From: Candidatus Microgenomates bacterium
GTDB lineage: Bacteria > Patescibacteriota > Microgenomatia > Levybacterales > UBA12049
Reading direction: 5' to 3'
Assembly (NCBI GenBank): GCA_025451755.1
Contig: JANWJT010000017.1
Coordinates: 82,147 to 135,892 of the forward strand
DNA length: 53,746 bases
Each line of letters begins with the position of its first letter. Within the stretch, counting starts at the first letter, position 1. This document shows positions 1 through 53,746 of this stretch, piece by piece. The position numbers and the translations under genes are program-made. The notes beneath the pieces are model-generated. The model ran no database searches and was not told the origin of the DNA. It was given only the letters and a program-made list of their open reading frames with translations.

Positions 1-321
1 TACATGCACTAAGCCTAAATAAAGAGATACAATTGCAAGAATTACTGCAATAAAAATAGCCAAAGCTATTGGAACTTCTTTATTGGCAAGGGGTCTAAAT
101 TTTTTAAAGGGATGAAGTCTGTCGCTTTTTCTGTCAAAAATATCATTTACTATATATGTTGCAGAGGATAATCCACAGAGAACAATGAAGGCTATTATTG
201 CTTTATTTAAAACTGGTGTGTTAAAAAGTTCTCCGGAAAAAGTTATTGCAGCAAATACCGCCAAATTTTTTATCCACTGCCTGGGTCTTAATAGCCGAAA
301 TATGTTATATATTAGTTTCAT
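1..321 (-). CDS. UbiA-family prenyltransferase (decaprenyl-phosphate phosphoribosyltransferase-like), N-terminal part; 3' end lies beyond window start
   Basis: Own minus-strand translation (absent from the ORF track because it is truncated): MKLIYNIFRLLRPRQWIKNLAVFAAITFSGELFNTPVLNKAIIAFIVLCGLSSATYIVNDIFDRKSDRLHPFKKFRPLANKEVPIALAIF... The RPxQWxKN N-terminus and NDxxDxxxD Asp-rich motif are typical of the UbiA/DPPR-synthase family. The ATG at 319-321 overlaps the end of the upstream GT4 gene. Confidence 0.7.
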   Translation of the reverse strand, partial: MKLIYNIFRLLRPRQWIKNLAVFAAITFSGELFNTPVLNKAIIAFIVLCGLSSATYIVNDIFDRKSDRLHPFKKFRPLANKEVPIALAIFIAVILAIVSLYLGLVHV

Positions 322-1381
322 TATTATTCTTATCTAAAGCAAAGTGTAAAAATAACAAAAAGCCTCCGACTAGAATTATAACCATAGCAACTGCAAAAAG
401 TTTCCCCTTGCTCGTTAATAGAAGGGAAAGAGAACCTAATATAGCAGAAATTATCCAGTAAAACAATGCAACTTTCCGTTGACCAAAACCCATATAGAGC
501 AAGAGATGATGGAGATGTTTCTTGTCGTGCCAAAATGGAGATTTGCCCGAAGCAATCCTTCTTATGATTGTAATAATTCCATCAATCATAGGTACTCCCA
601 TAACTAAAATTGCCGTTGCAAGCTTTGCGCTTGAGAGAATAGATAATGCGCCAAGAAGTAGATAAATTGAGGTGGCTCCGTAGCCCGGAAAAATTTTTGC
701 TGGATAGAAATTGTAGATTAGAAAACCTAAAGATGCTCCCGCCAGAATAAAAGATAATTTTGCCGAAATTAAATTTGTTTGATCTACAATAGGAAATCTT
801 AAGCTTAATATTCCTATAACAATAGCCGATATCGCAACTATTCCCGGCATTTGTCCGTCTACGCCTTTACTCCAGTTAAGCATGTTCATAACCCATACCA
901 ACCAAATTATTGCAATAAGATCCGAGATAATAAGAATTGAATGCTGTCCTAAAAAATCAAACATTAATCTAAATGTGTCAAGGTAAATAGTTCCGCCAAA
1001 AGGATTTGTAATAAATGTTATTCCTACTCCGCTTCCTACAATAATAAGTCCCGCAATTATGTTAAATACAATACGAACGTATGGGGACAAGTCGTATTTG
1101 TCGTCAATGATACCTATGAGAAGAGAAATAAAAGATGCAAAAAATAGCGCTATGACAGTTTTTGTTAGTGGAAGAAATAAAATTCCTGCTATTAATACCC
1201 CGATAAATAGAGGAATTCCCCCTCCTCTTGGAACCGGTTTTTTGTGAAGAATTGCAGGATGTTTATGTTTTTTTGGATCATCGATAATTCCTAACTTTTT
1301 AATAAAAGCTAGAGATAGAGGAGTTATAACAGCAACTAGAATAAATGAAATTAAAAAAGGCAAAAAAACTATGTCGTACAT
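305..1381 (-). CDS. Glycosyltransferase family 4 polyprenyl-phosphate sugar-1-phosphate transferase (MraY/WecA family)
   Basis: 358-aa polytopic membrane ORF. It has a HKKPVPRGGGIPLF loop, an IIDDKYDL Asp-rich motif and a C-terminal HLHH segment, matching the WecA/MraY layout. Confidence 0.8.
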   Translation of the reverse strand: MYDIVFLPFLISFILVAVITPLSLAFIKKLGIIDDPKKHKHPAILHKKPVPRGGGIPLFIGVLIAGILFLPLTKTVIALFFASFISLLIGIIDDKYDLSPYVRIVFNIIAGLIIVGSGVGITFITNPFGGTIYLDTFRLMFDFLGQHSILIISDLIAIIWLVWVMNMLNWSKGVDGQMPGIVAISAIVIGILSLRFPIVDQTNLISAKLSFILAGASLGFLIYNFYPAKIFPGYGATSIYLLLGALSILSSAKLATAILVMGVPMIDGIITIIRRIASGKSPFWHDKKHLHHLLLYMGFGQRKVALFYWIISAILGSLSLLLTSKGKLFAVAMVIILVGGFLLFLHFALDKNNNETNI

Positions 1382-1747
1382 TTATGTAATTAGGACAATG
1401 ACTCTGATGATAAAAAGAAAAGATAAAAAAGCGATAAGAATGTTTGTTACAGCAAGCATGCGTGAAATTATTTGCGATTTTTTATAAATAAAATAACAAA
1501 TCAGCATATTGCAAGCTGCAATAAAAAATGCGACTCCTAATGGAATAAAAATCATAATTGATGTTCCTAGTCTTTGATCTCCCCAAGGCAATTGATTAAA
1601 AAGAGGAATATATGGAGGAAGAGATCCAAAGTTAATCAGGATATAAATAAGAGAAATAAAAATTGTAATAAAAGTTAAAAAGAATCCTCCCGACATTACT
1701 CTGTCTCTTTTTACCTCATTAAAAAATTCGTTCATAAATAAGTACAT
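1382..1747 (-). CDS. Small integral membrane protein (3-4 TM), unknown function
   Basis: 121-aa hydrophobic ORF packed between the GT-C and GT4 genes (abuts 1381). The true start may be the internal MSGGFF (about 1696), because the 1747 start overlaps the upstream gene by 29 nt. Confidence 0.5.
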   Translation of the reverse strand: MYLFMNEFFNEVKRDRVMSGGFFLTFITIFISLIYILINFGSLPPYIPLFNQLPWGDQRLGTSIMIFIPLGVAFFIAACNMLICYFIYKKSQIISRMLAVTNILIAFLSFLFIIRVIVLIT

Positions 1748-3200
1748 TGTCTATTTTTACCACTTTTCCATAATTGTATAGCGAAAAAGGAATCTGGCTT
1801 TGATCGGGCATAATGATGACTAATTTAGGCTCTTTTTTTACGAAAGCTTCTTCTGTATTCTCTATCCCGTCTTTGTATCCGGTTATATGATACGCAACTG
1901 TGTAGCGGCCGGGCGGAAGTTTATCTGAAAGTGTATAGAGCTGAGCGTTGTTTCCCCAGATAAATATATTATCATCTTTCTTAGTTTTAGTTTTTATAAA
2001 TTGGGCAAGTTCATAATCTACGGGAGTATTCTTGTCGAAAAAGCTTCGGTATTGCACTACCGATTCCCTGCCCGTTATAAAAGAAAAGAAGTTTTGATAG
2101 TAGGGAAGAACCTTGTTGTAAATCCAAAAATTATTAATTATTAAATAAGACGAAATTATAAGTATTAGGACAAGCGAAAAGCGATATCTCTTTTCCCAGA
2201 ATATCAAACCTACTAAAAGAGAGAAGCTTGGAATAAAAACTAAAATGTAATGAGTATAAGGACGTCCCGAAAAGAATGCATTGAAAAGAGAAAAGGCAAA
2301 CCATATTAATATAAAAAGAGTTGTTCTGGAAAAATTGTTTCTTTTTGCAAAAAGAAACAATAAGAATAGAGAAAGAATTAGTAGCTTTGAGATAAGTAAA
2401 CCTTGGGGAACTATGAATTTGTTTCCGTAGCCTACGTAGTCTATATTTCGAATAAATGAAGCCTCTAGAAAATATTTAAAAGCGGAAAGCCCATGAAAAA
2501 GAAAAAATAACGAAGAAAAAGCTATAGGAAAAACAAACCCAAATATAAATGGTAGTAAAAAATAGAACTGGGCGTAGATGGTATTTTTAAGGTTTGAAAT
2601 TTTTCTAGGTAAGTTTAAAATAAAAAGGAACAGAAAGAAGGCAGCGAAATCAAAGATTCCGACAATCTTAAATAAAAATGCAATTCCAAGCATAAGTCCC
2701 GAAAGCATTAGAATATTTTTCTTTAGTCTTTCTTTTGCACTGTATATTATAAACCCCGATAGAATGATAGGAAGAAGCATAAAATTCTCTGCATTTGCAA
2801 TATTTCCTTCAACAATAGGAAGGGCAAAAAGTAACCCAAAAATTATTGTTGATAATATTGCAATTTTATTTCCTTCTTTTTCTTCAAAAAGTTTTCTTGA
2901 GAGTGCAAAAAAAACAATCAATGAAAGTATCCCAAAAACTAAAGATACAAGACGCAGGGTAAATTGGTCTGAATTTAAAAGAGAATAAAGCATATAAAGA
3001 AGGGGAGGCTTATTATCCCAAATATCTCTATAGAGAAGCCGTCCGGTTTTTATAGCAAGTCCTAAGACCTGATTAATTCCTTCGTCTCCATACCAATATG
3101 GTTCAAGAAGTGAGGGTAAGCGAAGCAGAAAAAAAACAAAAGAGCTTATTAGAAGAAACCAGAAATTTCTATTCTTCTCTACTCTTTTTAAAAACTTCAT
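1719..3200 (-). CDS. GT-C fold membrane glycosyltransferase (ArnT/PMT-like, GT39/GT83 type)
   Basis: 493 aa with many TM helices. The first loop (EPYWYGDEGINQ...YRDIWDNKPPLLY) resembles the acidic loop-1 signature of polyprenyl-phosphate-sugar dependent GT-C enzymes, and there is a soluble C-terminal domain. Confidence 0.7.
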   Translation of the reverse strand: MKFLKRVEKNRNFWFLLISSFVFFLLRLPSLLEPYWYGDEGINQVLGLAIKTGRLLYRDIWDNKPPLLYMLYSLLNSDQFTLRLVSLVFGILSLIVFFALSRKLFEEKEGNKIAILSTIIFGLLFALPIVEGNIANAENFMLLPIILSGFIIYSAKERLKKNILMLSGLMLGIAFLFKIVGIFDFAAFFLFLFILNLPRKISNLKNTIYAQFYFLLPFIFGFVFPIAFSSLFFLFHGLSAFKYFLEASFIRNIDYVGYGNKFIVPQGLLISKLLILSLFLLFLFAKRNNFSRTTLFILIWFAFSLFNAFFSGRPYTHYILVFIPSFSLLVGLIFWEKRYRFSLVLILIISSYLIINNFWIYNKVLPYYQNFFSFITGRESVVQYRSFFDKNTPVDYELAQFIKTKTKKDDNIFIWGNNAQLYTLSDKLPPGRYTVAYHITGYKDGIENTEEAFVKKEPKLVIIMPDQSQIPFSLYNYGKVVKIDNVLIYERIF

Positions 3201-4690
3201 ATTTTCTCTGTTACTTTATATTCTAGTCTTTTTCCAAGCATAAGTTGAGTATGGGAAATAAGTGCAGGAAGAGTTGAAAAGAAAAAGCCAACAATGGGCA
3301 GAAGTATAAATTCAAGAGGAAAAAGGAATTCCCGGGTCCTGCTTAAGGATTTAGATTTAGGTCTTGTTCTGTAGTCAACAATTATAAGCATTAAAAGAGC
3401 GAGAAGACAAAAAGTTAAGATTGTTCCAGCAATGCTGGGAAGTTTATAGCCTAGGGATGTTCTTGAAAACACCGGATTTATAAATGGGATAATGTTTGCA
3501 GCAACTGTAAGTATAAACCAATTGACCGGCCATAAGAAGTGATCGATTAAAACATTGTATAGCATTACGGTTTTTCTGACAAACGGTACGTTGGGAACAG
3601 TAAACCACCATTTAATAAATAGCGGATCATCGGATACGCCCCATGACCATCTTCTTTCCTGATCATATTTATTTTTAAGACTCTTAATATATCCCTGGGA
3701 AAGAGGAGCGTCCATAGATGTTTTTAAAAATATAGGTTCAACCCATGCTTCTCCTTTTAACATATAAAAAGTCTTAAAGAAAATTCTATAATCTTCGGGA
3801 ATTACATCTACGTCCCAATAATCAACTCTTTTTAATAATTTAAAAGAAAGTGAGTAAGTAGAGTTGGAAACCAGTTTATCATGCTGAACAAGGACTGCCA
3901 TTCTCCAGATATTTCCGAAAAAGGCGATAATACGAGTTGGAGCAGGAATCTTCCAAAAATTATTATAGTTTACGTTTGCAGATTGCCAAAATTTGTTATA
4001 ACGTTTCTCATCGGTTAAGAAACTATGAGTTAAGTAAGAAAAATATTGTCTATCAAAAATTGAGTCGGCATCAACGGAAGAAATGGTAGCAAAATCAATA
4101 TCAATCAGACCTTTTTTTATCAATTGTCTATAAGCTTGCCTGCCGGCATACGCTTCGTTTGAAGATTTGCCTTTAACTTCTCCTTCTATATCTGGGTGGT
4201 ATGTTGCAAAAATTTGACCAAAAGTTTCGTTAAATTCTTTAATGAGAATATTTACTTTTTGCTTTGCGTCTTGTTCTCTTTCTTCCATAGCAAGGATTAT
4301 AAATATTCTTTTTGTGGGAAAAGTTTGGTTTGCAACTGCCTTTATTGTATCGCGAAGTTTATTTACGTTTTCCTTGAAATTTGGAATTATAATAATGTGG
4401 TTTACTTTTTCAAAATCCGAAAGAACCGAAGCTTTTTCCAGCCAGTTTTTACTTTCGTCTGCCTTAATTCTATTTGAGGCAATAAATGAAGTTACTGCAA
4501 CAGAAAAAGACTTATAGAGCCAGTAAACATCAAAAAATAAAATAAAGTAAGCAACAAAGTAAGGTATGGCAAACGATCCCCATAAGGGAAAAAGGATAAG
4601 CATCCACGAAAAAAACCCAGGCAGAATTTCTAATAATCTCCTTGTTTTTATTGGATATTTTGTAAAAATTTTACTGAAAAAATTTGTCAT
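3197..4690 (-). CDS. Membrane-embedded family 2 glycosyltransferase, possibly processive (QxxRW-type)
   Basis: 497 aa. TM segments flank a GT-A domain with IIIIPNFKE...QTFP, SSVDADS (DxD-like) and DQERRWSWG (QxxRW-like). A 4-nt overlap joins it to each neighbour. Confidence 0.7.
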   Translation of the reverse strand: MTNFFSKIFTKYPIKTRRLLEILPGFFSWMLILFPLWGSFAIPYFVAYFILFFDVYWLYKSFSVAVTSFIASNRIKADESKNWLEKASVLSDFEKVNHIIIIPNFKENVNKLRDTIKAVANQTFPTKRIFIILAMEEREQDAKQKVNILIKEFNETFGQIFATYHPDIEGEVKGKSSNEAYAGRQAYRQLIKKGLIDIDFATISSVDADSIFDRQYFSYLTHSFLTDEKRYNKFWQSANVNYNNFWKIPAPTRIIAFFGNIWRMAVLVQHDKLVSNSTYSLSFKLLKRVDYWDVDVIPEDYRIFFKTFYMLKGEAWVEPIFLKTSMDAPLSQGYIKSLKNKYDQERRWSWGVSDDPLFIKWWFTVPNVPFVRKTVMLYNVLIDHFLWPVNWFILTVAANIIPFINPVFSRTSLGYKLPSIAGTILTFCLLALLMLIIVDYRTRPKSKSLSRTREFLFPLEFILLPIVGFFFSTLPALISHTQLMLGKRLEYKVTEKI

Positions 4691-5511
4691 ATATTAAAAA
4701 GGCGGTGGACATTTTGTGTTATTTTTTGAGAAATTATCTCACTGGAAATACCTTTTGTCTTAGCTATAAATTGCTCAACAATTATAACATAGGAAGGTTC
4801 ATTTCTCCTACCGCGATAAGGAATCGGTGTTAAAAATGGACTGTCTGTTTCGGTTAATATTCTATCAAGTGGCGTTTTTTCAACAAGGTCAGTTAAAAGT
4901 GTTTCTTCTCCAGGAGCAAGCCCATCATAAGTAATATTTCCATCAAAGCCAATATAAAAACCTAAATCCAAAACTTTTTTTAGTAAATCAATATTTCCAG
5001 ACATGCAGTGAAACATTCCGGGTGGATCTAAAAGCTCATTTTTGTACGCATAAAGAATCTCCAAAATATCTTTTCCAGCGTGACGGTTGTGGATTTGAAG
5101 AGGCAGTTTTAGTTTTAAAGATAATTCAATCTGTTTTGCAAAAACTTCTTTTTGAAGTTTTGGATCTACAATATCATTTGATTTATACTTATAATAATCA
5201 ATTCCAATTTCTCCGATTCCAATTACTTTTGGATTTTTAGTCTCGCGGAGCGGGATCTTGCTTCGCAAGACAAGTTTCTCTAACTCTTCAAGCCAGTTTC
5301 CCTCTAATTTGTCTGCATGATGAGGATGAATTCCTACTATTGCGTAAAGGTCGTCGTACTTCTGTGCAAGTTCAATAGCTTTTTTACTTGAATCAATCTT
5401 AGTCCCGACATTTATTATTTTTTTAACACCCTTATCAAAGGCCCTTTTTATAACTTCGTCATAATCTTTCTCGAAAGAATGAAAATTCAAATGACAATGA
5501 ACATCAACCAT
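4687..5511 (-). CDS. TatD-family metal-dependent hydrolase/DNase
   Basis: The N-terminal VDVHCHLNF His-x-His motif plus GIHPHH and ETDSPFL are typical of TatD. Confidence 0.85.
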   Translation of the reverse strand: MVDVHCHLNFHSFEKDYDEVIKRAFDKGVKKIINVGTKIDSSKKAIELAQKYDDLYAIVGIHPHHADKLEGNWLEELEKLVLRSKIPLRETKNPKVIGIGEIGIDYYKYKSNDIVDPKLQKEVFAKQIELSLKLKLPLQIHNRHAGKDILEILYAYKNELLDPPGMFHCMSGNIDLLKKVLDLGFYIGFDGNITYDGLAPGEETLLTDLVEKTPLDRILTETDSPFLTPIPYRGRRNEPSYVIIVEQFIAKTKGISSEIISQKITQNVHRLFNI

Positions 5512-5546
5512 AAGATAGTTTAAAGTTTAGAGTTCAAAATTCAAAA

Positions 5547-5948
5547 TTAGTTAATAATTCCTTTTGCTTTTAAATCGTCGAAGATTAAATAATCTACTGG
5601 AGATAATGGTTCTTTTGTGGAAGAATTAAAAAAATCAATTTTCTCGATTTCTGCTGCTGGTTTTAATTCTCCTTTAAAATTTCCCGTAAAGCAAGTCATC
5701 CTAACAATCGTTCCTTTTGGCTTTCCATGAGCTTGCGCCTCAAAAGTTCCATAATATTTTATTGTTTCTTCTCTTAGATCTACTGTCAGTTCTTCTTTTA
5801 CTTCTCTTATCAATGTTTCGTGATCGGATTCTCCTGATTCTCTTTTGCCTCCCGGAATATACCACGCATCTTTGCCTTTACTCAAAGTTACAAGAATTTT
5901 TCTGTCTTTGATAAAAATAAAAGCGAGCTTGTCGATATGCCCGTTCAT
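5547..5948 (-). CDS. NUDIX hydrolase
   Basis: Nudix box GGKRESGESDHETLIREVKEELTV (Gx5Ex7REUxEExGU). Confidence 0.85.
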   Translation of the reverse strand: MNGHIDKLAFIFIKDRKILVTLSKGKDAWYIPGGKRESGESDHETLIREVKEELTVDLREETIKYYGTFEAQAHGKPKGTIVRMTCFTGNFKGELKPAAEIEKIDFFNSSTKEPLSPVDYLIFDDLKAKGIIN

Positions 5949-7372
5949 ATTCTTGGGAATAGTGGCTTTCCAGATTTAATTTTTGCTTCCTTGAATTGCT
6001 CTTCGATTTTTTGAGAGATTTCTGGCAAAAATGGTTCTAATAGTGCTGCGATTTCCTGAATCTGGTCAATTGAATGCGCAAGAACTCCTTTTAATCTTCT
6101 GTCTCCGTTTTTAAATAAATCCCAAGGTTTTTCATCGTTAATAAACTTATCGAGAGTTGCAATTTTTTTCCAAATAAAAGACAGGGCGTCGTTAAAACGA
6201 AATTTGAAAATGGCTTCTGAATATTCTTCAATAGGAATTAAATGCTCAGAAGCTCTGCTATTTGATCCCATCTGAGTATAGTTTGAATTTTCGCAAAGTT
6301 TTGCAACTCGGGAAATAAGATTTCCAAGACCATTTGCTAGATCAGAATTGTAAGCATTTGTAAACTTACTTTCCGAAAAATCTCCATCTGCAAAAGGAGA
6401 AATATATCGTAGTAAATAATAACGTAAAGCATCAGGGCCATATTTATCAATAATTTCAATTGGGTCAATTACGTTTCCTAAAGTTTTTGACATTTTTTGT
6501 CCGTTAACTGTTATATATTCATGAACAAAAATACTTTTTGGAAGAGAAAGCTTAGCAGACAAAAGAAAAGCGACCCAATAAATTGCGTGAAACCTAAGTA
6601 TTCCTTTGCCGACTACATGTAGGTTTGCAGGCCACCAATCTGGTGCTCCGCTCCTATAAATATTAAGAGCGTCAAACCAAACATACATTTTTTGAGTTTC
6701 ATCGCCTGGTACGTTTACTCCCCAGTTTTTCGCTCTTTTATTGGACCGGGAAATACTTATATCTTTAAGCCCCTGTTTTAAAAAGTTTAGAGCTTCAGTC
6801 TTTCTGTTCTCGGGAACTATTCTTACTTTATTTGACTTTATAATATCTTCAATCTCTTTTTGATATTTAGAAAGTTTAAAAAAATAATTTTCTTCGGAAA
6901 CTTCTTCGAGTTTTTTACCAGGATGTTCAAAGCATTCTCCATTTTCGTTTAGTTCGCTCTTTTCGTAAAAAAGCTCACATCCTATGCAGTAAAGCCCCGT
7001 ATATTGTTTTTTATAAATGTCTCCACTCTTTAAACATAATTCCCATAAATTTTGCGAAGAAGAATGATGATTGGCATCGCTTCCTCTTTGAAAAACATCA
7101 AATTTTACATTAAGTTTTTTTGCTAAATCTTCAAAGAGCTTACGGTTTCTATCAACGAGTAATTGGACAGAAATTTTCTCCTGCTCTGCTGCCTGGACAT
7201 TTTTTATTGCGTTTTCGTCAGCTCCGCAAAGAAGAAGAACATTTTCTCCCATCTGCCTATGAAACCTTGCAATGGCATCGGACTGTACAAATTCCATAGC
7301 GTGACCAATATGAGGCTTTGCATTTACATAAGGAATCGCGTTTGTAATATAAAATTTACTCTTGTCATTCAT
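5945..7372 (-). CDS. metG: Methionyl-tRNA synthetase (short form, no C-terminal tRNA-binding domain)
   Basis: Class I motifs PHIGHAMEF (HIGH) and KMSKTLGN (KMSKS), with overall MetRS similarity. Confidence 0.95.
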   Translation of the reverse strand: MNDKSKFYITNAIPYVNAKPHIGHAMEFVQSDAIARFHRQMGENVLLLCGADENAIKNVQAAEQEKISVQLLVDRNRKLFEDLAKKLNVKFDVFQRGSDANHHSSSQNLWELCLKSGDIYKKQYTGLYCIGCELFYEKSELNENGECFEHPGKKLEEVSEENYFFKLSKYQKEIEDIIKSNKVRIVPENRKTEALNFLKQGLKDISISRSNKRAKNWGVNVPGDETQKMYVWFDALNIYRSGAPDWWPANLHVVGKGILRFHAIYWVAFLLSAKLSLPKSIFVHEYITVNGQKMSKTLGNVIDPIEIIDKYGPDALRYYLLRYISPFADGDFSESKFTNAYNSDLANGLGNLISRVAKLCENSNYTQMGSNSRASEHLIPIEEYSEAIFKFRFNDALSFIWKKIATLDKFINDEKPWDLFKNGDRRLKGVLAHSIDQIQEIAALLEPFLPEISQKIEEQFKEAKIKSGKPLFPRI

Positions 7373-7378
7373 GAAGTA

Positions 7379-7387
7379 ATTCTAACA
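7379..7387 (-). promoter_or_regulatory. Extended -10 promoter (TGtTAGAAT) for metG, 6 nt before the ATG
   Basis: The minus strand reads ctcTGtTAGAATtacttcATG, and no Shine-Dalgarno sequence can fit in the gap. Confidence 0.45.
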
Positions 7388-7419
7388 GAGAAAATATGTT
7401 CGAACAAGAATAGATTAGG

Positions 7420-7755
7420 TTATTTTTTGTAGCTAAAAAACATTTCTAGGGTGACAAATAAGATAAGGAGCATGATTAAAAAGAAAATGTGAGTTAGATC
7501 TAAAAATCTAAGCAAAAGATAAGTTGAAGCAAAAAGACCGATGAAAATTCCTCTTCTCATATTATTTAATACAAAAGAAGAAATCGAGAAGAATAACAAG
7601 AAAGAAATTAAAAGAAAGACTGGAAAAATGGGTACTTGAAAATTGAAAACTGCGACTTGAAAATTAGGAGATAAGAAAACTATTAAATATATAAAAATTG
7701 CTAAAGATAAAAGGCCGACGATTAAAAGCCAAATAGGTTTTTTTCTTCGCTTCAT
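7420..7755 (-). CDS. Small membrane protein (3 TM), unknown function
   Basis: The track ORF extends to 7815, but that extension overlaps the CIRCE element. The internal MKRRKKPIWLL start at 7755 is preceded on the minus strand by TGcTAAACT-N7-ATG. Confidence 0.5.
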   Translation of the reverse strand: MKRRKKPIWLLIVGLLSLAIFIYLIVFLSPNFQVAVFNFQVPIFPVFLLISFLLFFSISSFVLNNMRRGIFIGLFASTYLLLRFLDLTHIFFLIMLLILFVTLEMFFSYKK

Positions 7756-7794
7756 AAAAATAAGTTTAGCATATTTTGATACAGAAAAAGGGGG

Positions 7795-7823
7795 TTGACA
7801 ACTATTAGCACTCATGTTATATT
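7795..7823 (+). promoter_or_regulatory. Sigma-70 type promoter of the hrcA operon (TTGACA-17-TATATT)
   Basis: TTGACA at 7795-7800, a 17-nt spacer, and TATATT at 7818-7823. The promoter overlaps CIRCE. Confidence 0.65.
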
Positions 7824-7831
7824 AGTGCTAA
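7805..7831 (+). promoter_or_regulatory. CIRCE operator (HrcA binding site)
   Basis: TTAGCACTC-atgttatat-TAGTGCTAA matches the consensus TTAGCACTC-N9-GAGTGCTAA with one mismatch, and lies directly upstream of hrcA. Confidence 0.9.
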
Positions 7832-7832
7832 T

Positions 7833-7855
7833 CAATCCCAATTAGATCGGGATTG
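7833..7855 (+). other. Hairpin CAATCCC-aattagatc-GGGATTG in the hrcA leader
   Basis: Perfect 7-bp stem with a 9-nt loop. A related sequence occurs at 37341-37364. Confidence 0.4.
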
Positions 7856-7856
7856 C

Positions 7857-7948
7857 AAATTCGAAATCCTAAATCAGAAATCCTAAATAAAATTAAAATA
7901 ACAAATTCAAAAGTTTAGAATTTAGATATTAGAAATTAGAATTTAAAG
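7857..7948. repeat. AT-rich imperfect inverted repeat (AAATYC / GRATTT units), copy A
   Basis: The left arm (aaattcgaaatcctaaatcagaaatcctaaat) pairs imperfectly with the right arm (gtttagaatttagatattagaaattagaatttaaag). The right arm shares a 28-nt block (26 identities) with 26475-26502. Confidence 0.6.
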
Positions 7949-7952
7949 TTTT

Positions 7953-8684
7953 ATGCACAATCTTACTCAAAGACAGATAGAAATACTAAGAAATCTTATA
8001 GAGGAATATATAGAAACTGCTTTGCCTGTAGGTTCAGAGACGCTTGAGAAAAAACGAAATATTAGTGCTTCTCCTGCAACTATTAGAAATGAAATGGTAA
8101 AGCTTACAGATATGGGTTATCTTCAAAAGTCTCATTCGTCTGCGGGTCGCATACCAACCTCTGCAGGTATGAAATTTTATGTTAACCAGTTAATGAAGGA
8201 AAAAGAAATTTCTGTTAAAGAGGAGGTAGAGCTTAAAGAAAAAGTATGGGATCACAGAACAACTCAGCAACGGTTACTCAAGGAAGTTGCAAGATCTTTA
8301 GCAGAAAAAACTAAGGCTTTAGCAATTGCAACTACAGACGAAGGAGACTTCTTTTGCGCAGGATATTCAAATATTTTAGATATGCCTGAATTCTTAGACA
8401 TAGATATTACAAAGAATCTTTTGAGCGTTATAGATGAGATGGGATATTTTGATGCTATTTTTGAAAAAATAGAAAATGATGAGGATATACACATTCTTTT
8501 TGGTGAAGATCTGGGTCCAAAACTTTCTGGTCCTTATGGATCGGTATTTGCTCATTACAAGACATCAAAACATTCAGGTGGAGAAATAGGCGTAATAGGT
8601 CCGACAAGATTAAATTATACGTATGTTGTGCCGACAGTTAGATACTTTAGTAATTTGATTAACGAGCTTGCAGAAGGATGGTAA
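7953..8684 (+). CDS. hrcA: Heat-inducible transcription repressor HrcA (short form)
   Basis: N-terminal wHTH (LTQRQIEILRNLIEEYIETALPVGSETL) and C-terminal GVIGPTRLNYTYVVP, preceded by CIRCE. Confidence 0.9.
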   Translation: MHNLTQRQIEILRNLIEEYIETALPVGSETLEKKRNISASPATIRNEMVKLTDMGYLQKSHSSAGRIPTSAGMKFYVNQLMKEKEISVKEEVELKEKVWDHRTTQQRLLKEVARSLAEKTKALAIATTDEGDFFCAGYSNILDMPEFLDIDITKNLLSVIDEMGYFDAIFEKIENDEDIHILFGEDLGPKLSGPYGSVFAHYKTSKHSGGEIGVIGPTRLNYTYVVPTVRYFSNLINELAEGW

Positions 8685-9136
8685 AAAATATGGCAAAAAA
8701 GAGTTCAAAAATAAATGAAGTACAGACGCTCAAGAAAAAAAACGAAGAACTCGAGGGTCATATAAAAAGAACGTTGGCAGATTATCAAAATCTAGAAAAA
8801 AGGGTAGCAGAAGAAAGACAGAATTTGATAAAATCAGCTACCAGAGGGTTTATTTTAAAATTATTACCTGCTCTTGATACCTTGATTCTTGCTAAAAAAC
8901 ATACTGAAGATCAGGGACTCGAGCTTGCCATACAGCAATTATCTGATATATTAGAAAAGGAAGGGGTAAAAAAAATAGAAACATTCGAAAAAGATTTTGA
9001 CCCAAAATATATGGAATGCGTTACTGTAGCAGAGGGAGAAGATGGGAAAGTTATCGAAGAATTAAAAACAGGTTATACTTTAAATGAAAATGTTTTAAGA
9101 GCTTCACAGGTAGCTGTAGGAAAAGGAGGGAATTAA
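8678..9136 (+). CDS. grpE: Nucleotide exchange factor GrpE (short)
   Basis: Coiled-coil N-terminus, LADYQNLEKR (the conserved GrpE 'DFxNxRKR'-like segment), and its position between hrcA and dnaK. An alternative start exists at 8690. Confidence 0.85.
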   Translation: MVKNMAKKSSKINEVQTLKKKNEELEGHIKRTLADYQNLEKRVAEERQNLIKSATRGFILKLLPALDTLILAKKHTEDQGLELAIQQLSDILEKEGVKKIETFEKDFDPKYMECVTVAEGEDGKVIEELKTGYTLNENVLRASQVAVGKGGN

Positions 9137-9139
9137 ATT

Positions 9140-11077
9140 ATGGGAAAAATTATTGGAATAGATTTAGGTACAACAAACTCAGCATCTGCTGTAATGGAGG
9201 GTGGATCTCCTAAAATTATTCACTCTTCGGAAGGAAGAAATACAACTCCTTCTGTTGTTGATCCTATTTCTCACATTGTCGGAGATGTTGCAAAACGTCA
9301 GTTAGTACTAAAGCCAAAACAAACTATATTTTCAGTTAAAAGATTAATGGGAAGAAAGTTTAAAGATGCCTCTGTTCAAGGCGATATTAAATGGATTCCT
9401 TATACAGTAAAATCTAGTAGAGATGAAATGGCTGTTGTTGAAGTTGAAGGAAGAACTTTTACTCCTCAAGAAATCTCAGCACGGATTCTTCAAAAAATAA
9501 AAAGCGATGCCGAAAGTTATCTTGGTGGAAAAGTAACACAGGCAGTTATTACAGTTCCTGCGTATTTTGACGACAGTCAGCGTCAGGCAACAAAACAAGC
9601 AGGTGAAATTGCAGGACTTGAAGTTTTAAGAATCATAAATGAACCAACTGCTGCAGCCTTAGCTTACGGGCTAGATAAAAAAAATGCTCATGCTATTGCA
9701 GTTTACGATTTGGGCGGAGGAACTTTTGATATTTCTATTCTTGAGCTTGGAGAAGGAGTTTACGAAGTAAAGTCAACAAACGGAGATACTCATTTGGGAG
9801 GAGACGATTTCGATCAGCTAATCGTAGATTATCTTGCAGAGGAGTTCAAAAAAGAAAATGGAGTTGATCTAAAAAAAGATCCTCAGGCACTTCAGCGCTT
9901 GCGAGAAGCTGGAGAAAAAGCAAAAATAGAATTATCATCTTCAACAGAAGCACAAATTAATCAGCCATTCATAACGCAAGGGAAAGACGGACCGTTGCAT
10001 CTTACAATGACTTTAACTCGGGCAAAGCTTGAGCAAATTGTTGATGTTCTTATTCAAAAAACCATAAAACCGGTTGAACAGGCACTAAAAGATGCAAAAG
10101 TAAAAGTATCGGACATTGACGAAATTGTTCTTGTTGGCGGAATGACAAGAATGCCAAAAATTGTCGAGGCAGTAACTAAATTTTTTGGCAAGGAACCAAA
10201 TAAATCTGTAAATCCCGATGAGGTTGTTGCAATTGGGGCTGCCATTCAGGGAGGAGTTTTGGGCGGAGAGGTAAAAGACGTTCTGCTTTTAGATGTAACC
10301 CCTTTAACGCTTGGCATAGAAACTTTAGGTGGTGTTTCAACTCCTCTTATTGCGAGAAATACAACGATTCCGACTTCCAAATCTCAGGTTTTTTCTACAG
10401 CGGCAGATAATCAAACACAAGTAGAAATAAATGTTTTGCAGGGAGAAAGACCAATGACTGCGGACAATAAATCTTTAGGAAGGTTTGCTTTGGACGGTAT
10501 TCCTCCTTCTCCGCGAGGAGTCCCTCAGGTAGAAGTAACATTCGATATAGATGCAAACGGAATTCTAAATGTAAAAGCTCAAGACAAAGCAACTGGTAAG
10601 GAGCAGAGCATAAAAATTACCGGATCAACTGGACTTACAAAAGAAGAAGTCGAGAAAATGACCAAGGAAGCAGAAGAGCATGCAAAAGAAGATTTAGAAA
10701 AAAAAGAGCAAATAGAAGCCAAAAATTCAGCAGATTCATTAATATTCACAGCAGAAAAAACACTTAAAGACGCCGGTGACAAAGTTGACTCAAATCTTAA
10801 GAAAGAAGTAGAAGATAAAATTGCCGATCTTAAATCTGTTCTTGAAACAGGGACAAAAGAAGATCTAGAGAGTAAAACAAAGGATCTTTCCGATTCTCTA
10901 CAAAAAGTTGGACAGGCAATGTACAGTAAAGGACAACAACCAACCGATGATAAAACTCAGCAGCAAACTGACGATAAAAAGGAGACAGAAGATTCACAAT
11001 CAGATTCAAATGATTCAAAAAAAGAAAAAGCAGACTCGGGTAAAGAAGAACCGGTCGAAGGCGAAGTAGTAAATTAA
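9140..11077 (+). CDS. dnaK: Molecular chaperone DnaK (Hsp70)
   Basis: [18 protein letters not shown] and [10 protein letters not shown] signatures, with an AGGAGG Shine-Dalgarno sequence 8 nt upstream. Confidence 0.98.
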
Positions 11078-11106
11078 ATATAACCTAATATAAATGATTT
11101 TAATTA

Positions 11107-11127
11107 AGCGCGGTAAACGCGCTTTTG
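11107..11127 (+). terminator. Rho-independent terminator after dnaK
   Basis: AGCGCG-gtaaa-CGCGCT hairpin followed by TTTTGT. Confidence 0.6.
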
Positions 11128-11146
11128 TAATATAATAAACAAGTTC

Positions 11147-12046
11147 ATGGCACAAAAAGATTATTACCAAGTTTTAGGAGTTACAAAAAATTCATCGGCC
11201 GATGAAATTAAAAAAGCTTACAGAAAATTAGCTCTTCAATATCATCCTGACAGAAATAAAACTAAAGAGGCAGACAAAAAATTTAAAGAAGTTACTCAGG
11301 CATATGAAGTTTTGTCAGATTCCCAAAAAAAACAATCCTATGATCAATTTGGTCATCAGGCTTTTACTCAAGGCGCAGGAGGTCAGGGACCTTTCGGCGG
11401 CGCTCAGGGCGGACAAGGAAATGCCGGAAGATACGGACCATTTACTTATACGTATTCAACTTCAGGAGGAAGAGAAGGAGCAGATTTTGATTTTGGAGGA
11501 TTCTCAGATCCATTCGAAATATTCGAGCAATTTTTTGGAGGCGGGTCTCCATTCGGTTCCCGCCAGAGACGTTCTGCATACTCACTTTCAGTCGATTTTA
11601 TAGAGGCAGTTAAGGGAACAACAAAAAAAATATCAATTGGAGGAAAAGATCAAACCATAAAAATTCCGGCAGGAGTTGATGACGGATCAAGAATTAGGTT
11701 TGCAGATTATGATGTTATTGTCGATGTTAAAAAGGACCCAAGATTTAGAAGAGAGGGGTACGATATTATTTCCGAAATTGAAATTCCGTTTTTTAAAGCG
11801 GCATTGGGAGATACAGTAAGTGTCATAACAGTAGATGATCAGGTAAAATTTAATGTTCCTGCAGGTACTCAGCCGGATACGATTGTAAAACTTAGGCAAA
11901 GAGGAGTGACTCACTTAAGAGGTTCGGGGCGCGGAGAACATTATGTAAAAATCAAAGTTGTAATTCCTAAAAATCTTACAGGGCATCAGAAAAATCTTCT
12001 CAAAGAATTTGGAGAAGAAAGTAAAAATAAAAAAGGTTGGTTTTAG
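11147..12046 (+). CDS. dnaJ: J-domain co-chaperone (DnaJ/CbpA type, no zinc-finger domain)
   Basis: J-domain with HPD (LQYHPDRNK), a G/F-rich region and a C-terminal substrate-binding domain. The protein contains no cysteine at all, so the CxxCxGxG repeats are absent. Confidence 0.85.
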
Positions 12047-12076
12047 TCCTCATTTTGTGCTACGATAAATTACAAC

Positions 12077-12367
12077 ATGCCTTGCCCAGATGGAGTTCAA
12101 ACAGATTTAGGATGTATTCCAAATGACCCCTTTGCCTTTGTTACAAAATTTTATGGAATAGGGCTTGGGGTAATTGGTGGAGTTGCTCTTCGTTTTATTA
12201 TTTTTGGTGGATATACAATTCTTACTTCGCAAGGGCAGCCCGATAAGATTAGTAAGGGAAAAAGTTATATCTATTATGCAATTGCAGGGCTTCTCTTGGC
12301 GATTTTTGGTTATGTCTTAATTCAAATTATAGCTGTTGATGTATTGCATATTCCGGGATTTAGATAA
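12077..12367 (+). CDS. Small two-TM protein resembling the CPR 'type IV secretion system pilin' (TrbC/VirB2-like) family
   Basis: The pattern DLGCIPNDP...GLGVIGGVALRFIIFGGYTILTSQGQPDKISKGKSYIYYAIAGLLLAIFGYVLIQIIAVDVL matches my recollection of the family: two hydrophobic helices with a short G.P.K loop between them. No N-terminal signal peptide is present, and an in-frame TAG lies 31 nt upstream of the ATG. Confidence 0.55.
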   Translation: MPCPDGVQTDLGCIPNDPFAFVTKFYGIGLGVIGGVALRFIIFGGYTILTSQGQPDKISKGKSYIYYAIAGLLLAIFGYVLIQIIAVDVLHIPGFR

Positions 12368-12433
12368 TAAGTTTGACGAATGAGAATATGCATAGTATGC
12401 TAAAAAGAGACATTTGATCCTGTTATTGGAGGA

Positions 12434-12461
12434 TTGATATTTTTATTTTAAGGTTTATAAT
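12434..12461 (+). promoter_or_regulatory. Promoter TTGATA-16-TATAAT upstream of the PrsA-like gene
   Basis: Both hexamers are read directly from the sequence. The leader is 17 nt with no Shine-Dalgarno sequence. Confidence 0.5.
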
Positions 12462-12478
12462 TTAACCCATATAGTAAC

Positions 12479-13408
12479 ATGGATGGTCAAGAAACAAAGG
12501 AAGTAGATAGTACACAAAAAGCTTCACAGCCTCAGCCGGTACCGGGCCGTTCTAATAAGAAGCGGTTTGCAATCGGTATTATTATTTTGCTAATTTTCCT
12601 TTTTGCCGCTTTTGGTCTTTATAGCTTAACTCGCAAACAAGTTCCTGCCGATATTCTTCTTGCAACAGTTGGAAATGAAAAAATTTATAAGAGTACTGTA
12701 GAGAAAGTGGCAGAAGAGCAATATGTCCCGTCTGCAATAGATAATGTGGTTTTAAAAAGATTTCTTGATGTTACTATAGAAAGATTAATTTTGAATAACG
12801 AAGCAAAAAAACTAGAGATCGTTGTTTCGGATAGCGAAATAAGTAATTATCTAAACGAAAATAAATTATCGGAAAAAGCGAAATTAATAGCAAAATACAC
12901 GCTCTTGAAAGAAAAAATCATAACGAGCCAAATTAAAAATGTTGAAGCATACACAGTGGGTTTTTGGATACCTCCTTATTCATACCCGCAAGAACCAGAG
13001 TTTGATTTACAAAGAAAAGAAGGAGAAAGTGCGCTTAGTGAAATCGAACAAAAACTTAAGGCAGGAGAAACGGCATCTGCTGCAGCAAGCGCTGCATACT
13101 TAAAATATCCTAGGTTACAGAATATACTAGCAGTAAATGGATATCTTTTGAAAACGGTAACTGAACAAAGCTTAATTACAACCCCAAAAGAATATGTATT
13201 TAGTAGCGAAAACGCAGGACAAATATTCTATGACACCTTGTTCTCTTTAAGAAATATTGGAGAAGTAAGAAAAATACAAGGAGAAGATGGCTCGGGAGGG
13301 TCAGTGATTAAGCTAGTTGCAATAAATTCCGGAATGGACTTAGGATATGAAGATTGGTTGAATGAAAAAAAGAAAGCATTAGTTACAATGCATAATAATT
13401 TAGAATGA
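12479..13408 (+). CDS. Membrane-anchored SurA/PrsA-like foldase (parvulin-like domain degenerate)
   Basis: One N-terminal TM helix followed by a SurA_N-like helical region (VGNEKIYKSTVEKV...LILNNEAKKLEI). This is weak similarity only. Confidence 0.4.
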   Translation: MDGQETKEVDSTQKASQPQPVPGRSNKKRFAIGIIILLIFLFAAFGLYSLTRKQVPADILLATVGNEKIYKSTVEKVAEEQYVPSAIDNVVLKRFLDVTIERLILNNEAKKLEIVVSDSEISNYLNENKLSEKAKLIAKYTLLKEKIITSQIKNVEAYTVGFWIPPYSYPQEPEFDLQRKEGESALSEIEQKLKAGETASAAASAAYLKYPRLQNILAVNGYLLKTVTEQSLITTPKEYVFSSENAGQIFYDTLFSLRNIGEVRKIQGEDGSGGSVIKLVAINSGMDLGYEDWLNEKKKALVTMHNNLE

Positions 13409-14955
13409 GACGATATTTATTTATTATTTTTTTATTTTTTATTGTTATGTTGTTGTTTGCAGATAGTGCGCGGGCAAATCATAACAGGCCTAATTGCTTG
13501 GGCATGTATGGAACTGTTCAAGGCGTAAATTATTCGGGGGGTCAGATAAAAGTATCTTGCGGGGGAGATGCAGGTCCTTCAGGATGCACAGGAAATTCTG
13601 CAATGCTTTCGCCGGGACAAAGTTTCCATTTTGATAATTGCAGTTGTCCACCATATACAGATGGGTGTCTAAAAGTAGAAAATGTTCCTTGGTTATGTTC
13701 TGCAGGATATGATATGGCTTGTGGCACAAATGGCCAAGTATTACGTAAAGATATAACGCTTTCTTGTCTACTTCCTCCATCTGCATCTCCAACTTCTACT
13801 CCAACTCCAGTACCAATCCCGCCATCAAATCTTGGCGTTGAAGCAGTCTGTCTTGCAAGCGGTACTCCGCAGGTTAAATTTACTTGGAGACCTGGAGAAA
13901 GTCCGTCGCTTTGGCTTGACATTACTAAAGAACAGTCATTTGGTTTGAATTTCTATAACAGAGATGTGACAGATAATAGCAATGCCGGTATTTTCTATTG
14001 GGACACTTTGCGTAAAATCAAGCTTAATACCTCAAACACCAATGATTATGCTCCGGAGATAAATACAACATATAATTGGAGACTTAATTATGGACCTGCC
14101 TCTGTAAACGGTCAAAGTTTTACGACACCTGCCACTTGTGTTCCTTCCACAACAATATCGCCAACAGAATCACCGACTCCTACTCCAACAGGTACACCGA
14201 CCCCTACGCCAACACCAAGCATAGTACCAAGCGGTCCTCCTGTAACTTTACCGCCCCTAACTCCTCCTGTAACTCCTCCTGTAACTTCTACTCCAAGACC
14301 ATCGGCAACATTTACTCCTAAGCCTCCTACTCCAACACCAACGCCTGACCTTTTTAGTCCTGCAATGTGCAAATGTGACGGAATGGAAGCAACCGGAATT
14401 TTCCCTGGCGCAAACGTGTCGTTTAGTGCATTTGCTAAAGTATTTGGTACCGATGTCAATTTCGCTAAGGTAAAAGATATTACGTTTTCGGTTTATGAAA
14501 GCCCGGAAAATAAACCAAATACAGCTATTCGAATTGCACAGTCAAGTCCAATCTCTGCTCAAGAGATTTTAAAAGATTCTTCAGCAATAAGGTATAAATC
14601 AAATTGGAATTTTATATTTCCTGCTAATGTAAATACATCTTCTTTGTATAGAGTAACAGCGCAAATAAATTGTGTTAAAAAAGTTGCAATGGCTCCTTCG
14701 AACGTACTTGGCGAAGAAACTGTGCGCCCAAGCTTTATCCAAAATCTCCTCTCCTTTTTAAGAAAGCCTTTGGATTTTGTGGGAGGATTGTTTGGCGGCG
14801 GGGATTCTGAACTATTGTCTGAATCACCTTCTGAGCTGGCAGTACCGACACAAACTACAAACCAGAGGACAGGACTTCAGCTTAAAACTATTCAGCCCGC
14901 TCAAATGCTTGAAAAGTCCTGCTCGCTACTTAAATTTAAGTTTAATAATCAATAG
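13405..14955 (+). CDS. Secreted three-module protein with a Cys-rich N-domain and Pro/Thr linkers
   Basis: Signal peptide (LFIIFLFFIVMLLFADSARA), about 12 Cys in the first module, and two PT-rich linkers (SPTSTPTPVPIPP; PTESPTPTPTGTPTPTPTP...PPTPTPTP). Its start overlaps the upstream stop (ATGA). Confidence 0.6.
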   Translation: MRRYLFIIFLFFIVMLLFADSARANHNRPNCLGMYGTVQGVNYSGGQIKVSCGGDAGPSGCTGNSAMLSPGQSFHFDNCSCPPYTDGCLKVENVPWLCSAGYDMACGTNGQVLRKDITLSCLLPPSASPTSTPTPVPIPPSNLGVEAVCLASGTPQVKFTWRPGESPSLWLDITKEQSFGLNFYNRDVTDNSNAGIFYWDTLRKIKLNTSNTNDYAPEINTTYNWRLNYGPASVNGQSFTTPATCVPSTTISPTESPTPTPTGTPTPTPTPSIVPSGPPVTLPPLTPPVTPPVTSTPRPSATFTPKPPTPTPTPDLFSPAMCKCDGMEATGIFPGANVSFSAFAKVFGTDVNFAKVKDITFSVYESPENKPNTAIRIAQSSPISAQEILKDSSAIRYKSNWNFIFPANVNTSSLYRVTAQINCVKKVAMAPSNVLGEETVRPSFIQNLLSFLRKPLDFVGGLFGGGDSELLSESPSELAVPTQTTNQRTGLQLKTIQPAQMLEKSCSLLKFKFNNQ

Positions 14956-15019
14956 ATTTCCTCCTTCAAGTGTGCTACTATTTCTTTATGACTGCCGGTA
15001 TGATTTCGGTTAAATAAAT

Positions 15020-17365
15020 ATGACAAAACATCTGCCCGGAATTAAGAAAATTTTTGTTAGTGTCTTGTTTCTTCTCTTGCTAGTTATTCCAAGTCTTTTC
15101 TATCCTCAAAAAATAATTGCTCAAACTCCTACTCCGTCAGCCGAAGGGCAATGGGTTAAGGATGATGAAGTTACTTTTGTTGGAAAAGCTGCAGTAAGGT
15201 CCGGGGAATTCTTAGACTGGACTCTTGCAAATTACAACTGGTCTTCTGTTTCGAGCGGACAAAATAATCCACTTGCAGCTTTTTGGGCAACAATACGAAA
15301 TATTGTCTATGCATTCTTTACTCTTTTTGTTCTGGTTTCAGCTTTTGTAATAATTGTTACCCGCGGACGGAACATAACTGTCATGAAATTTATTCCAAGA
15401 TTTATAATGATACTTCTCCTTGTTACTTTTTCCTTTGCTCTTATACAATTTATATATCAAATAACAGATGCTATCCAAGGATTCTTCTTAAGAAATCCCG
15501 ATGCGTCAACTTTTGCTCAGCATCCCACCATATGGCAGGGGAACCTTTTATTTGTAGGCTTTGGATATGATTTTCAAGGGTATAGAATACTCGGGTCTGC
15601 ATTTGACGAGTCTTATTTCGTATCTCTTCTTCTCGTTAAGCTAACAGCTTTAACTTACTACATGATGGTTGGAATACTTATTCTTAGAAAAATTATTCTT
15701 TGGTTTTTTATTATAATTTCGCCGATATTTCCGCTTCTTCTCTTATACTCTCCAATTAGAAATACTGCGAAGATTTGGGTAGGAGAATTTTTTCGCTGGC
15801 TTTTATACGCTCCTATTTTTGCAATTTTTCTTTCTGGCTTGGTTCATTTGTGGGCCTCAAGCACAAGTACACTTTCTGGTATTCCTTTAAAGTTTAATTT
15901 TAACGGAGCAGTTGAGTATCAAACAGCAATAAGTATCCTCTTGGGAGGACCGGGTCAGATAGTAGGACTTACCAACAGCGTAAACAATAAAGACACATTT
16001 GCTTTATATGTAGTGGCGCTTCTCATGCTTTGGGTTGTTATTATTTTGCCATTTCTTCTTCTTAAAATTTTTCTTGATTTCTTGCGTGATTTTTCTTTTA
16101 GTGAAAGTACTCTTATGAAGCAATTGGTAGCTGGAGGATCTTCTCTGGTTGGAAGAGGTGCGGGAGGAAAACCTCCGCCGCCTCCTTCTATGCAGCCAGA
16201 AGGAGTAGCTCGTCCGCTTCCTTTTACATCTGCTAAGATTGCGATTCCGCAGATACGAACAAACGAAGCGATAATAAATGCGCAAGCGGCTAATATAAAA
16301 GAAACTCAAATGAGCTCCAGTCTGCTTCGGCTTGCAAATTTAAGTATTCCTACCATGAAAGATATAGCAAAATATGAAACTTCTCTTTTGTCATCCGATA
16401 TTGGTAAGCATCAGGATATTGCAAAGTTTCATGAAGCACTTGAGGGAATAGCAAATCCTCATAGGGTAGCAACTCCAACGCAAAGAGATCAGTATAATCA
16501 CTTGCAAGAAAAATTAAAACAGGAGGCAAGAAGAGGTGATCCACTTGCTAACTCTATTTTATCGGCAGCAAAATCCGTTTCGGGTAAAGACACTACTCCA
16601 TCTGTTGAAACAGCCAAGCTAAATTCAGTACTTGCGGGGGTAAACAATTTAGATAGTATTAGCTCGGTTGAGGAAAGACAAAAATCAAGTTCTATCAAAA
16701 CCGCTCTGACTCAAGCCCAAGAAAAAGGTGACCCATTGGCAATTTCGGTGTTGTCTGCAATGCAAAAAGGAGAAGCTGGAATAGATGAAAGCTTGAAGCA
16801 AAAATTATTCGAAGCAAAAGAAAAAGGAAACGCTCTTGCTGCTTCTATTCTAGAAGCTTCGGGCGGAACAGATCTTAAAGGAGATAAAAGTTTCCCGGCA
16901 TCGAATAGAGTTCAGTCTGTAAGCATAGATGATTACGAATCTGTTAAAAAGATATGGCAGGAAAATTATCAAAAACTTGAACCGCCAAAGACAATAGATG
17001 GAAAACAAAGAGACAGAAAGGAATGGATTTCAAATGATATAGATAAAATCTCTGAAACCATAAATCTTTTAGCTTCATCCGATCCTCAAAATGTAGCAAA
17101 GGGAATGGAAGCAGTGGGAGCTATTCTTCCATTCCTTCTTGTCGGTGGATTTTCCCAAACCGAAGTAACAACTTATCTTAAAGCAAAACTTGAGGCGGCG
17201 AAAGCAGTAAAAGAAGAAATAGGCAAAAAAGAAGAAGAGGAATCTACGATGCTTGACACGTCAAAGAAGAAAGAGGAAAAGCCTAAAGAATTAGAAGTTC
17301 AGGAAGAGCTAAAAAAACCCGAAGAAATAATTGACAGCGATAAGAATAAAGATGGTACTATATAA
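15020..17365 (+). CDS. Large polytopic membrane protein (TrbL/VirB6-like topology) with a repeat-containing cytoplasmic C-terminal domain
   Basis: Signal peptide, an extracytoplasmic N-domain, at least 6 TM helices, a PPPPPP hinge, then about 400 soluble residues. The soluble region carries three copies of a (K/R)GDPLAxS(I/V)LSA-like motif and an acidic/Lys-rich tail. Confidence 0.5.
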   Translation: MTKHLPGIKKIFVSVLFLLLLVIPSLFYPQKIIAQTPTPSAEGQWVKDDEVTFVGKAAVRSGEFLDWTLANYNWSSVSSGQNNPLAAFWATIRNIVYAFFTLFVLVSAFVIIVTRGRNITVMKFIPRFIMILLLVTFSFALIQFIYQITDAIQGFFLRNPDASTFAQHPTIWQGNLLFVGFGYDFQGYRILGSAFDESYFVSLLLVKLTALTYYMMVGILILRKIILWFFIIISPIFPLLLLYSPIRNTAKIWVGEFFRWLLYAPIFAIFLSGLVHLWASSTSTLSGIPLKFNFNGAVEYQTAISILLGGPGQIVGLTNSVNNKDTFALYVVALLMLWVVIILPFLLLKIFLDFLRDFSFSESTLMKQLVAGGSSLVGRGAGGKPPPPPSMQPEGVARPLPFTSAKIAIPQIRTNEAIINAQAANIKETQMSSSLLRLANLSIPTMKDIAKYETSLLSSDIGKHQDIAKFHEALEGIANPHRVATPTQRDQYNHLQEKLKQEARRGDPLANSILSAAKSVSGKDTTPSVETAKLNSVLAGVNNLDSISSVEERQKSSSIKTALTQAQEKGDPLAISVLSAMQKGEAGIDESLKQKLFEAKEKGNALAASILEASGGTDLKGDKSFPASNRVQSVSIDDYESVKKIWQENYQKLEPPKTIDGKQRDRKEWISNDIDKISETINLLASSDPQNVAKGMEAVGAILPFLLVGGFSQTEVTTYLKAKLEAAKAVKEEIGKKEEEESTMLDTSKKKEEKPKELEVQEELKKPEEIIDSDKNKDGTI

Positions 17366-17367
17366 GT

Positions 17368-20088
17368 ATGTTTGGTAATTTATTTGGGTCAAGAAAATAT
17401 ATAGTAGATAATCAGGTGCAGCAGGATCAGCAAGGACAACAGATACCGCCACAGGTATCTGCCCCTCAAATCTCTCAAAATCCAGCTGTTCCTCAATCTC
17501 CGGCTGTCGGTGCATCCTCTTCTATGGAGCCAGGTACTAGGCAGGGACTTTCAGTTTTGTCTCATTTAGATACCAGGGCTACTCAAGTTTTAAATCTTGC
17601 ATTACAGGAATCAAAAAGAATTAAGCAGGCATTAATAGAACCCGAAGAGATAATGATAGGTCTTTTATATGATGGGGAGGTTTTTAAATTGGTTTCTCAA
17701 TTTTCTTCGGATCCCACGACAATAGTTAAAGAAATTCAGAGTAAGCAAGTTATGGGAACTTTTTCCGGAGAGCCTACTCTAAGCGATACATCTAAAAAAG
17801 TTTTTGATGATGCTTATAAAATGGTACAAAATCGGGGGGTCGAATTTATAACGCCGGAAGATCTACTACTTACACTATTTTCTCAGACGGCTTCATCGAA
17901 TATTCTTCAAAACCAGGGGATTAAAAAAGAAGATTTAGAGAAAACACTTTCAAAATCTACAGCTTATGTAAAAGGAAAAAAATCTGCACTCGAAAGTTAT
18001 GGAGTTGATTTAACAGAGCAGGCAAAAAATGGAGAACTCGATCCGATTGCAGGACGAGATTCAGAAATAGAAAGAGCAATCCACATTTTGCTTAGACGAA
18101 CCAAAAATAACCCGATTATTATAGGAGAAGCAGGGGTTGGTAAAACTGCAATTGTAGAAGGTCTTGCAAAAAAGATTGTAGACGGGTCTGCTCCAAAAGA
18201 TTTATTAAACAAAAAAATAATTCAGCTAGATTTATCTTCACTAGTAGCAGGAGCGTCTCATAGGGGAGAATTTGAGGAAAGACTTAGAAATGTTATTAAG
18301 GAAACTCAGGTCGCGGCGGGTACTATTGTTTTATTTATCGATGAAATTCATACATTAATTGGAGCAGGAGATACAGAAGGAGCGCTAGATGCTTCAAATA
18401 TTGTAAAACCATTTCTAGCAAGAGGACAGCTTCAAATAATTGGGACGACTACCACAACAGAATACAGAAAGTATTTTGAAAAAGATAAAGCATTCGAAAG
18501 AAGATTTCAGCCTGTCCTAGTTGCGGAGCCCGATGAGAAAACCGCAGTAGAAATGTTAAAAGTTTTAAAAGCAAAATATGAAGATTTCCACAAAGTTTTA
18601 TTGCCTGACCAAGCGCTTGATGCGTCGGTAAAATTGTCAAAAAGATATATTGGAGAAAGATACCTTCCCGACAAAGCAGTAGATCTTTTAGATGAAGCTT
18701 CGGCGGAAGTAAGACTTGAAATACAAGCTGGCAGGAGACAAGATAATAATGTTATCGAAGAGGATATTCAAAAAGTTGTAAGCAGCTGGACGGGAATTCC
18801 TATAACCAAGCTTACAGAGAATGAGGGCGAAAAATTACTTCATCTCGAAGACACTATCCACAAAAGGTTAATAAATCAGGAAATCGCAGTTTCCTCGGTT
18901 GCAGAAGCTGTAAGAAGAGGAAGAATTGGTTTATCCAGTGCAAATAGACCTATTGCATCTTTTATTTTTCTAGGTCCAACGGGCGTTGGAAAGACTGAAC
19001 TTGCAAAAACTTTAGCAGAAATAATTTTCGGAAAAGAAGATTTAATGATAAGGCTTGATATGAGTGAATACATGGAGAAGCACGAGGTAGCAAAGCTTAT
19101 TGGTGCTCCTCCGGGATACGTTGGATATGAAGAGGGTGGACAACTAACAGAAGCAGTAAGAGCAAAGCCTTACTCAATTGTCTTGTTGGATGAAATAGAA
19201 AAAGCTCATCCCGATGTTTTTAATATAATGCTTCAGCTTCTAGAAGACGGAAGGCTTACAGACAACAAAGGGAATACCATTTCTTTTAAAAATACAATAA
19301 TTATTGCAACCTCAAATATTGGAAGCGATCTTATTCAAAAGGAGCTTGAGGAAAATAAAAAAGTTGATGATGCACCTTCTAGCAAAGAAGTTTCTGCAGA
19401 TGAATTAACTAAAAGATTTGAGAAGCTTTCAAAAATATTACTGGTAGAGCTTCGAAAATTCTTTAAACCAGAACTCTTAAACCGTTTTGATGAAGTTGTA
19501 ATATTTGAATCACTTACGCAAAAAAATATGCATGCGGTTGCAAATCTTGGAATTAATTCCACCAAGAAATTATTAAACCAGCAAGGAATAGATATAGAAG
19601 TTGCGCAGGAGGCATTAACTCAGCTTGCCAAAGAAGGGTACGATCCAATTTATGGAGCAAGACCATTAAGGCGTCTTATTCAAAGCGCAATAGAAAATCC
19701 AATTGCAATTCTTATAATAAATAAAACATTTATTAAGGGAGACAAAATTTTGGTCAATTTTGATAGTCAGAAGCAACAATTTGCTTTTTCCAAAGCTCCT
19801 CCTCCAGTTCAAAGTCAAAATACTGACGGAGCACAGATTCCCAATCAGCCACCATCTAATCAGCCTCCTGTTCAGCCAATTGCAAACGGAACACCACCGG
19901 TAGATAACGTTGGTCAGGCTATTCCTAATCAAAATCCAACACCAATTCCTATTCCTGCTCCAATTTTAACTCCAGACCCAATTCCAGGCCTAACGCCAAA
20001 TCCATCCTTCCCGAACCCGCCTGTAAATCCAGTTAGTCCAATTAACACTGTTGGCACAGACGGAAGTCAAATGCAGCCTCAAAATTGA
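17368..20088 (+). CDS. Hsp100/Clp-family double-ring AAA+ ATPase (Clp_N + NBD1 + NBD2), no M-domain, Pro/Gln-rich termini
   Basis: NBD1 has GEAGVGKTA and [12 protein letters not shown]2 has [22 protein letters not shown] and GARPLRR. The ATG lies 2 nt after the stop of the upstream membrane protein. Confidence 0.85.
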
Positions 20089-20094
20089 TAATAT

Positions 20095-20643
20095 ATGACC
20101 GATGAAAATATTAATCCTCAAAATATTCCAATTCAATCTCCAAACACTGATTTAACAAATCAAAAATCTCCGCCATCAAGTTCAAAAAAAACTATTCTCA
20201 TTGTTCTACTAATAATTTTGATTATTGCTATTTCACTTCTATTTTTTTTATTTTTTAACCAAAAAGAGAAAAGTACTAATCCTACTATAATTCCTACAGT
20301 TAATCCTCAGATAAGTATGGCAACGTCAGGCCAGCTAGCTCCTTCTTCAGGAGTGCAAATAACACCAGAATTCGTTCCAGATGAGGTAATTGTTAAGTAT
20401 AAAACTGGACAGTCGCCAGATGAAATAAAAGATGAAAATAAGAAAAATAAACTCGAGGATTCCTTACAAAGAATCGGAGTATTATCACAAGAAAAGTTAT
20501 ATAACTCAGATGATCCTATTTTAAAAAGATCCTATCTTTTGAAATTTAAAAAAGGATCAGATATATTAAATGCAATAGAAAAATTAAATAAATTGGAGGA
20601 AATAGAATATGCAGAGCCAAATAATATCCAAAATACCTTTTAA
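20095..20643 (+). CDS. Membrane-anchored stand-alone subtilisin-propeptide (inhibitor I9-like) protein
   Basis: One TM helix, then FVPDEVIVKYK...ILKRSYLLKFKKGSDILNAIEKLNKLEEIEYAEPNNI. This is paralogous to the propeptide of the next gene and ends exactly where a catalytic domain would begin. Confidence 0.6.
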   Translation: MTDENINPQNIPIQSPNTDLTNQKSPPSSSKKTILIVLLIILIIAISLLFFLFFNQKEKSTNPTIIPTVNPQISMATSGQLAPSSGVQITPEFVPDEVIVKYKTGQSPDEIKDENKKNKLEDSLQRIGVLSQEKLYNSDDPILKRSYLLKFKKGSDILNAIEKLNKLEEIEYAEPNNIQNTF

Positions 20644-22441
20644 AAAAATTGATAAAAAAAGAAAGTTTCTTTTAGCAGGCGTTTTAATTTTAATAACACT
20701 TTTTTTATCCTCCTTTTTATTAGTTAATAATCAACACAATTCTAATAGTAAAAAATACACTCCTATTCCAAAAGATGCTCAGTTTATACCGGATGAAATA
20801 ATTATTAAATATAAAAAGGATTACACTTTTGATGAACTTAAAATTCTAATGAGTAAATTATTAAAGTTGGGAGTTTTATCGCAAGAAATGGTCTATTTAT
20901 CATCAGATGACCCTATTTTAAAAAGATACTATCTTCTAAAGCTTAAAAAAAATACAGACATAGCAAAGCTTCAAGAATTTTTAAATAATTTCGAAGAGAT
21001 AGATGCCATAGAGCCAAATTATATTCTAGAAACACAGGGAATAGTGCCTAATGATCCCTCATATTCACAGCTGTGGGGTCTTGGCAAGATAGAGATGGAA
21101 AACACTTGGGACATAACAAAAGGTTCAAGTTCTGTTAAGGTGGCAGTAGTTGATTCAGGAATTGACTATAATCATGTTGATTTGCCGGTGAATGTTTTTA
21201 AAGGAAAAGATTTTGTAAATAATGATGACGATCCAATGGATGATAACGGACATGGAACGCATGTTGCCGGGACAATAGGTGCTACCACCGATAATGGGAT
21301 CGGAGTAAGTGGTATTAATTGGAATGTGGAATTAATGGCAGTAAAAGTAATGAATGCGTCTGGTAAAGGAAACACCGTTGGAATTGTTAACGGAGTAAAG
21401 TACGCTATAGATAATGGAGCTAAAGTAATTAACCTAAGCTTAGGTGGTTCCGGATCCTGTAGCGCATGGGATGGCGTAATAAATTATGCAAATAATGCAG
21501 GAGCAGTGGTTGTAGTTGCAGCAGGAAACTCCAACATAGATGCTGCAGGACACAGCCCCGCCAGTTGTAATGGGGTTATTACGGTTGGATCTACAACAAG
21601 CTCTGACTCGCGCTCGTCCTTTTCGAATTTTGGTAGCACGGTAGAGATTGCTGCGCCAGGGAGTAGCATTCTATCAACACTTCCCGGTAATAGATACGGC
21701 TCCAAAAACGGAACCAGTATGGCAACTCCTCATGTAGCAGGAGTCGCGGCTTTACTTCTTACAACAAACCCAAATTTCACGCCAGATCAAATAAAAGATT
21801 GTTTAGTAAATAACGCCGATATTATACCGACAGACAAACCTATTGGTCCAAGACTTAACGCATTTAAAGCACTTACTTTATGTACAGGAGGTACTCTTCC
21901 AATAAATTCCCCAACTCCTCTCATAACAAATGTTCCTTCGACATACAGCATCTCTATAAATATCTGGATAGACAATAATAACGACGGGGTAAAGGATGGA
22001 AACGACACTCCTTATCAGGATGCAATTATAAATCTTACTGGTCCCATAGATTCAAGTGGTACAACTAATGTTTCGGGCGATTTAGCTTTCTCAAGTCTTC
22101 CGTCTGGAGATTATTCTGTAGGAATTATTATACCGGGTTACAATATTTCGCCATACCCAATAAGCATTATTAATGGTAGCATTTTGTTAACATTGGGTCT
22201 TTCTCCTGAGACTCAATTAGCGATCCCTATAGTTGTTACACAACCTATTACACTTACTCCGGTTGCAACATCAATTCCGACTAATGCACCTCTCCCAACG
22301 GGAACACGTCCAGGAGGAACTAGCCCGACTCCAACGCCAACCCCGATTGCAACTTATAACTGTGAGATCGATAAAGAATGTATAAAAAAAACTGGGCAGA
22401 AAAATCTTCAATTTTGTCTTTTAATTTGTAATCCTAGATAG
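20609..22441 (+). CDS. Subtilisin-like serine protease (S8) with TM anchor/signal, I9 propeptide, SdrD-B/Cna-B-like domain and PT-rich Cys tail
   Basis: Catalytic triad contexts VAVVDSGID, HGTHVAGTIG and GTSMATPHVAG. The propeptide runs FIPDEIIIKYK...IDAIEPNYI, and a Ca-binding-like DNNNDGVKDGND is present. Confidence 0.9.
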   Translation: MQSQIISKIPFKKIDKKRKFLLAGVLILITLFLSSFLLVNNQHNSNSKKYTPIPKDAQFIPDEIIIKYKKDYTFDELKILMSKLLKLGVLSQEMVYLSSDDPILKRYYLLKLKKNTDIAKLQEFLNNFEEIDAIEPNYILETQGIVPNDPSYSQLWGLGKIEMENTWDITKGSSSVKVAVVDSGIDYNHVDLPVNVFKGKDFVNNDDDPMDDNGHGTHVAGTIGATTDNGIGVSGINWNVELMAVKVMNASGKGNTVGIVNGVKYAIDNGAKVINLSLGGSGSCSAWDGVINYANNAGAVVVVAAGNSNIDAAGHSPASCNGVITVGSTTSSDSRSSFSNFGSTVEIAAPGSSILSTLPGNRYGSKNGTSMATPHVAGVAALLLTTNPNFTPDQIKDCLVNNADIIPTDKPIGPRLNAFKALTLCTGGTLPINSPTPLITNVPSTYSISINIWIDNNNDGVKDGNDTPYQDAIINLTGPIDSSGTTNVSGDLAFSSLPSGDYSVGIIIPGYNISPYPISIINGSILLTLGLSPETQLAIPIVVTQPITLTPVATSIPTNAPLPTGTRPGGTSPTPTPTPIATYNCEIDKECIKKTGQKNLQFCLLICNPR

Positions 22442-22493
22442 CTTTGATTGCAATTTATTTTAAAACCTCCTACACTAAAAGTATAATCTGCCC

Positions 22494-22820
22494 ATGTTTT
22501 ATTTATCGCTACCCGTAATTTTTTTAAAATTTTGGTATGTTGATGCCCCAAAAGGTCTTGTAGGTTTTTTTCTATCCCTTAATAAGTCTTTTCTTCAGTT
22601 ATTATCGCTGCCTCTTTTAGTAAGAACTTATTTTAAGCCGTGGAAAAATGAATACAGAAAAGGATTAGTTGTATTTTCGATTGGAATGGGAATTTTTATT
22701 AAAACATTTGTAATATTAGCGGATTTAATATTAATTCTTTTATTGCTTTTTCTTGAAATAATGTTTTTTATTTCATTTTTACTATGGCCAATACTAACAA
22801 TATTTTTACTTTTTTCATAA
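22494..22820 (+). CDS. Small 3-TM membrane protein, unknown function
   Basis: 108-aa hydrophobic ORF. A TATAAT box lies 6 nt upstream of its ATG, and its stop is 1 nt before the next ATG. Confidence 0.5.
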   Translation: MFYLSLPVIFLKFWYVDAPKGLVGFFLSLNKSFLQLLSLPLLVRTYFKPWKNEYRKGLVVFSIGMGIFIKTFVILADLILILLLLFLEIMFFISFLLWPILTIFLLFS

Positions 22821-22821
22821 A

Positions 22822-25227
22822 ATGATCGGATACGCCAAAATTTACAACATTTATCAATCTATAGTATTTATATCAATCAGAATATTTATATCGGTATTTT
22901 TGTCTTCGTACATTTTACGTGCTGGTTTAAACAACTCATTCGATTTATCAATAGTAAAACTTCCTTTGTTTCTATTATTTACGTTTTTAATAATAGAAAT
23001 CTTTTTCCATTTTAAAATTTCTAAGAAACTTCCCGAAGTTGAAATCTCATCAAATAAAGGAAATCCTCTGGATTCACTCACTCTAAAATCACTGGGTATT
23101 TTCTTAAGCTCAAATAGCTCTCAGTCTTTAGTAAGAAAACTTCTTAAAATCTCTTCCGTAAATTTCATGACCAGCAAAATGGACATTCTTTCTAAAGAAG
23201 AAATAAAACTTGTTGATTTTCCAAAAGAGGAATTAGCAAAGTACGCTTTAGAAATTTCTAAAAACTTAAAAGGAAAGTTTGTTACCATAATGGATTTATT
23301 CGCGTCTTACATATTGTTAACAGAAGAAAATACAAAAATTTTGTTTAATAAAAATCTTAAAAAAGAGGAGTTCTTGCAAATTCTTTTTTGGGCAAGAACA
23401 AAATTTGCAAGCGAAGAAAATCCACAGCCGTTTAGAATTAGTTTTTCTGGAGAAGGCATTGGGGAAAGTTGGGTTTCGGGCTGGACAATAGAAACAAAAA
23501 AATACATGGTCGACTTAACTTCGGAAGTTTTACAAAAAAAACCTTCTTTTTTAGGACGTGAAAGTGAGCTCAAGCAGCTTATAGAAGGAATGTATAAAAA
23601 TAAAAGCGCACTCTTGGTTGGAGAGGTAGGATCGGGCAAAACAGAAATAGCGCAGAGCCTTGCCTTAGAGAGTTTTGCCGGAAATTTAAAAGGAAGTCTT
23701 TATCACCAAAGATTTTATATGCTTTTGGTTGATGCTTTGCTTGCGGGTTCTGAAAACCCTGGTGAGTTAGAAGAAAGACTTGGCTATGTTATTGCCGAAC
23801 TTTCCCATGCAGGGAATATTATTATTTTTATTCCTTCATTTGAAAACATTTTAGGATCTTCGTCCTTCCATCTGGATCTCTCCGGCGTTCTTATACCATA
23901 TATAGAAAGAGGAGCTATCCGAATAATTGGAACTGTTACGCCCGGATCATTTAAAAAATTTATAGAAACTCGAAAAACACTTCTGGAAAACTTAGAAATA
24001 ATAAAAGTTGATGAGCCAAGCGAAGAGGTTTCTTTTGCAATGCTTTTTAAGAAGGCCAGCCAAATAGAAGAACTAGATAATATAAAAATATCTTACTCTG
24101 CAATTGCTTCATCGTTAAAATATGCTAAAAAATATCTTCCCGATAGAGTTCTTCCAGGAGCTGCGGTAACCCTACTTGAGGATGCAGCTGCGGCGACAGC
24201 TCTTTCTAAGAAAAAGATTCTCGAAGAGGGAGACATTATACAAAAAATAGAAAGTAAAACTAATATTGCTGTTGGAAAGCCTGGAAAAGAAGAGAAAGAA
24301 CTGCTACTTAATTTAGAAGATGAGATTCATAAAAGAGTTGTAGATCAAAAAGAGGCAGTTTTCGAAGTTTCGGAAGCAATGAGAAGACTGCGAACTGGGC
24401 TTACTGTAAAAGATAAACCAATTTCATTTTTATTCCTGGGTCCTACAGGGGTAGGAAAAACAGAAACAGCAAAAGCTTTATCAAAAATTTATTTTGGAGG
24501 AGAGGAAAAAATGATAAGACTCGATATGAGTGAATACTCTGAAGATGGGTCTTTAAAAAGATTGCTTGGCTCAGTTCCTGGAGAAGAACAAATGCCAGGA
24601 GAATTAACAGATAAAATATTAGATAATCCTTTTTCTCTTGTTCTTTTGGACGAATTTGAAAAGGCAAATTCAAACATTTTAAATCTTTTTCTCCAGGTTC
24701 TTGATGATGGAAGACTGACCGATAATAAAGGGAAAACCGTTTCTTTTACGAATGCAATAATTATTGCAACTTCAAATGCGGCTTCGGAATTTATACGCGA
24801 AGAAGTAAATAAGGGTACGGTGGTCGACAAAAAATTCCAGAAAAGTCTTTTAGAGTTTTTGCAGACAAAGGGAATTTTTAAACCCGAACTTTTAAATAGA
24901 TTCGATGGCGTAATTGTATTTAAGCCTTTGGGAGGAAGTGAAATTGAAGAAATAACTAAAATTCTTTTAAAAGAACTTTCCGACAAAATGCTAGAGCAAG
25001 ATATTGCAGTAAGTTTTGATAATGGAATAATTCAAAAAATTATTAAAGAAGGCTTTGATGAACAGTTCGGCGCCCGCCCAATTAGTAGATATATTCAGGA
25101 TAACATCGAAGATCTTCTCGCCCAAAAAATATTAAAAGATGAAATAAAACGCGGAGATAAAATCACAGTTTCAATAGACTCTTTAAGTGTGATTACAGTT
25201 TCAAAATCCTCGCAAGGTATCATCTAG
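22822..25227 (+). CDS. Membrane-anchored Hsp100/Clp-like AAA+ ATPase with degenerate NBD1
   Basis: The N-terminus carries 2 TM helices. NBD1 keeps Walker A (GEVGSGKTE), but Walker B reads IIIFIPSFEN instead of hhhhDE, and the ERRFQ Arg-finger region reads LENLE. NBD2 is intact ([28 protein letters not shown]). Confidence 0.8.
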   Translation: MIGYAKIYNIYQSIVFISIRIFISVFLSSYILRAGLNNSFDLSIVKLPLFLLFTFLIIEIFFHFKISKKLPEVEISSNKGNPLDSLTLKSLGIFLSSNSSQSLVRKLLKISSVNFMTSKMDILSKEEIKLVDFPKEELAKYALEISKNLKGKFVTIMDLFASYILLTEENTKILFNKNLKKEEFLQILFWARTKFASEENPQPFRISFSGEGIGESWVSGWTIETKKYMVDLTSEVLQKKPSFLGRESELKQLIEGMYKNKSALLVGEVGSGKTEIAQSLALESFAGNLKGSLYHQRFYMLLVDALLAGSENPGELEERLGYVIAELSHAGNIIIFIPSFENILGSSSFHLDLSGVLIPYIERGAIRIIGTVTPGSFKKFIETRKTLLENLEIIKVDEPSEEVSFAMLFKKASQIEELDNIKISYSAIASSLKYAKKYLPDRVLPGAAVTLLEDAAAATALSKKKILEEGDIIQKIESKTNIAVGKPGKEEKELLLNLEDEIHKRVVDQKEAVFEVSEAMRRLRTGLTVKDKPISFLFLGPTGVGKTETAKALSKIYFGGEEKMIRLDMSEYSEDGSLKRLLGSVPGEEQMPGELTDKILDNPFSLVLLDEFEKANSNILNLFLQVLDDGRLTDNKGKTVSFTNAIIIATSNAASEFIREEVNKGTVVDKKFQKSLLEFLQTKGIFKPELLNRFDGVIVFKPLGGSEIEEITKILLKELSDKMLEQDIAVSFDNGIIQKIIKEGFDEQFGARPISRYIQDNIEDLLAQKILKDEIKRGDKITVSIDSLSVITVSKSSQGII

Positions 25228-25232
25228 TGCCG

Positions 25233-25261
25233 TTGCTACCTAGTAGTAAATTTGGTATACT
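25233..25261 (+). promoter_or_regulatory. Promoter TTGCTA-17-(TGg)TATACT for nusA, 9 nt before the ATG
   Basis: The hexamers and spacing are read directly from the sequence. Confidence 0.55.
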
Positions 25262-25270
25262 GTTTCGACT

Positions 25271-26365
25271 ATGCCGGCAATGCAAAGAAGCGAGTTTTCG
25301 CTTGCACTAAATCAGGTCGCGAATGAGCGTGGCGTTGATATTTCTGTGGTTTTAGATACTGTAAAAAATGCAATTTTAGCAGCTTACAAGAAAGATCATC
25401 CGGGAATTGAAATCGAAGAATATTCGGCAACTCTAGATAAAAATAGCGGAGAGGCAAAAATTTTTAGTAAAGATAAAGATGTTACGCCGCCTGGGTTTGG
25501 AAGAATTGCAGCCCAAACCGCAAAACAAGTTATTCTACAAAAAATTAGAGAGAAAGAAAAAGAAGCAATTATTTCGGATTTTAAAATTAGAATAGGGACA
25601 GTAGCAAATGGAATGGTATTGCGATTTGCAGGTCCAAACATAATTGTTGATGTAGGTAAAACTGAAGCAGTTATGCCAGTACACGAGCAAATTCCAAATG
25701 AAAAGTATCATTTAAATCAAAGACTTACAGTTTATTTATTAAAAATAGTGGAAGGGTTTAAGGGAGAAGAGTTAGTGGTTTCAAGAGCAAATAACGGACT
25801 CTTGGCGGGTCTTTTTAAAAGAGAAGTACCCGAAGTTGCACAGGGAAGTGTGGAGATTAAAGATATTGCAAGAGAGCCAGGGTCAAGAAGTAAAATTGCC
25901 GTTTATTCTTCTCAATCGGGAATTGATCCGGTTGGAAGTTGTGTTGGTCAAAAAGGAGTAAGGGTTCAGGCTATAATTGCGGAATTTGGAGGACTAGAAA
26001 AAATAGATATTATCCAGTGGCAAGAGAACATAAAAGATTATATTGGACAAACTTTATCTCCTGCGAAAAATGTAAGAGTTGAAATAAATGAAGATGAAAA
26101 AACAGCACATGTTTTTGTTCCGCCTGAGGAGCTTTCCTTAGCCATCGGAAAAGAAGGACAGAATGTTCGGCTTGCATCAAAACTTGCAGGTTACAGAATA
26201 GAAATAGAAGGGGAACCCACTGTCGCTGAAGCCATAGCGAACAAGGAGGCTAAGGAATCGGAGGAAAAACAAGCTAAAGGAGTTAGTGCGAAAAATGAAA
26301 AGAAAGCGTCAAAGAAGCCATCAATAAAGAAAAAGGCAGTAAAAAAGATAAAAAAAGGTGAATAG
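25271..26365 (+). CDS. nusA: Transcription termination/antitermination factor NusA (Lys-rich tail)
   Basis: N-terminal domain, S1 domain and two KH domains (CVGQKGVRVQ, AIGKEGQNVRLAS), in nusA-infB synteny. Confidence 0.92.
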   Translation: MPAMQRSEFSLALNQVANERGVDISVVLDTVKNAILAAYKKDHPGIEIEEYSATLDKNSGEAKIFSKDKDVTPPGFGRIAAQTAKQVILQKIREKEKEAIISDFKIRIGTVANGMVLRFAGPNIIVDVGKTEAVMPVHEQIPNEKYHLNQRLTVYLLKIVEGFKGEELVVSRANNGLLAGLFKREVPEVAQGSVEIKDIAREPGSRSKIAVYSSQSGIDPVGSCVGQKGVRVQAIIAEFGGLEKIDIIQWQENIKDYIGQTLSPAKNVRVEINEDEKTAHVFVPPEELSLAIGKEGQNVRLASKLAGYRIEIEGEPTVAEAIANKEAKESEEKQAKGVSAKNEKKASKKPSIKKKAVKKIKKGE

Positions 26366-26505
26366 TAAATTCAAAATCATAAATTACAAATCCAAAATAA
26401 ATTTGAAAAATCAAAATATAAAATCCAAAACATATGTTTAGGAAATTTGGAAGTTTGAATTTTGGATTTGCTTGGAATTTAGATATTAGAATTTCGAATT
26501 TAGAT
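26366..26505. repeat. AT-rich imperfect inverted repeat (AAATYC / GRATTT units), copy B, in the nusA-infB spacer
   Basis: The left arm (aaattcaaaatcataaattacaaatccaaaat...aaaatccaaaacat) opposes the right arm (atgtttaggaaatttggaagtttgaattttggatttgcttggaatttagatattagaatttcgaatttag). The 17-mer gaatttagatattagaa is identical to 7918-7934. Confidence 0.6.
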
Positions 26506-26513
26506 AATTTATT

Positions 26514-27989
26514 ATGGCAAAAAAACAAAAACAAAACATACCGAATAAAATATTCTATCCCCCGGTTGTTGCAGTAGTAGGTCATGTAGATCATGGTAAA
26601 ACTACGCTTCTAGACACAATCCGCAAATCAAATATTGCACAAAGAGAACATGGCGGAATAACCCAAAAAATTGGGGCATCAAAAATAGAGTTTGTAAACG
26701 ATGAGGAAAAAAGAGCAGTTACTTTTATAGACACACCGGGGCATGAGGCATTTTCAAATATGAGAGGGAGAGGAGTTATGGCCGCAGACATAGGGCTCTT
26801 GGTTGTTTCATCTGTCGACGGAGTTATGCCTCAGACAAAAGAAAGTATAGAGTTTTTAAAAGAATCGGGAATTCCTTTTATTGTTGTTTTAACAAAGTCT
26901 GACCTTCCAGAAAAAAATCCAGAGAAAGTTAAAGGAGAGCTTTTAAAAGCCGAAGTTCTCTTAGAAGGATATGGTGGAGATGTTCCTGTAATTGAAGTAT
27001 CTGCAAAAATAAATTCAAATATTAAAGAGCTTTTAAGCTTAATTCTTTTGGTATTCGAAATGAAGAATGAGAATTTAGGCAATTCGGAAAAAGGAGAATT
27101 TAAAGGAGTAGTTATTGAATCAAAGTTAGATCAAAGAATAGGGCCTGTATCGACGGTTGTCATTAAGAATGGTGCTCTATCTGTAAGAGACGAGATATCG
27201 GCCGATAAAATACTTGGAAAAGTAAAGAGTCTTACAGATGCTTTAGGAAAAAGAGTAGACAGAGCAACAGTTGGCGAAGCGGTGGAAATTTTGGGGTTCG
27301 AAAAAGTTCCGCAGGTTGGGAGCGTAGTTTTGAAGAAGGGTTCTGGTGCTGAAGAAGCTTACAAAAATATTGATCAGAATTCTAGTGGGAGCCCTTCTGC
27401 GATTGCCGCCCCTACCGAAGAAAATCCTCTCCTTTCTGTAATAATTTGTGCTGATACTTTAGGTTCTATTGAAGCAATAGTAAATGCACTGCCAACTCAA
27501 ATCAATGTTGTATCCAAAAAAACTGGTGATATTTCGCCTGCAGATCTTTTGCTTGCAAAATCAATTAAGGCAATTGTTCTTGGATTTAACATTAAAATTA
27601 AACCCGAGATTATGAAGCTTGCAAAAACAGAAAAGGTCCTTGCCAAAAATTACAAGCTCATTTACGAGTTGATAGATGAAATAACAGACGTTTTGGATGG
27701 CAGAGAACTTTCTCTTATCGAAGAAATTTTGGGAAAAGCAAAAATAATTGCAGAATTTCCGTTTGAAAAAACGAAAGTTTTGGGAATTACAATTCTTGAA
27801 GGAAGAATGGCTAAAGGAGATAAAATAAGACTTGTTAGAAAAGACGAAGTTATAGGAGAAAGTACAATTTTTTCTTTAAGACAAGGTAAAAATCAAATAT
27901 CAAAAGTAGAAAAAGGCAATGAAGCTGGTATAATTATTTCTCCTTTCCTTGACTTTACTATAGGAGATATGGTAATATCTCATGGGTAA
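26514..27989 (+). CDS. infB: Translation initiation factor IF-2 (short form lacking the N-terminal region)
   Basis: G-domain motifs GHVDHGKTTLLD, DTPGHEAF and TKSD, with the IF-2 C-terminal domains. Confidence 0.92.
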   Translation: MAKKQKQNIPNKIFYPPVVAVVGHVDHGKTTLLDTIRKSNIAQREHGGITQKIGASKIEFVNDEEKRAVTFIDTPGHEAFSNMRGRGVMAADIGLLVVSSVDGVMPQTKESIEFLKESGIPFIVVLTKSDLPEKNPEKVKGELLKAEVLLEGYGGDVPVIEVSAKINSNIKELLSLILLVFEMKNENLGNSEKGEFKGVVIESKLDQRIGPVSTVVIKNGALSVRDEISADKILGKVKSLTDALGKRVDRATVGEAVEILGFEKVPQVGSVVLKKGSGAEEAYKNIDQNSSGSPSAIAAPTEENPLLSVIICADTLGSIEAIVNALPTQINVVSKKTGDISPADLLLAKSIKAIVLGFNIKIKPEIMKLAKTEKVLAKNYKLIYELIDEITDVLDGRELSLIEEILGKAKIIAEFPFEKTKVLGITILEGRMAKGDKIRLVRKDEVIGESTIFSLRQGKNQISKVEKGNEAGIIISPFLDFTIGDMVISHG

Positions 27990-28026
27990 ATCAAGCACTA
28001 AATTTGGTGTTAGATAGATTCCCCTT

Positions 28027-29070
28027 ATGGATAATAGAGTGTCGAATCAAATAAAAGATTTTATTGAAAAGAATAACAAGATTGGTATTGCCGTTGGTAA
28101 AAATCCGGGCGTTGACGAAATGGGTGCGGCACTCTCTCTTTATCTTTCTCTTCAGTCTTTCGGAAAAGATGTAGCGATAGTTTGCCCGACAGAAGCTTTA
28201 GTAGAGCACTCTCGTCTTGTTGGAATAGATAAAGTAAAATCAAGCTTCGATGCAGGGTCAGGAGATTTAACGGCTTCTTTTCCATATAAGGAAGGGGAAA
28301 TAGAAAAAATTTCCTATACTCTTGAGAATGGTTTTTTAAATATTATTGTAAAAGCTGGAGAAGATGGATTAAATTTTTCTGAGAATGATGTCGTCTTTAA
28401 AAGATCACAGAGCTATCCTGGGCTCCTATTTGTTATAGGAACTCCTAGACTTTCTGATTTGGGCGGGATTTTCAACCCTCAAGCCTTGAAAGATACAATA
28501 GTAATTAATATCGATAATAAATCAGACAATCAAGGATTTGGAGATATTGCTTTTGTTTCTCCTACTAATTCTTCAATCTGCGAGCAAATAGGAGATTTAA
28601 TTTTATCGCTTGATTTCCCGTTAGATGTTGATATTGCGCAAAATTTGTTAATCGGCATAGAGGATGCAACAGAAAATTTTCAAAATAACAGTACGAGTCC
28701 TTTAGCTTTTGAAATGGTTGGAAATCTTATGAAAAAGGGAGCTATAAGAAGCGATAATAAATCTTCAAAAATAATGAATCAAGATCTAGATATGGACATT
28801 GAAGAAGCACCTGTATTTGCGCAACCTGCTCTGCAGAGAAGGCCGGCTCAGAGTCAGCCGTTCAAATCTTTCGCAAATTACCCCAAGCAAAGTCAGCAAG
28901 TCCGATCTTTCTTAGATCAGCAAATAAAAAATCAGCAAAAACAGAATAAAGAAGATCGAGGAAGAAAAGCATCTATATCGACACAAAATATTCAAGAGGA
29001 CGACCAGGATAAAAATCCACCGACCGATTGGCTCGCTCCAAAAATTTATAAAGGATCAACAAATATATAG
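28027..29070 (+). CDS. DHH-family (NrnA-like) domain protein with degenerate catalytic motifs and a Gln-rich tail
   Basis: It aligns to NrnA motifs but with key substitutions. GKNPGVDEMGAALSL replaces HxxPDxDxxGS, INIDNKSDNQGFG replaces IDHHxxNxxFG, and GIEDATENF replaces GIxTDTGxF. No DHHA1 GGGH motif is present. Confidence 0.6.
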   Translation: MDNRVSNQIKDFIEKNNKIGIAVGKNPGVDEMGAALSLYLSLQSFGKDVAIVCPTEALVEHSRLVGIDKVKSSFDAGSGDLTASFPYKEGEIEKISYTLENGFLNIIVKAGEDGLNFSENDVVFKRSQSYPGLLFVIGTPRLSDLGGIFNPQALKDTIVINIDNKSDNQGFGDIAFVSPTNSSICEQIGDLILSLDFPLDVDIAQNLLIGIEDATENFQNNSTSPLAFEMVGNLMKKGAIRSDNKSSKIMNQDLDMDIEEAPVFAQPALQRRPAQSQPFKSFANYPKQSQQVRSFLDQQIKNQQKQNKEDRGRKASISTQNIQEDDQDKNPPTDWLAPKIYKGSTNI

Positions 29071-29109
29071 CTAAAGATTCAACTACTAATTCTAAGATTA
29101 AATTTCCTA

Positions 29110-29138
29110 TTGAGGAATAAGTCAGGAATTGCTATAAT
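29110..29138 (+). promoter_or_regulatory. Promoter TTGAGG-17-(TGc)TATAAT for rpsO, 7 nt before the ATG
   Basis: Read directly from the sequence. The 'TTG start' used by the ORF track at 29110 is actually the -35 box. Confidence 0.6.
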
Positions 29139-29145
29139 ACCAGAC

Positions 29146-29415
29146 ATGCCATTAACACCAATACAAAAACAAGATATTATAAAAAAATTCCAGACAGCAT
29201 CGGGAGATACGGGAAGTCCTGAGGTTCAGATTGCTCTTTTGTCTAATAGAATTGTAAAATTGACAGAACACCTAAAACAACATATTCATGATACTCACTC
29301 AAGACGAGGTCTTTTATCTATGATTGCAAAAAGAAGAAGACTTGTTAATTTTCTTAAAAATGTAGATAAAATCCGTCACTCCACAATTATAAAAAATTTC
29401 AGCCTTAAAGACTAA
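29146..29415 (+). CDS. rpsO: 30S ribosomal protein S15
   Basis: MPLTPIQKQDIIKKFQ...GSPEVQIALLSNRI..LTEHLK.H.HD.HSRRGLL.M...RRRL is typical S15. The start was trimmed from the track's 29110. Confidence 0.93.
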   Translation: MPLTPIQKQDIIKKFQTASGDTGSPEVQIALLSNRIVKLTEHLKQHIHDTHSRRGLLSMIAKRRRLVNFLKNVDKIRHSTIIKNFSLKD

Positions 29416-31737
29416 ATGGAAAAAACCCAAGTTAAATTAGAACTCGCAGGTAAAACCCTCACTCTCGAAACGGGACAACTTGCTTTCCAGGCAACAGCAG
29501 CTGTTTTAGCGCGTCTTGGAGATACAGTAATTTTAGCTACAGTTGTTGAAGGTGGTAAATCAGATTTGGATTATTTTCCATTGTCGGTTGAATATGGAGA
29601 AAGACTTTATGCAGGGGGGAAAATTAAAGGGTCTCGCTGGGTTAAGCGTGAAGGACAGCCTTCAGATGATGCAATTCTTGCAGGGCGTTTAATAGACAGA
29701 TCAGTTCGTCCTCTTTTTCCAAAAAGCTTTAAAAATAATGTTCAAGTTATTGTAACTGTTTTGTCAGTTGATGGTGAAAATCAAGCAGATGTCCTTTCCT
29801 TAAATGCTGTTTCAGCGGCACTGGCTATTTCAAAAATTCCATGGAATGGACCAATTGGCGGAATCAGAATCGGTTACAATAATGCTCTGGAAGGAAAAAA
29901 ATCAGGTTTTATAATTAACCCAACACTTAGTGAAACAGCAGCTTCAGAGCTAGATATAGTTGTTTCTCAGTCAAAAGATAAAACAAATATGATAGAAGCC
30001 GGAGCTTCCCAAGTTTCGGAAACTATTTTAGCCGAAGCAATTGAAGTGGCGCATAAAGAAACTTCAAAGATTATAAATTTAATCGAAGAATTAGTTAAAA
30101 AAGTTGGAGCGAAAAAATTAGAAGTTCCTTTGGAAAACACACTTGCCGAAGCAAATGTTCTTATAGAAAAATCATATAAGGCAGAAATTAAAGCTCTTAT
30201 TGAATTAAGAGTTGGTAAAGAAGGCGGAGGTAATGAAACAGCAGATTTGATTACAAAAATTGCAGACGATAATAAAGTAGCAAATCCCGAGACAGAGATA
30301 GATAAAAAAACAATTGCAAAAGCAGTTGAGTACGCTATGTTTAAGCTTGTTAGAACAGATGTGATCGAAAAGAAAAAAAGAGCAGACGGAAGAAAAATTG
30401 ATGAAATAAGAGAAATAGTTTCGGAAGTTGGATTACTTCCAAGAACTCATGGATCAGCTCTTTTTCAAAGAGGGATTACGCAAGCTCTATCTATTGTAAC
30501 CCTAGGTTCGCCTCGCATGGAACAGTTGATTGAATCAGCAGAAGGTGAAGAAACAAAGAGATACATCCATCATTATTCAGGACTACCATATTCTTTTGGT
30601 CAAACAGGAAGAGTTGGAAGTCCTTCAAGACGTGAAAAAGGACACGGAGGATTAGCCGAAAAAGCTCTTCTTGATGTAATTCCAAACGAAGATGATTTTC
30701 CATATACAATTAGGGTTGTTTCTGAAGTCTTGTCGCAAAATGGATCAAGTTCAATGGCTGCTGTATCGGGCTCGACCTTGGCTCTTATGGACGCAGGAGT
30801 TCCAATTAAAAAACCAGTTGCCGGTATTTCAATTGGAATGATGTCGGATGGAGATAAGTATGAATTATTAACTGACATTATTGGACTTGAAGATTTTTCA
30901 GGAGACATGGATTTTAAAGTTGCAGGAACAGATGCAGGAGTTACAGCAATCCAGCTTGATGTCAAAATTCCAGGCTTGACTATAAAGCAAGTAAGAGAAG
31001 CTTTAGATAGAGCAAAAGTAGCAAGAATTAAAATTCTTGAATTAATTCATAAGACAATGCCAGAGCCGAGATCAAATCTTTCTATTTATGCACCAAAAAT
31101 TGAAATAGTTAAAATTCCAGTTGAAAAAATCGGAGAACTTATTGGTCCGGGAGGAAAAATAATTAAGAATATTATAGCCTCAACCGGAGCAACTGTTGAT
31201 GTTGAAGATGATGGTTCGGTTGCAATTACGGGAACTACAGAAGAATCGGTAAAAAAAGCAATGGATTGGGTTACTTCCTTAATGCGTGAAGTCAAGCCAG
31301 GTGAAGTTTTTGAAGGAGAAGTAAAAAGAATTCTTCCTTTCGGGGCTTTCGTAGAGGTTCTGCCGGGAAAAGAAGGCATGGTTCATGTTTCTCAAATGGG
31401 ACAAGGATTTGTAAAAAATCCAAATGATGTTGTATCAATAGGACAAAAAGTAAAAGTCAGAGTAGCAGAAATTGATGAACAGGGAAGAATAAATCTGTCA
31501 ATGAAATTTGAATCAGGTTCCGACGAAAAAAGAGAAGATCGTTCTGTTCCTGCCATTCAGAATTCTAGTATCCCGCAATCTAATAGGTCGGAGGATAATC
31601 AAAATTTTCCAAAAAAACCACAACAAGAAGAGCATCCTTTAGCAAGGCAGTTTAAAAGAGAAAGAGCCGAAAAAGAAAATAAAAACAGACAAAATTTTCC
31701 ACAAAGAAGACCCCGTTTTAGAAAAGACAGTTATTAG
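29416..31737 (+). CDS. pnp: Polyribonucleotide nucleotidyltransferase (PNPase) with a basic/Gln-rich C-terminal extension
   Basis: Two RNase PH domains, a KH domain (GPGGKIIKNI) and an S1 domain. The ATG directly abuts the rpsO stop codon. Confidence 0.95.
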   Translation: MEKTQVKLELAGKTLTLETGQLAFQATAAVLARLGDTVILATVVEGGKSDLDYFPLSVEYGERLYAGGKIKGSRWVKREGQPSDDAILAGRLIDRSVRPLFPKSFKNNVQVIVTVLSVDGENQADVLSLNAVSAALAISKIPWNGPIGGIRIGYNNALEGKKSGFIINPTLSETAASELDIVVSQSKDKTNMIEAGASQVSETILAEAIEVAHKETSKIINLIEELVKKVGAKKLEVPLENTLAEANVLIEKSYKAEIKALIELRVGKEGGGNETADLITKIADDNKVANPETEIDKKTIAKAVEYAMFKLVRTDVIEKKKRADGRKIDEIREIVSEVGLLPRTHGSALFQRGITQALSIVTLGSPRMEQLIESAEGEETKRYIHHYSGLPYSFGQTGRVGSPSRREKGHGGLAEKALLDVIPNEDDFPYTIRVVSEVLSQNGSSSMAAVSGSTLALMDAGVPIKKPVAGISIGMMSDGDKYELLTDIIGLEDFSGDMDFKVAGTDAGVTAIQLDVKIPGLTIKQVREALDRAKVARIKILELIHKTMPEPRSNLSIYAPKIEIVKIPVEKIGELIGPGGKIIKNIIASTGATVDVEDDGSVAITGTTEESVKKAMDWVTSLMREVKPGEVFEGEVKRILPFGAFVEVLPGKEGMVHVSQMGQGFVKNPNDVVSIGQKVKVRVAEIDEQGRINLSMKFESGSDEKREDRSVPAIQNSSIPQSNRSEDNQNFPKKPQQEEHPLARQFKRERAEKENKNRQNFPQRRPRFRKDSY

Positions 31738-31783
31738 CTTCTTCTAATTGTTTAAACAGCCTCTATTGTTGTATTATTAATAC

Positions 31784-32854
31784 ATGGATAACTCGTCTGC
31801 CTCGCTGGAGTCTCAAATTCAAAAACTAGATGAAAAAGTAAAAGCTTCCAGTTTGCCCTCAGACCTTTTGGAAAAAATAGAAAGCATGATCAATTTACTT
31901 AGAGCCACTTTAAAAGGAGGAAGTGCGTCATTTATAAATTTTGAAACAGTTTCGAATTATGTAAATTGGATTATCTCTCTTCCTTTCAATAAAGAAACAA
32001 AGGATATTTTAGATCTGCATAATGCAAAAGAAGTCCTGGATAAAAATCATTACGGACTTTTAAGTGTCAAAAATAGAATTTTGGAATACTTATCGTCAAT
32101 TATTTTAATTATGCAAAACGATCCGACAGGAGGAGTAATAAGAGCTCCTATCCTTTGTCTTATAGGTTTGGTTGGAACAGGTAAAACAACACTTGCTTAT
32201 TCTATAGCAGAATCTCTTGGAAGAAAATTTGAAAGAATTCCTTTTGGAGGAATGGGAGATGCAAGGGCAATTCGTGGCCAATCCCGGGCATTTGCAGATG
32301 CAGAACCAGGTGCAATTATTAAAAAGATTGTTCATTCTCAAAGCAAAAATCCGGTTATTCTCCTAGATGAACTAGACAGGGTAACAGAAACAGCAAGAGC
32401 AGATATTATGGGAGTTTTAGTTGAGCTATTGGATCCTGAGCAAAACAAAGCCTTTACCGATCATTACGTTGATTATCCATTTGATCTTTCTCACGTTTTA
32501 TTTATTGCGACTGCAAATAATACCACAAATATTTCAACTGCAGTTTTGGATAGACTTGAAGTTGTTCAAATGCCGTCATATTCGGATGATGAGAAGCTGG
32601 CAATTGCAAAAAGCTACCTTTTTCCAAAAATTCAAAAGCAAACAGGACTTTCCGATAATAAGCTGGCAATTGATGATAGCGCTTGGCCATTTATTATAAG
32701 ACCTTTAGGATTTGATGCAGGAATCAGAAGCTTAGAAAGGACTTTGGAAGGAGTGTGTAGAAAAACTGCAAGACTTATTGTTGAAGGAAAAGTTCCTCAG
32801 GGTTCTTATATTCACATAACATCGGAAAATTATAAACAGTTTTTACCAACCTAA
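31784..32854 (+). CDS. Lon-type AAA+ module only (no LON N-domain, no S16 protease domain)
   Basis: It matches the Lon ATPase region: NHYGLLSVKNRILEYL, GLVGTGKTT, RGQSRAF, ILLDELDR, LDPEQN..F.DHY, DRLEVVQMPSY and AGIRSLER. The ORF ends where the protease domain would start. Confidence 0.7.
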   Translation: MDNSSASLESQIQKLDEKVKASSLPSDLLEKIESMINLLRATLKGGSASFINFETVSNYVNWIISLPFNKETKDILDLHNAKEVLDKNHYGLLSVKNRILEYLSSIILIMQNDPTGGVIRAPILCLIGLVGTGKTTLAYSIAESLGRKFERIPFGGMGDARAIRGQSRAFADAEPGAIIKKIVHSQSKNPVILLDELDRVTETARADIMGVLVELLDPEQNKAFTDHYVDYPFDLSHVLFIATANNTTNISTAVLDRLEVVQMPSYSDDEKLAIAKSYLFPKIQKQTGLSDNKLAIDDSAWPFIIRPLGFDAGIRSLERTLEGVCRKTARLIVEGKVPQGSYIHITSENYKQFLPT

Positions 32855-32855
32855 T

Positions 32856-34550
32856 ATGAAAGATCAAATATCGTTTATTCCAATTGGGGGAATTGGCAAT
32901 GTTACAAAAAACATGTATTTATATGAATATAAAGATGAAATTCTCATTATCGATTGCGGTTTAGGCTTTGCAGATGAGACAATGCTTGGAGTAGGCTTAC
33001 TTCTTCCGGATATTTCTTATTTGCTTAATTCAAATCTTTCCTCTTCGGGGGCGACGGGTAAAAAAATAGTTGGAATGGCAATAACTCACGGGCACGAAGA
33101 TCATACAGGAGCGCTTCCGCACATACTTCCTCAGCTTGCAAAAAAAACAGGCTTTTCTTTTCCTATTTTCGCAGGACCGTTAACCGCAGGACTCGCAAAT
33201 GAAAAATTGAATGAATTTGGAATACCAGTTAGGGTAAAAGCAGTAAATTATGAAGATGGAGAAATAAAATTGGGAAGTTTTACGATTTCTTTTATAAGAG
33301 TTACTCACTCAATTCCCGACAGTTCTCATATCTTTATAAAAACTCCAGTTGGGAATTTTTATCATGGGAGTGATTTTAAATTTGATCTAACACCCTTTGA
33401 TGATAAAAAGACTGACTTTCTAAAAATTGCAAAAGTAGCAAATGAAGGAATTCTTTGTCTTGCCTCAGATTGTCTTAGGGCAGAGAAAGAAGGATTTACA
33501 AAATCAGAAAAAGTTTTAGCAGAGAACATAGAAGAACAAATGAGAAGCTGTGAGGGAAAGTTTATATTGACTACTTATTCTTCTAATATTTCAAGACTTA
33601 ATCAGGCAATACAAGCCGCGCAAAAGTTGGGGAGAAAAGTTGTTTTTGTAGGCAGATCTTTGGTAAATACAGCAACTATTGCCCAAAAATTAGGCTATAT
33701 GAAACTTAATCCTGGCATGGAAATTGGAGTAAATGAAATTAAAAGATATAAAGATTCCAATCTTTTACTTCTTGTTGCTGGCAGTCAGGCTCAAGCAAAT
33801 TCCGCACTTTCCAGAATTGCAAACGGAGATCATAAGGAAATTTCTATTTCTCCAAAAGATGTTGTTATATTCTCTGCGGATCCAATTCCAGGTAATGAAG
33901 TATCAATAAATTCTTTAATAGACAGCATTGCAAAAAGAGGAGCTAGAGTTGTTTATTCTCAAATAACAGATGATTTTCATGTTTCAGGGCATGCGTCAGC
34001 CGATGACCTCATGCTTCTTATGGAGATGACCCATCCTAAAAAACTTATCCCAATAGGAGGAACATACAGGCAAATGGTTGCTTATAAAAATTTAGCAAAA
34101 AGACAAGGTTTTCAAGACAAAGATATATTGTTAATCGAAAATGGACAGGAGATTGTATTTTCAAAAGACGATGCAGTAATGGGAAGAAAAATTCCTATTA
34201 AAAACATATTTGTCGATGAGATCTCAGGAGAAGAAGTCGAAAGCTTTGTTTTACAAGATAGGCAGAAAATATCAAAAGACGGAGTAATAATTGTAGTTGC
34301 GGAAGTTGATTCGCAAACAGGCCAAATAGTTGATTACCCAACTATAATCTCGCGAGGCTTAGCCGATCAAGAAAATAGAACTGCCAATAAAAAAGTAGCA
34401 AAAGATATTAGAGACGGTTTTAGTGCAAAAAAGGGTCGGGTAACAGACTGGATGTATATAAGAAAAAAAGTTGGAGAAATCGGAGAACGCTCAATTCTTA
34501 AATATCTTCGCCGACGTCCCCTTGTATTACCGGTTATCATAGAGGTCTGA
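32856..34550 (+). CDS. rnj: Ribonuclease J
   Basis: Metallo-beta-lactamase motif ITHGHEDHTGALP, beta-CASP and the RNase J C-terminal domain. Confidence 0.9.
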   Translation: MKDQISFIPIGGIGNVTKNMYLYEYKDEILIIDCGLGFADETMLGVGLLLPDISYLLNSNLSSSGATGKKIVGMAITHGHEDHTGALPHILPQLAKKTGFSFPIFAGPLTAGLANEKLNEFGIPVRVKAVNYEDGEIKLGSFTISFIRVTHSIPDSSHIFIKTPVGNFYHGSDFKFDLTPFDDKKTDFLKIAKVANEGILCLASDCLRAEKEGFTKSEKVLAENIEEQMRSCEGKFILTTYSSNISRLNQAIQAAQKLGRKVVFVGRSLVNTATIAQKLGYMKLNPGMEIGVNEIKRYKDSNLLLLVAGSQAQANSALSRIANGDHKEISISPKDVVIFSADPIPGNEVSINSLIDSIAKRGARVVYSQITDDFHVSGHASADDLMLLMEMTHPKKLIPIGGTYRQMVAYKNLAKRQGFQDKDILLIENGQEIVFSKDDAVMGRKIPIKNIFVDEISGEEVESFVLQDRQKISKDGVIIVVAEVDSQTGQIVDYPTIISRGLADQENRTANKKVAKDIRDGFSAKKGRVTDWMYIRKKVGEIGERSILKYLRRRPLVLPVIIEV

Positions 34551-34568
34551 GGGTATATAATATATAAA

Positions 34569-36680
34569 ATGGCAAGAAAAAAACATTACAGAAGACAAAA
34601 ATTTAAATTAAAACTTAAAAAGAATACAATTTATTCAATTTTTTCTTTTGGGCTTATTATTTCAGGACTTATTCTTCTTCTCTCTTTTTCGAAAAGCCAA
34701 CCTTCTTTTGTATTAATAAATCAGTATCTAGATAAATATTTTGGTTTAATATCGATATTATTTCCCATTACTCTTATTCTCTTAGGTTTTTTATTTTTAA
34801 AACTTAAGTTTTTTCTTTCGCGTCCAAATGTTTCCATAGGTTTTCTTCTGCTTTTTCTTTCCTTGGGCGCCCTCTTAAAAAGTGGTGTAATTGGAGAATA
34901 TCTTTTTAAAGCCTTAGCAGATGTATTAACTGGAGCTGGAGCAAATTTGGTTTATCTAGCCGGTATTTTTATAGGAATAATAGTATTTTTTGATACTTCA
35001 ATTGATGAGCTTATTTCGGCAATAGGTTTTGTAATAGAAGTTATTAAAAGACTTTTTCCTTCAAAGCTTTTCTCATTCTTTAAAAATAAAAAGCCAGAAT
35101 TAAAAGATAAAGAAATGAAAATAAAAGGCGGAGTGAGAGATTTTTCGGGTCTATCCAATAAAGAAATGACAGTATCCTCTCCTGTTATTAAAAAAGAATC
35201 TCCTCTTCTTTCCAATGAATTAGTAAGTAATCCGACGGCAGCAGGTTTAGTTTGGGAATATCCACCTTTTTCACTTCTTTCGGATGCTTCATCGCAAAAA
35301 GCAGATAGGGGAGATATAAAAAAGGTTGCATCGGTTATTGAAAGCACTCTTCAAAGTTTTGGAATAGGTGCTAAGGTTCTTGAGGTTAACTTAGGACCTG
35401 CAGTAACGCAATATGCACTGGAGATTGCACTAGGGACTAAAGTTTCTAAGATAACGTCTTTAGTTAATGATTTAGCCTTGGCAACAGAAGCTCCAACCGG
35501 ACAAATTAGGATAGAAGCTCCGATTCCGGGAAGAAATCTAATAGGAATAGAAATACCAAACAGAAGTCTTGAAGTTGTAACCTTAAAAACAATGCTTGAG
35601 TCAGAAATTATGCGAAAGAATAAGTCAAAGCTCACAGTTTCCCTGGGCCTTGATGTCTCTGGTAATCCGGTTGTTGCCGATATTGCAAGAATGCCTCACG
35701 TACTCGTTGCCGGAACAACAGGATCCGGAAAATCAGTTCTTGTAAATTCTTTTATTTCGTCTCTCCTTTTTAGAGCCGCACCTTCTGAGGTAAGGCTTAT
35801 TCTTATAGATCCAAAAAGAGTAGAGCTTACCGGTTACAACGGAATTCCCCATCTTATGACACCTGTTATTGTAGAAGTTGAAAAGATTTTGGCATCGCTT
35901 AAGTGGGCTATGGATGAAATGGACAGAAGGTATAAAAAATTTGCAGAAAACAGTGTTAGAAATATCGATTCTTTTAACGAACTGGCTGGTTTTCAATCCC
36001 TTCCATATATTGTTATTTTTATCGATGAACTCGCAGATCTTATGGCTTTTGCTCCGGTTGAAGTTGAAGATGCAATTGCCCGACTTGCCCAAATGGCAAG
36101 AGCAACAGGAATTCATTTAGTTGTTTCAACACAAAGACCTTCAGTTGATGTTATAACAGGACTTATTAAGGCAAATATTCCATGCAGAATTGCCTTTAAT
36201 GTTTCTTCTATGGTTGATTCAAGAGTAATTATAGATACTCCGGGAGCTGAGAAGCTTTTAGGACGGGGAGACATGCTCTACACTCCACCCGATCAGGCAA
36301 AACCGACTCGTATTCAGGGAGCATTCGTTTCGGACAAGGAAGTTAAAAAATTAGTTGACTATCTTAAAGAAAAAGGTCCACCAGTTGAATATACAGAAGA
36401 GGTTACGCAAACGCCCCTTGTTACAAAAAAAGGAGGAGCGCAATATGGTTCGGATGCAAGAGATGGACTCTTTGAAGAAGCAATAAGAACCGTTTGTCAG
36501 CACGATAGAGCTTCTGCGTCGCTTCTTCAGAGGCGTCTGTCTATTGGGTACTCAAGAGCAGCCCGAATTCTGGATCAGCTTGAAGAAGCAGGAATAGTAG
36601 GACATGCTGAAGGATCAAAACCAAGAGACGTTTTGGTTAGAAATGCCGATGAGATTATCAATAGTCTCAATGGACAATAA
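34569..36680 (+). CDS. ftsK: DNA translocase FtsK
   Basis: N-terminal TM helices, Walker A GTTGSGKSV, FIDELADL, and a gamma wHTH domain (SLLQRRLSIGYSRAARILDQLEE). Confidence 0.93.
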   Translation: MARKKHYRRQKFKLKLKKNTIYSIFSFGLIISGLILLLSFSKSQPSFVLINQYLDKYFGLISILFPITLILLGFLFLKLKFFLSRPNVSIGFLLLFLSLGALLKSGVIGEYLFKALADVLTGAGANLVYLAGIFIGIIVFFDTSIDELISAIGFVIEVIKRLFPSKLFSFFKNKKPELKDKEMKIKGGVRDFSGLSNKEMTVSSPVIKKESPLLSNELVSNPTAAGLVWEYPPFSLLSDASSQKADRGDIKKVASVIESTLQSFGIGAKVLEVNLGPAVTQYALEIALGTKVSKITSLVNDLALATEAPTGQIRIEAPIPGRNLIGIEIPNRSLEVVTLKTMLESEIMRKNKSKLTVSLGLDVSGNPVVADIARMPHVLVAGTTGSGKSVLVNSFISSLLFRAAPSEVRLILIDPKRVELTGYNGIPHLMTPVIVEVEKILASLKWAMDEMDRRYKKFAENSVRNIDSFNELAGFQSLPYIVIFIDELADLMAFAPVEVEDAIARLAQMARATGIHLVVSTQRPSVDVITGLIKANIPCRIAFNVSSMVDSRVIIDTPGAEKLLGRGDMLYTPPDQAKPTRIQGAFVSDKEVKKLVDYLKEKGPPVEYTEEVTQTPLVTKKGGAQYGSDARDGLFEEAIRTVCQHDRASASLLQRRLSIGYSRAARILDQLEEAGIVGHAEGSKPRDVLVRNADEIINSLNGQ

Positions 36681-36682
36681 CA

Positions 36683-37315
36683 ATGATAAGAGCGGGGCAA
36701 AAACTAAGAGACGAACGAAAAAGTCGTGGGCTTTCCATTTCGGAAGTTTCAAATGCTACAAAAATTAGAACAGAATTTTTAGAAGCAATAGAAAAAGGGG
36801 AATACGAAAAGCTTCCATCGCCTTCTTATGCTCATGGTTTTGTCAGAAATTATAGTAGATTTTTAAAGATTCCGGAAAAAGAAATACTGCCACTTTTTAG
36901 ACGAGAATTTGATGCAGAAAAAGTTTATAAAGTTTTGCCTGAGGGCTTGGTTAGGCAAAAAGAGGTACCGCTTAAAAAATTTAAAATAAAACAGGCAGTA
37001 ACTCTTACTGCTTTCCTTTTTATATTCCTTTTGGGATTTTTAGTTTTTCAATATAGATACGCTTTCGTAAATCCCCCGATTACATTAAACAGTCCATTAG
37101 AAATGGCAGTTTTATCGTCCTCAACAATTTTGGTTTTGGGAAAAACAGATCCTAATTCGACAATTACAGTTAATGATGAACCTGTTTCGGTAAATCAGGA
37201 TGGAGGTTTTAGAAAAGAAATCACAGGATTTTCCGGAAAAACTACAATAACCGTAAAGGCAGTCAATCGCTTTGGCAAACAAACTATTCTCACACGCCAC
37301 GTTGTAATAAAATAA
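36683..37315 (+). CDS. RodZ-like HTH (XRE) membrane protein
   Basis: N-terminal HTH (LRDERKSRGLSISEVSNATKIRTEFLEAIEKGEY..LP...YAHGF.RNY), one TM helix and a C-terminal beta domain. Confidence 0.7.
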   Translation: MIRAGQKLRDERKSRGLSISEVSNATKIRTEFLEAIEKGEYEKLPSPSYAHGFVRNYSRFLKIPEKEILPLFRREFDAEKVYKVLPEGLVRQKEVPLKKFKIKQAVTLTAFLFIFLLGFLVFQYRYAFVNPPITLNSPLEMAVLSSSTILVLGKTDPNSTITVNDEPVSVNQDGGFRKEITGFSGKTTITVKAVNRFGKQTILTRHVVIK

Positions 37316-37344
37316 AATCGTTTGTTATATATAGTTACGGTTGA

Positions 37345-37361
37345 CCCCGATTTGATCGGGG
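37345..37361 (+). terminator. Hairpin CCCCGAT-ttg-ATCGGGG after the RodZ-like gene (possible terminator)
   Basis: 7-bp stem, with no strong T-tract following. It is immediately followed by TTGACA-17-TACTCT-N9-ATG(37400). Confidence 0.3.
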
Positions 37362-37399
37362 TTGACAGTAAATTATTCTAATGCTACTCTTAATAGACT

Positions 37400-37687
37400 A
37401 TGATAGATCCTGCCCAGACAGCATTGTTTTTAGTAATAATAGTTTTAACTATTCTTCTTTTGGTTTTGGGTATTCAGGTATTTTTTATCCTCAAAGAGTT
37501 AAGACAGACTATTAATAAAGCAAATAAGGTTTTGGATGACACAGGTGTTATAACAGAAAGCGTCTCCGGTCCAATTTCAAACCTTTCAAGTTTAGCAACG
37601 GGAATTAAAGCCGGTTCTGCTATTGCACAACTTTTTAAAAAGAAAACCACACCATCTGGTAGGAGAGAATCAAGAGGAGACGAATAA
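37400..37687 (+). CDS. Small membrane-anchored protein (DUF948-like)
   Basis: One TM helix then a helical region (ILKELRQTINKANKVLDDTG). It is paired with a YtxH-like gene, as in Firmicutes. Confidence 0.4.
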   Translation: MIDPAQTALFLVIIVLTILLLVLGIQVFFILKELRQTINKANKVLDDTGVITESVSGPISNLSSLATGIKAGSAIAQLFKKKTTPSGRRESRGDE

Positions 37688-37688
37688 A

Positions 37689-38012
37689 GTGAATAACAAC
37701 AACGGAAGTAAATTTTTTGATGGATTATTATGGGGAGCAATCCTGGGCGGAGGTCTTGTTTTCTTGCTTGGAACAAAAAAAGGGAAGAAAATTTTAAAGA
37801 TGATTACCGAAGAAGGCGTCGAAGGACTTTCGGAAATTTTAGAAGCTCAAATGGGCAGGGAAGATCTGGGAGAAGATGAAGAAGATATCGACGAGGTTAT
37901 AGAAAGACCATCTATGAGTGGAAACGGGGTCTCTAAAGATCCGCAATCAAAAGAGCCTGAAGAAGAAATAAAATCAGTCCGCAAAAGATTCTTCCGAAGA
38001 AAAACTTCCTAA
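37689..38012 (+). CDS. YtxH-like protein
   Basis: The GTG start at 37689 gives VNNNNGSKFFDGLLWGAILGGGLVFLLGTKKGKKIL, a glycine-zipper TM helix, followed by an acidic tail. The track ORF from 37623 overlaps the previous gene. Confidence 0.45.
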   Translation: MNNNNGSKFFDGLLWGAILGGGLVFLLGTKKGKKILKMITEEGVEGLSEILEAQMGREDLGEDEEDIDEVIERPSMSGNGVSKDPQSKEPEEEIKSVRKRFFRRKTS

Positions 38013-38150
38013 AATAGTCCTTCAAATGGGCGCTGAGGTCGCTCACAAAATTTTCATGCTCACAACGCGGGTAACTCTAATTAATAAAAATGACAGATGG
38101 CGCAAATATGATCAATGAAAATTTTGCAATCTTCCTGCGCCGTTTAGAAG

Positions 38151-39107
38151 CTAGAGGCCGTATTTTTGAATATTTGCGTTATGTCCTTCTAAGTCCTCTG
38201 AATATCTATTAACACCATTTCTATCGGTAATGTAATAAAGATAAGAAGTTTTTGCAGGACTGATTGTAGCCCTTAAGCTTTCAAGACCGGGATTACTTAT
38301 GGGAGCAGGAGGAAGTCCAGCTACTCTATAAGTATTATATGGAGATTGAAGGAGCTTATCGATGTTAGTCAGAGATCTTTTCCACCACCTTTTTTCGTTT
38401 GCTTGATACCCTAGGGCATACTGAATTGTTGCATCTATATCAAGCTTCATGCCAAGATTCAATCTGTTTGTTATCACACTTGCTACAAGCGGTCTATCCA
38501 CGTCATGACGCGCTTCTCTTTCAATTAGGGATGCAATAGTAACAATTTCTGATTGAGAAAACTTAGATTTTGATGTGTCTAACGTGGAATATTTTTTGTT
38601 GAAATTATTTCTAAGTATATTTATGATCATATTTACGTCGGCGTCTCTTGGTATAAGGTAAGTGTCTGGAAACAAATACCCCTCATTCTTTTGGAGCTCT
38701 GTTTGCCAGTAATCTTGGTAAGTAGGCATTTTATCTTTTAGTATCTTTGCTATTTCAGAGGCCCTTAGTCCTTCCGGAATTGTTGTCCAAATATCCAATG
38801 TTCCATGCTCCAGATCTTCTATGATTTCATACACGTTCATAGAAGGGTTTAGTCTAAAGTCACCAGCTTGAATTGTTTTATCCACCCCCATTTTTTTGGT
38901 TAGTAAAAAAAATACTATTGGGTCGCGAATTAAACCCTGACCTTTAAGATTGTTAGCGATTTCTCTTACGCCTTCTCCTTTTGAAACTACGAAAATTTGA
39001 GGACTGCTATTTGCGGAATCTTGCGCACGGCTTCCGTTTTTCCACCATATAATAGTCGAACCGGCAAACAAAACGAGTACTGCAAAAAAAATAATAAATC
39101 TCTTCAT
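38151..39107 (-). CDS. mltG: Endolytic murein transglycosylase MltG (YceG-like)
   Basis: N-terminal TM helix plus the YceG domain (EGYLFPDTY, ASLIEREA, NTYRVAGLPPAPISNPG). Confidence 0.88.
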   Translation of the reverse strand: MKRFIIFFAVLVLFAGSTIIWWKNGSRAQDSANSSPQIFVVSKGEGVREIANNLKGQGLIRDPIVFFLLTKKMGVDKTIQAGDFRLNPSMNVYEIIEDLEHGTLDIWTTIPEGLRASEIAKILKDKMPTYQDYWQTELQKNEGYLFPDTYLIPRDADVNMIINILRNNFNKKYSTLDTSKSKFSQSEIVTIASLIEREARHDVDRPLVASVITNRLNLGMKLDIDATIQYALGYQANEKRWWKRSLTNIDKLLQSPYNTYRVAGLPPAPISNPGLESLRATISPAKTSYLYYITDRNGVNRYSEDLEGHNANIQKYGL

Positions 39108-40405
39108 GCTATTGTCATTATTGGAAAACGTTCATGCGAACTTTTTCCGTTTTTAAGATTATACATACTTTCGCTGTATAATGTACAGATTGTATCATTT
39201 TTTCTAACTTTTTCGCCAATTTTTTTATTTAAGTAAATTCCTGATCCCTTTTGTTTTGGAGCGCCCAATAGTCTTCCGATTATGGTAATATTCTTACTGT
39301 TTATTCTTTTTACAGTTCCTCTTTTTACAGATCTTATTCTGATAGAAAGTTTTCCTGGCTTTAAGTCTTCACTATCTATATTTGAATTTCCGCCTTGCTC
39401 TTTTATTATTTCTTGCATTTTTAAAAAGGCATCGCCATCTTCTAGAATTTTTTTTGCCCAATTATAACAAGTTCCATAATTTTCTTTTACAATTTCTTTA
39501 AGCTCTTTATCGGAGTCTCTTAAACAAAGTTTTAGGAGTTCGGTTGCGATATTCAGACTTCTTTGTTCAAGATCTAAAGGCCTATTTGATTTTTGCTGAA
39601 GAACTCTTAGCGCCTCGCGACTCTCCAAAATAGGTCCAATGCCTCTTCCTGCCGGCTCATCTGTCTTATGAATTAAAACTTTTATTCTTATTTTAAACTT
39701 TCGTGCAAGATACTGAAATTTCCCTTTTAAGATTTCTGCATCTTTTGCATTGTGCACTTTTACCGACTTTCCATAGGGCAGATCAATAACAACATGATTT
39801 GATCCGAAAGCGATCTTCTTGGCCATTATAGAAACCAGTATTTTATCGTAGCTTTCAAAGAGAAGAGGTTTTTCTATATTTATAATTATGTCGTCTGCAG
39901 GAGCAATGTTAAAACTTCCTCCCCAGACAATACAGCCATTTATTTTTTTAACGATTTTATAAATCTTATCTTTACTTAGAACTACCGGAGCCAGAACTTC
40001 CATATCGTCAGCCGTTCCGTCAGGTGTAGTTATTGCACGAGATGAACTTTTTGGAATAGTAAAACCGGCAGCTGCTATTATTGGAACAACTATTAGGGTT
40101 GTTCTTGTTCCGGGAACTCCTCCGATTGAATGTTTGTCGGCAACAATTCCTGAGAATTCAAGATGTTCTCCTGTATCTACCATTGCACGAGTTAAATAAT
40201 AGAGCTCCTTATTTGTAAATCCTTTTGAATACCCCGAAGCGGCAAAATAAGTGGTTAATACCTCTCCTAGTCTGTTTCTTGAAATCTCATCCATAATGGA
40301 GTAGATTTCTTTATATGTAAGAGTTTTGCCTACAAGTTTTTTTTGAATTGCCTCAAGTGCTTTTGCAAGCTCTTCTTCTTCGCTTGAAAAAATATGCTTT
40401 TTCAT
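39104..40405 (-). CDS. Thymidine/AMP phosphorylase family protein (archaeal DeoA-like)
   Basis: Glycosyl-transferase family 3 core with DKHSIGGVPGTRTT and SSRAITTPDGTAD. An AGGAGG Shine-Dalgarno sequence lies upstream. Confidence 0.75.
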   Translation of the reverse strand: MKKHIFSSEEEELAKALEAIQKKLVGKTLTYKEIYSIMDEISRNRLGEVLTTYFAASGYSKGFTNKELYYLTRAMVDTGEHLEFSGIVADKHSIGGVPGTRTTLIVVPIIAAAGFTIPKSSSRAITTPDGTADDMEVLAPVVLSKDKIYKIVKKINGCIVWGGSFNIAPADDIIINIEKPLLFESYDKILVSIMAKKIAFGSNHVVIDLPYGKSVKVHNAKDAEILKGKFQYLARKFKIRIKVLIHKTDEPAGRGIGPILESREALRVLQQKSNRPLDLEQRSLNIATELLKLCLRDSDKELKEIVKENYGTCYNWAKKILEDGDAFLKMQEIIKEQGGNSNIDSEDLKPGKLSIRIRSVKRGTVKRINSKNITIIGRLLGAPKQKGSGIYLNKKIGEKVRKNDTICTLYSESMYNLKNGKSSHERFPIMTIA

Positions 40406-40554
40406 ACACCTTTCCCTCCTTTTATTTGATTTATAGCAATAGAAACAATGGCCTTAATAAGAGAAATTATAAAGTACATAAGTGAATTTATTATTCTATA
40501 AACTGTTGGCCAAATTTTAATTGCTATAGTTTTAAATTTATTCTCTTCTTCCAT
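40402..40554 (-). CDS. Possible 50-aa small membrane protein
   Basis: Own translation: MEEENKFKTIAIKIWPTVYRIINSLMYFIISLIKAIVSIAINQIKGGKGV. The ATG is 2 nt after the sortase stop, and its TGA overlaps the next ATG (ATGA). It falls below the track's length cut-off. Confidence 0.35.
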   Translation of the reverse strand: MEEENKFKTIAIKIWPTVYRIINSLMYFIISLIKAIVSIAINQIKGGKGV

Positions 40555-40556
40555 TT

Positions 40557-41288
40557 TTAAATCTTTTCAAGCTTTGATTTTATGATAAGTCTTTTCCAGA
40601 TTGTTCCGGGAGGCGTGCAGGTAACAAGTGTTAAATAGGAATTGTCATAGTTTTGCTCAAAAATAGATGTATCGGCTGGTTCAACCACACTAATATTAAA
40701 AATCTTGTACCTATAAGAAACGCCATCGATATAAGTATATATATCATCATCTATTTTTAATTGATATGCGTTTGCAAAGATGGTTTTGTAATCACTTGGA
40801 TTAAACAACTGAGGAAGTGTTGAATGTCCAAAAATTACTGCAGTTCCCTTATCTGGAGGGAAAGCAGTACCCTGATAATTGACAAGATGAATTGCAAGAT
40901 CGTTATCGATAGTTGAGACTGTTGCATTATTAATTTTAAGTTTTGGAATAGAAATTGTATAAGAAGAAATTTTTCGCTCTTGAACTGCTGTTGGATTAAA
41001 ACCCGGAAACCAATTTTGAGCATTCGTATAATCAACTCCCGAGAGAAGATTTCCTGCCTGGGAAATCAGACTCCCAATTTCAGAAGAATTTACAACTGTT
41101 GCTCTTGGAATAGGAGCTTGTATTTTAGATGATGCCAATGCCGGAGCAAAATAAACTTGCCAGGATACAAGCGGATAAAATATATAAAAAATAATAACGA
41201 GTCCTGTAAAAAGGATTAAAAGACTTAAAAGACGTAAAGTTTTTTTTCTTAAAATTTTGTCCGCCTTTTCGTAGTAGTATTTACCCAT
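40557..41288 (-). CDS. Sortase family transpeptidase
   Basis: N-terminal TM helix, catalytic His context AVIFGHS, TLVTCTP (TLxTC Cys motif) and a downstream Arg. Confidence 0.85.
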   Translation of the reverse strand: MGKYYYEKADKILRKKTLRLLSLLILFTGLVIIFYIFYPLVSWQVYFAPALASSKIQAPIPRATVVNSSEIGSLISQAGNLLSGVDYTNAQNWFPGFNPTAVQERKISSYTISIPKLKINNATVSTIDNDLAIHLVNYQGTAFPPDKGTAVIFGHSTLPQLFNPSDYKTIFANAYQLKIDDDIYTYIDGVSYRYKIFNISVVEPADTSIFEQNYDNSYLTLVTCTPPGTIWKRLIIKSKLEKI

Positions 41289-43605
41289 TTATTTTAGTAA
41301 CAATCTTGATATTCTGGGATGAAAAGGGAAGTCTTTTTGGGAAAAACGGAATAGTAAAAGATAAATCAATATCAGTACTTGATACTTGTGGAAGCTTTCC
41401 TAGAATATCTTGAGCTTCTGCAAAAGACTTTCCTGATATTTGTTTTGTTAGTCCAGACTCATCTATTTTTGGAATAATACGGGCTACAATAGTTACGTTT
41501 GCATTTACCTCTTTGTTTTTATTCTCTTTTACGTTTCTAACTTCAACCTTAATGCTGTTAACATCAACATTTTCTTCATCTGAAATGCTAGTCTTTAAAA
41601 GTTCGTTGGCAAAATTTGTAGCATCAATTTTTTTGTATGCTGCGCCTTCAAAATTAACAGATCCTTTAAGAGTTATTTGTTTTGCCTCGTCATCCACATC
41701 TTTGTCGAAATCTTTTTTACTTACGGTTGTATTTATAAATACTGGGAGCAAGATATTATCATCAGATGCTTTTTTAGATAAATCGTCCTCTGCTTTTTCT
41801 CTTAGATTTTTTGGCAATTCTTCCAAAAGCTTTGCAATATCATCCTCTGAGACAACAGTAATATTTTTTTTGGATCCTCCCGAAAAAGGATTATCATTTT
41901 TCGCAGCAATTGTTGTACTTCCCTCAACGGAGAACTTAGTATTTGATGGCAAATTGTATTCCTGCCCTATTTTATCTGCGATAACGTTCACGTTTGCTTT
42001 TCCAGGGGTAGTGCCGGAAAAAATATCCCCAGATGCTGAAGAGATAGTAATATTTTTTTCCAAAGTAAAATCAAGGCCATTTGAAGATGATATAATTTTT
42101 CCCGATGTTAGTGCTTGCGATGTTGGAGCGTTGTTAAAGATAGTTACCGTTCCTTTTGCCTTATCTCCAACCTCTTTTTTCCCTGTTGCTGGAGTAGAAA
42201 CACTTCCTTCTTCGGAAATCGAAATAAATTCTGCCTGGATAATATTTCTTGAAGGATCTGTCGAATTTTTTGAAAAAATTACATCACTGGTTTTATCTGC
42301 TTTTTTCCCATCAATATTTAATACAACAACAGCTTTGTTTGTAGAGAAATAAAAAACACCAATAATTAAAATAGACAAAATTAAAATTGCAGGAATAATA
42401 ATAAATTTTCTAGCGTAGGGAATTCTTCCTGAAGTTTTAGTTAATGGAATTTTTCTTATAGCAGTTGATAATTTAAAAAATACATTTTTAAAACCTAACA
42501 AAATCGTTCCTGCATTGCTTGGGAGCTCTTCCTGATCTCCCTTTTCCATTTTAAGTTCTTCTGGTATTTCCTCTATTTGTTTTCTTAAAATTTCTTGAGG
42601 GATTTCCTGAAAAGGGTCTCTTTTTAACAGGGGTTCTTTTAATACGTCTTTATTTTCTGCAAAGCCGAAATATTCCATTGCGGATTCGTCCGGAATTTTT
42701 TTAATCTTATCGGTTACAATTTCATTATCTTTAGATTCTGTCTCACTTTCACCAAGATTTGATGGCTCAGTCTCTTCCCCCGATTCTTTAGCTTCACCTC
42801 CATCAATATTTTCAATTTCCCCCTTTTCTAAACCTTCCGATAGCTCATTTTCAAAAACATCAAATCCCATTTGCTGTGCGGCTCCAAAAAGAATTGCTCT
42901 GCCGTCAAATTCAGGCGGAAGGGTTGATACTTGAGGCAAGTGCAAAAAAGGCAAATCCTTGCTCCATCTATGATTTATAAATTCCTGATCTTCATTTTCA
43001 TTTCCATTGAAAATAATAATTCTTGCAGGCAAAATTTCGGAAGAAGAAAAGTGTTTTAAAAGATTGTCGACTGTTTGGGCAGGAGATTCAATAATTTCTG
43101 AAGTTTTAGACTCTACAATTCTTCCTGCTCTAATGTTTGCTACAGATATATATTTTTCTCCTGCCTCGACCAAGACTGCAGTAACAGGGGCACCTTCTTC
43201 TTTTTGAAGTAGATGTGCAATTGCTTCAAAAACAACTAAAAAACCTATCGGAACAAGTCCCAGTTCATCGCTTATCTTCTTAAGCTTTATAAGGTACTCT
43301 TTTTTTATTTTATTGTCTTCTACCCAAGTTCCTTTTACGCCAAAAACAGTTTTTACTGTTTCTATGTTTTCAGGGAGAGATTGCTCGGCAGTTGAAATTG
43401 TTTTATCTAGAATATCCAATAATTCGTTCAAAGAGGCTTGTTCAATTGAATTTTCAAAACTTTCACTATGCTTGCCTAGTACGTTGACTTTTCCCGCTGA
43501 TTCTTCAAAAAAAACCGCATTTGCCTTTTCGTTTCGAAGAACTAAGGCTAGAAAATATTCCTTTTTTTCTTTTTTTTCAAGAAACGGTAAGGAGGGAAGT
43601 TTCAT
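41281..43605 (-). CDS. Large single-pass membrane protein: cytoplasmic N-domain, acidic linker, TM helix, extracellular Ser/Thr/Gly/Lys-rich beta domain
   Basis: 774 aa with one TM helix (FIIIPAILILSILIIGVFYF). I recognise no catalytic motif. It overlaps alaS by 4 nt and sortase by 8 nt. Confidence 0.55.
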   Translation of the reverse strand: MKLPSLPFLEKKEKKEYFLALVLRNEKANAVFFEESAGKVNVLGKHSESFENSIEQASLNELLDILDKTISTAEQSLPENIETVKTVFGVKGTWVEDNKIKKEYLIKLKKISDELGLVPIGFLVVFEAIAHLLQKEEGAPVTAVLVEAGEKYISVANIRAGRIVESKTSEIIESPAQTVDNLLKHFSSSEILPARIIIFNGNENEDQEFINHRWSKDLPFLHLPQVSTLPPEFDGRAILFGAAQQMGFDVFENELSEGLEKGEIENIDGGEAKESGEETEPSNLGESETESKDNEIVTDKIKKIPDESAMEYFGFAENKDVLKEPLLKRDPFQEIPQEILRKQIEEIPEELKMEKGDQEELPSNAGTILLGFKNVFFKLSTAIRKIPLTKTSGRIPYARKFIIIPAILILSILIIGVFYFSTNKAVVVLNIDGKKADKTSDVIFSKNSTDPSRNIIQAEFISISEEGSVSTPATGKKEVGDKAKGTVTIFNNAPTSQALTSGKIISSSNGLDFTLEKNITISSASGDIFSGTTPGKANVNVIADKIGQEYNLPSNTKFSVEGSTTIAAKNDNPFSGGSKKNITVVSEDDIAKLLEELPKNLREKAEDDLSKKASDDNILLPVFINTTVSKKDFDKDVDDEAKQITLKGSVNFEGAAYKKIDATNFANELLKTSISDEENVDVNSIKVEVRNVKENKNKEVNANVTIVARIIPKIDESGLTKQISGKSFAEAQDILGKLPQVSSTDIDLSFTIPFFPKRLPFSSQNIKIVTKING

Positions 43606-45536
43606 AAAGCGCCAACACTAGCATAGATTCGTCTTTGCCCATGTCCTATGTTTTCCTGCTTTATTATCTTAAACCTTTTGAGCTTTCCTGTAAACTCAAC
43701 ATGAGGTCCTCCGCAGAATTCCTTAGAATAATCTCCTACAAAATATATTTTTACATCATTCTCATATTTTTCGTCAAAAAGTCCGATTGCTCCAATCTCT
43801 TTTGCTTTAGAAAGCGTCATTATTTCAAAATGTACAGACAAATTCTGTTCAATCTTCTCATTTACTATTTCCTCAACTTCTAAAATTTCTTCATCGGTTA
43901 ATTTTCTGTCATAAGAAAAATCAAACCGAATTCTCTCGCTTGTAATATTTGATCCTGTTTGGAAAACCTTATCTCCCAACACATCTCTTAACGCTTGGTG
44001 CAAAAGATGCGTTGCGGTATGTCCCATTACTGTTTTATCGCTATGATCTGCAAGCCCTCCCTGAAATTTCTTAGCTCCTCCAATGCGTGATTGTTCTTGA
44101 TGTTTTTTAAGCTTCTTTTCAAAAGATTCTATATCAACTAACAGTCTTTGATCTTGAGCAAGTTCTATTACCATCTCTATAGGAAATCCAGAAGACTGAT
44201 AAAGATCAAAAGCTTGTGGTCCAGAAATAGTAGCGCCACTTATAGCTGATTTTGGGAGATCAATCTCTTTTATCAGATTCGTATTTTTGCCTCTATAAAT
44301 ATTTCGAAATAATTCGCTCTTGTCTGGATCTTGCATTAGTTTTGAATATTTTTCTGGTTCTATTGGAGTTAAGTTAGAAATGATATCCTTAGAAACTTTT
44401 AATCCTTCTTGAATAACTTGATTGAATTTTTTTTCTTCTTCCGTGAATAATTCCATGATAGTTTTCTTACTATCAATTATTTGAGGATCTGAGTCGGAAT
44501 AATTATCAATTATTGCAGAAGCAATTTTAGCGGTAAATATCTCGGTAGCTCCTAGCTGTTTTCCATAACGGATTGCCCTTCTCAATAATCTTCTTAAAAC
44601 GTAGCCTTGTTCTTTGTTGGAAGGAGTAACACCGCTTCCGGAAATAAACACAGAGGCAATCAGATGATCAACAATAATTCGTATTGCTTTTACATTTTCT
44701 TTGTAAGATTTTCCAGTTGTCTTTTCTATTTCCGAAACTATTGGAGAAAAAAGAGAAGTTTTAAAAATATCCGCCTGATTTTCTATTGCCGCCAGAAGTC
44801 TTTCAAGTCCTCCTCCAAAATCAACATTCTTATTTGGTAAAGGTTTAAAGCCATCTTCAGTTTTTTGGTATTCCATGAATACCGAGTTTCCGATTTCTAA
44901 AAATCTTCCGCATTGGCAGTTTGGATTGCACTCTTCTCCAAATTTTTTATCGTGTACTGTTCCGAAATCATAAAAAACCTCACTGTCCGGTCCTCCTGGT
45001 TCTCCTTTTGGCATAGCTTCAGGAAGACCCGCGCGAGACCACCAATTTTTATCGGCACCATAGAAATAAATTTTTTCTTTTGGACTAAAACCTTCTTTTT
45101 TTAGAATTTCTGTCCAGATTTCTTCCGATTCGTTGTCACGCGGTATATTTTTGTACCCTTCAAAAACACTTACATAAAGTTTTTCTGGTGAAAGTCCTAT
45201 TGCCTTTGTTAAAAATTCCCAATACCAATTGATTTGTTCTTTTTTAAAATAATCTCCTAAAGACCAATTTCCAAGCATTCTGAAAAAAGTAGTGTGTCTG
45301 TTATCTCCGACTTCATCTATGTCTTGCGCACGAAAACAATTTTGTACATTAACTAGTTTTTTACCTTGTGGATGCTCTTCTCCTAAAAAAAATGGAACAA
45401 GTGGTTGCATGCCGCTTGATGTAAAAAGAGTTGTCGGATCATTTTGTGGAATAAGAGGAGAATTAGAGATTCTAGTATGTCCGCGTTTTTCAAAAAACTC
45501 TATATATTTTTCAATAATCTGCGAGGCTGTCAGCAT
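43602..45536 (-). CDS. alaS: Alanyl-tRNA synthetase (short; catalytic, tRNA-binding and editing domains, no C-Ala domain)
   Basis: FTSSGMQP, HTTFFRMLGNWS, editing motif HTATHLLHQAL and CGGPHV. The start is set at MLTASQII (45536) because the track's TTG start lies inside the promoter. Confidence 0.92.
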   Translation of the reverse strand: MLTASQIIEKYIEFFEKRGHTRISNSPLIPQNDPTTLFTSSGMQPLVPFFLGEEHPQGKKLVNVQNCFRAQDIDEVGDNRHTTFFRMLGNWSLGDYFKKEQINWYWEFLTKAIGLSPEKLYVSVFEGYKNIPRDNESEEIWTEILKKEGFSPKEKIYFYGADKNWWSRAGLPEAMPKGEPGGPDSEVFYDFGTVHDKKFGEECNPNCQCGRFLEIGNSVFMEYQKTEDGFKPLPNKNVDFGGGLERLLAAIENQADIFKTSLFSPIVSEIEKTTGKSYKENVKAIRIIVDHLIASVFISGSGVTPSNKEQGYVLRRLLRRAIRYGKQLGATEIFTAKIASAIIDNYSDSDPQIIDSKKTIMELFTEEEKKFNQVIQEGLKVSKDIISNLTPIEPEKYSKLMQDPDKSELFRNIYRGKNTNLIKEIDLPKSAISGATISGPQAFDLYQSSGFPIEMVIELAQDQRLLVDIESFEKKLKKHQEQSRIGGAKKFQGGLADHSDKTVMGHTATHLLHQALRDVLGDKVFQTGSNITSERIRFDFSYDRKLTDEEILEVEEIVNEKIEQNLSVHFEIMTLSKAKEIGAIGLFDEKYENDVKIYFVGDYSKEFCGGPHVEFTGKLKRFKIIKQENIGHGQRRIYASVGAL

Positions 45537-45543
45537 ATCTAAG

Positions 45544-45552
45544 ATTATAGCA
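45544..45552 (-). promoter_or_regulatory. Extended -10 (TGcTATAAT) for alaS, 7 nt before the ATG
   Basis: The minus strand reads aaaaTGcTATAATcttagatATG. Confidence 0.55.
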
Positions 45553-45581
45553 TTTTGAATCAATAAGGTTCCACATGCTCA

Positions 45582-45590
45582 TGGTATAAT
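45582..45590 (+). promoter_or_regulatory. Extended -10 (TGgTATAAT) for the first FKBP gene, 8 nt before the ATG
   Basis: The sequence reads ctcaTGgTATAATtgggaaaaATG. Confidence 0.55.
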
Positions 45591-45598
45591 TGGGAAAA

Positions 45599-46105
45599 AT
45601 GAACAACAAATATTTAATTGCATATGGATTTTTAATTCTTTTAGGAATCGGAATTTTTGTTACTTTAAATCAAAAAAAACCCACTAATCCTTTTGACAAT
45701 GCTCCGATTTCAATCCCCTCAACTGTTCCTACATCATCTGTAGTTACTCCTACTTTACCCGCTGAACCGACCTCTGTTGCAATAACAAAACTTACGATTG
45801 TAGATGCGCAGATAGGAACCGGATCACCTGCTGCTAGCGGGAATACTATTATGGTAAATTACACCGGAATGCTTGCCGACGGAAAAGTTTTTGACTCGTC
45901 AGTTGGAAAACAGCCACTTACTATTGTCATAGGAGCAGGAAAGGTAATTGCGGGATGGGATCAGGGAATTTTGGGAATGAGGGTTGGCGGAAAAAGAAGG
46001 TTAATAATTCCGCCCGATCTGGCTTATGGCGAGAAAGGGTTTGAGGGAGTAATTCCTCCTAATGCAATCCTGGTTTTCGACATAGAGCTTTTGGATGTAA
46101 AGTAG
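45599..46105 (+). CDS. FKBP-type peptidyl-prolyl cis-trans isomerase, membrane-anchored/secreted
   Basis: N-terminal TM helix plus the FKBP domain (VNYTGMLADGKVFDSS, GAGKVIAGWDQGILGMRVGGKRRLIIPPDLAYG, LVFDIELLDV). Confidence 0.9.
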   Translation: MNNKYLIAYGFLILLGIGIFVTLNQKKPTNPFDNAPISIPSTVPTSSVVTPTLPAEPTSVAITKLTIVDAQIGTGSPAASGNTIMVNYTGMLADGKVFDSSVGKQPLTIVIGAGKVIAGWDQGILGMRVGGKRRLIIPPDLAYGEKGFEGVIPPNAILVFDIELLDVK

Positions 46106-46144
46106 AAAACTTTTCTATAAAACTATTTCGTGTATAATATAAAA

Positions 46145-46603
46145 ATGGACAAAAGGTTCTTAGTAGCTGCGGGAATAGTTGCAGTTCTAATAATAGGAAT
46201 ATTTATTTTTATGAATTCAAACGACACAACAATAAAAGTAACGCAATCAGAATCTCTATCAAATTCTCCTGCGTCTTCTGTTGCCGAACTTAAGATAGAA
46301 GATTTAGTAGTAGGTACAGGAGCGCAGGTAAAAAGCGGAGATACAATTACAGCCCATTATACCGGAAAGCTCATGGATGGAACTCAATTTGACAGCTCTG
46401 TTGGTAAATCTCCTTTTACTACTCAAATTGGCGTAGGAAATGTAATTAAAGGGTGGGACGAAGGAATTGTAGGAATGAAGGTCGGCGGAAAAAGAAGACT
46501 TACAATTCCATCAGGTATGGGATACGGAGAGACTGGATCTCCTCCTGTAATTCCTCCAAACGCGTCTTTAATCTTCGACATAGAACTTCTGGAAGTAAAA
46601 TAA
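46145..46603 (+). CDS. FKBP-type peptidyl-prolyl cis-trans isomerase, membrane-anchored/secreted (paralog)
   Basis: Same domain as the neighbouring gene (AHYTGKLMDGTQFDSS, GVGNVIKGWDEGIVGMKVGGKRRLTIP, LIFDIELLEV). A TATAAT box lies 6 nt before the ATG at 46145. Confidence 0.9.
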   Translation: MDKRFLVAAGIVAVLIIGIFIFMNSNDTTIKVTQSESLSNSPASSVAELKIEDLVVGTGAQVKSGDTITAHYTGKLMDGTQFDSSVGKSPFTTQIGVGNVIKGWDEGIVGMKVGGKRRLTIPSGMGYGETGSPPVIPPNASLIFDIELLEVK

Positions 46604-47137
46604 TTAGGACTCTGGTTCTGGAGGAAGAAACTCTTCGCCATTTGATTCATCTTTTTTCTGATATTCGTCTGCTCTTAGCCATTGAACATAAGTACAACCT
46701 GTAGCAACTTTTTTCTCACTGTCCCAACCGCTTGTTGAGCATTTTTTCATTTTCTTTCCCGCAGCAGTTGTATAAAGTACAAGTTTTTTTCCGCATTGCG
46801 GACATTCTTCGTCAAGCTCCTCGGTTGTGCCATTTATCCATTCGACAAAATCACAACCCTCTGCTTTTTTTGTTTCCTTATTCCACGAGTTGGTTGAACA
46901 TTTCTTCATCTTTTTTCCAAATCGGGTTGTCATAAGAATTACAGGAGAACCGCACTTAGGACATTTTTCATCAAGAGTTTCGGGTTCGGGAACAAACCAT
47001 TTAATATAATCACAGCCCACGTTTTTTTTGGCCTCTGCATCCCAACTTCCGGTCGAACATCTCTGAAGCTTCTTGCCGGTAGAAGTTTCAGTTATTGGTG
47101 CAAGCGGCGATCCACACTTAGGGCATTTTTCTTCCAT
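46604..47137 (-). CDS. Protein of three tandem topoisomerase-type C4 zinc-ribbon repeats
   Basis: Three copies of CP(K/Q)CG..(15-17 aa)..KCST..W.......GC.(Y/F)(I/V).W, each about 55 aa. Confidence 0.55.
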   Translation of the reverse strand: MEEKCPKCGSPLAPITETSTGKKLQRCSTGSWDAEAKKNVGCDYIKWFVPEPETLDEKCPKCGSPVILMTTRFGKKMKKCSTNSWNKETKKAEGCDFVEWINGTTEELDEECPQCGKKLVLYTTAAGKKMKKCSTSGWDSEKKVATGCTYVQWLRADEYQKKDESNGEEFLPPEPES

Positions 47138-47193
47138 TAGGTTAATATACCAGATTTTTATAAAAAATACATGAGCTGTATACTATATATAGA

Positions 47194-47499
47194 GTGGTAG
47201 ATTTAAAAGTAAAAAGGTTAGAAACCTTAAAAGAAAAAACAATCGGACTAATAGGCCGTGAAAGTATAGCTCCTATTATTTTTGAAACACGTTTTGGAAT
47301 TCATACATTTGGTTTAAAACTTCCTATTGATGTTTTAATTTTAGACAATCAAAAAAAAGTAGCAGTTCTTAAAGAATCTCTTTCTCCAAATAGAATTTTT
47401 CTTTGGAGCCCCCGTTACAAAATTGTCCTCGAACTCCCCACAGGAACAATTAAAAAACACAATATTAAAAAAGGAACCCAAATCCAACCCAGTCCCTAA
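47194..47499 (+). CDS. DUF192-family protein
   Basis: KEKTIGLIGRES...FGIHTFGLKLPIDVLILDN..KV is DUF192-like. The start is GTG. Confidence 0.5.
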   Translation: MVDLKVKRLETLKEKTIGLIGRESIAPIIFETRFGIHTFGLKLPIDVLILDNQKKVAVLKESLSPNRIFLWSPRYKIVLELPTGTIKKHNIKKGTQIQPSP

Positions 47500-47550
47500 C
47501 TCCTCCATTCTCAAAAACTCAGGATTGAACACCAAATTATATATAAATTT

Positions 47551-47579
47551 TTGACAAAATTTTTAGAATCAAGTACCAT
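47551..47579 (+). promoter_or_regulatory. Promoter TTGACA-17-TACCAT, 6 nt before the ATG at 47586
   Basis: The hexamers and spacing are read directly from the sequence. Confidence 0.5.
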
Positions 47580-47585
47580 AAACCT

Positions 47586-48164
47586 ATGGTAAATGATGAA
47601 AACAATGCTCCTGTTAGCATATCTGGGGAAACTTCAATTCCTGAAATATCAAGCGAGGTAATGTCGATTCTTGGATTGACTCCTCAAATGATTGAAGAAA
47701 ATAATCGGATAAAACTTGCTGAACAGAAACTTATAGAGGATTTAGAAGAAGCGGGAGCTAAATATTATATGAGTGGTGAGCCCGGAGGACCTGATAATAA
47801 ATATACTTTTTCCGAAATTACAGTCGGTCAAATTAAAATCCCTGGGCTGGATCATGTTCCTAGTCAGATACCAGATTACTTGCTGACATATTTATGGGAT
47901 AGTGAGCAACACAGAATGGAACTTTTTCCTCACGAGAAGGACAGAAGTCATCTAGAAGCTTTTGTTAGAGGATTTGGAGACCAAGCGTTAGTTGATTGTA
48001 ATTGGCAAACAGCTGTTAATGCATTTGATGCAACCTCCAAAGATGGGATACTGAAAAATCAAACAGCAATAAATAAGCTGAAAGATAGGAAAGACGTTTC
48101 TGCCATAGTAGAAATTGGGAAGGCAATAACTACACGGACAAGTCAAGGGGCAAAATATATTTAA
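47586..48164 (+). CDS. Hypothetical protein
   Basis: 192-aa soluble ORF with no recognisable motif. Confidence 0.5.
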   Translation: MVNDENNAPVSISGETSIPEISSEVMSILGLTPQMIEENNRIKLAEQKLIEDLEEAGAKYYMSGEPGGPDNKYTFSEITVGQIKIPGLDHVPSQIPDYLLTYLWDSEQHRMELFPHEKDRSHLEAFVRGFGDQALVDCNWQTAVNAFDATSKDGILKNQTAINKLKDRKDVSAIVEIGKAITTRTSQGAKYI

Positions 48165-48167
48165 TCT

Positions 48168-48190
48168 TGACCTCAATTCCTCGGAGGTCA
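48168..48190 (+). terminator. Hairpin TGACCTC-aattcctcg-GAGGTCA 4 nt after the stop codon (possible terminator)
   Basis: Perfect 7-bp stem with a weak T-tract. Confidence 0.35.
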
Positions 48191-48268
48191 GTTGGTGAAT
48201 CTAGGAGATCATACAGTCTTACCTATCTCAATTTCATTTCTCAATCCTTTATACTATAATTATCTATT

Positions 48269-48895
48269 GTGAATATATTTTTAGATATCGAAACTATTCC
48301 TGCCGAGGAAGGCAATAAAAAGACTGCAATAGATCTAGTTCTAGAAAAACAAAAGAAGTATAAAGAGCCCGATACAAGCGAAAGTTACATGGACCAGCTC
48401 TACAGAGATACTGCAATCTCCGGAGATTTTGGAAGAATTTTTTGTATTGGCTATGCGCTAGAAGATGGTAAAGTAGAAATAATTTCCGGGGACGAAAAGA
48501 AGATACTTAAAGAGTGGTGGGAGGTTTCCGAACAGGCAAATTGTTTTATCGGTCATAATATTATGGATTTCGATCTTCGATTTATATTTAAAAGATCAGT
48601 AATAAATAAAATAAAGCCCTGCGCTAAACACTTAAATTTATCTTTTGCCAGATACCGAAATTTTCCAATTTTCGACACAATGAGAGAATGGGAAAAATGG
48701 AGCAATTCCTACATTACCCTCGACGCATTAGCAAAGGCTTTAAATTTGCCAACTTCAAAAGATGGAGGAATTAAGGGTTCTCAGGTTTACGATTTTTTCT
48801 TGTCTGGTAAATATAAAGAAATTTATGAATACTGCAAAAGAGATGTTGAGTTAGTAAGACAACTTTACAACAGGATGCTTTTTAGAGATAAGTAA
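48269..48895 (+). CDS. DnaQ-fold 3'-5' exonuclease related to the PolB exonuclease domain (DNA_pol_B_exo2-like)
   Basis: ExoI motif FLDIETIP, ExoII motif GHNIMDFDLRFI and ExoIII motif YCKRDVELV. The start is GTG, 8 nt after a TATAAT box. Confidence 0.65.
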   Translation: MNIFLDIETIPAEEGNKKTAIDLVLEKQKKYKEPDTSESYMDQLYRDTAISGDFGRIFCIGYALEDGKVEIISGDEKKILKEWWEVSEQANCFIGHNIMDFDLRFIFKRSVINKIKPCAKHLNLSFARYRNFPIFDTMREWEKWSNSYITLDALAKALNLPTSKDGGIKGSQVYDFFLSGKYKEIYEYCKRDVELVRQLYNRMLFRDK

Positions 48896-48934
48896 TTTGT
48901 TGCAAATACAAAATGTGTTGTTTATGATGGTTTT

Positions 48935-49333
48935 ATGGATAGTAAAACTTCTGGATATGCTTTTTTAAGCGCTGGCGTTTTTATAATGGTATTTTCGGTA
49001 GTTCTTGTAATTCTCGCATTTACAAATATAATCCATCCCACGTATTTCAGCGCTTCGACAAAAAGTACTCCTTCTCCGGTATCAAATATCGATTTAGATT
49101 CTTTAAATTCAACCGGCCAGCCCAATTTATCGGCTATTCTCCCAAGTCTTAATATAATTCCTCCTGGCGCACTGGATAACGCTCTAAATCTTTCTGCGCA
49201 CTTTTTGCTCATGACTTTTATTGGAGGATTTGGGCATAAGCTAGCAATGATAGGAGTAAATCTTATCCGTCCGATTGTAATTAAAACCGGAGATAAGATT
49301 ATTCCTACGGAAGATACGCCGCTTAAGTCATAA
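48935..49333 (+). CDS. Small membrane protein, unknown function
   Basis: 132 aa with two hydrophobic helices. A TATGAT box lies 6 nt before the ATG. It is preferred over the antisense ORF at 48922-49212. Confidence 0.45.
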   Translation: MDSKTSGYAFLSAGVFIMVFSVVLVILAFTNIIHPTYFSASTKSTPSPVSNIDLDSLNSTGQPNLSAILPSLNIIPPGALDNALNLSAHFLLMTFIGGFGHKLAMIGVNLIRPIVIKTGDKIIPTEDTPLKS

Positions 49334-49383
49334 ATTTCAATTGCCTCTTTACAAATGCGTTTTGTATGATAAAATCAGGAAGA

Positions 49384-50031
49384 ATGAATAACAAGGTTCT
49401 TCTTGCAATTGGCGCAGTAATCTTAATAGTAGTTTTGGGAGGAGCGGCATTTATAATGTCCAATAATTCTTCAAAGACTCCTGTTTCTACTCAACCTACG
49501 CAAAGCGAAAATCCCGCATCGTCTAATAATCAGAAATCCCTTAAAGATCTTATTGCATCAGGACAGGCTCAGAAATGCACTTTTAAAGATAAATCGGAGT
49601 CTGTTGATGTTGAAGGAACTACGTATATTGATAATGGAAAAATGAGAGGAGATTTCAATTCTTCTGTCGGAGGAAAAAGTATAATGATGCACATGATAGT
49701 AAGCGACAAGACAAGTTATACATGGATGGACGGTCAGACAACAGGATTCAAAATGGAGTTTGATCCAGAAAAAATGACGGCTCCAACAGGAAGCGACCAA
49801 AGCCAACAGTCAGTAGATGTAAATAAATTGATCGATTATAATTGCTCGGGCTGGAGCGTAGATAGCTCTGTTTTTACTCCTCCTGCAAATGTAAAGTTTA
49901 GCGAAATGGGTGCAATGACCATTCCTTCTGGTGTTCCAACAGGAGTAAGCGACTTAGACAAGTGTTCGGTTTGCAATTCTCTCCCGGCAGATGCAAAAGC
50001 ACAGTGTCGAAGTTCCCTCGAGTGCGATTAA
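49384..50031 (+). CDS. Secreted/anchored protein with a Cys-containing C-terminus, unknown function
   Basis: The start is trimmed to MNNKVLLAIGAVILIVVL, which has an AGGAAG Shine-Dalgarno sequence (the ATG at 49366 lies inside a TATGAT -10 box). It has a signal/anchor helix. Confidence 0.55.
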   Translation: MNNKVLLAIGAVILIVVLGGAAFIMSNNSSKTPVSTQPTQSENPASSNNQKSLKDLIASGQAQKCTFKDKSESVDVEGTTYIDNGKMRGDFNSSVGGKSIMMHMIVSDKTSYTWMDGQTTGFKMEFDPEKMTAPTGSDQSQQSVDVNKLIDYNCSGWSVDSSVFTPPANVKFSEMGAMTIPSGVPTGVSDLDKCSVCNSLPADAKAQCRSSLECD

Positions 50032-50045
50032 TTTTTTAATTCTTC

Positions 50046-50054
50046 TGATATAAT
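50046..50054 (+). promoter_or_regulatory. Extended -10 (TGaTATAAT) for tag, 7 nt before the ATG
   Basis: The sequence reads ttcTGaTATAATtttccgtATG. Confidence 0.5.
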
Positions 50055-50061
50055 TTTCCGT

Positions 50062-50622
50062 ATGTCAAGATGTAATTGGCCGGGCGATGATTCCCTTATG
50101 ATTAAATATCACGATGAGGAATGGGGAGCTCCGGTTCATAACGACAAACTTTTGTTTGAATACATGCTCCTAGATGCTTTTCAGGCAGGACTTTCTTGGC
50201 GGACAGTTTTGCATAAAAGAGAAAATTTTAGAAAAGCTTTTGATAATTTTAATCCAGAAAAGATTGCAAAATACGGAAAAGCTAAATATAAAAACCTTCT
50301 TAAAGACACTGGAATTATAAGAAACCGCGCCAAGATAAATGCTGCAATTATAAATGCAGAAAAATTTCTTGAAATACAAAAAGAATTTGGAAATTTTGAT
50401 AAATATATTTGGCAATTTGTCGGAGACAAACCAGTCATCAATAAATTCAAAAAATTATCCAGTATTCCTGCAAAAACTAAACAGTCCGATGATATGAGTA
50501 AGGATTTAAAAAAAAGAGGATTTAAATTTGTAGGGTCAACTATTTGTTATGCATTTATGCAAGCAGCGGGAATGGTTAACGATCATCTCGTAGATTGTTT
50601 TCGATACAAAAAACTAAGTTGA
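50062..50622 (+). CDS. tag: DNA-3-methyladenine glycosylase I
   Basis: RCNW...YHDEEWGAPVHNDKLLFE.L.L..FQAGLSW..VL.KRENFR.AF..F is typical Tag, with C-terminal zinc ligands (HLVDC). Confidence 0.9.
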   Translation: MSRCNWPGDDSLMIKYHDEEWGAPVHNDKLLFEYMLLDAFQAGLSWRTVLHKRENFRKAFDNFNPEKIAKYGKAKYKNLLKDTGIIRNRAKINAAIINAEKFLEIQKEFGNFDKYIWQFVGDKPVINKFKKLSSIPAKTKQSDDMSKDLKKRGFKFVGSTICYAFMQAAGMVNDHLVDCFRYKKLS

Positions 50623-50625
50623 TTA

Positions 50626-51810
50626 TTATCCGTTTCCGTTTTGAGTTGTATCTAATCTACTCTGACGTCTTGCAATAACCTTGTCTCTTATTTGTTTTTC
50701 AAAAATAGGCCTTGTTCTTTTCTTCTCTGCTTCAGTGTAGCTTGCTACAAGTGGTTCTATGACAGGTTTGGGAATAAAGGAATATTCATTAAGTGTTGCT
50801 CTAAGCATATTTTCTACTTCCGCTTCACTATAGCCAATTGTACTTACTATATTCTTGACATCTCGCGCCCTATCTCTCATTAGGTGTTGGGAAGGCATTC
50901 GAAAATGATATGCAACTCTTAGCACAGCTTTAGCTGCTTCCACTCTGTGCTCAGGACTTATACTGGCATAAGCTTCCATATAGTCTTCAAATCCTTCGCC
51001 ATGAAACTGCTCATCTGAACCAATTCTAGTTACAATCAAAGCGCTATTATGTGCGCCATGCTCTCTTAAAACTCTCGCTAGGGCATTATAATTTCCGTGT
51101 GTATTTCTCTCCTGTTTTCTTGCATATGCAACAATTTCTAAGTTTTTTTTGAAGGGTGGTTCCCAGGTTTGCATTTGAGTTAGATAATATTCTTTGTCCA
51201 GAACACTCTTTCTATCCCATCCGCCTGCATGCTCAAGTATAAACCCAAGAGCCTCGCTATGTTCAGTCTCTTCCAAGTCCCACTGACCGTATGCTCGCGA
51301 TAATCCTTTAACATGTATAAACATTCCTTTTGCTCCCGAAACAAAATATGGCACATCGTCTTCAATGACTTTAAATGCATGTATGGTATGTAGTTCAGCC
51401 GGTGGAATTAATCCTCTTTCTTTCGCTAGGTCTTCGGCTGTAATTGTCTCTACGGGAACAACGCCATATTGCCTTAGATCGTCTTGCCTTTTTCTTGTTG
51501 GAGGATCTTCGTTTGGACCAAGTCTCCTCTTTCCATAATACTCGATGCGATCACCACCAAAATAAACTCTTCTAAATGGCGGTAGTCTTTTATATCCTCT
51601 TCTTGTTTCCGTACCTTGATATATCGCTTCTGTTAAATCTCCCCATATTATATCTGTTTCTGTTATTTTGGCGGGATGGGTTTCTTCTGAAAATTCGGGG
51701 TCTTGGGTATAATCAAATTCTTGTATTTGTCGCTCAATGTCCCTGTCCATAGAAAGGGAGCTATCTTTGAAGCCTACAATTCCTGCTCTTGTTTCTGCTC
51801 CTGTACTCAT
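50626..51810 (-). CDS. Soluble diiron acyl-ACP desaturase-like protein (FA_desaturase_2-like) with an N-terminal extension
   Basis: [13 protein letters not shown] resembles [30 protein letters not shown] resembles [33 protein letters not shown] resembles AADEKRHE. Together these give two ExxH diiron motifs. Confidence 0.6.
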   Translation of the reverse strand: [394 protein letters not shown]

Positions 51811-51889
51811 GAGGTAATTTTACAATTATTCTTTTCTTATGTCTACTCTGGTCTTTTAGCCTCGGAATTGCTATAATATAATATAGTAT

Positions 51890-52291
51890 ATGGATTCCAA
51901 GAAGCTTGAGGAACTTAAGAAAAAACTAACCCCTGAACAGCAAAGAGTACTTCTCGAAAAAGGAACGGAACCACCTTTTAGCGGTAAATATTTGAATCAC
52001 AATGAAACAGGAATATACACCTGTGGTGTTTGTGGCGCCGAGCTTTTTAAGAGCGAAACAAAATACGATTCAAAAACCCCTGGGTTGATTGGATGGCCCA
52101 GCTTTTCCGAAGTTGCAAAAAGTGATGCCATTGAACTTAAGGATGATTCTAGTTGGAGCATGAATCGCAAGGAAGTAACTTGCAAAAACTGTGGTAGTCA
52201 TCTTGGTCATGTGTTTGACGCCGACGATTCATCAACTGGTAAGCATTATTGCATAAATTCCTGCGCTCTTGATTTTGAGAAAGACAAATGA
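51890..52291 (+). CDS. msrB: Peptide-methionine (R)-S-oxide reductase MsrB
   Basis: Two CxxC zinc motifs (CGVCGAELF, CKNCGSHLGHVF) and a catalytic Cys context (HYCINS). Confidence 0.92.
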   Translation: MDSKKLEELKKKLTPEQQRVLLEKGTEPPFSGKYLNHNETGIYTCGVCGAELFKSETKYDSKTPGLIGWPSFSEVAKSDAIELKDDSSWSMNRKEVTCKNCGSHLGHVFDADDSSTGKHYCINSCALDFEKDK

Positions 52292-52677
52292 AGACATTTC
52301 AAGTAAAAACTTCCAAGAAAGACCGAGTAGTAGATATAACAGGTCAAATAAATAAATTAATTAAAGATTCAAATAAAAAAAGCGGAGTTTGCATTCTTTC
52401 GGTTCTTCACACAACATGCGCTTTGACTACTGCCGATTTGGATCCCGGAACAGACTTGGATTTCCTTGAATCTTTACGAAAATTGCTTCCCAAAATTTCA
52501 TATCGTCATCCACATGATCCGTCTCATACACCAGATCATATTCTCTCATTGATTATAGGAACATCGTTGTCTTTAATTTTTGAAAATAGAACTTTATCTT
52601 TGGGCACGTGGCAAAGAGTAATACTTGTTGAACTAAACGGCCCTCGGGAAAGAGAAATTGCTTACTCAATAGTTTAA
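52288..52677 (+). CDS. YjbQ/UPF0047 family protein (secondary thiamine-phosphate synthase-like)
   Basis: G.C.L...HTT.ALT..........D......L..L.P....Y.H........H.....G.S......G.L.LGTWQ.....E is the family pattern. It overlaps msrB by 4 nt. Confidence 0.75.
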   Translation: MKTFQVKTSKKDRVVDITGQINKLIKDSNKKSGVCILSVLHTTCALTTADLDPGTDLDFLESLRKLLPKISYRHPHDPSHTPDHILSLIIGTSLSLIFENRTLSLGTWQRVILVELNGPREREIAYSIV

Positions 52678-52685
52678 ATTCAGAC

Positions 52686-52714
52686 TTGAAATACCTAAAT
52701 AGTCGAGATATAAT
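52686..52714 (+). promoter_or_regulatory. Promoter TTGAAA-17-TATAAT, 8 nt before the ATG at 52723
   Basis: The hexamers and spacing are read directly from the sequence. Confidence 0.55.
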
Positions 52715-52722
52715 CCTTTTTA

Positions 52723-53193
52723 ATGAAGCCCAAAGGTATTTCTATAGATAAAGCTCTGGATATAATGAGACCTCATGTAGGCCAAGACTTAGATGAAGGT
52801 ACAGCCGAGCATTGGGGAATCAGATCCTTTGATCAGATAACAACTTTTCAAGGAAAAGAAGCTGTTGAAGAAGCATTAAAAGCATATAAAGCAGGACTAA
52901 GAAGAACCCCTCTTGATGAGGGAGGCCATTGGCGCTGTTTATATGAAGATGCTGGAAGGAAATTGCTCTGGGGTATTATGCAATTCAGATTTGAACATGG
53001 AAACGGGACGCTTCCTATAAGTGAGAGAAAATTAAGGGGAGCATATAATTGGAATAGATCACAGGCTATTATGGACCGAGGAGCATACATAAATGATCTT
53101 GCTGAAACGTTGCTAAATCAAACAACAGTTACTCCGGAAGGACAAAAAAGAATGGTTGAAGAACAAAGACGACATTTACGCGAACGCTTTTAA
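52723..53193 (+). CDS. Hypothetical protein
   Basis: 156-aa soluble ORF with no recognisable motif. Confidence 0.5.
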   Translation: MKPKGISIDKALDIMRPHVGQDLDEGTAEHWGIRSFDQITTFQGKEAVEEALKAYKAGLRRTPLDEGGHWRCLYEDAGRKLLWGIMQFRFEHGNGTLPISERKLRGAYNWNRSQAIMDRGAYINDLAETLLNQTTVTPEGQKRMVEEQRRHLRERF

Positions 53194-53194
53194 T

Positions 53195-53746
53195 TCACTT
53201 TTCTATAAATCTTTTCAAAGGACATTGATTGTGCTTGCAGTGGGCTGGGCAATATAACCTTCCATAATCAATAATTCTGTTTGTGAAATCTAACCATTCT
53301 GATTTTGGAATTATTTCCATTAAGTCTTTTTCAATTTTATTTGGATCGGAGTTTTTGGTAAGTCCGAATAATTTAGAAAGTCTGGTAACATGAGTATCGA
53401 CCGCAATTCCTTCAACTATTCCGTAAACATTCCCCAAAATTATATTTGCTGTTTTTCTTCCAATTCCGGGAAGTAAAGTTAGTTCGCCCATACTTTTTGG
53501 AAGCTCTCCGTTATGTTTTTTCAAAATAATTTCGGCAGAATTTTTAATAAACTTTGTTTTTTGTCTAAATAGACCTAGCTTTGATAAATCTTTTTCTAAA
53601 TCTTTTATATCAGCATCTATATAATCTTTAATAGTTTTGTATTTACTAAATAGATCTTTTGTTACCTCATTAACTTTTTTATCGGTATTTCTTGCAGAAA
53701 GAATCACAGCAACAGCTAGTTCCCACGGAGTCGAATAAGAAAGAAC
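53195..53746 (-). CDS. nth: Endonuclease III (Nth), 5' end beyond window
   Basis: The ORF is open to the window edge (VLSYSTPWELAVAVILSARNTD...). It has the HhH motif LLPGIGRKTANIILG and VDTHVTRL, with a C-terminal Cys cluster CPAHCKHNQC. Confidence 0.88.
   Translation of the reverse strand, partial: VLSYSTPWELAVAVILSARNTDKKVNEVTKDLFSKYKTIKDYIDADIKDLEKDLSKLGLFRQKTKFIKNSAEIILKKHNGELPKSMGELTLLPGIGRKTANIILGNVYGIVEGIAVDTHVTRLSKLFGLTKNSDPNKIEKDLMEIIPKSEWLDFTNRIIDYGRLYCPAHCKHNQCPLKRFIEK

Follow-up and report, generated by a model that had tools for sequence, protein, structure and literature searches.

What could a pilin-like protein, a VirB6-like membrane protein and two Hsp100 ATPases do side by side in the heat-shock region of a bacterial genome? 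The question is raised by a 53,746-nucleotide stretch of DNA (the window) from a Candidatus Levybacteria genome (Microgenomatia, CPR), that is, from an uncultured, ultra-small bacterium. An initial annotation had described ten neighboring genes in it as one envelope module. All ten open reading frames are present on the + strand; their coordinates and spacings proved exact, and nearly all domain assignments held. The idea of a single module did not survive comparison with about 90 related loci, which resolve it into two separable conserved units and a set of swappable genes. Since the arrangement is kept in about 80 species-level genomes, it is far beyond chance. Our tentative reading, which as a whole falls a little short of an even chance, is that the locus comprises two conserved membrane-associated Hsp100 modules and interchangeable accessory genes, embedded in a heat-shock operon. 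Module A consists of the genes at 12077-12367, 15020-17365 and 17368-20088, module B of the region 22494-25227.

Genomic setting

The cluster adjoins the hrcA-grpE-dnaK-dnaJ heat-shock operon (7953-12046, + strand, identified with Pfam). A promoter-like site, TTGACA-17-TATATT (7795-7831, + strand), lies 5' of hrcA and overlaps a CIRCE operator, TTAGCACTC-N9-TAGTGCTAA, which has one mismatch and is the sole CIRCE match in the window. In 45 related loci a CIRCE-like site is likewise found 5' of hrcA, and in none of the related loci was one found directly 5' of the pilin, VirB6-like, Hsp100 or 108-aa gene. The gene dnaK lies upstream of the module in 59 of 61 loci. The position of dnaJ varies: it precedes the module in 48 loci and follows it in 21, where the module thus sits between dnaK and dnaJ. 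Hence "directly downstream of the heat-shock operon", as first described, is right as to adjacency, but embedded in the operon is the better term. The TATAAT noted before the 22494 gene is present; promoter-like matches across the region occur at the level of shuffled sequence, and promoter and terminator scans both gave results at chance level. The genes may be co-transcribed. Throughout the window, genes are densely packed on one strand.

As had been stated at the outset, the window has no VirB4, VirD4 or ClpP in profile scans, which covered nearly all non-overlapping ORFs of at least 90 aa (at least one, of 129 aa at 37623-38012, was left out). In related loci with Pfam-scanned flanks, none of the three lies within about 10 kb of the cluster either.

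The pilin-like, VirB6-like and Hsp100 trio

The first gene of module A (12077-12367, + strand) encodes a 96-aa VirB2/T4SS_pilin-like protein. Besides two TM helices this has a short Cys...Cys segment at the N-terminus and a Lys-rich loop, and its C-terminus carries a conserved IPGF. Its profile matches lie below the cutoffs (T4SS_pilin PF18895, E 1.4e-3, 19.1 bits versus a cutoff of 26.6 bits; NF045849, E 8.5e-6), and its orthologues match PF18895 more strongly than the protein itself, which agrees with its original classification. The consensus of the family is highly conserved.

The second gene (15020-17365, + strand) encodes a 781-aa protein that we describe as an extended VirB6/TrbL-like platform. 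According to its AF2 model, a signal peptide and five long TM helices are followed by a tail of about 400 aa with a predicted cytoplasmic location. Two beta-containing loops and this tail are placed on opposite sides, in agreement with the N-out/C-in topology known for VirB6. Whereas the protein itself has no Pfam match, TrbL/VirB6 (PF04610) matches 8 of 18 diverse members of its family. The four best PDB fold matches of the model in Foldseek are all TrwI/VirB6 (probability 0.99-1.0, TM-score 0.44-0.50), with marginal E values of 0.06-0.075. Together these findings support the VirB6-like assignment made initially. Family alignments divide the tail into a Pro-rich linker, helical repeats (E.QKG[DN]xLAxSIL) and a conserved C-terminal domain, with an acidic disordered stretch at the very end; the tail has no recognisable fold. 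The family is large (857 clusters at 50% identity), its repeat tails range from 400 to more than 2000 aa, and no fusion of a VirB6-like gene with an Hsp100 gene was found.

Two nucleotides after the stop codon of the platform gene starts the gene for a soluble 906-aa Hsp100 (17368-20088, + strand). Profile searches identified Clp_N, AAA, AAA_lid_9, AAA_2 and ClpB_D2-small domains; both NBDs are intact, and Pro/Gln-rich tails are present at both ends. Pore loop 2 has the canonical GYVGY, while in pore loop 1 a His replaces the Tyr. The family has no M-domain (a spacing of 40-42 aa in 57 of 59 orthologues) and, in 63 of 64 cases, no ClpP-docking loop [ILVMF]G[FLM]. The protein should thus be unable to couple to DnaK through an M-domain or to dock ClpP. 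It fits neither ClpB nor the ClpP-partner unfoldases, as the annotation had anticipated in setting the locus apart from a standard disaggregase or Clp protease.

The three genes stay together in related genomes. The pilin gene is directly 5' of the VirB6-like gene in 82 of 82 loci (median gap about 4 nt, mostly up to 10 nt), and an Hsp100 gene comes after the VirB6-like gene in 69 of 70 (gap mostly up to 100 nt); part of this synteny is due to shared ancestry because most sampled loci belong to one lineage. At 32-34% identity, the same trio is found again in two further genomic contexts, in one of them with a changed gene order. In L003 it follows greA, away from dnaK, and in L091 it lies near dnaA/yidC. 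In L089 the order is VirB6-like, Hsp100, pilin, and the genes adjoin a T4CP-like gene, a TraC-like gene and an integrase. Further cases outside the dnaK operon are L057, L077 and L081. In the distant partner Hsp100s, the His of pore loop 1 is kept and a ClpP loop is missing as well. Distance matrices are correlated with r 0.79 for VirB6-like and Hsp100 and r 0.75 for VirB6-like and pilin, compared with 0.54-0.68 for heat-shock genes. A literature search found no publication on this trio.

The second Hsp100 and its small membrane partner

Module B begins with a gene for a small polytopic membrane protein of 108 aa (22494-22820, + strand), whose family consensus contains the conserved motif KPWKNEYRxGLV. 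No family in Pfam or NCBIfam covers it, and its 668 homologues are all unnamed or "hypothetical". After 1 nt, as originally given, follows the gene for an 801-aa Hsp100 (22822-25227, + strand). This pair is strongly syntenic in related loci, with a gap mostly between -4 and +11 nt. Profiles and motif states confirmed the own TM anchor and the dead NBD1 ascribed to the 801-aa protein: it is anchored by an N-terminal hairpin of two hydrophobic helices, and NBD1 is degenerate throughout the family (Walker A GxxGxGKE, Walker B lost). NBD2 has intact Walker A, Walker B and sensor 2 motifs; neither pore loop contains an aromatic residue.

In one genome the two Hsp100 units are apart. When module A sits elsewhere, module B remains in the CIRCE-preceded hrcA-dnaK operon, between dnaJ and nusA. 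Module B is thus probably a separate, operon-resident pair. Since only NBD2 keeps its ATPase motifs and the pore loops have no aromatic residues, the larger protein is probably a regulatory or structural membrane ATPase and not a processive unfoldase.

Accessory genes

Between the pilin-like and VirB6-like genes lie two further genes. The one at 12479-13408 (+ strand) encodes a membrane-anchored protein with a SurA N-terminal domain (SurA_N_3, PF13624, E 2.3e-10, its only match) and one TM helix (residues 30-48). The earlier label, a membrane-anchored PrsA/SurA-like protein, is therefore correct for the anchor and the SurA part, but a PPIase domain was not found in the profile search. Its stop codon overlaps the start of the next gene exactly as noted before (13405 versus 13408). 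The latter (13405-14955, + strand) encodes a protein of 516 aa, rich in Cys and in Pro/Thr, which has a hydrophobic signal or anchor segment at its N-terminus and no family match in profile searches. We considered both genes as parts of the module and rejected this, as they form an insertion that none of the related loci compared contains, not even that of an 82%-identical relative; elsewhere in L084 a weak homologue of the SurA-like gene and, on the minus strand, homologues of the Pro/Thr-rich gene are present.

A variable slot lies between modules A and B. Six nucleotides after the 906-aa gene, the distance first reported, starts the gene for a membrane-anchored free prodomain protein of 182 aa (20095-20643, + strand). 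It had been called an I9 propeptide; the membrane-anchored prodomain was confirmed, but it is Fervidolysin_NPro-like (PF22148, E 3.1e-11), not PF05922. This ORF overlaps by 35 nt the gene for a membrane-anchored S8 subtilase of 610 aa (20609-22441, + strand; Peptidase_S8, PF00082, E 3.5e-65), correctly recognised from the beginning, which has its own prodomain and an SdrD_B-like domain. The free prodomain is 52% identical to that of the protease, and in about 9-10 loci a prodomain-like ORF of 149-183 aa stands in front of the protease gene. About 29 loci have an S8-like gene in the slot and some have another exported protein there (M4 protease, cohesin protein or fn3 protein); in about a dozen the slot is empty. 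With such variation between loci, the pair was not retained as a core part of the module. In our reading, the SurA-like, Pro/Thr-rich, prodomain and S8 genes are all interchangeable accessory genes for Sec-exported envelope proteins.

Possible functions of the trio

The evidence, all of it from genome comparison, suggests an undescribed membrane machine. Our preferred interpretation of module A, held with slightly less than even confidence, is a membrane platform of T4SS origin equipped with an Hsp100 as its dedicated motor. The VirB2-type two-helix subunit and the VirB6/TrbL-type five-helix platform would form a T4SS-derived membrane assembly, whose cytoplasmic tail of about 400 residues would recruit a dedicated hexameric AAA+ ATPase of the ClpC/ClpB type. 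Docked there, the Hsp100 could provide the force for unfolding or pulling at the platform's cytoplasmic face, most likely either to feed unfolded clients into the VirB6/VirB2 assembly or to dislodge pilin-like subunits from it. An equivalent job is done by VirB4 and VirD4 in canonical T4SS and by HSP101 on the EXP2 pore in the PTEX translocon of malaria parasites. The absence of a recognisable fold in the tail, the missing VirB6-like/Hsp100 gene fusions and the marginal E values of the fold matches weigh against this interpretation.

The location of the trio fits a role in proteostasis equally well: in 59 of 61 loci it lies within the CIRCE-preceded hrcA-grpE-dnaK-dnaJ operon, in 21 between dnaK and dnaJ. 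The VirB6-like protein could then be a mere tether or adaptor by which an Hsp100, acting as extractase or disaggregase under heat-shock control, is positioned at the membrane. Like FtsH, Msp1 or Cdc48, the ATPase would extract misfolded membrane or secretory proteins, which would then be refolded or disposed of, and neither secretion nor a pilus would be involved. By its nature, AAA+ pulling extracts substrates towards the cytosol; moreover, module B remains in the heat-shock operon and the accessory genes encode a foldase-like protein and proteases. Yet the partners are specifically of the T4SS type, VirB2-like and VirB6-like; no CIRCE site lies directly 5' of module A; and the trio is not confined to the vicinity of dnaK and in L089 even adjoins T4CP-like and TraC-like genes. 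On balance we regard this envelope proteostasis machine as rather unlikely.

Two Levybacteria genomes carry a separate locus with VirB4, TrsD, VirB1 and two strong VirB2 pilins but no detected VirB6, and VirB4 could be the real motor. Homologues of the Gottesmanbacteria type (L088, L090, L092) also speak against a platform with an Hsp100 motor, as these VirB6-like genes adjoin neither an Hsp100 nor a pilin gene; an SLT_3 (VirB1-like) gene is found in their vicinity. The pilin-like and VirB6-like proteins could hence be the "missing" divergent VirB2 and VirB6 of a VirB4-type T4SS encoded elsewhere, and the Hsp100 a co-regulated general chaperone, at most an unfoldase for T4SS substrates and not a structural partner. 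A survey that found VirB6 homologues to be scarce in Microgenomatia ascribed this to divergence (PMC12102498). But the VirB4 locus already has strong pilins of its own, VirB6-like divergence tracks Hsp100 more than the heat-shock genes, and the VirB6-like and Hsp100 genes remain neighbors in three genomic contexts and two gene orders, with a pore-loop signature specific to the partner; we therefore judge this explanation unlikely, a shade more so than proteostasis. Very unlikely, in our view, is the absence of any functional link, i. e. that a heat-shock operon containing two ClpB-derived paralogues, T4SS remnants and genes for secreted proteins adjoin by frozen gene order in small streamlined genomes. 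That a single lineage supplied most of the 80 loci, that the genes are tightly packed on one strand and that promoter and terminator scans do not exceed chance would be expected in that case; however, the trio relocates as a unit and is still contiguous when re-ordered at 32-34% identity, the core stays while accessory genes turn over at the junctions, and the pilin is tightly conserved.

Relation to known systems

In R388 an ATPase reportedly acts on the VirB6 platform that handles VirB2, and the same logic is proposed for module A. The inner-membrane and stalk part of T4SS (VirB2-VirB6-VirB4; R388 TrwI/VirB6, PDB 7o3v, 8rt9, 8rtd) resembles module A in that a small two-helix pilin-type subunit is encoded beside a VirB6-fold platform and a hexameric ATPase gene adjoins. 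In Levybacteria, however, this ATPase is an Hsp100/Clp AAA+ protein and not VirB4; the window ORFs scanned include no VirB3, VirB8, VirD4 or relaxase; the platform family adds the cytoplasmic repeat tail; and the pilin is highly conserved instead of variable.

Plasmodium PTEX offers a ClpB/Hsp100-family hexamer on a membrane conduit without a peptidase, as proposed here, and the 906-aa protein is related in sequence to the HSP101 chains 6e10 and 6e11 (E about 1e-152). The analogy is mechanistic only: EXP2 and PTEX150 homologues are absent here, the membrane partner is VirB6-like, and HSP101 has the M-domain that the 906-aa protein lacks. Secretion-dedicated Hsp100s without a ClpP loop are also known as ClpV/TssH of type VI secretion and ClpB in the Francisella T6SS. 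Unlike these, the locus has no T6SS genes, ClpV has an M-domain, and the 906-aa protein scores 675 bits against TIGR03345, below the cutoff of 885 bits. ClpIb of Actinomycetota are LGF-less ClpC-like proteins predicted to be independent unfoldases (PMC10149685); they share with the Levybacteria proteins the double ring, the short or missing M-domain and the missing ClpP-docking LGF motif. They belong to a different phylum, and the available part of that study names no membrane or T4SS-like partner for them, whereas the Levybacteria proteins have no M-domain at all and a His in pore loop 1.

Module B is reminiscent of FtsH, Msp1/ATAD1 and Bcs1, in which an AAA+ ring is tethered to the membrane by N-terminal TM helices. 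The 801-aa protein differs from them as a two-ring Hsp100 with a dead NBD1, non-aromatic pore loops and no protease domain, and it is paired with the conserved 108-aa polytopic protein.

A conserved gene unit embedded in the heat-shock operon

The genes for the 96-aa pilin-like protein (12077-12367), the 781-aa VirB6-like protein (15020-17365) and the 906-aa soluble Hsp100 (17368-20088) form a trio, here called module A. When one genome per GTDB species was scanned, relatives of the 781-aa protein turned up in 146 species; 80 loci were kept, and gene positions were taken from tblastn and ORF mapping. The pilin-like gene lies directly upstream of the VirB6-like gene in 82 of 82 loci (median gap about 4 nt), and the Hsp100 gene directly downstream of it in 69 of 70. 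In eight further loci, the VirB6-like and Hsp100 genes are separated by a single gene, whose product of about 460 aa is signal-anchored. This inserted protein (452-463 aa, N-terminus MNK...ASCVDFDPP) is conserved in a species subgroup (loci L007, L013, L015, L020, L036; also L006, L037, L040, L086). Module B consists of the genes for a 108-aa polytopic protein (22494-22820) and an 801-aa membrane-anchored Hsp100 (22822-25227), which abut with gaps of mostly -4 to +11 nt.

The initial annotation had combined ten genes into one machine. All ten ORFs were found on the plus strand at the coordinates it gave, and each junction it named is exact. At 13405/13408 there is an ATGA overlap, and the ORFs at 20095 and 20609 overlap by 35 nt; the 781-aa gene ends 2 nt before the 906-aa gene, the gene at 20095 starts after a gap of 6 nt, and the 108-aa gene is 1 nt away from the 801-aa gene. 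Both the 781-aa/906-aa and the 108-aa/801-aa pair are syntenic across related loci. The core linkage is real, and no paper on a pilin/VirB6/Hsp100 unit was found in the literature; the single machine resolves into two modules plus accessory genes. In GCA_035479535.1 the trio follows greA (L003), and the order hrcA-grpE-dnaK-dnaJ-tm110-Hsp100-nusA is found on another contig (L087). Since the trio and the 108-aa/anchored-Hsp100 pair occur apart in this genome, the two modules are separable.

The cluster had been placed downstream of the heat-shock operon; in fact it is embedded in it. An upstream dnaK was found in 59 of 61 loci. In 48 loci dnaJ precedes the module, and in 21 it follows, so that there the module lies between dnaK and dnaJ. 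The surroundings in the window are housekeeping genes, with hrcA-grpE-dnaK-dnaJ upstream of the cluster and nusA-infB, rpsO-pnp, RNase J and a true FtsK downstream. The nearest homologues come from Candidatus Levybacteria (class Microgenomatia, Patescibacteria/CPR). Rfam and tRNA scans detected no RNA genes in the window. Divergent from hrcA, a 131-aa polytopic ORF without family match is located on the minus strand (7420-7815); in 11 of 82 related loci this position is taken by a second pilin-like gene. Some loci (L027, L038, L047, L049, L054, L059, L060, L065) have a second CIRCE-like site 2.4-4.7 kb upstream of hrcA.

The VirB6-like family extends to Gottesmanbacteria and Roizmanbacteria. 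At 32-34% identity the adjacency of VirB6-like and Hsp100 genes persists in two new contexts. In one (L089) the gene order has changed to a T4CP-like gene, followed at some distance by integrase, TraC-like, VirB6-like, Hsp100 and a full-scoring T4SS_pilin; the other (L091) lies beside dnaN-dnaA and yidC. In the sampled Levybacteria-type and these two more distant lineages, the constant neighbor of the VirB6-like gene is an Hsp100 with its own sequence signature, not VirB4. In three loci of Gottesmanbacteria type (L088, L090, L092) the VirB6-like homologue comes after topA, an SLT_3-like gene, PAP2 and SpoU, with no adjacent Hsp100 or pilin. The conserved string in these loci reads topA, SLT_3-like gene, small PT-rich anchored proteins, PAP2, SpoU, VirB6-like gene, and in L088 and L092 it is followed by about 1.9 kb without a called gene.

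The VirB6-like and pilin-like proteins

The 781-aa protein of the window has no Pfam match. Among 18 diverse family members, 8 match PF04610 (TrbL/VirB6; best E 1.6e-5), the only Pfam family that recurs. With Foldseek against PDB, the four best matches were all TrwI/VirB6 of the R388 T4SS, at probability 0.99-1.0 and TM-scores of 0.44-0.50, with E-values of just 0.06-0.075. Because of these fold matches and the recurring PF04610, the protein is accepted here as VirB6/TrbL-like, though divergent. The family is large and discrete: at 50% identity it comprises 857 clusters if E-values up to 1e-3 are admitted, and 331 under a limit of 1e-30. Searching PDB by sequence returned nothing meaningful, either with the family profile or with the pilin-like protein.

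An AlphaFold2 model built from an alignment of 70 sequences (pLDDT 70-93 in the membrane part) predicts a protein that starts with a signal peptide and five long TM helices and continues, in this order, with two loops that contain beta structure, a disordered linker rich in Pro with a poly-Pro stretch, helical repeats, a conserved C-terminal helical domain and an acidic disordered end. Hydropathy alone leaves the TM count ambiguous (5 or 6), so the location of the tail has to be inferred. The topology of VirB6 is known, and together with the pairing of the loops in the model it suggests five TM helices with the C-terminus inside, which would place the 400-aa tail in the cytoplasm. The tail contains the repeat E.QKG[DN]xLAxSIL in variable copy number. 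A search for fusions with Hsp100 among the very long family members (up to 2790 aa) found none; their extra length comes from multiplication of the whole tail module, and some of the proteins P0241-P0252 (1500-2790 aa) carry up to 10 copies. The tail fold (model of the C-terminal region, pLDDT 68) had no PDB match above probability 0.10. Sub-threshold HTH and Sigma70_r3 matches to the repeats look spurious.

The 96-aa protein has two TM helices and a Lys-rich loop. It matches T4SS_pilin (PF18895) weakly (E 1.4e-3; 19.1 bits vs the curated cutoff of 26.6 bits); its orthologues in L002 and L089 match the same family without the weak mark.

Two unusual Hsp100 proteins

All Hsp100 domains are present in the 906-aa protein, an N-domain and two AAA+ modules, with Walker A and B intact in both NBDs. 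Of the solved structures, S. aureus ClpC matches it best (E 1e-206), in an alignment that skips the M-domain, and the ClpB model matches it in two pieces on either side of this gap, leaving out approximately model positions 416-526. In 57 of 59 orthologues the NBD1 lid and the GIP motif are 40-42 aa apart, a ClpA-like spacing which means that no M-domain is present. The ClpP-docking tripeptide [ILV]G[FL] after NBD2 is absent from the window proteins and from 63 of 64 orthologues. Pore loop 2 is canonical (GYVGY); in pore loop 1, a His occupies the usual Tyr position in 43 of 51 orthologues. The Hsp100s of L089 and L091 keep this His and likewise have no ClpP loop, and their spacing fits a short M-domain of ClpC size (95 aa). 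Thus the loss of the M-domain is specific to Levybacteria, and the His is a signature of the partner Hsp100. Pro/Gln-rich low-complexity extensions are present at both ends of the window protein (17368-17550 and 19800-20088).

The protein stays under all curated equivalog cutoffs tried (ClpB, ClpA, ClpV, ClpK, ClpG). A ClpB/Hsp104 disaggregase was rejected because the M-domain is missing and the score is under the TIGR03346 cutoff (885.6 vs 1232.1 bits; the 801-aa protein reaches 446.3 bits). A partner of ClpP like ClpA or ClpC was rejected for want of the docking loop, and ClpV/TssH of T6SS on a TIGR03345 score of 675.4 bits (cutoff 884.95), the window having no T6SS genes. ClpC-like unfoldases that lack the ClpP motif have a precedent in the literature, ClpIb of Actinomycetota.

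The 801-aa protein, also an Hsp100, has no recognizable Clp_N domain and begins with a two-helix membrane hairpin. Throughout its family NBD1 is degenerate (Walker A GxxGxGKE, Walker B lost), the NBD2 motifs are intact and neither pore loop has an aromatic residue; it is therefore unlikely to act as a canonical threading unfoldase. The analysis thereby also defines a membrane-anchored paralogue of Hsp100 whose pore loops lack aromatic residues; our limited literature search brought up no described counterpart. Profile searches assigned no family to its 108-aa partner.

Accessory genes

Profile searches bore out most of the domains proposed in the initial annotation. An exception is the 182-aa protein (20095-20643), which has a fervidolysin-type prodomain (PF22148, E 3.1e-11) instead of I9 (PF05922). 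The following gene (20609-22441) codes for a 610-aa protease with Peptidase_S8 (PF00082, E 3.5e-65) and its own PF22148 prodomain (E 1.6e-3), to which the free protein is 52% identical over 91 residues. The free protein duplicates both the TM anchor and the prodomain of the protease. It may be a paralogue serving as inhibitor or chaperone, or else what remains of a second protease gene.

This slot after the first Hsp100 is variable. An S8 protease may occupy it, often accompanied by a free prodomain protein; elsewhere there is an M4 protease, a cohesin, fn3 or M64-like protein, or no gene at all. The 309-aa SurA-like protein (gene at 12479; SurA N-terminal domain without PPIase domain) and the exported PT- and Cys-rich 516-aa protein (gene at 13405; no family match in profile searches) are encoded between the pilin and VirB6-like genes (12479-14955) in this genome only. 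They are absent from that position in every other locus, including a relative with 82% identity in which the pilin gene directly abuts the VirB6-like gene; in L084, homologues lie downstream of the module on the opposite strand. With few exceptions, the products of inserted genes carry a signal or anchor at the N-terminus.

Known systems with subtilases or AAA+ proteins were rejected as well. T7SS mycosin and EccA models scored below their cutoffs (TIGR03921, 186.9 vs 278.75 bits; TIGR03922, 31 vs 466 bits). For Iet defense, the IetA match (E 2.4e-5) has no single stretch that passes by itself, IetS hit only the generic S8 core (E 2.3e-13), and the protease of the window is membrane-anchored and has a prodomain. 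The defense readings (Iet, DolB, PDC-M37) reduce to generic AAA_2 and S8 similarity.

Possible roles of the modules

The analysis shows the gene composition, the protein architectures, the motif states and an adjacency that is both conserved and recurrent. Our preferred reading, tentative and held with slightly less than even confidence, sees in module A a membrane platform derived from a T4SS and served by its own dedicated Hsp100 motor. The cytoplasmic tail of the VirB6-like protein would recruit the Hsp100, which could feed unfolded clients into a VirB6/VirB2 assembly or dislodge pilin-like subunits from it; we infer the docking, the direction of action, the clients and the co-transcription of the genes. 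The function of such an Hsp100 would parallel that of VirB4/VirD4, or of HSP101 on the EXP2 pore in PTEX, the Plasmodium translocon, which module A is shown to resemble in gene composition only. If the coupling is physical, a Clp-family unfoldase would be the motor of a T4SS-derived assembly, which would be unexpected in both the secretion and the AAA+ field.

The modules could instead be a membrane proteostasis extractase under heat-shock control, which we regard as unlikely. The position inside the operon would suit it. In the window, the best promoter-like site ahead of hrcA is overlapped by a CIRCE operator (one mismatch), and the same recurs in 45 related loci. Immediately ahead of module A or B genes, no CIRCE was found in any locus, and apart from the hrcA CIRCE/promoter the counts of internal promoters and terminators in the window are at shuffle level. 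A frozen gene order without functional link is improbable given the new contexts at 32-34% identity. Pairwise-distance matrices from 53 species fall into two blocks: the VirB6-like protein correlates with the Hsp100 at r 0.79, with the pilin at 0.75 and with the heat-shock genes at 0.54-0.68, and the latter among themselves at 0.70-0.88. These correlations support a unit with a common history; they do not distinguish co-evolution from a shared cassette history and are no proof of the former.

It also seems quite unlikely that the T4SS parts serve a distant VirB4 locus and that the Hsp100 is merely co-regulated. A canonical T4SS was rejected for this locus, from which VirB4 is absent: as the initial annotation had stated, no VirB4, VirD4 or ClpP is found among the window ORFs scanned, and no VirB4-type domain in the scanned flanks of related loci. 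A search for a coupling protein or relaxase led only to the FtsK/SpoIIIE-type gene at 34569-36680, a true FtsK with alpha and gamma domains; a T4CP-like gene occurs near the trio only in L089. Two Levybacteria genomes do encode VirB4 elsewhere (PMC12102498, Tables S1 and S3), in a separate locus, VirB2 x2-TrsD-VirB4-VirB1, that lacks the dnaK-operon genes and in which no VirB6 was detected. The same survey of T4SS in Patescibacteria, which says nothing about Clp or AAA+ proteins, found VirB6 homologues to be scarce among Microgenomatia. Without VirB4, docking loop and M-domain, the cluster is, as originally proposed, neither a canonical T4SS nor a Clp protease or standard ClpB locus.

CPR bacteria depend on contact with host cells. 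T4SS genes are reported to be essential in their sole genetically tractable member (PMC12102498). A more far-reaching form of the preferred reading, which we consider doubtful, is a VirB4-independent nanomachine in which the Hsp100, docked on the tail of a VirB6-like oligomer, would export unfolded proteins through a VirB6/VirB2 conduit or assemble and retract a VirB2-like filament. It would be a bacterial counterpart of PTEX, with module B as its membrane-anchored regulatory paralogue. Episymbiotic CPR bacteria would have, in a self-sufficient machine of this kind, a new class of motor for secretion or pili.

Other genes in the window

A 356-aa Lon-type AAA+ protein (31784-32854; AAA and Lon_lid) has no protease domain and is directly followed by RNase J. 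On the minus strand (40557-43605), a sortase gene overlaps that of a 774-aa protein whose sole match is a weak Baseplate_J-like one. Two FKBP-type peptidyl-prolyl isomerase genes lie in tandem at 45590-46603.
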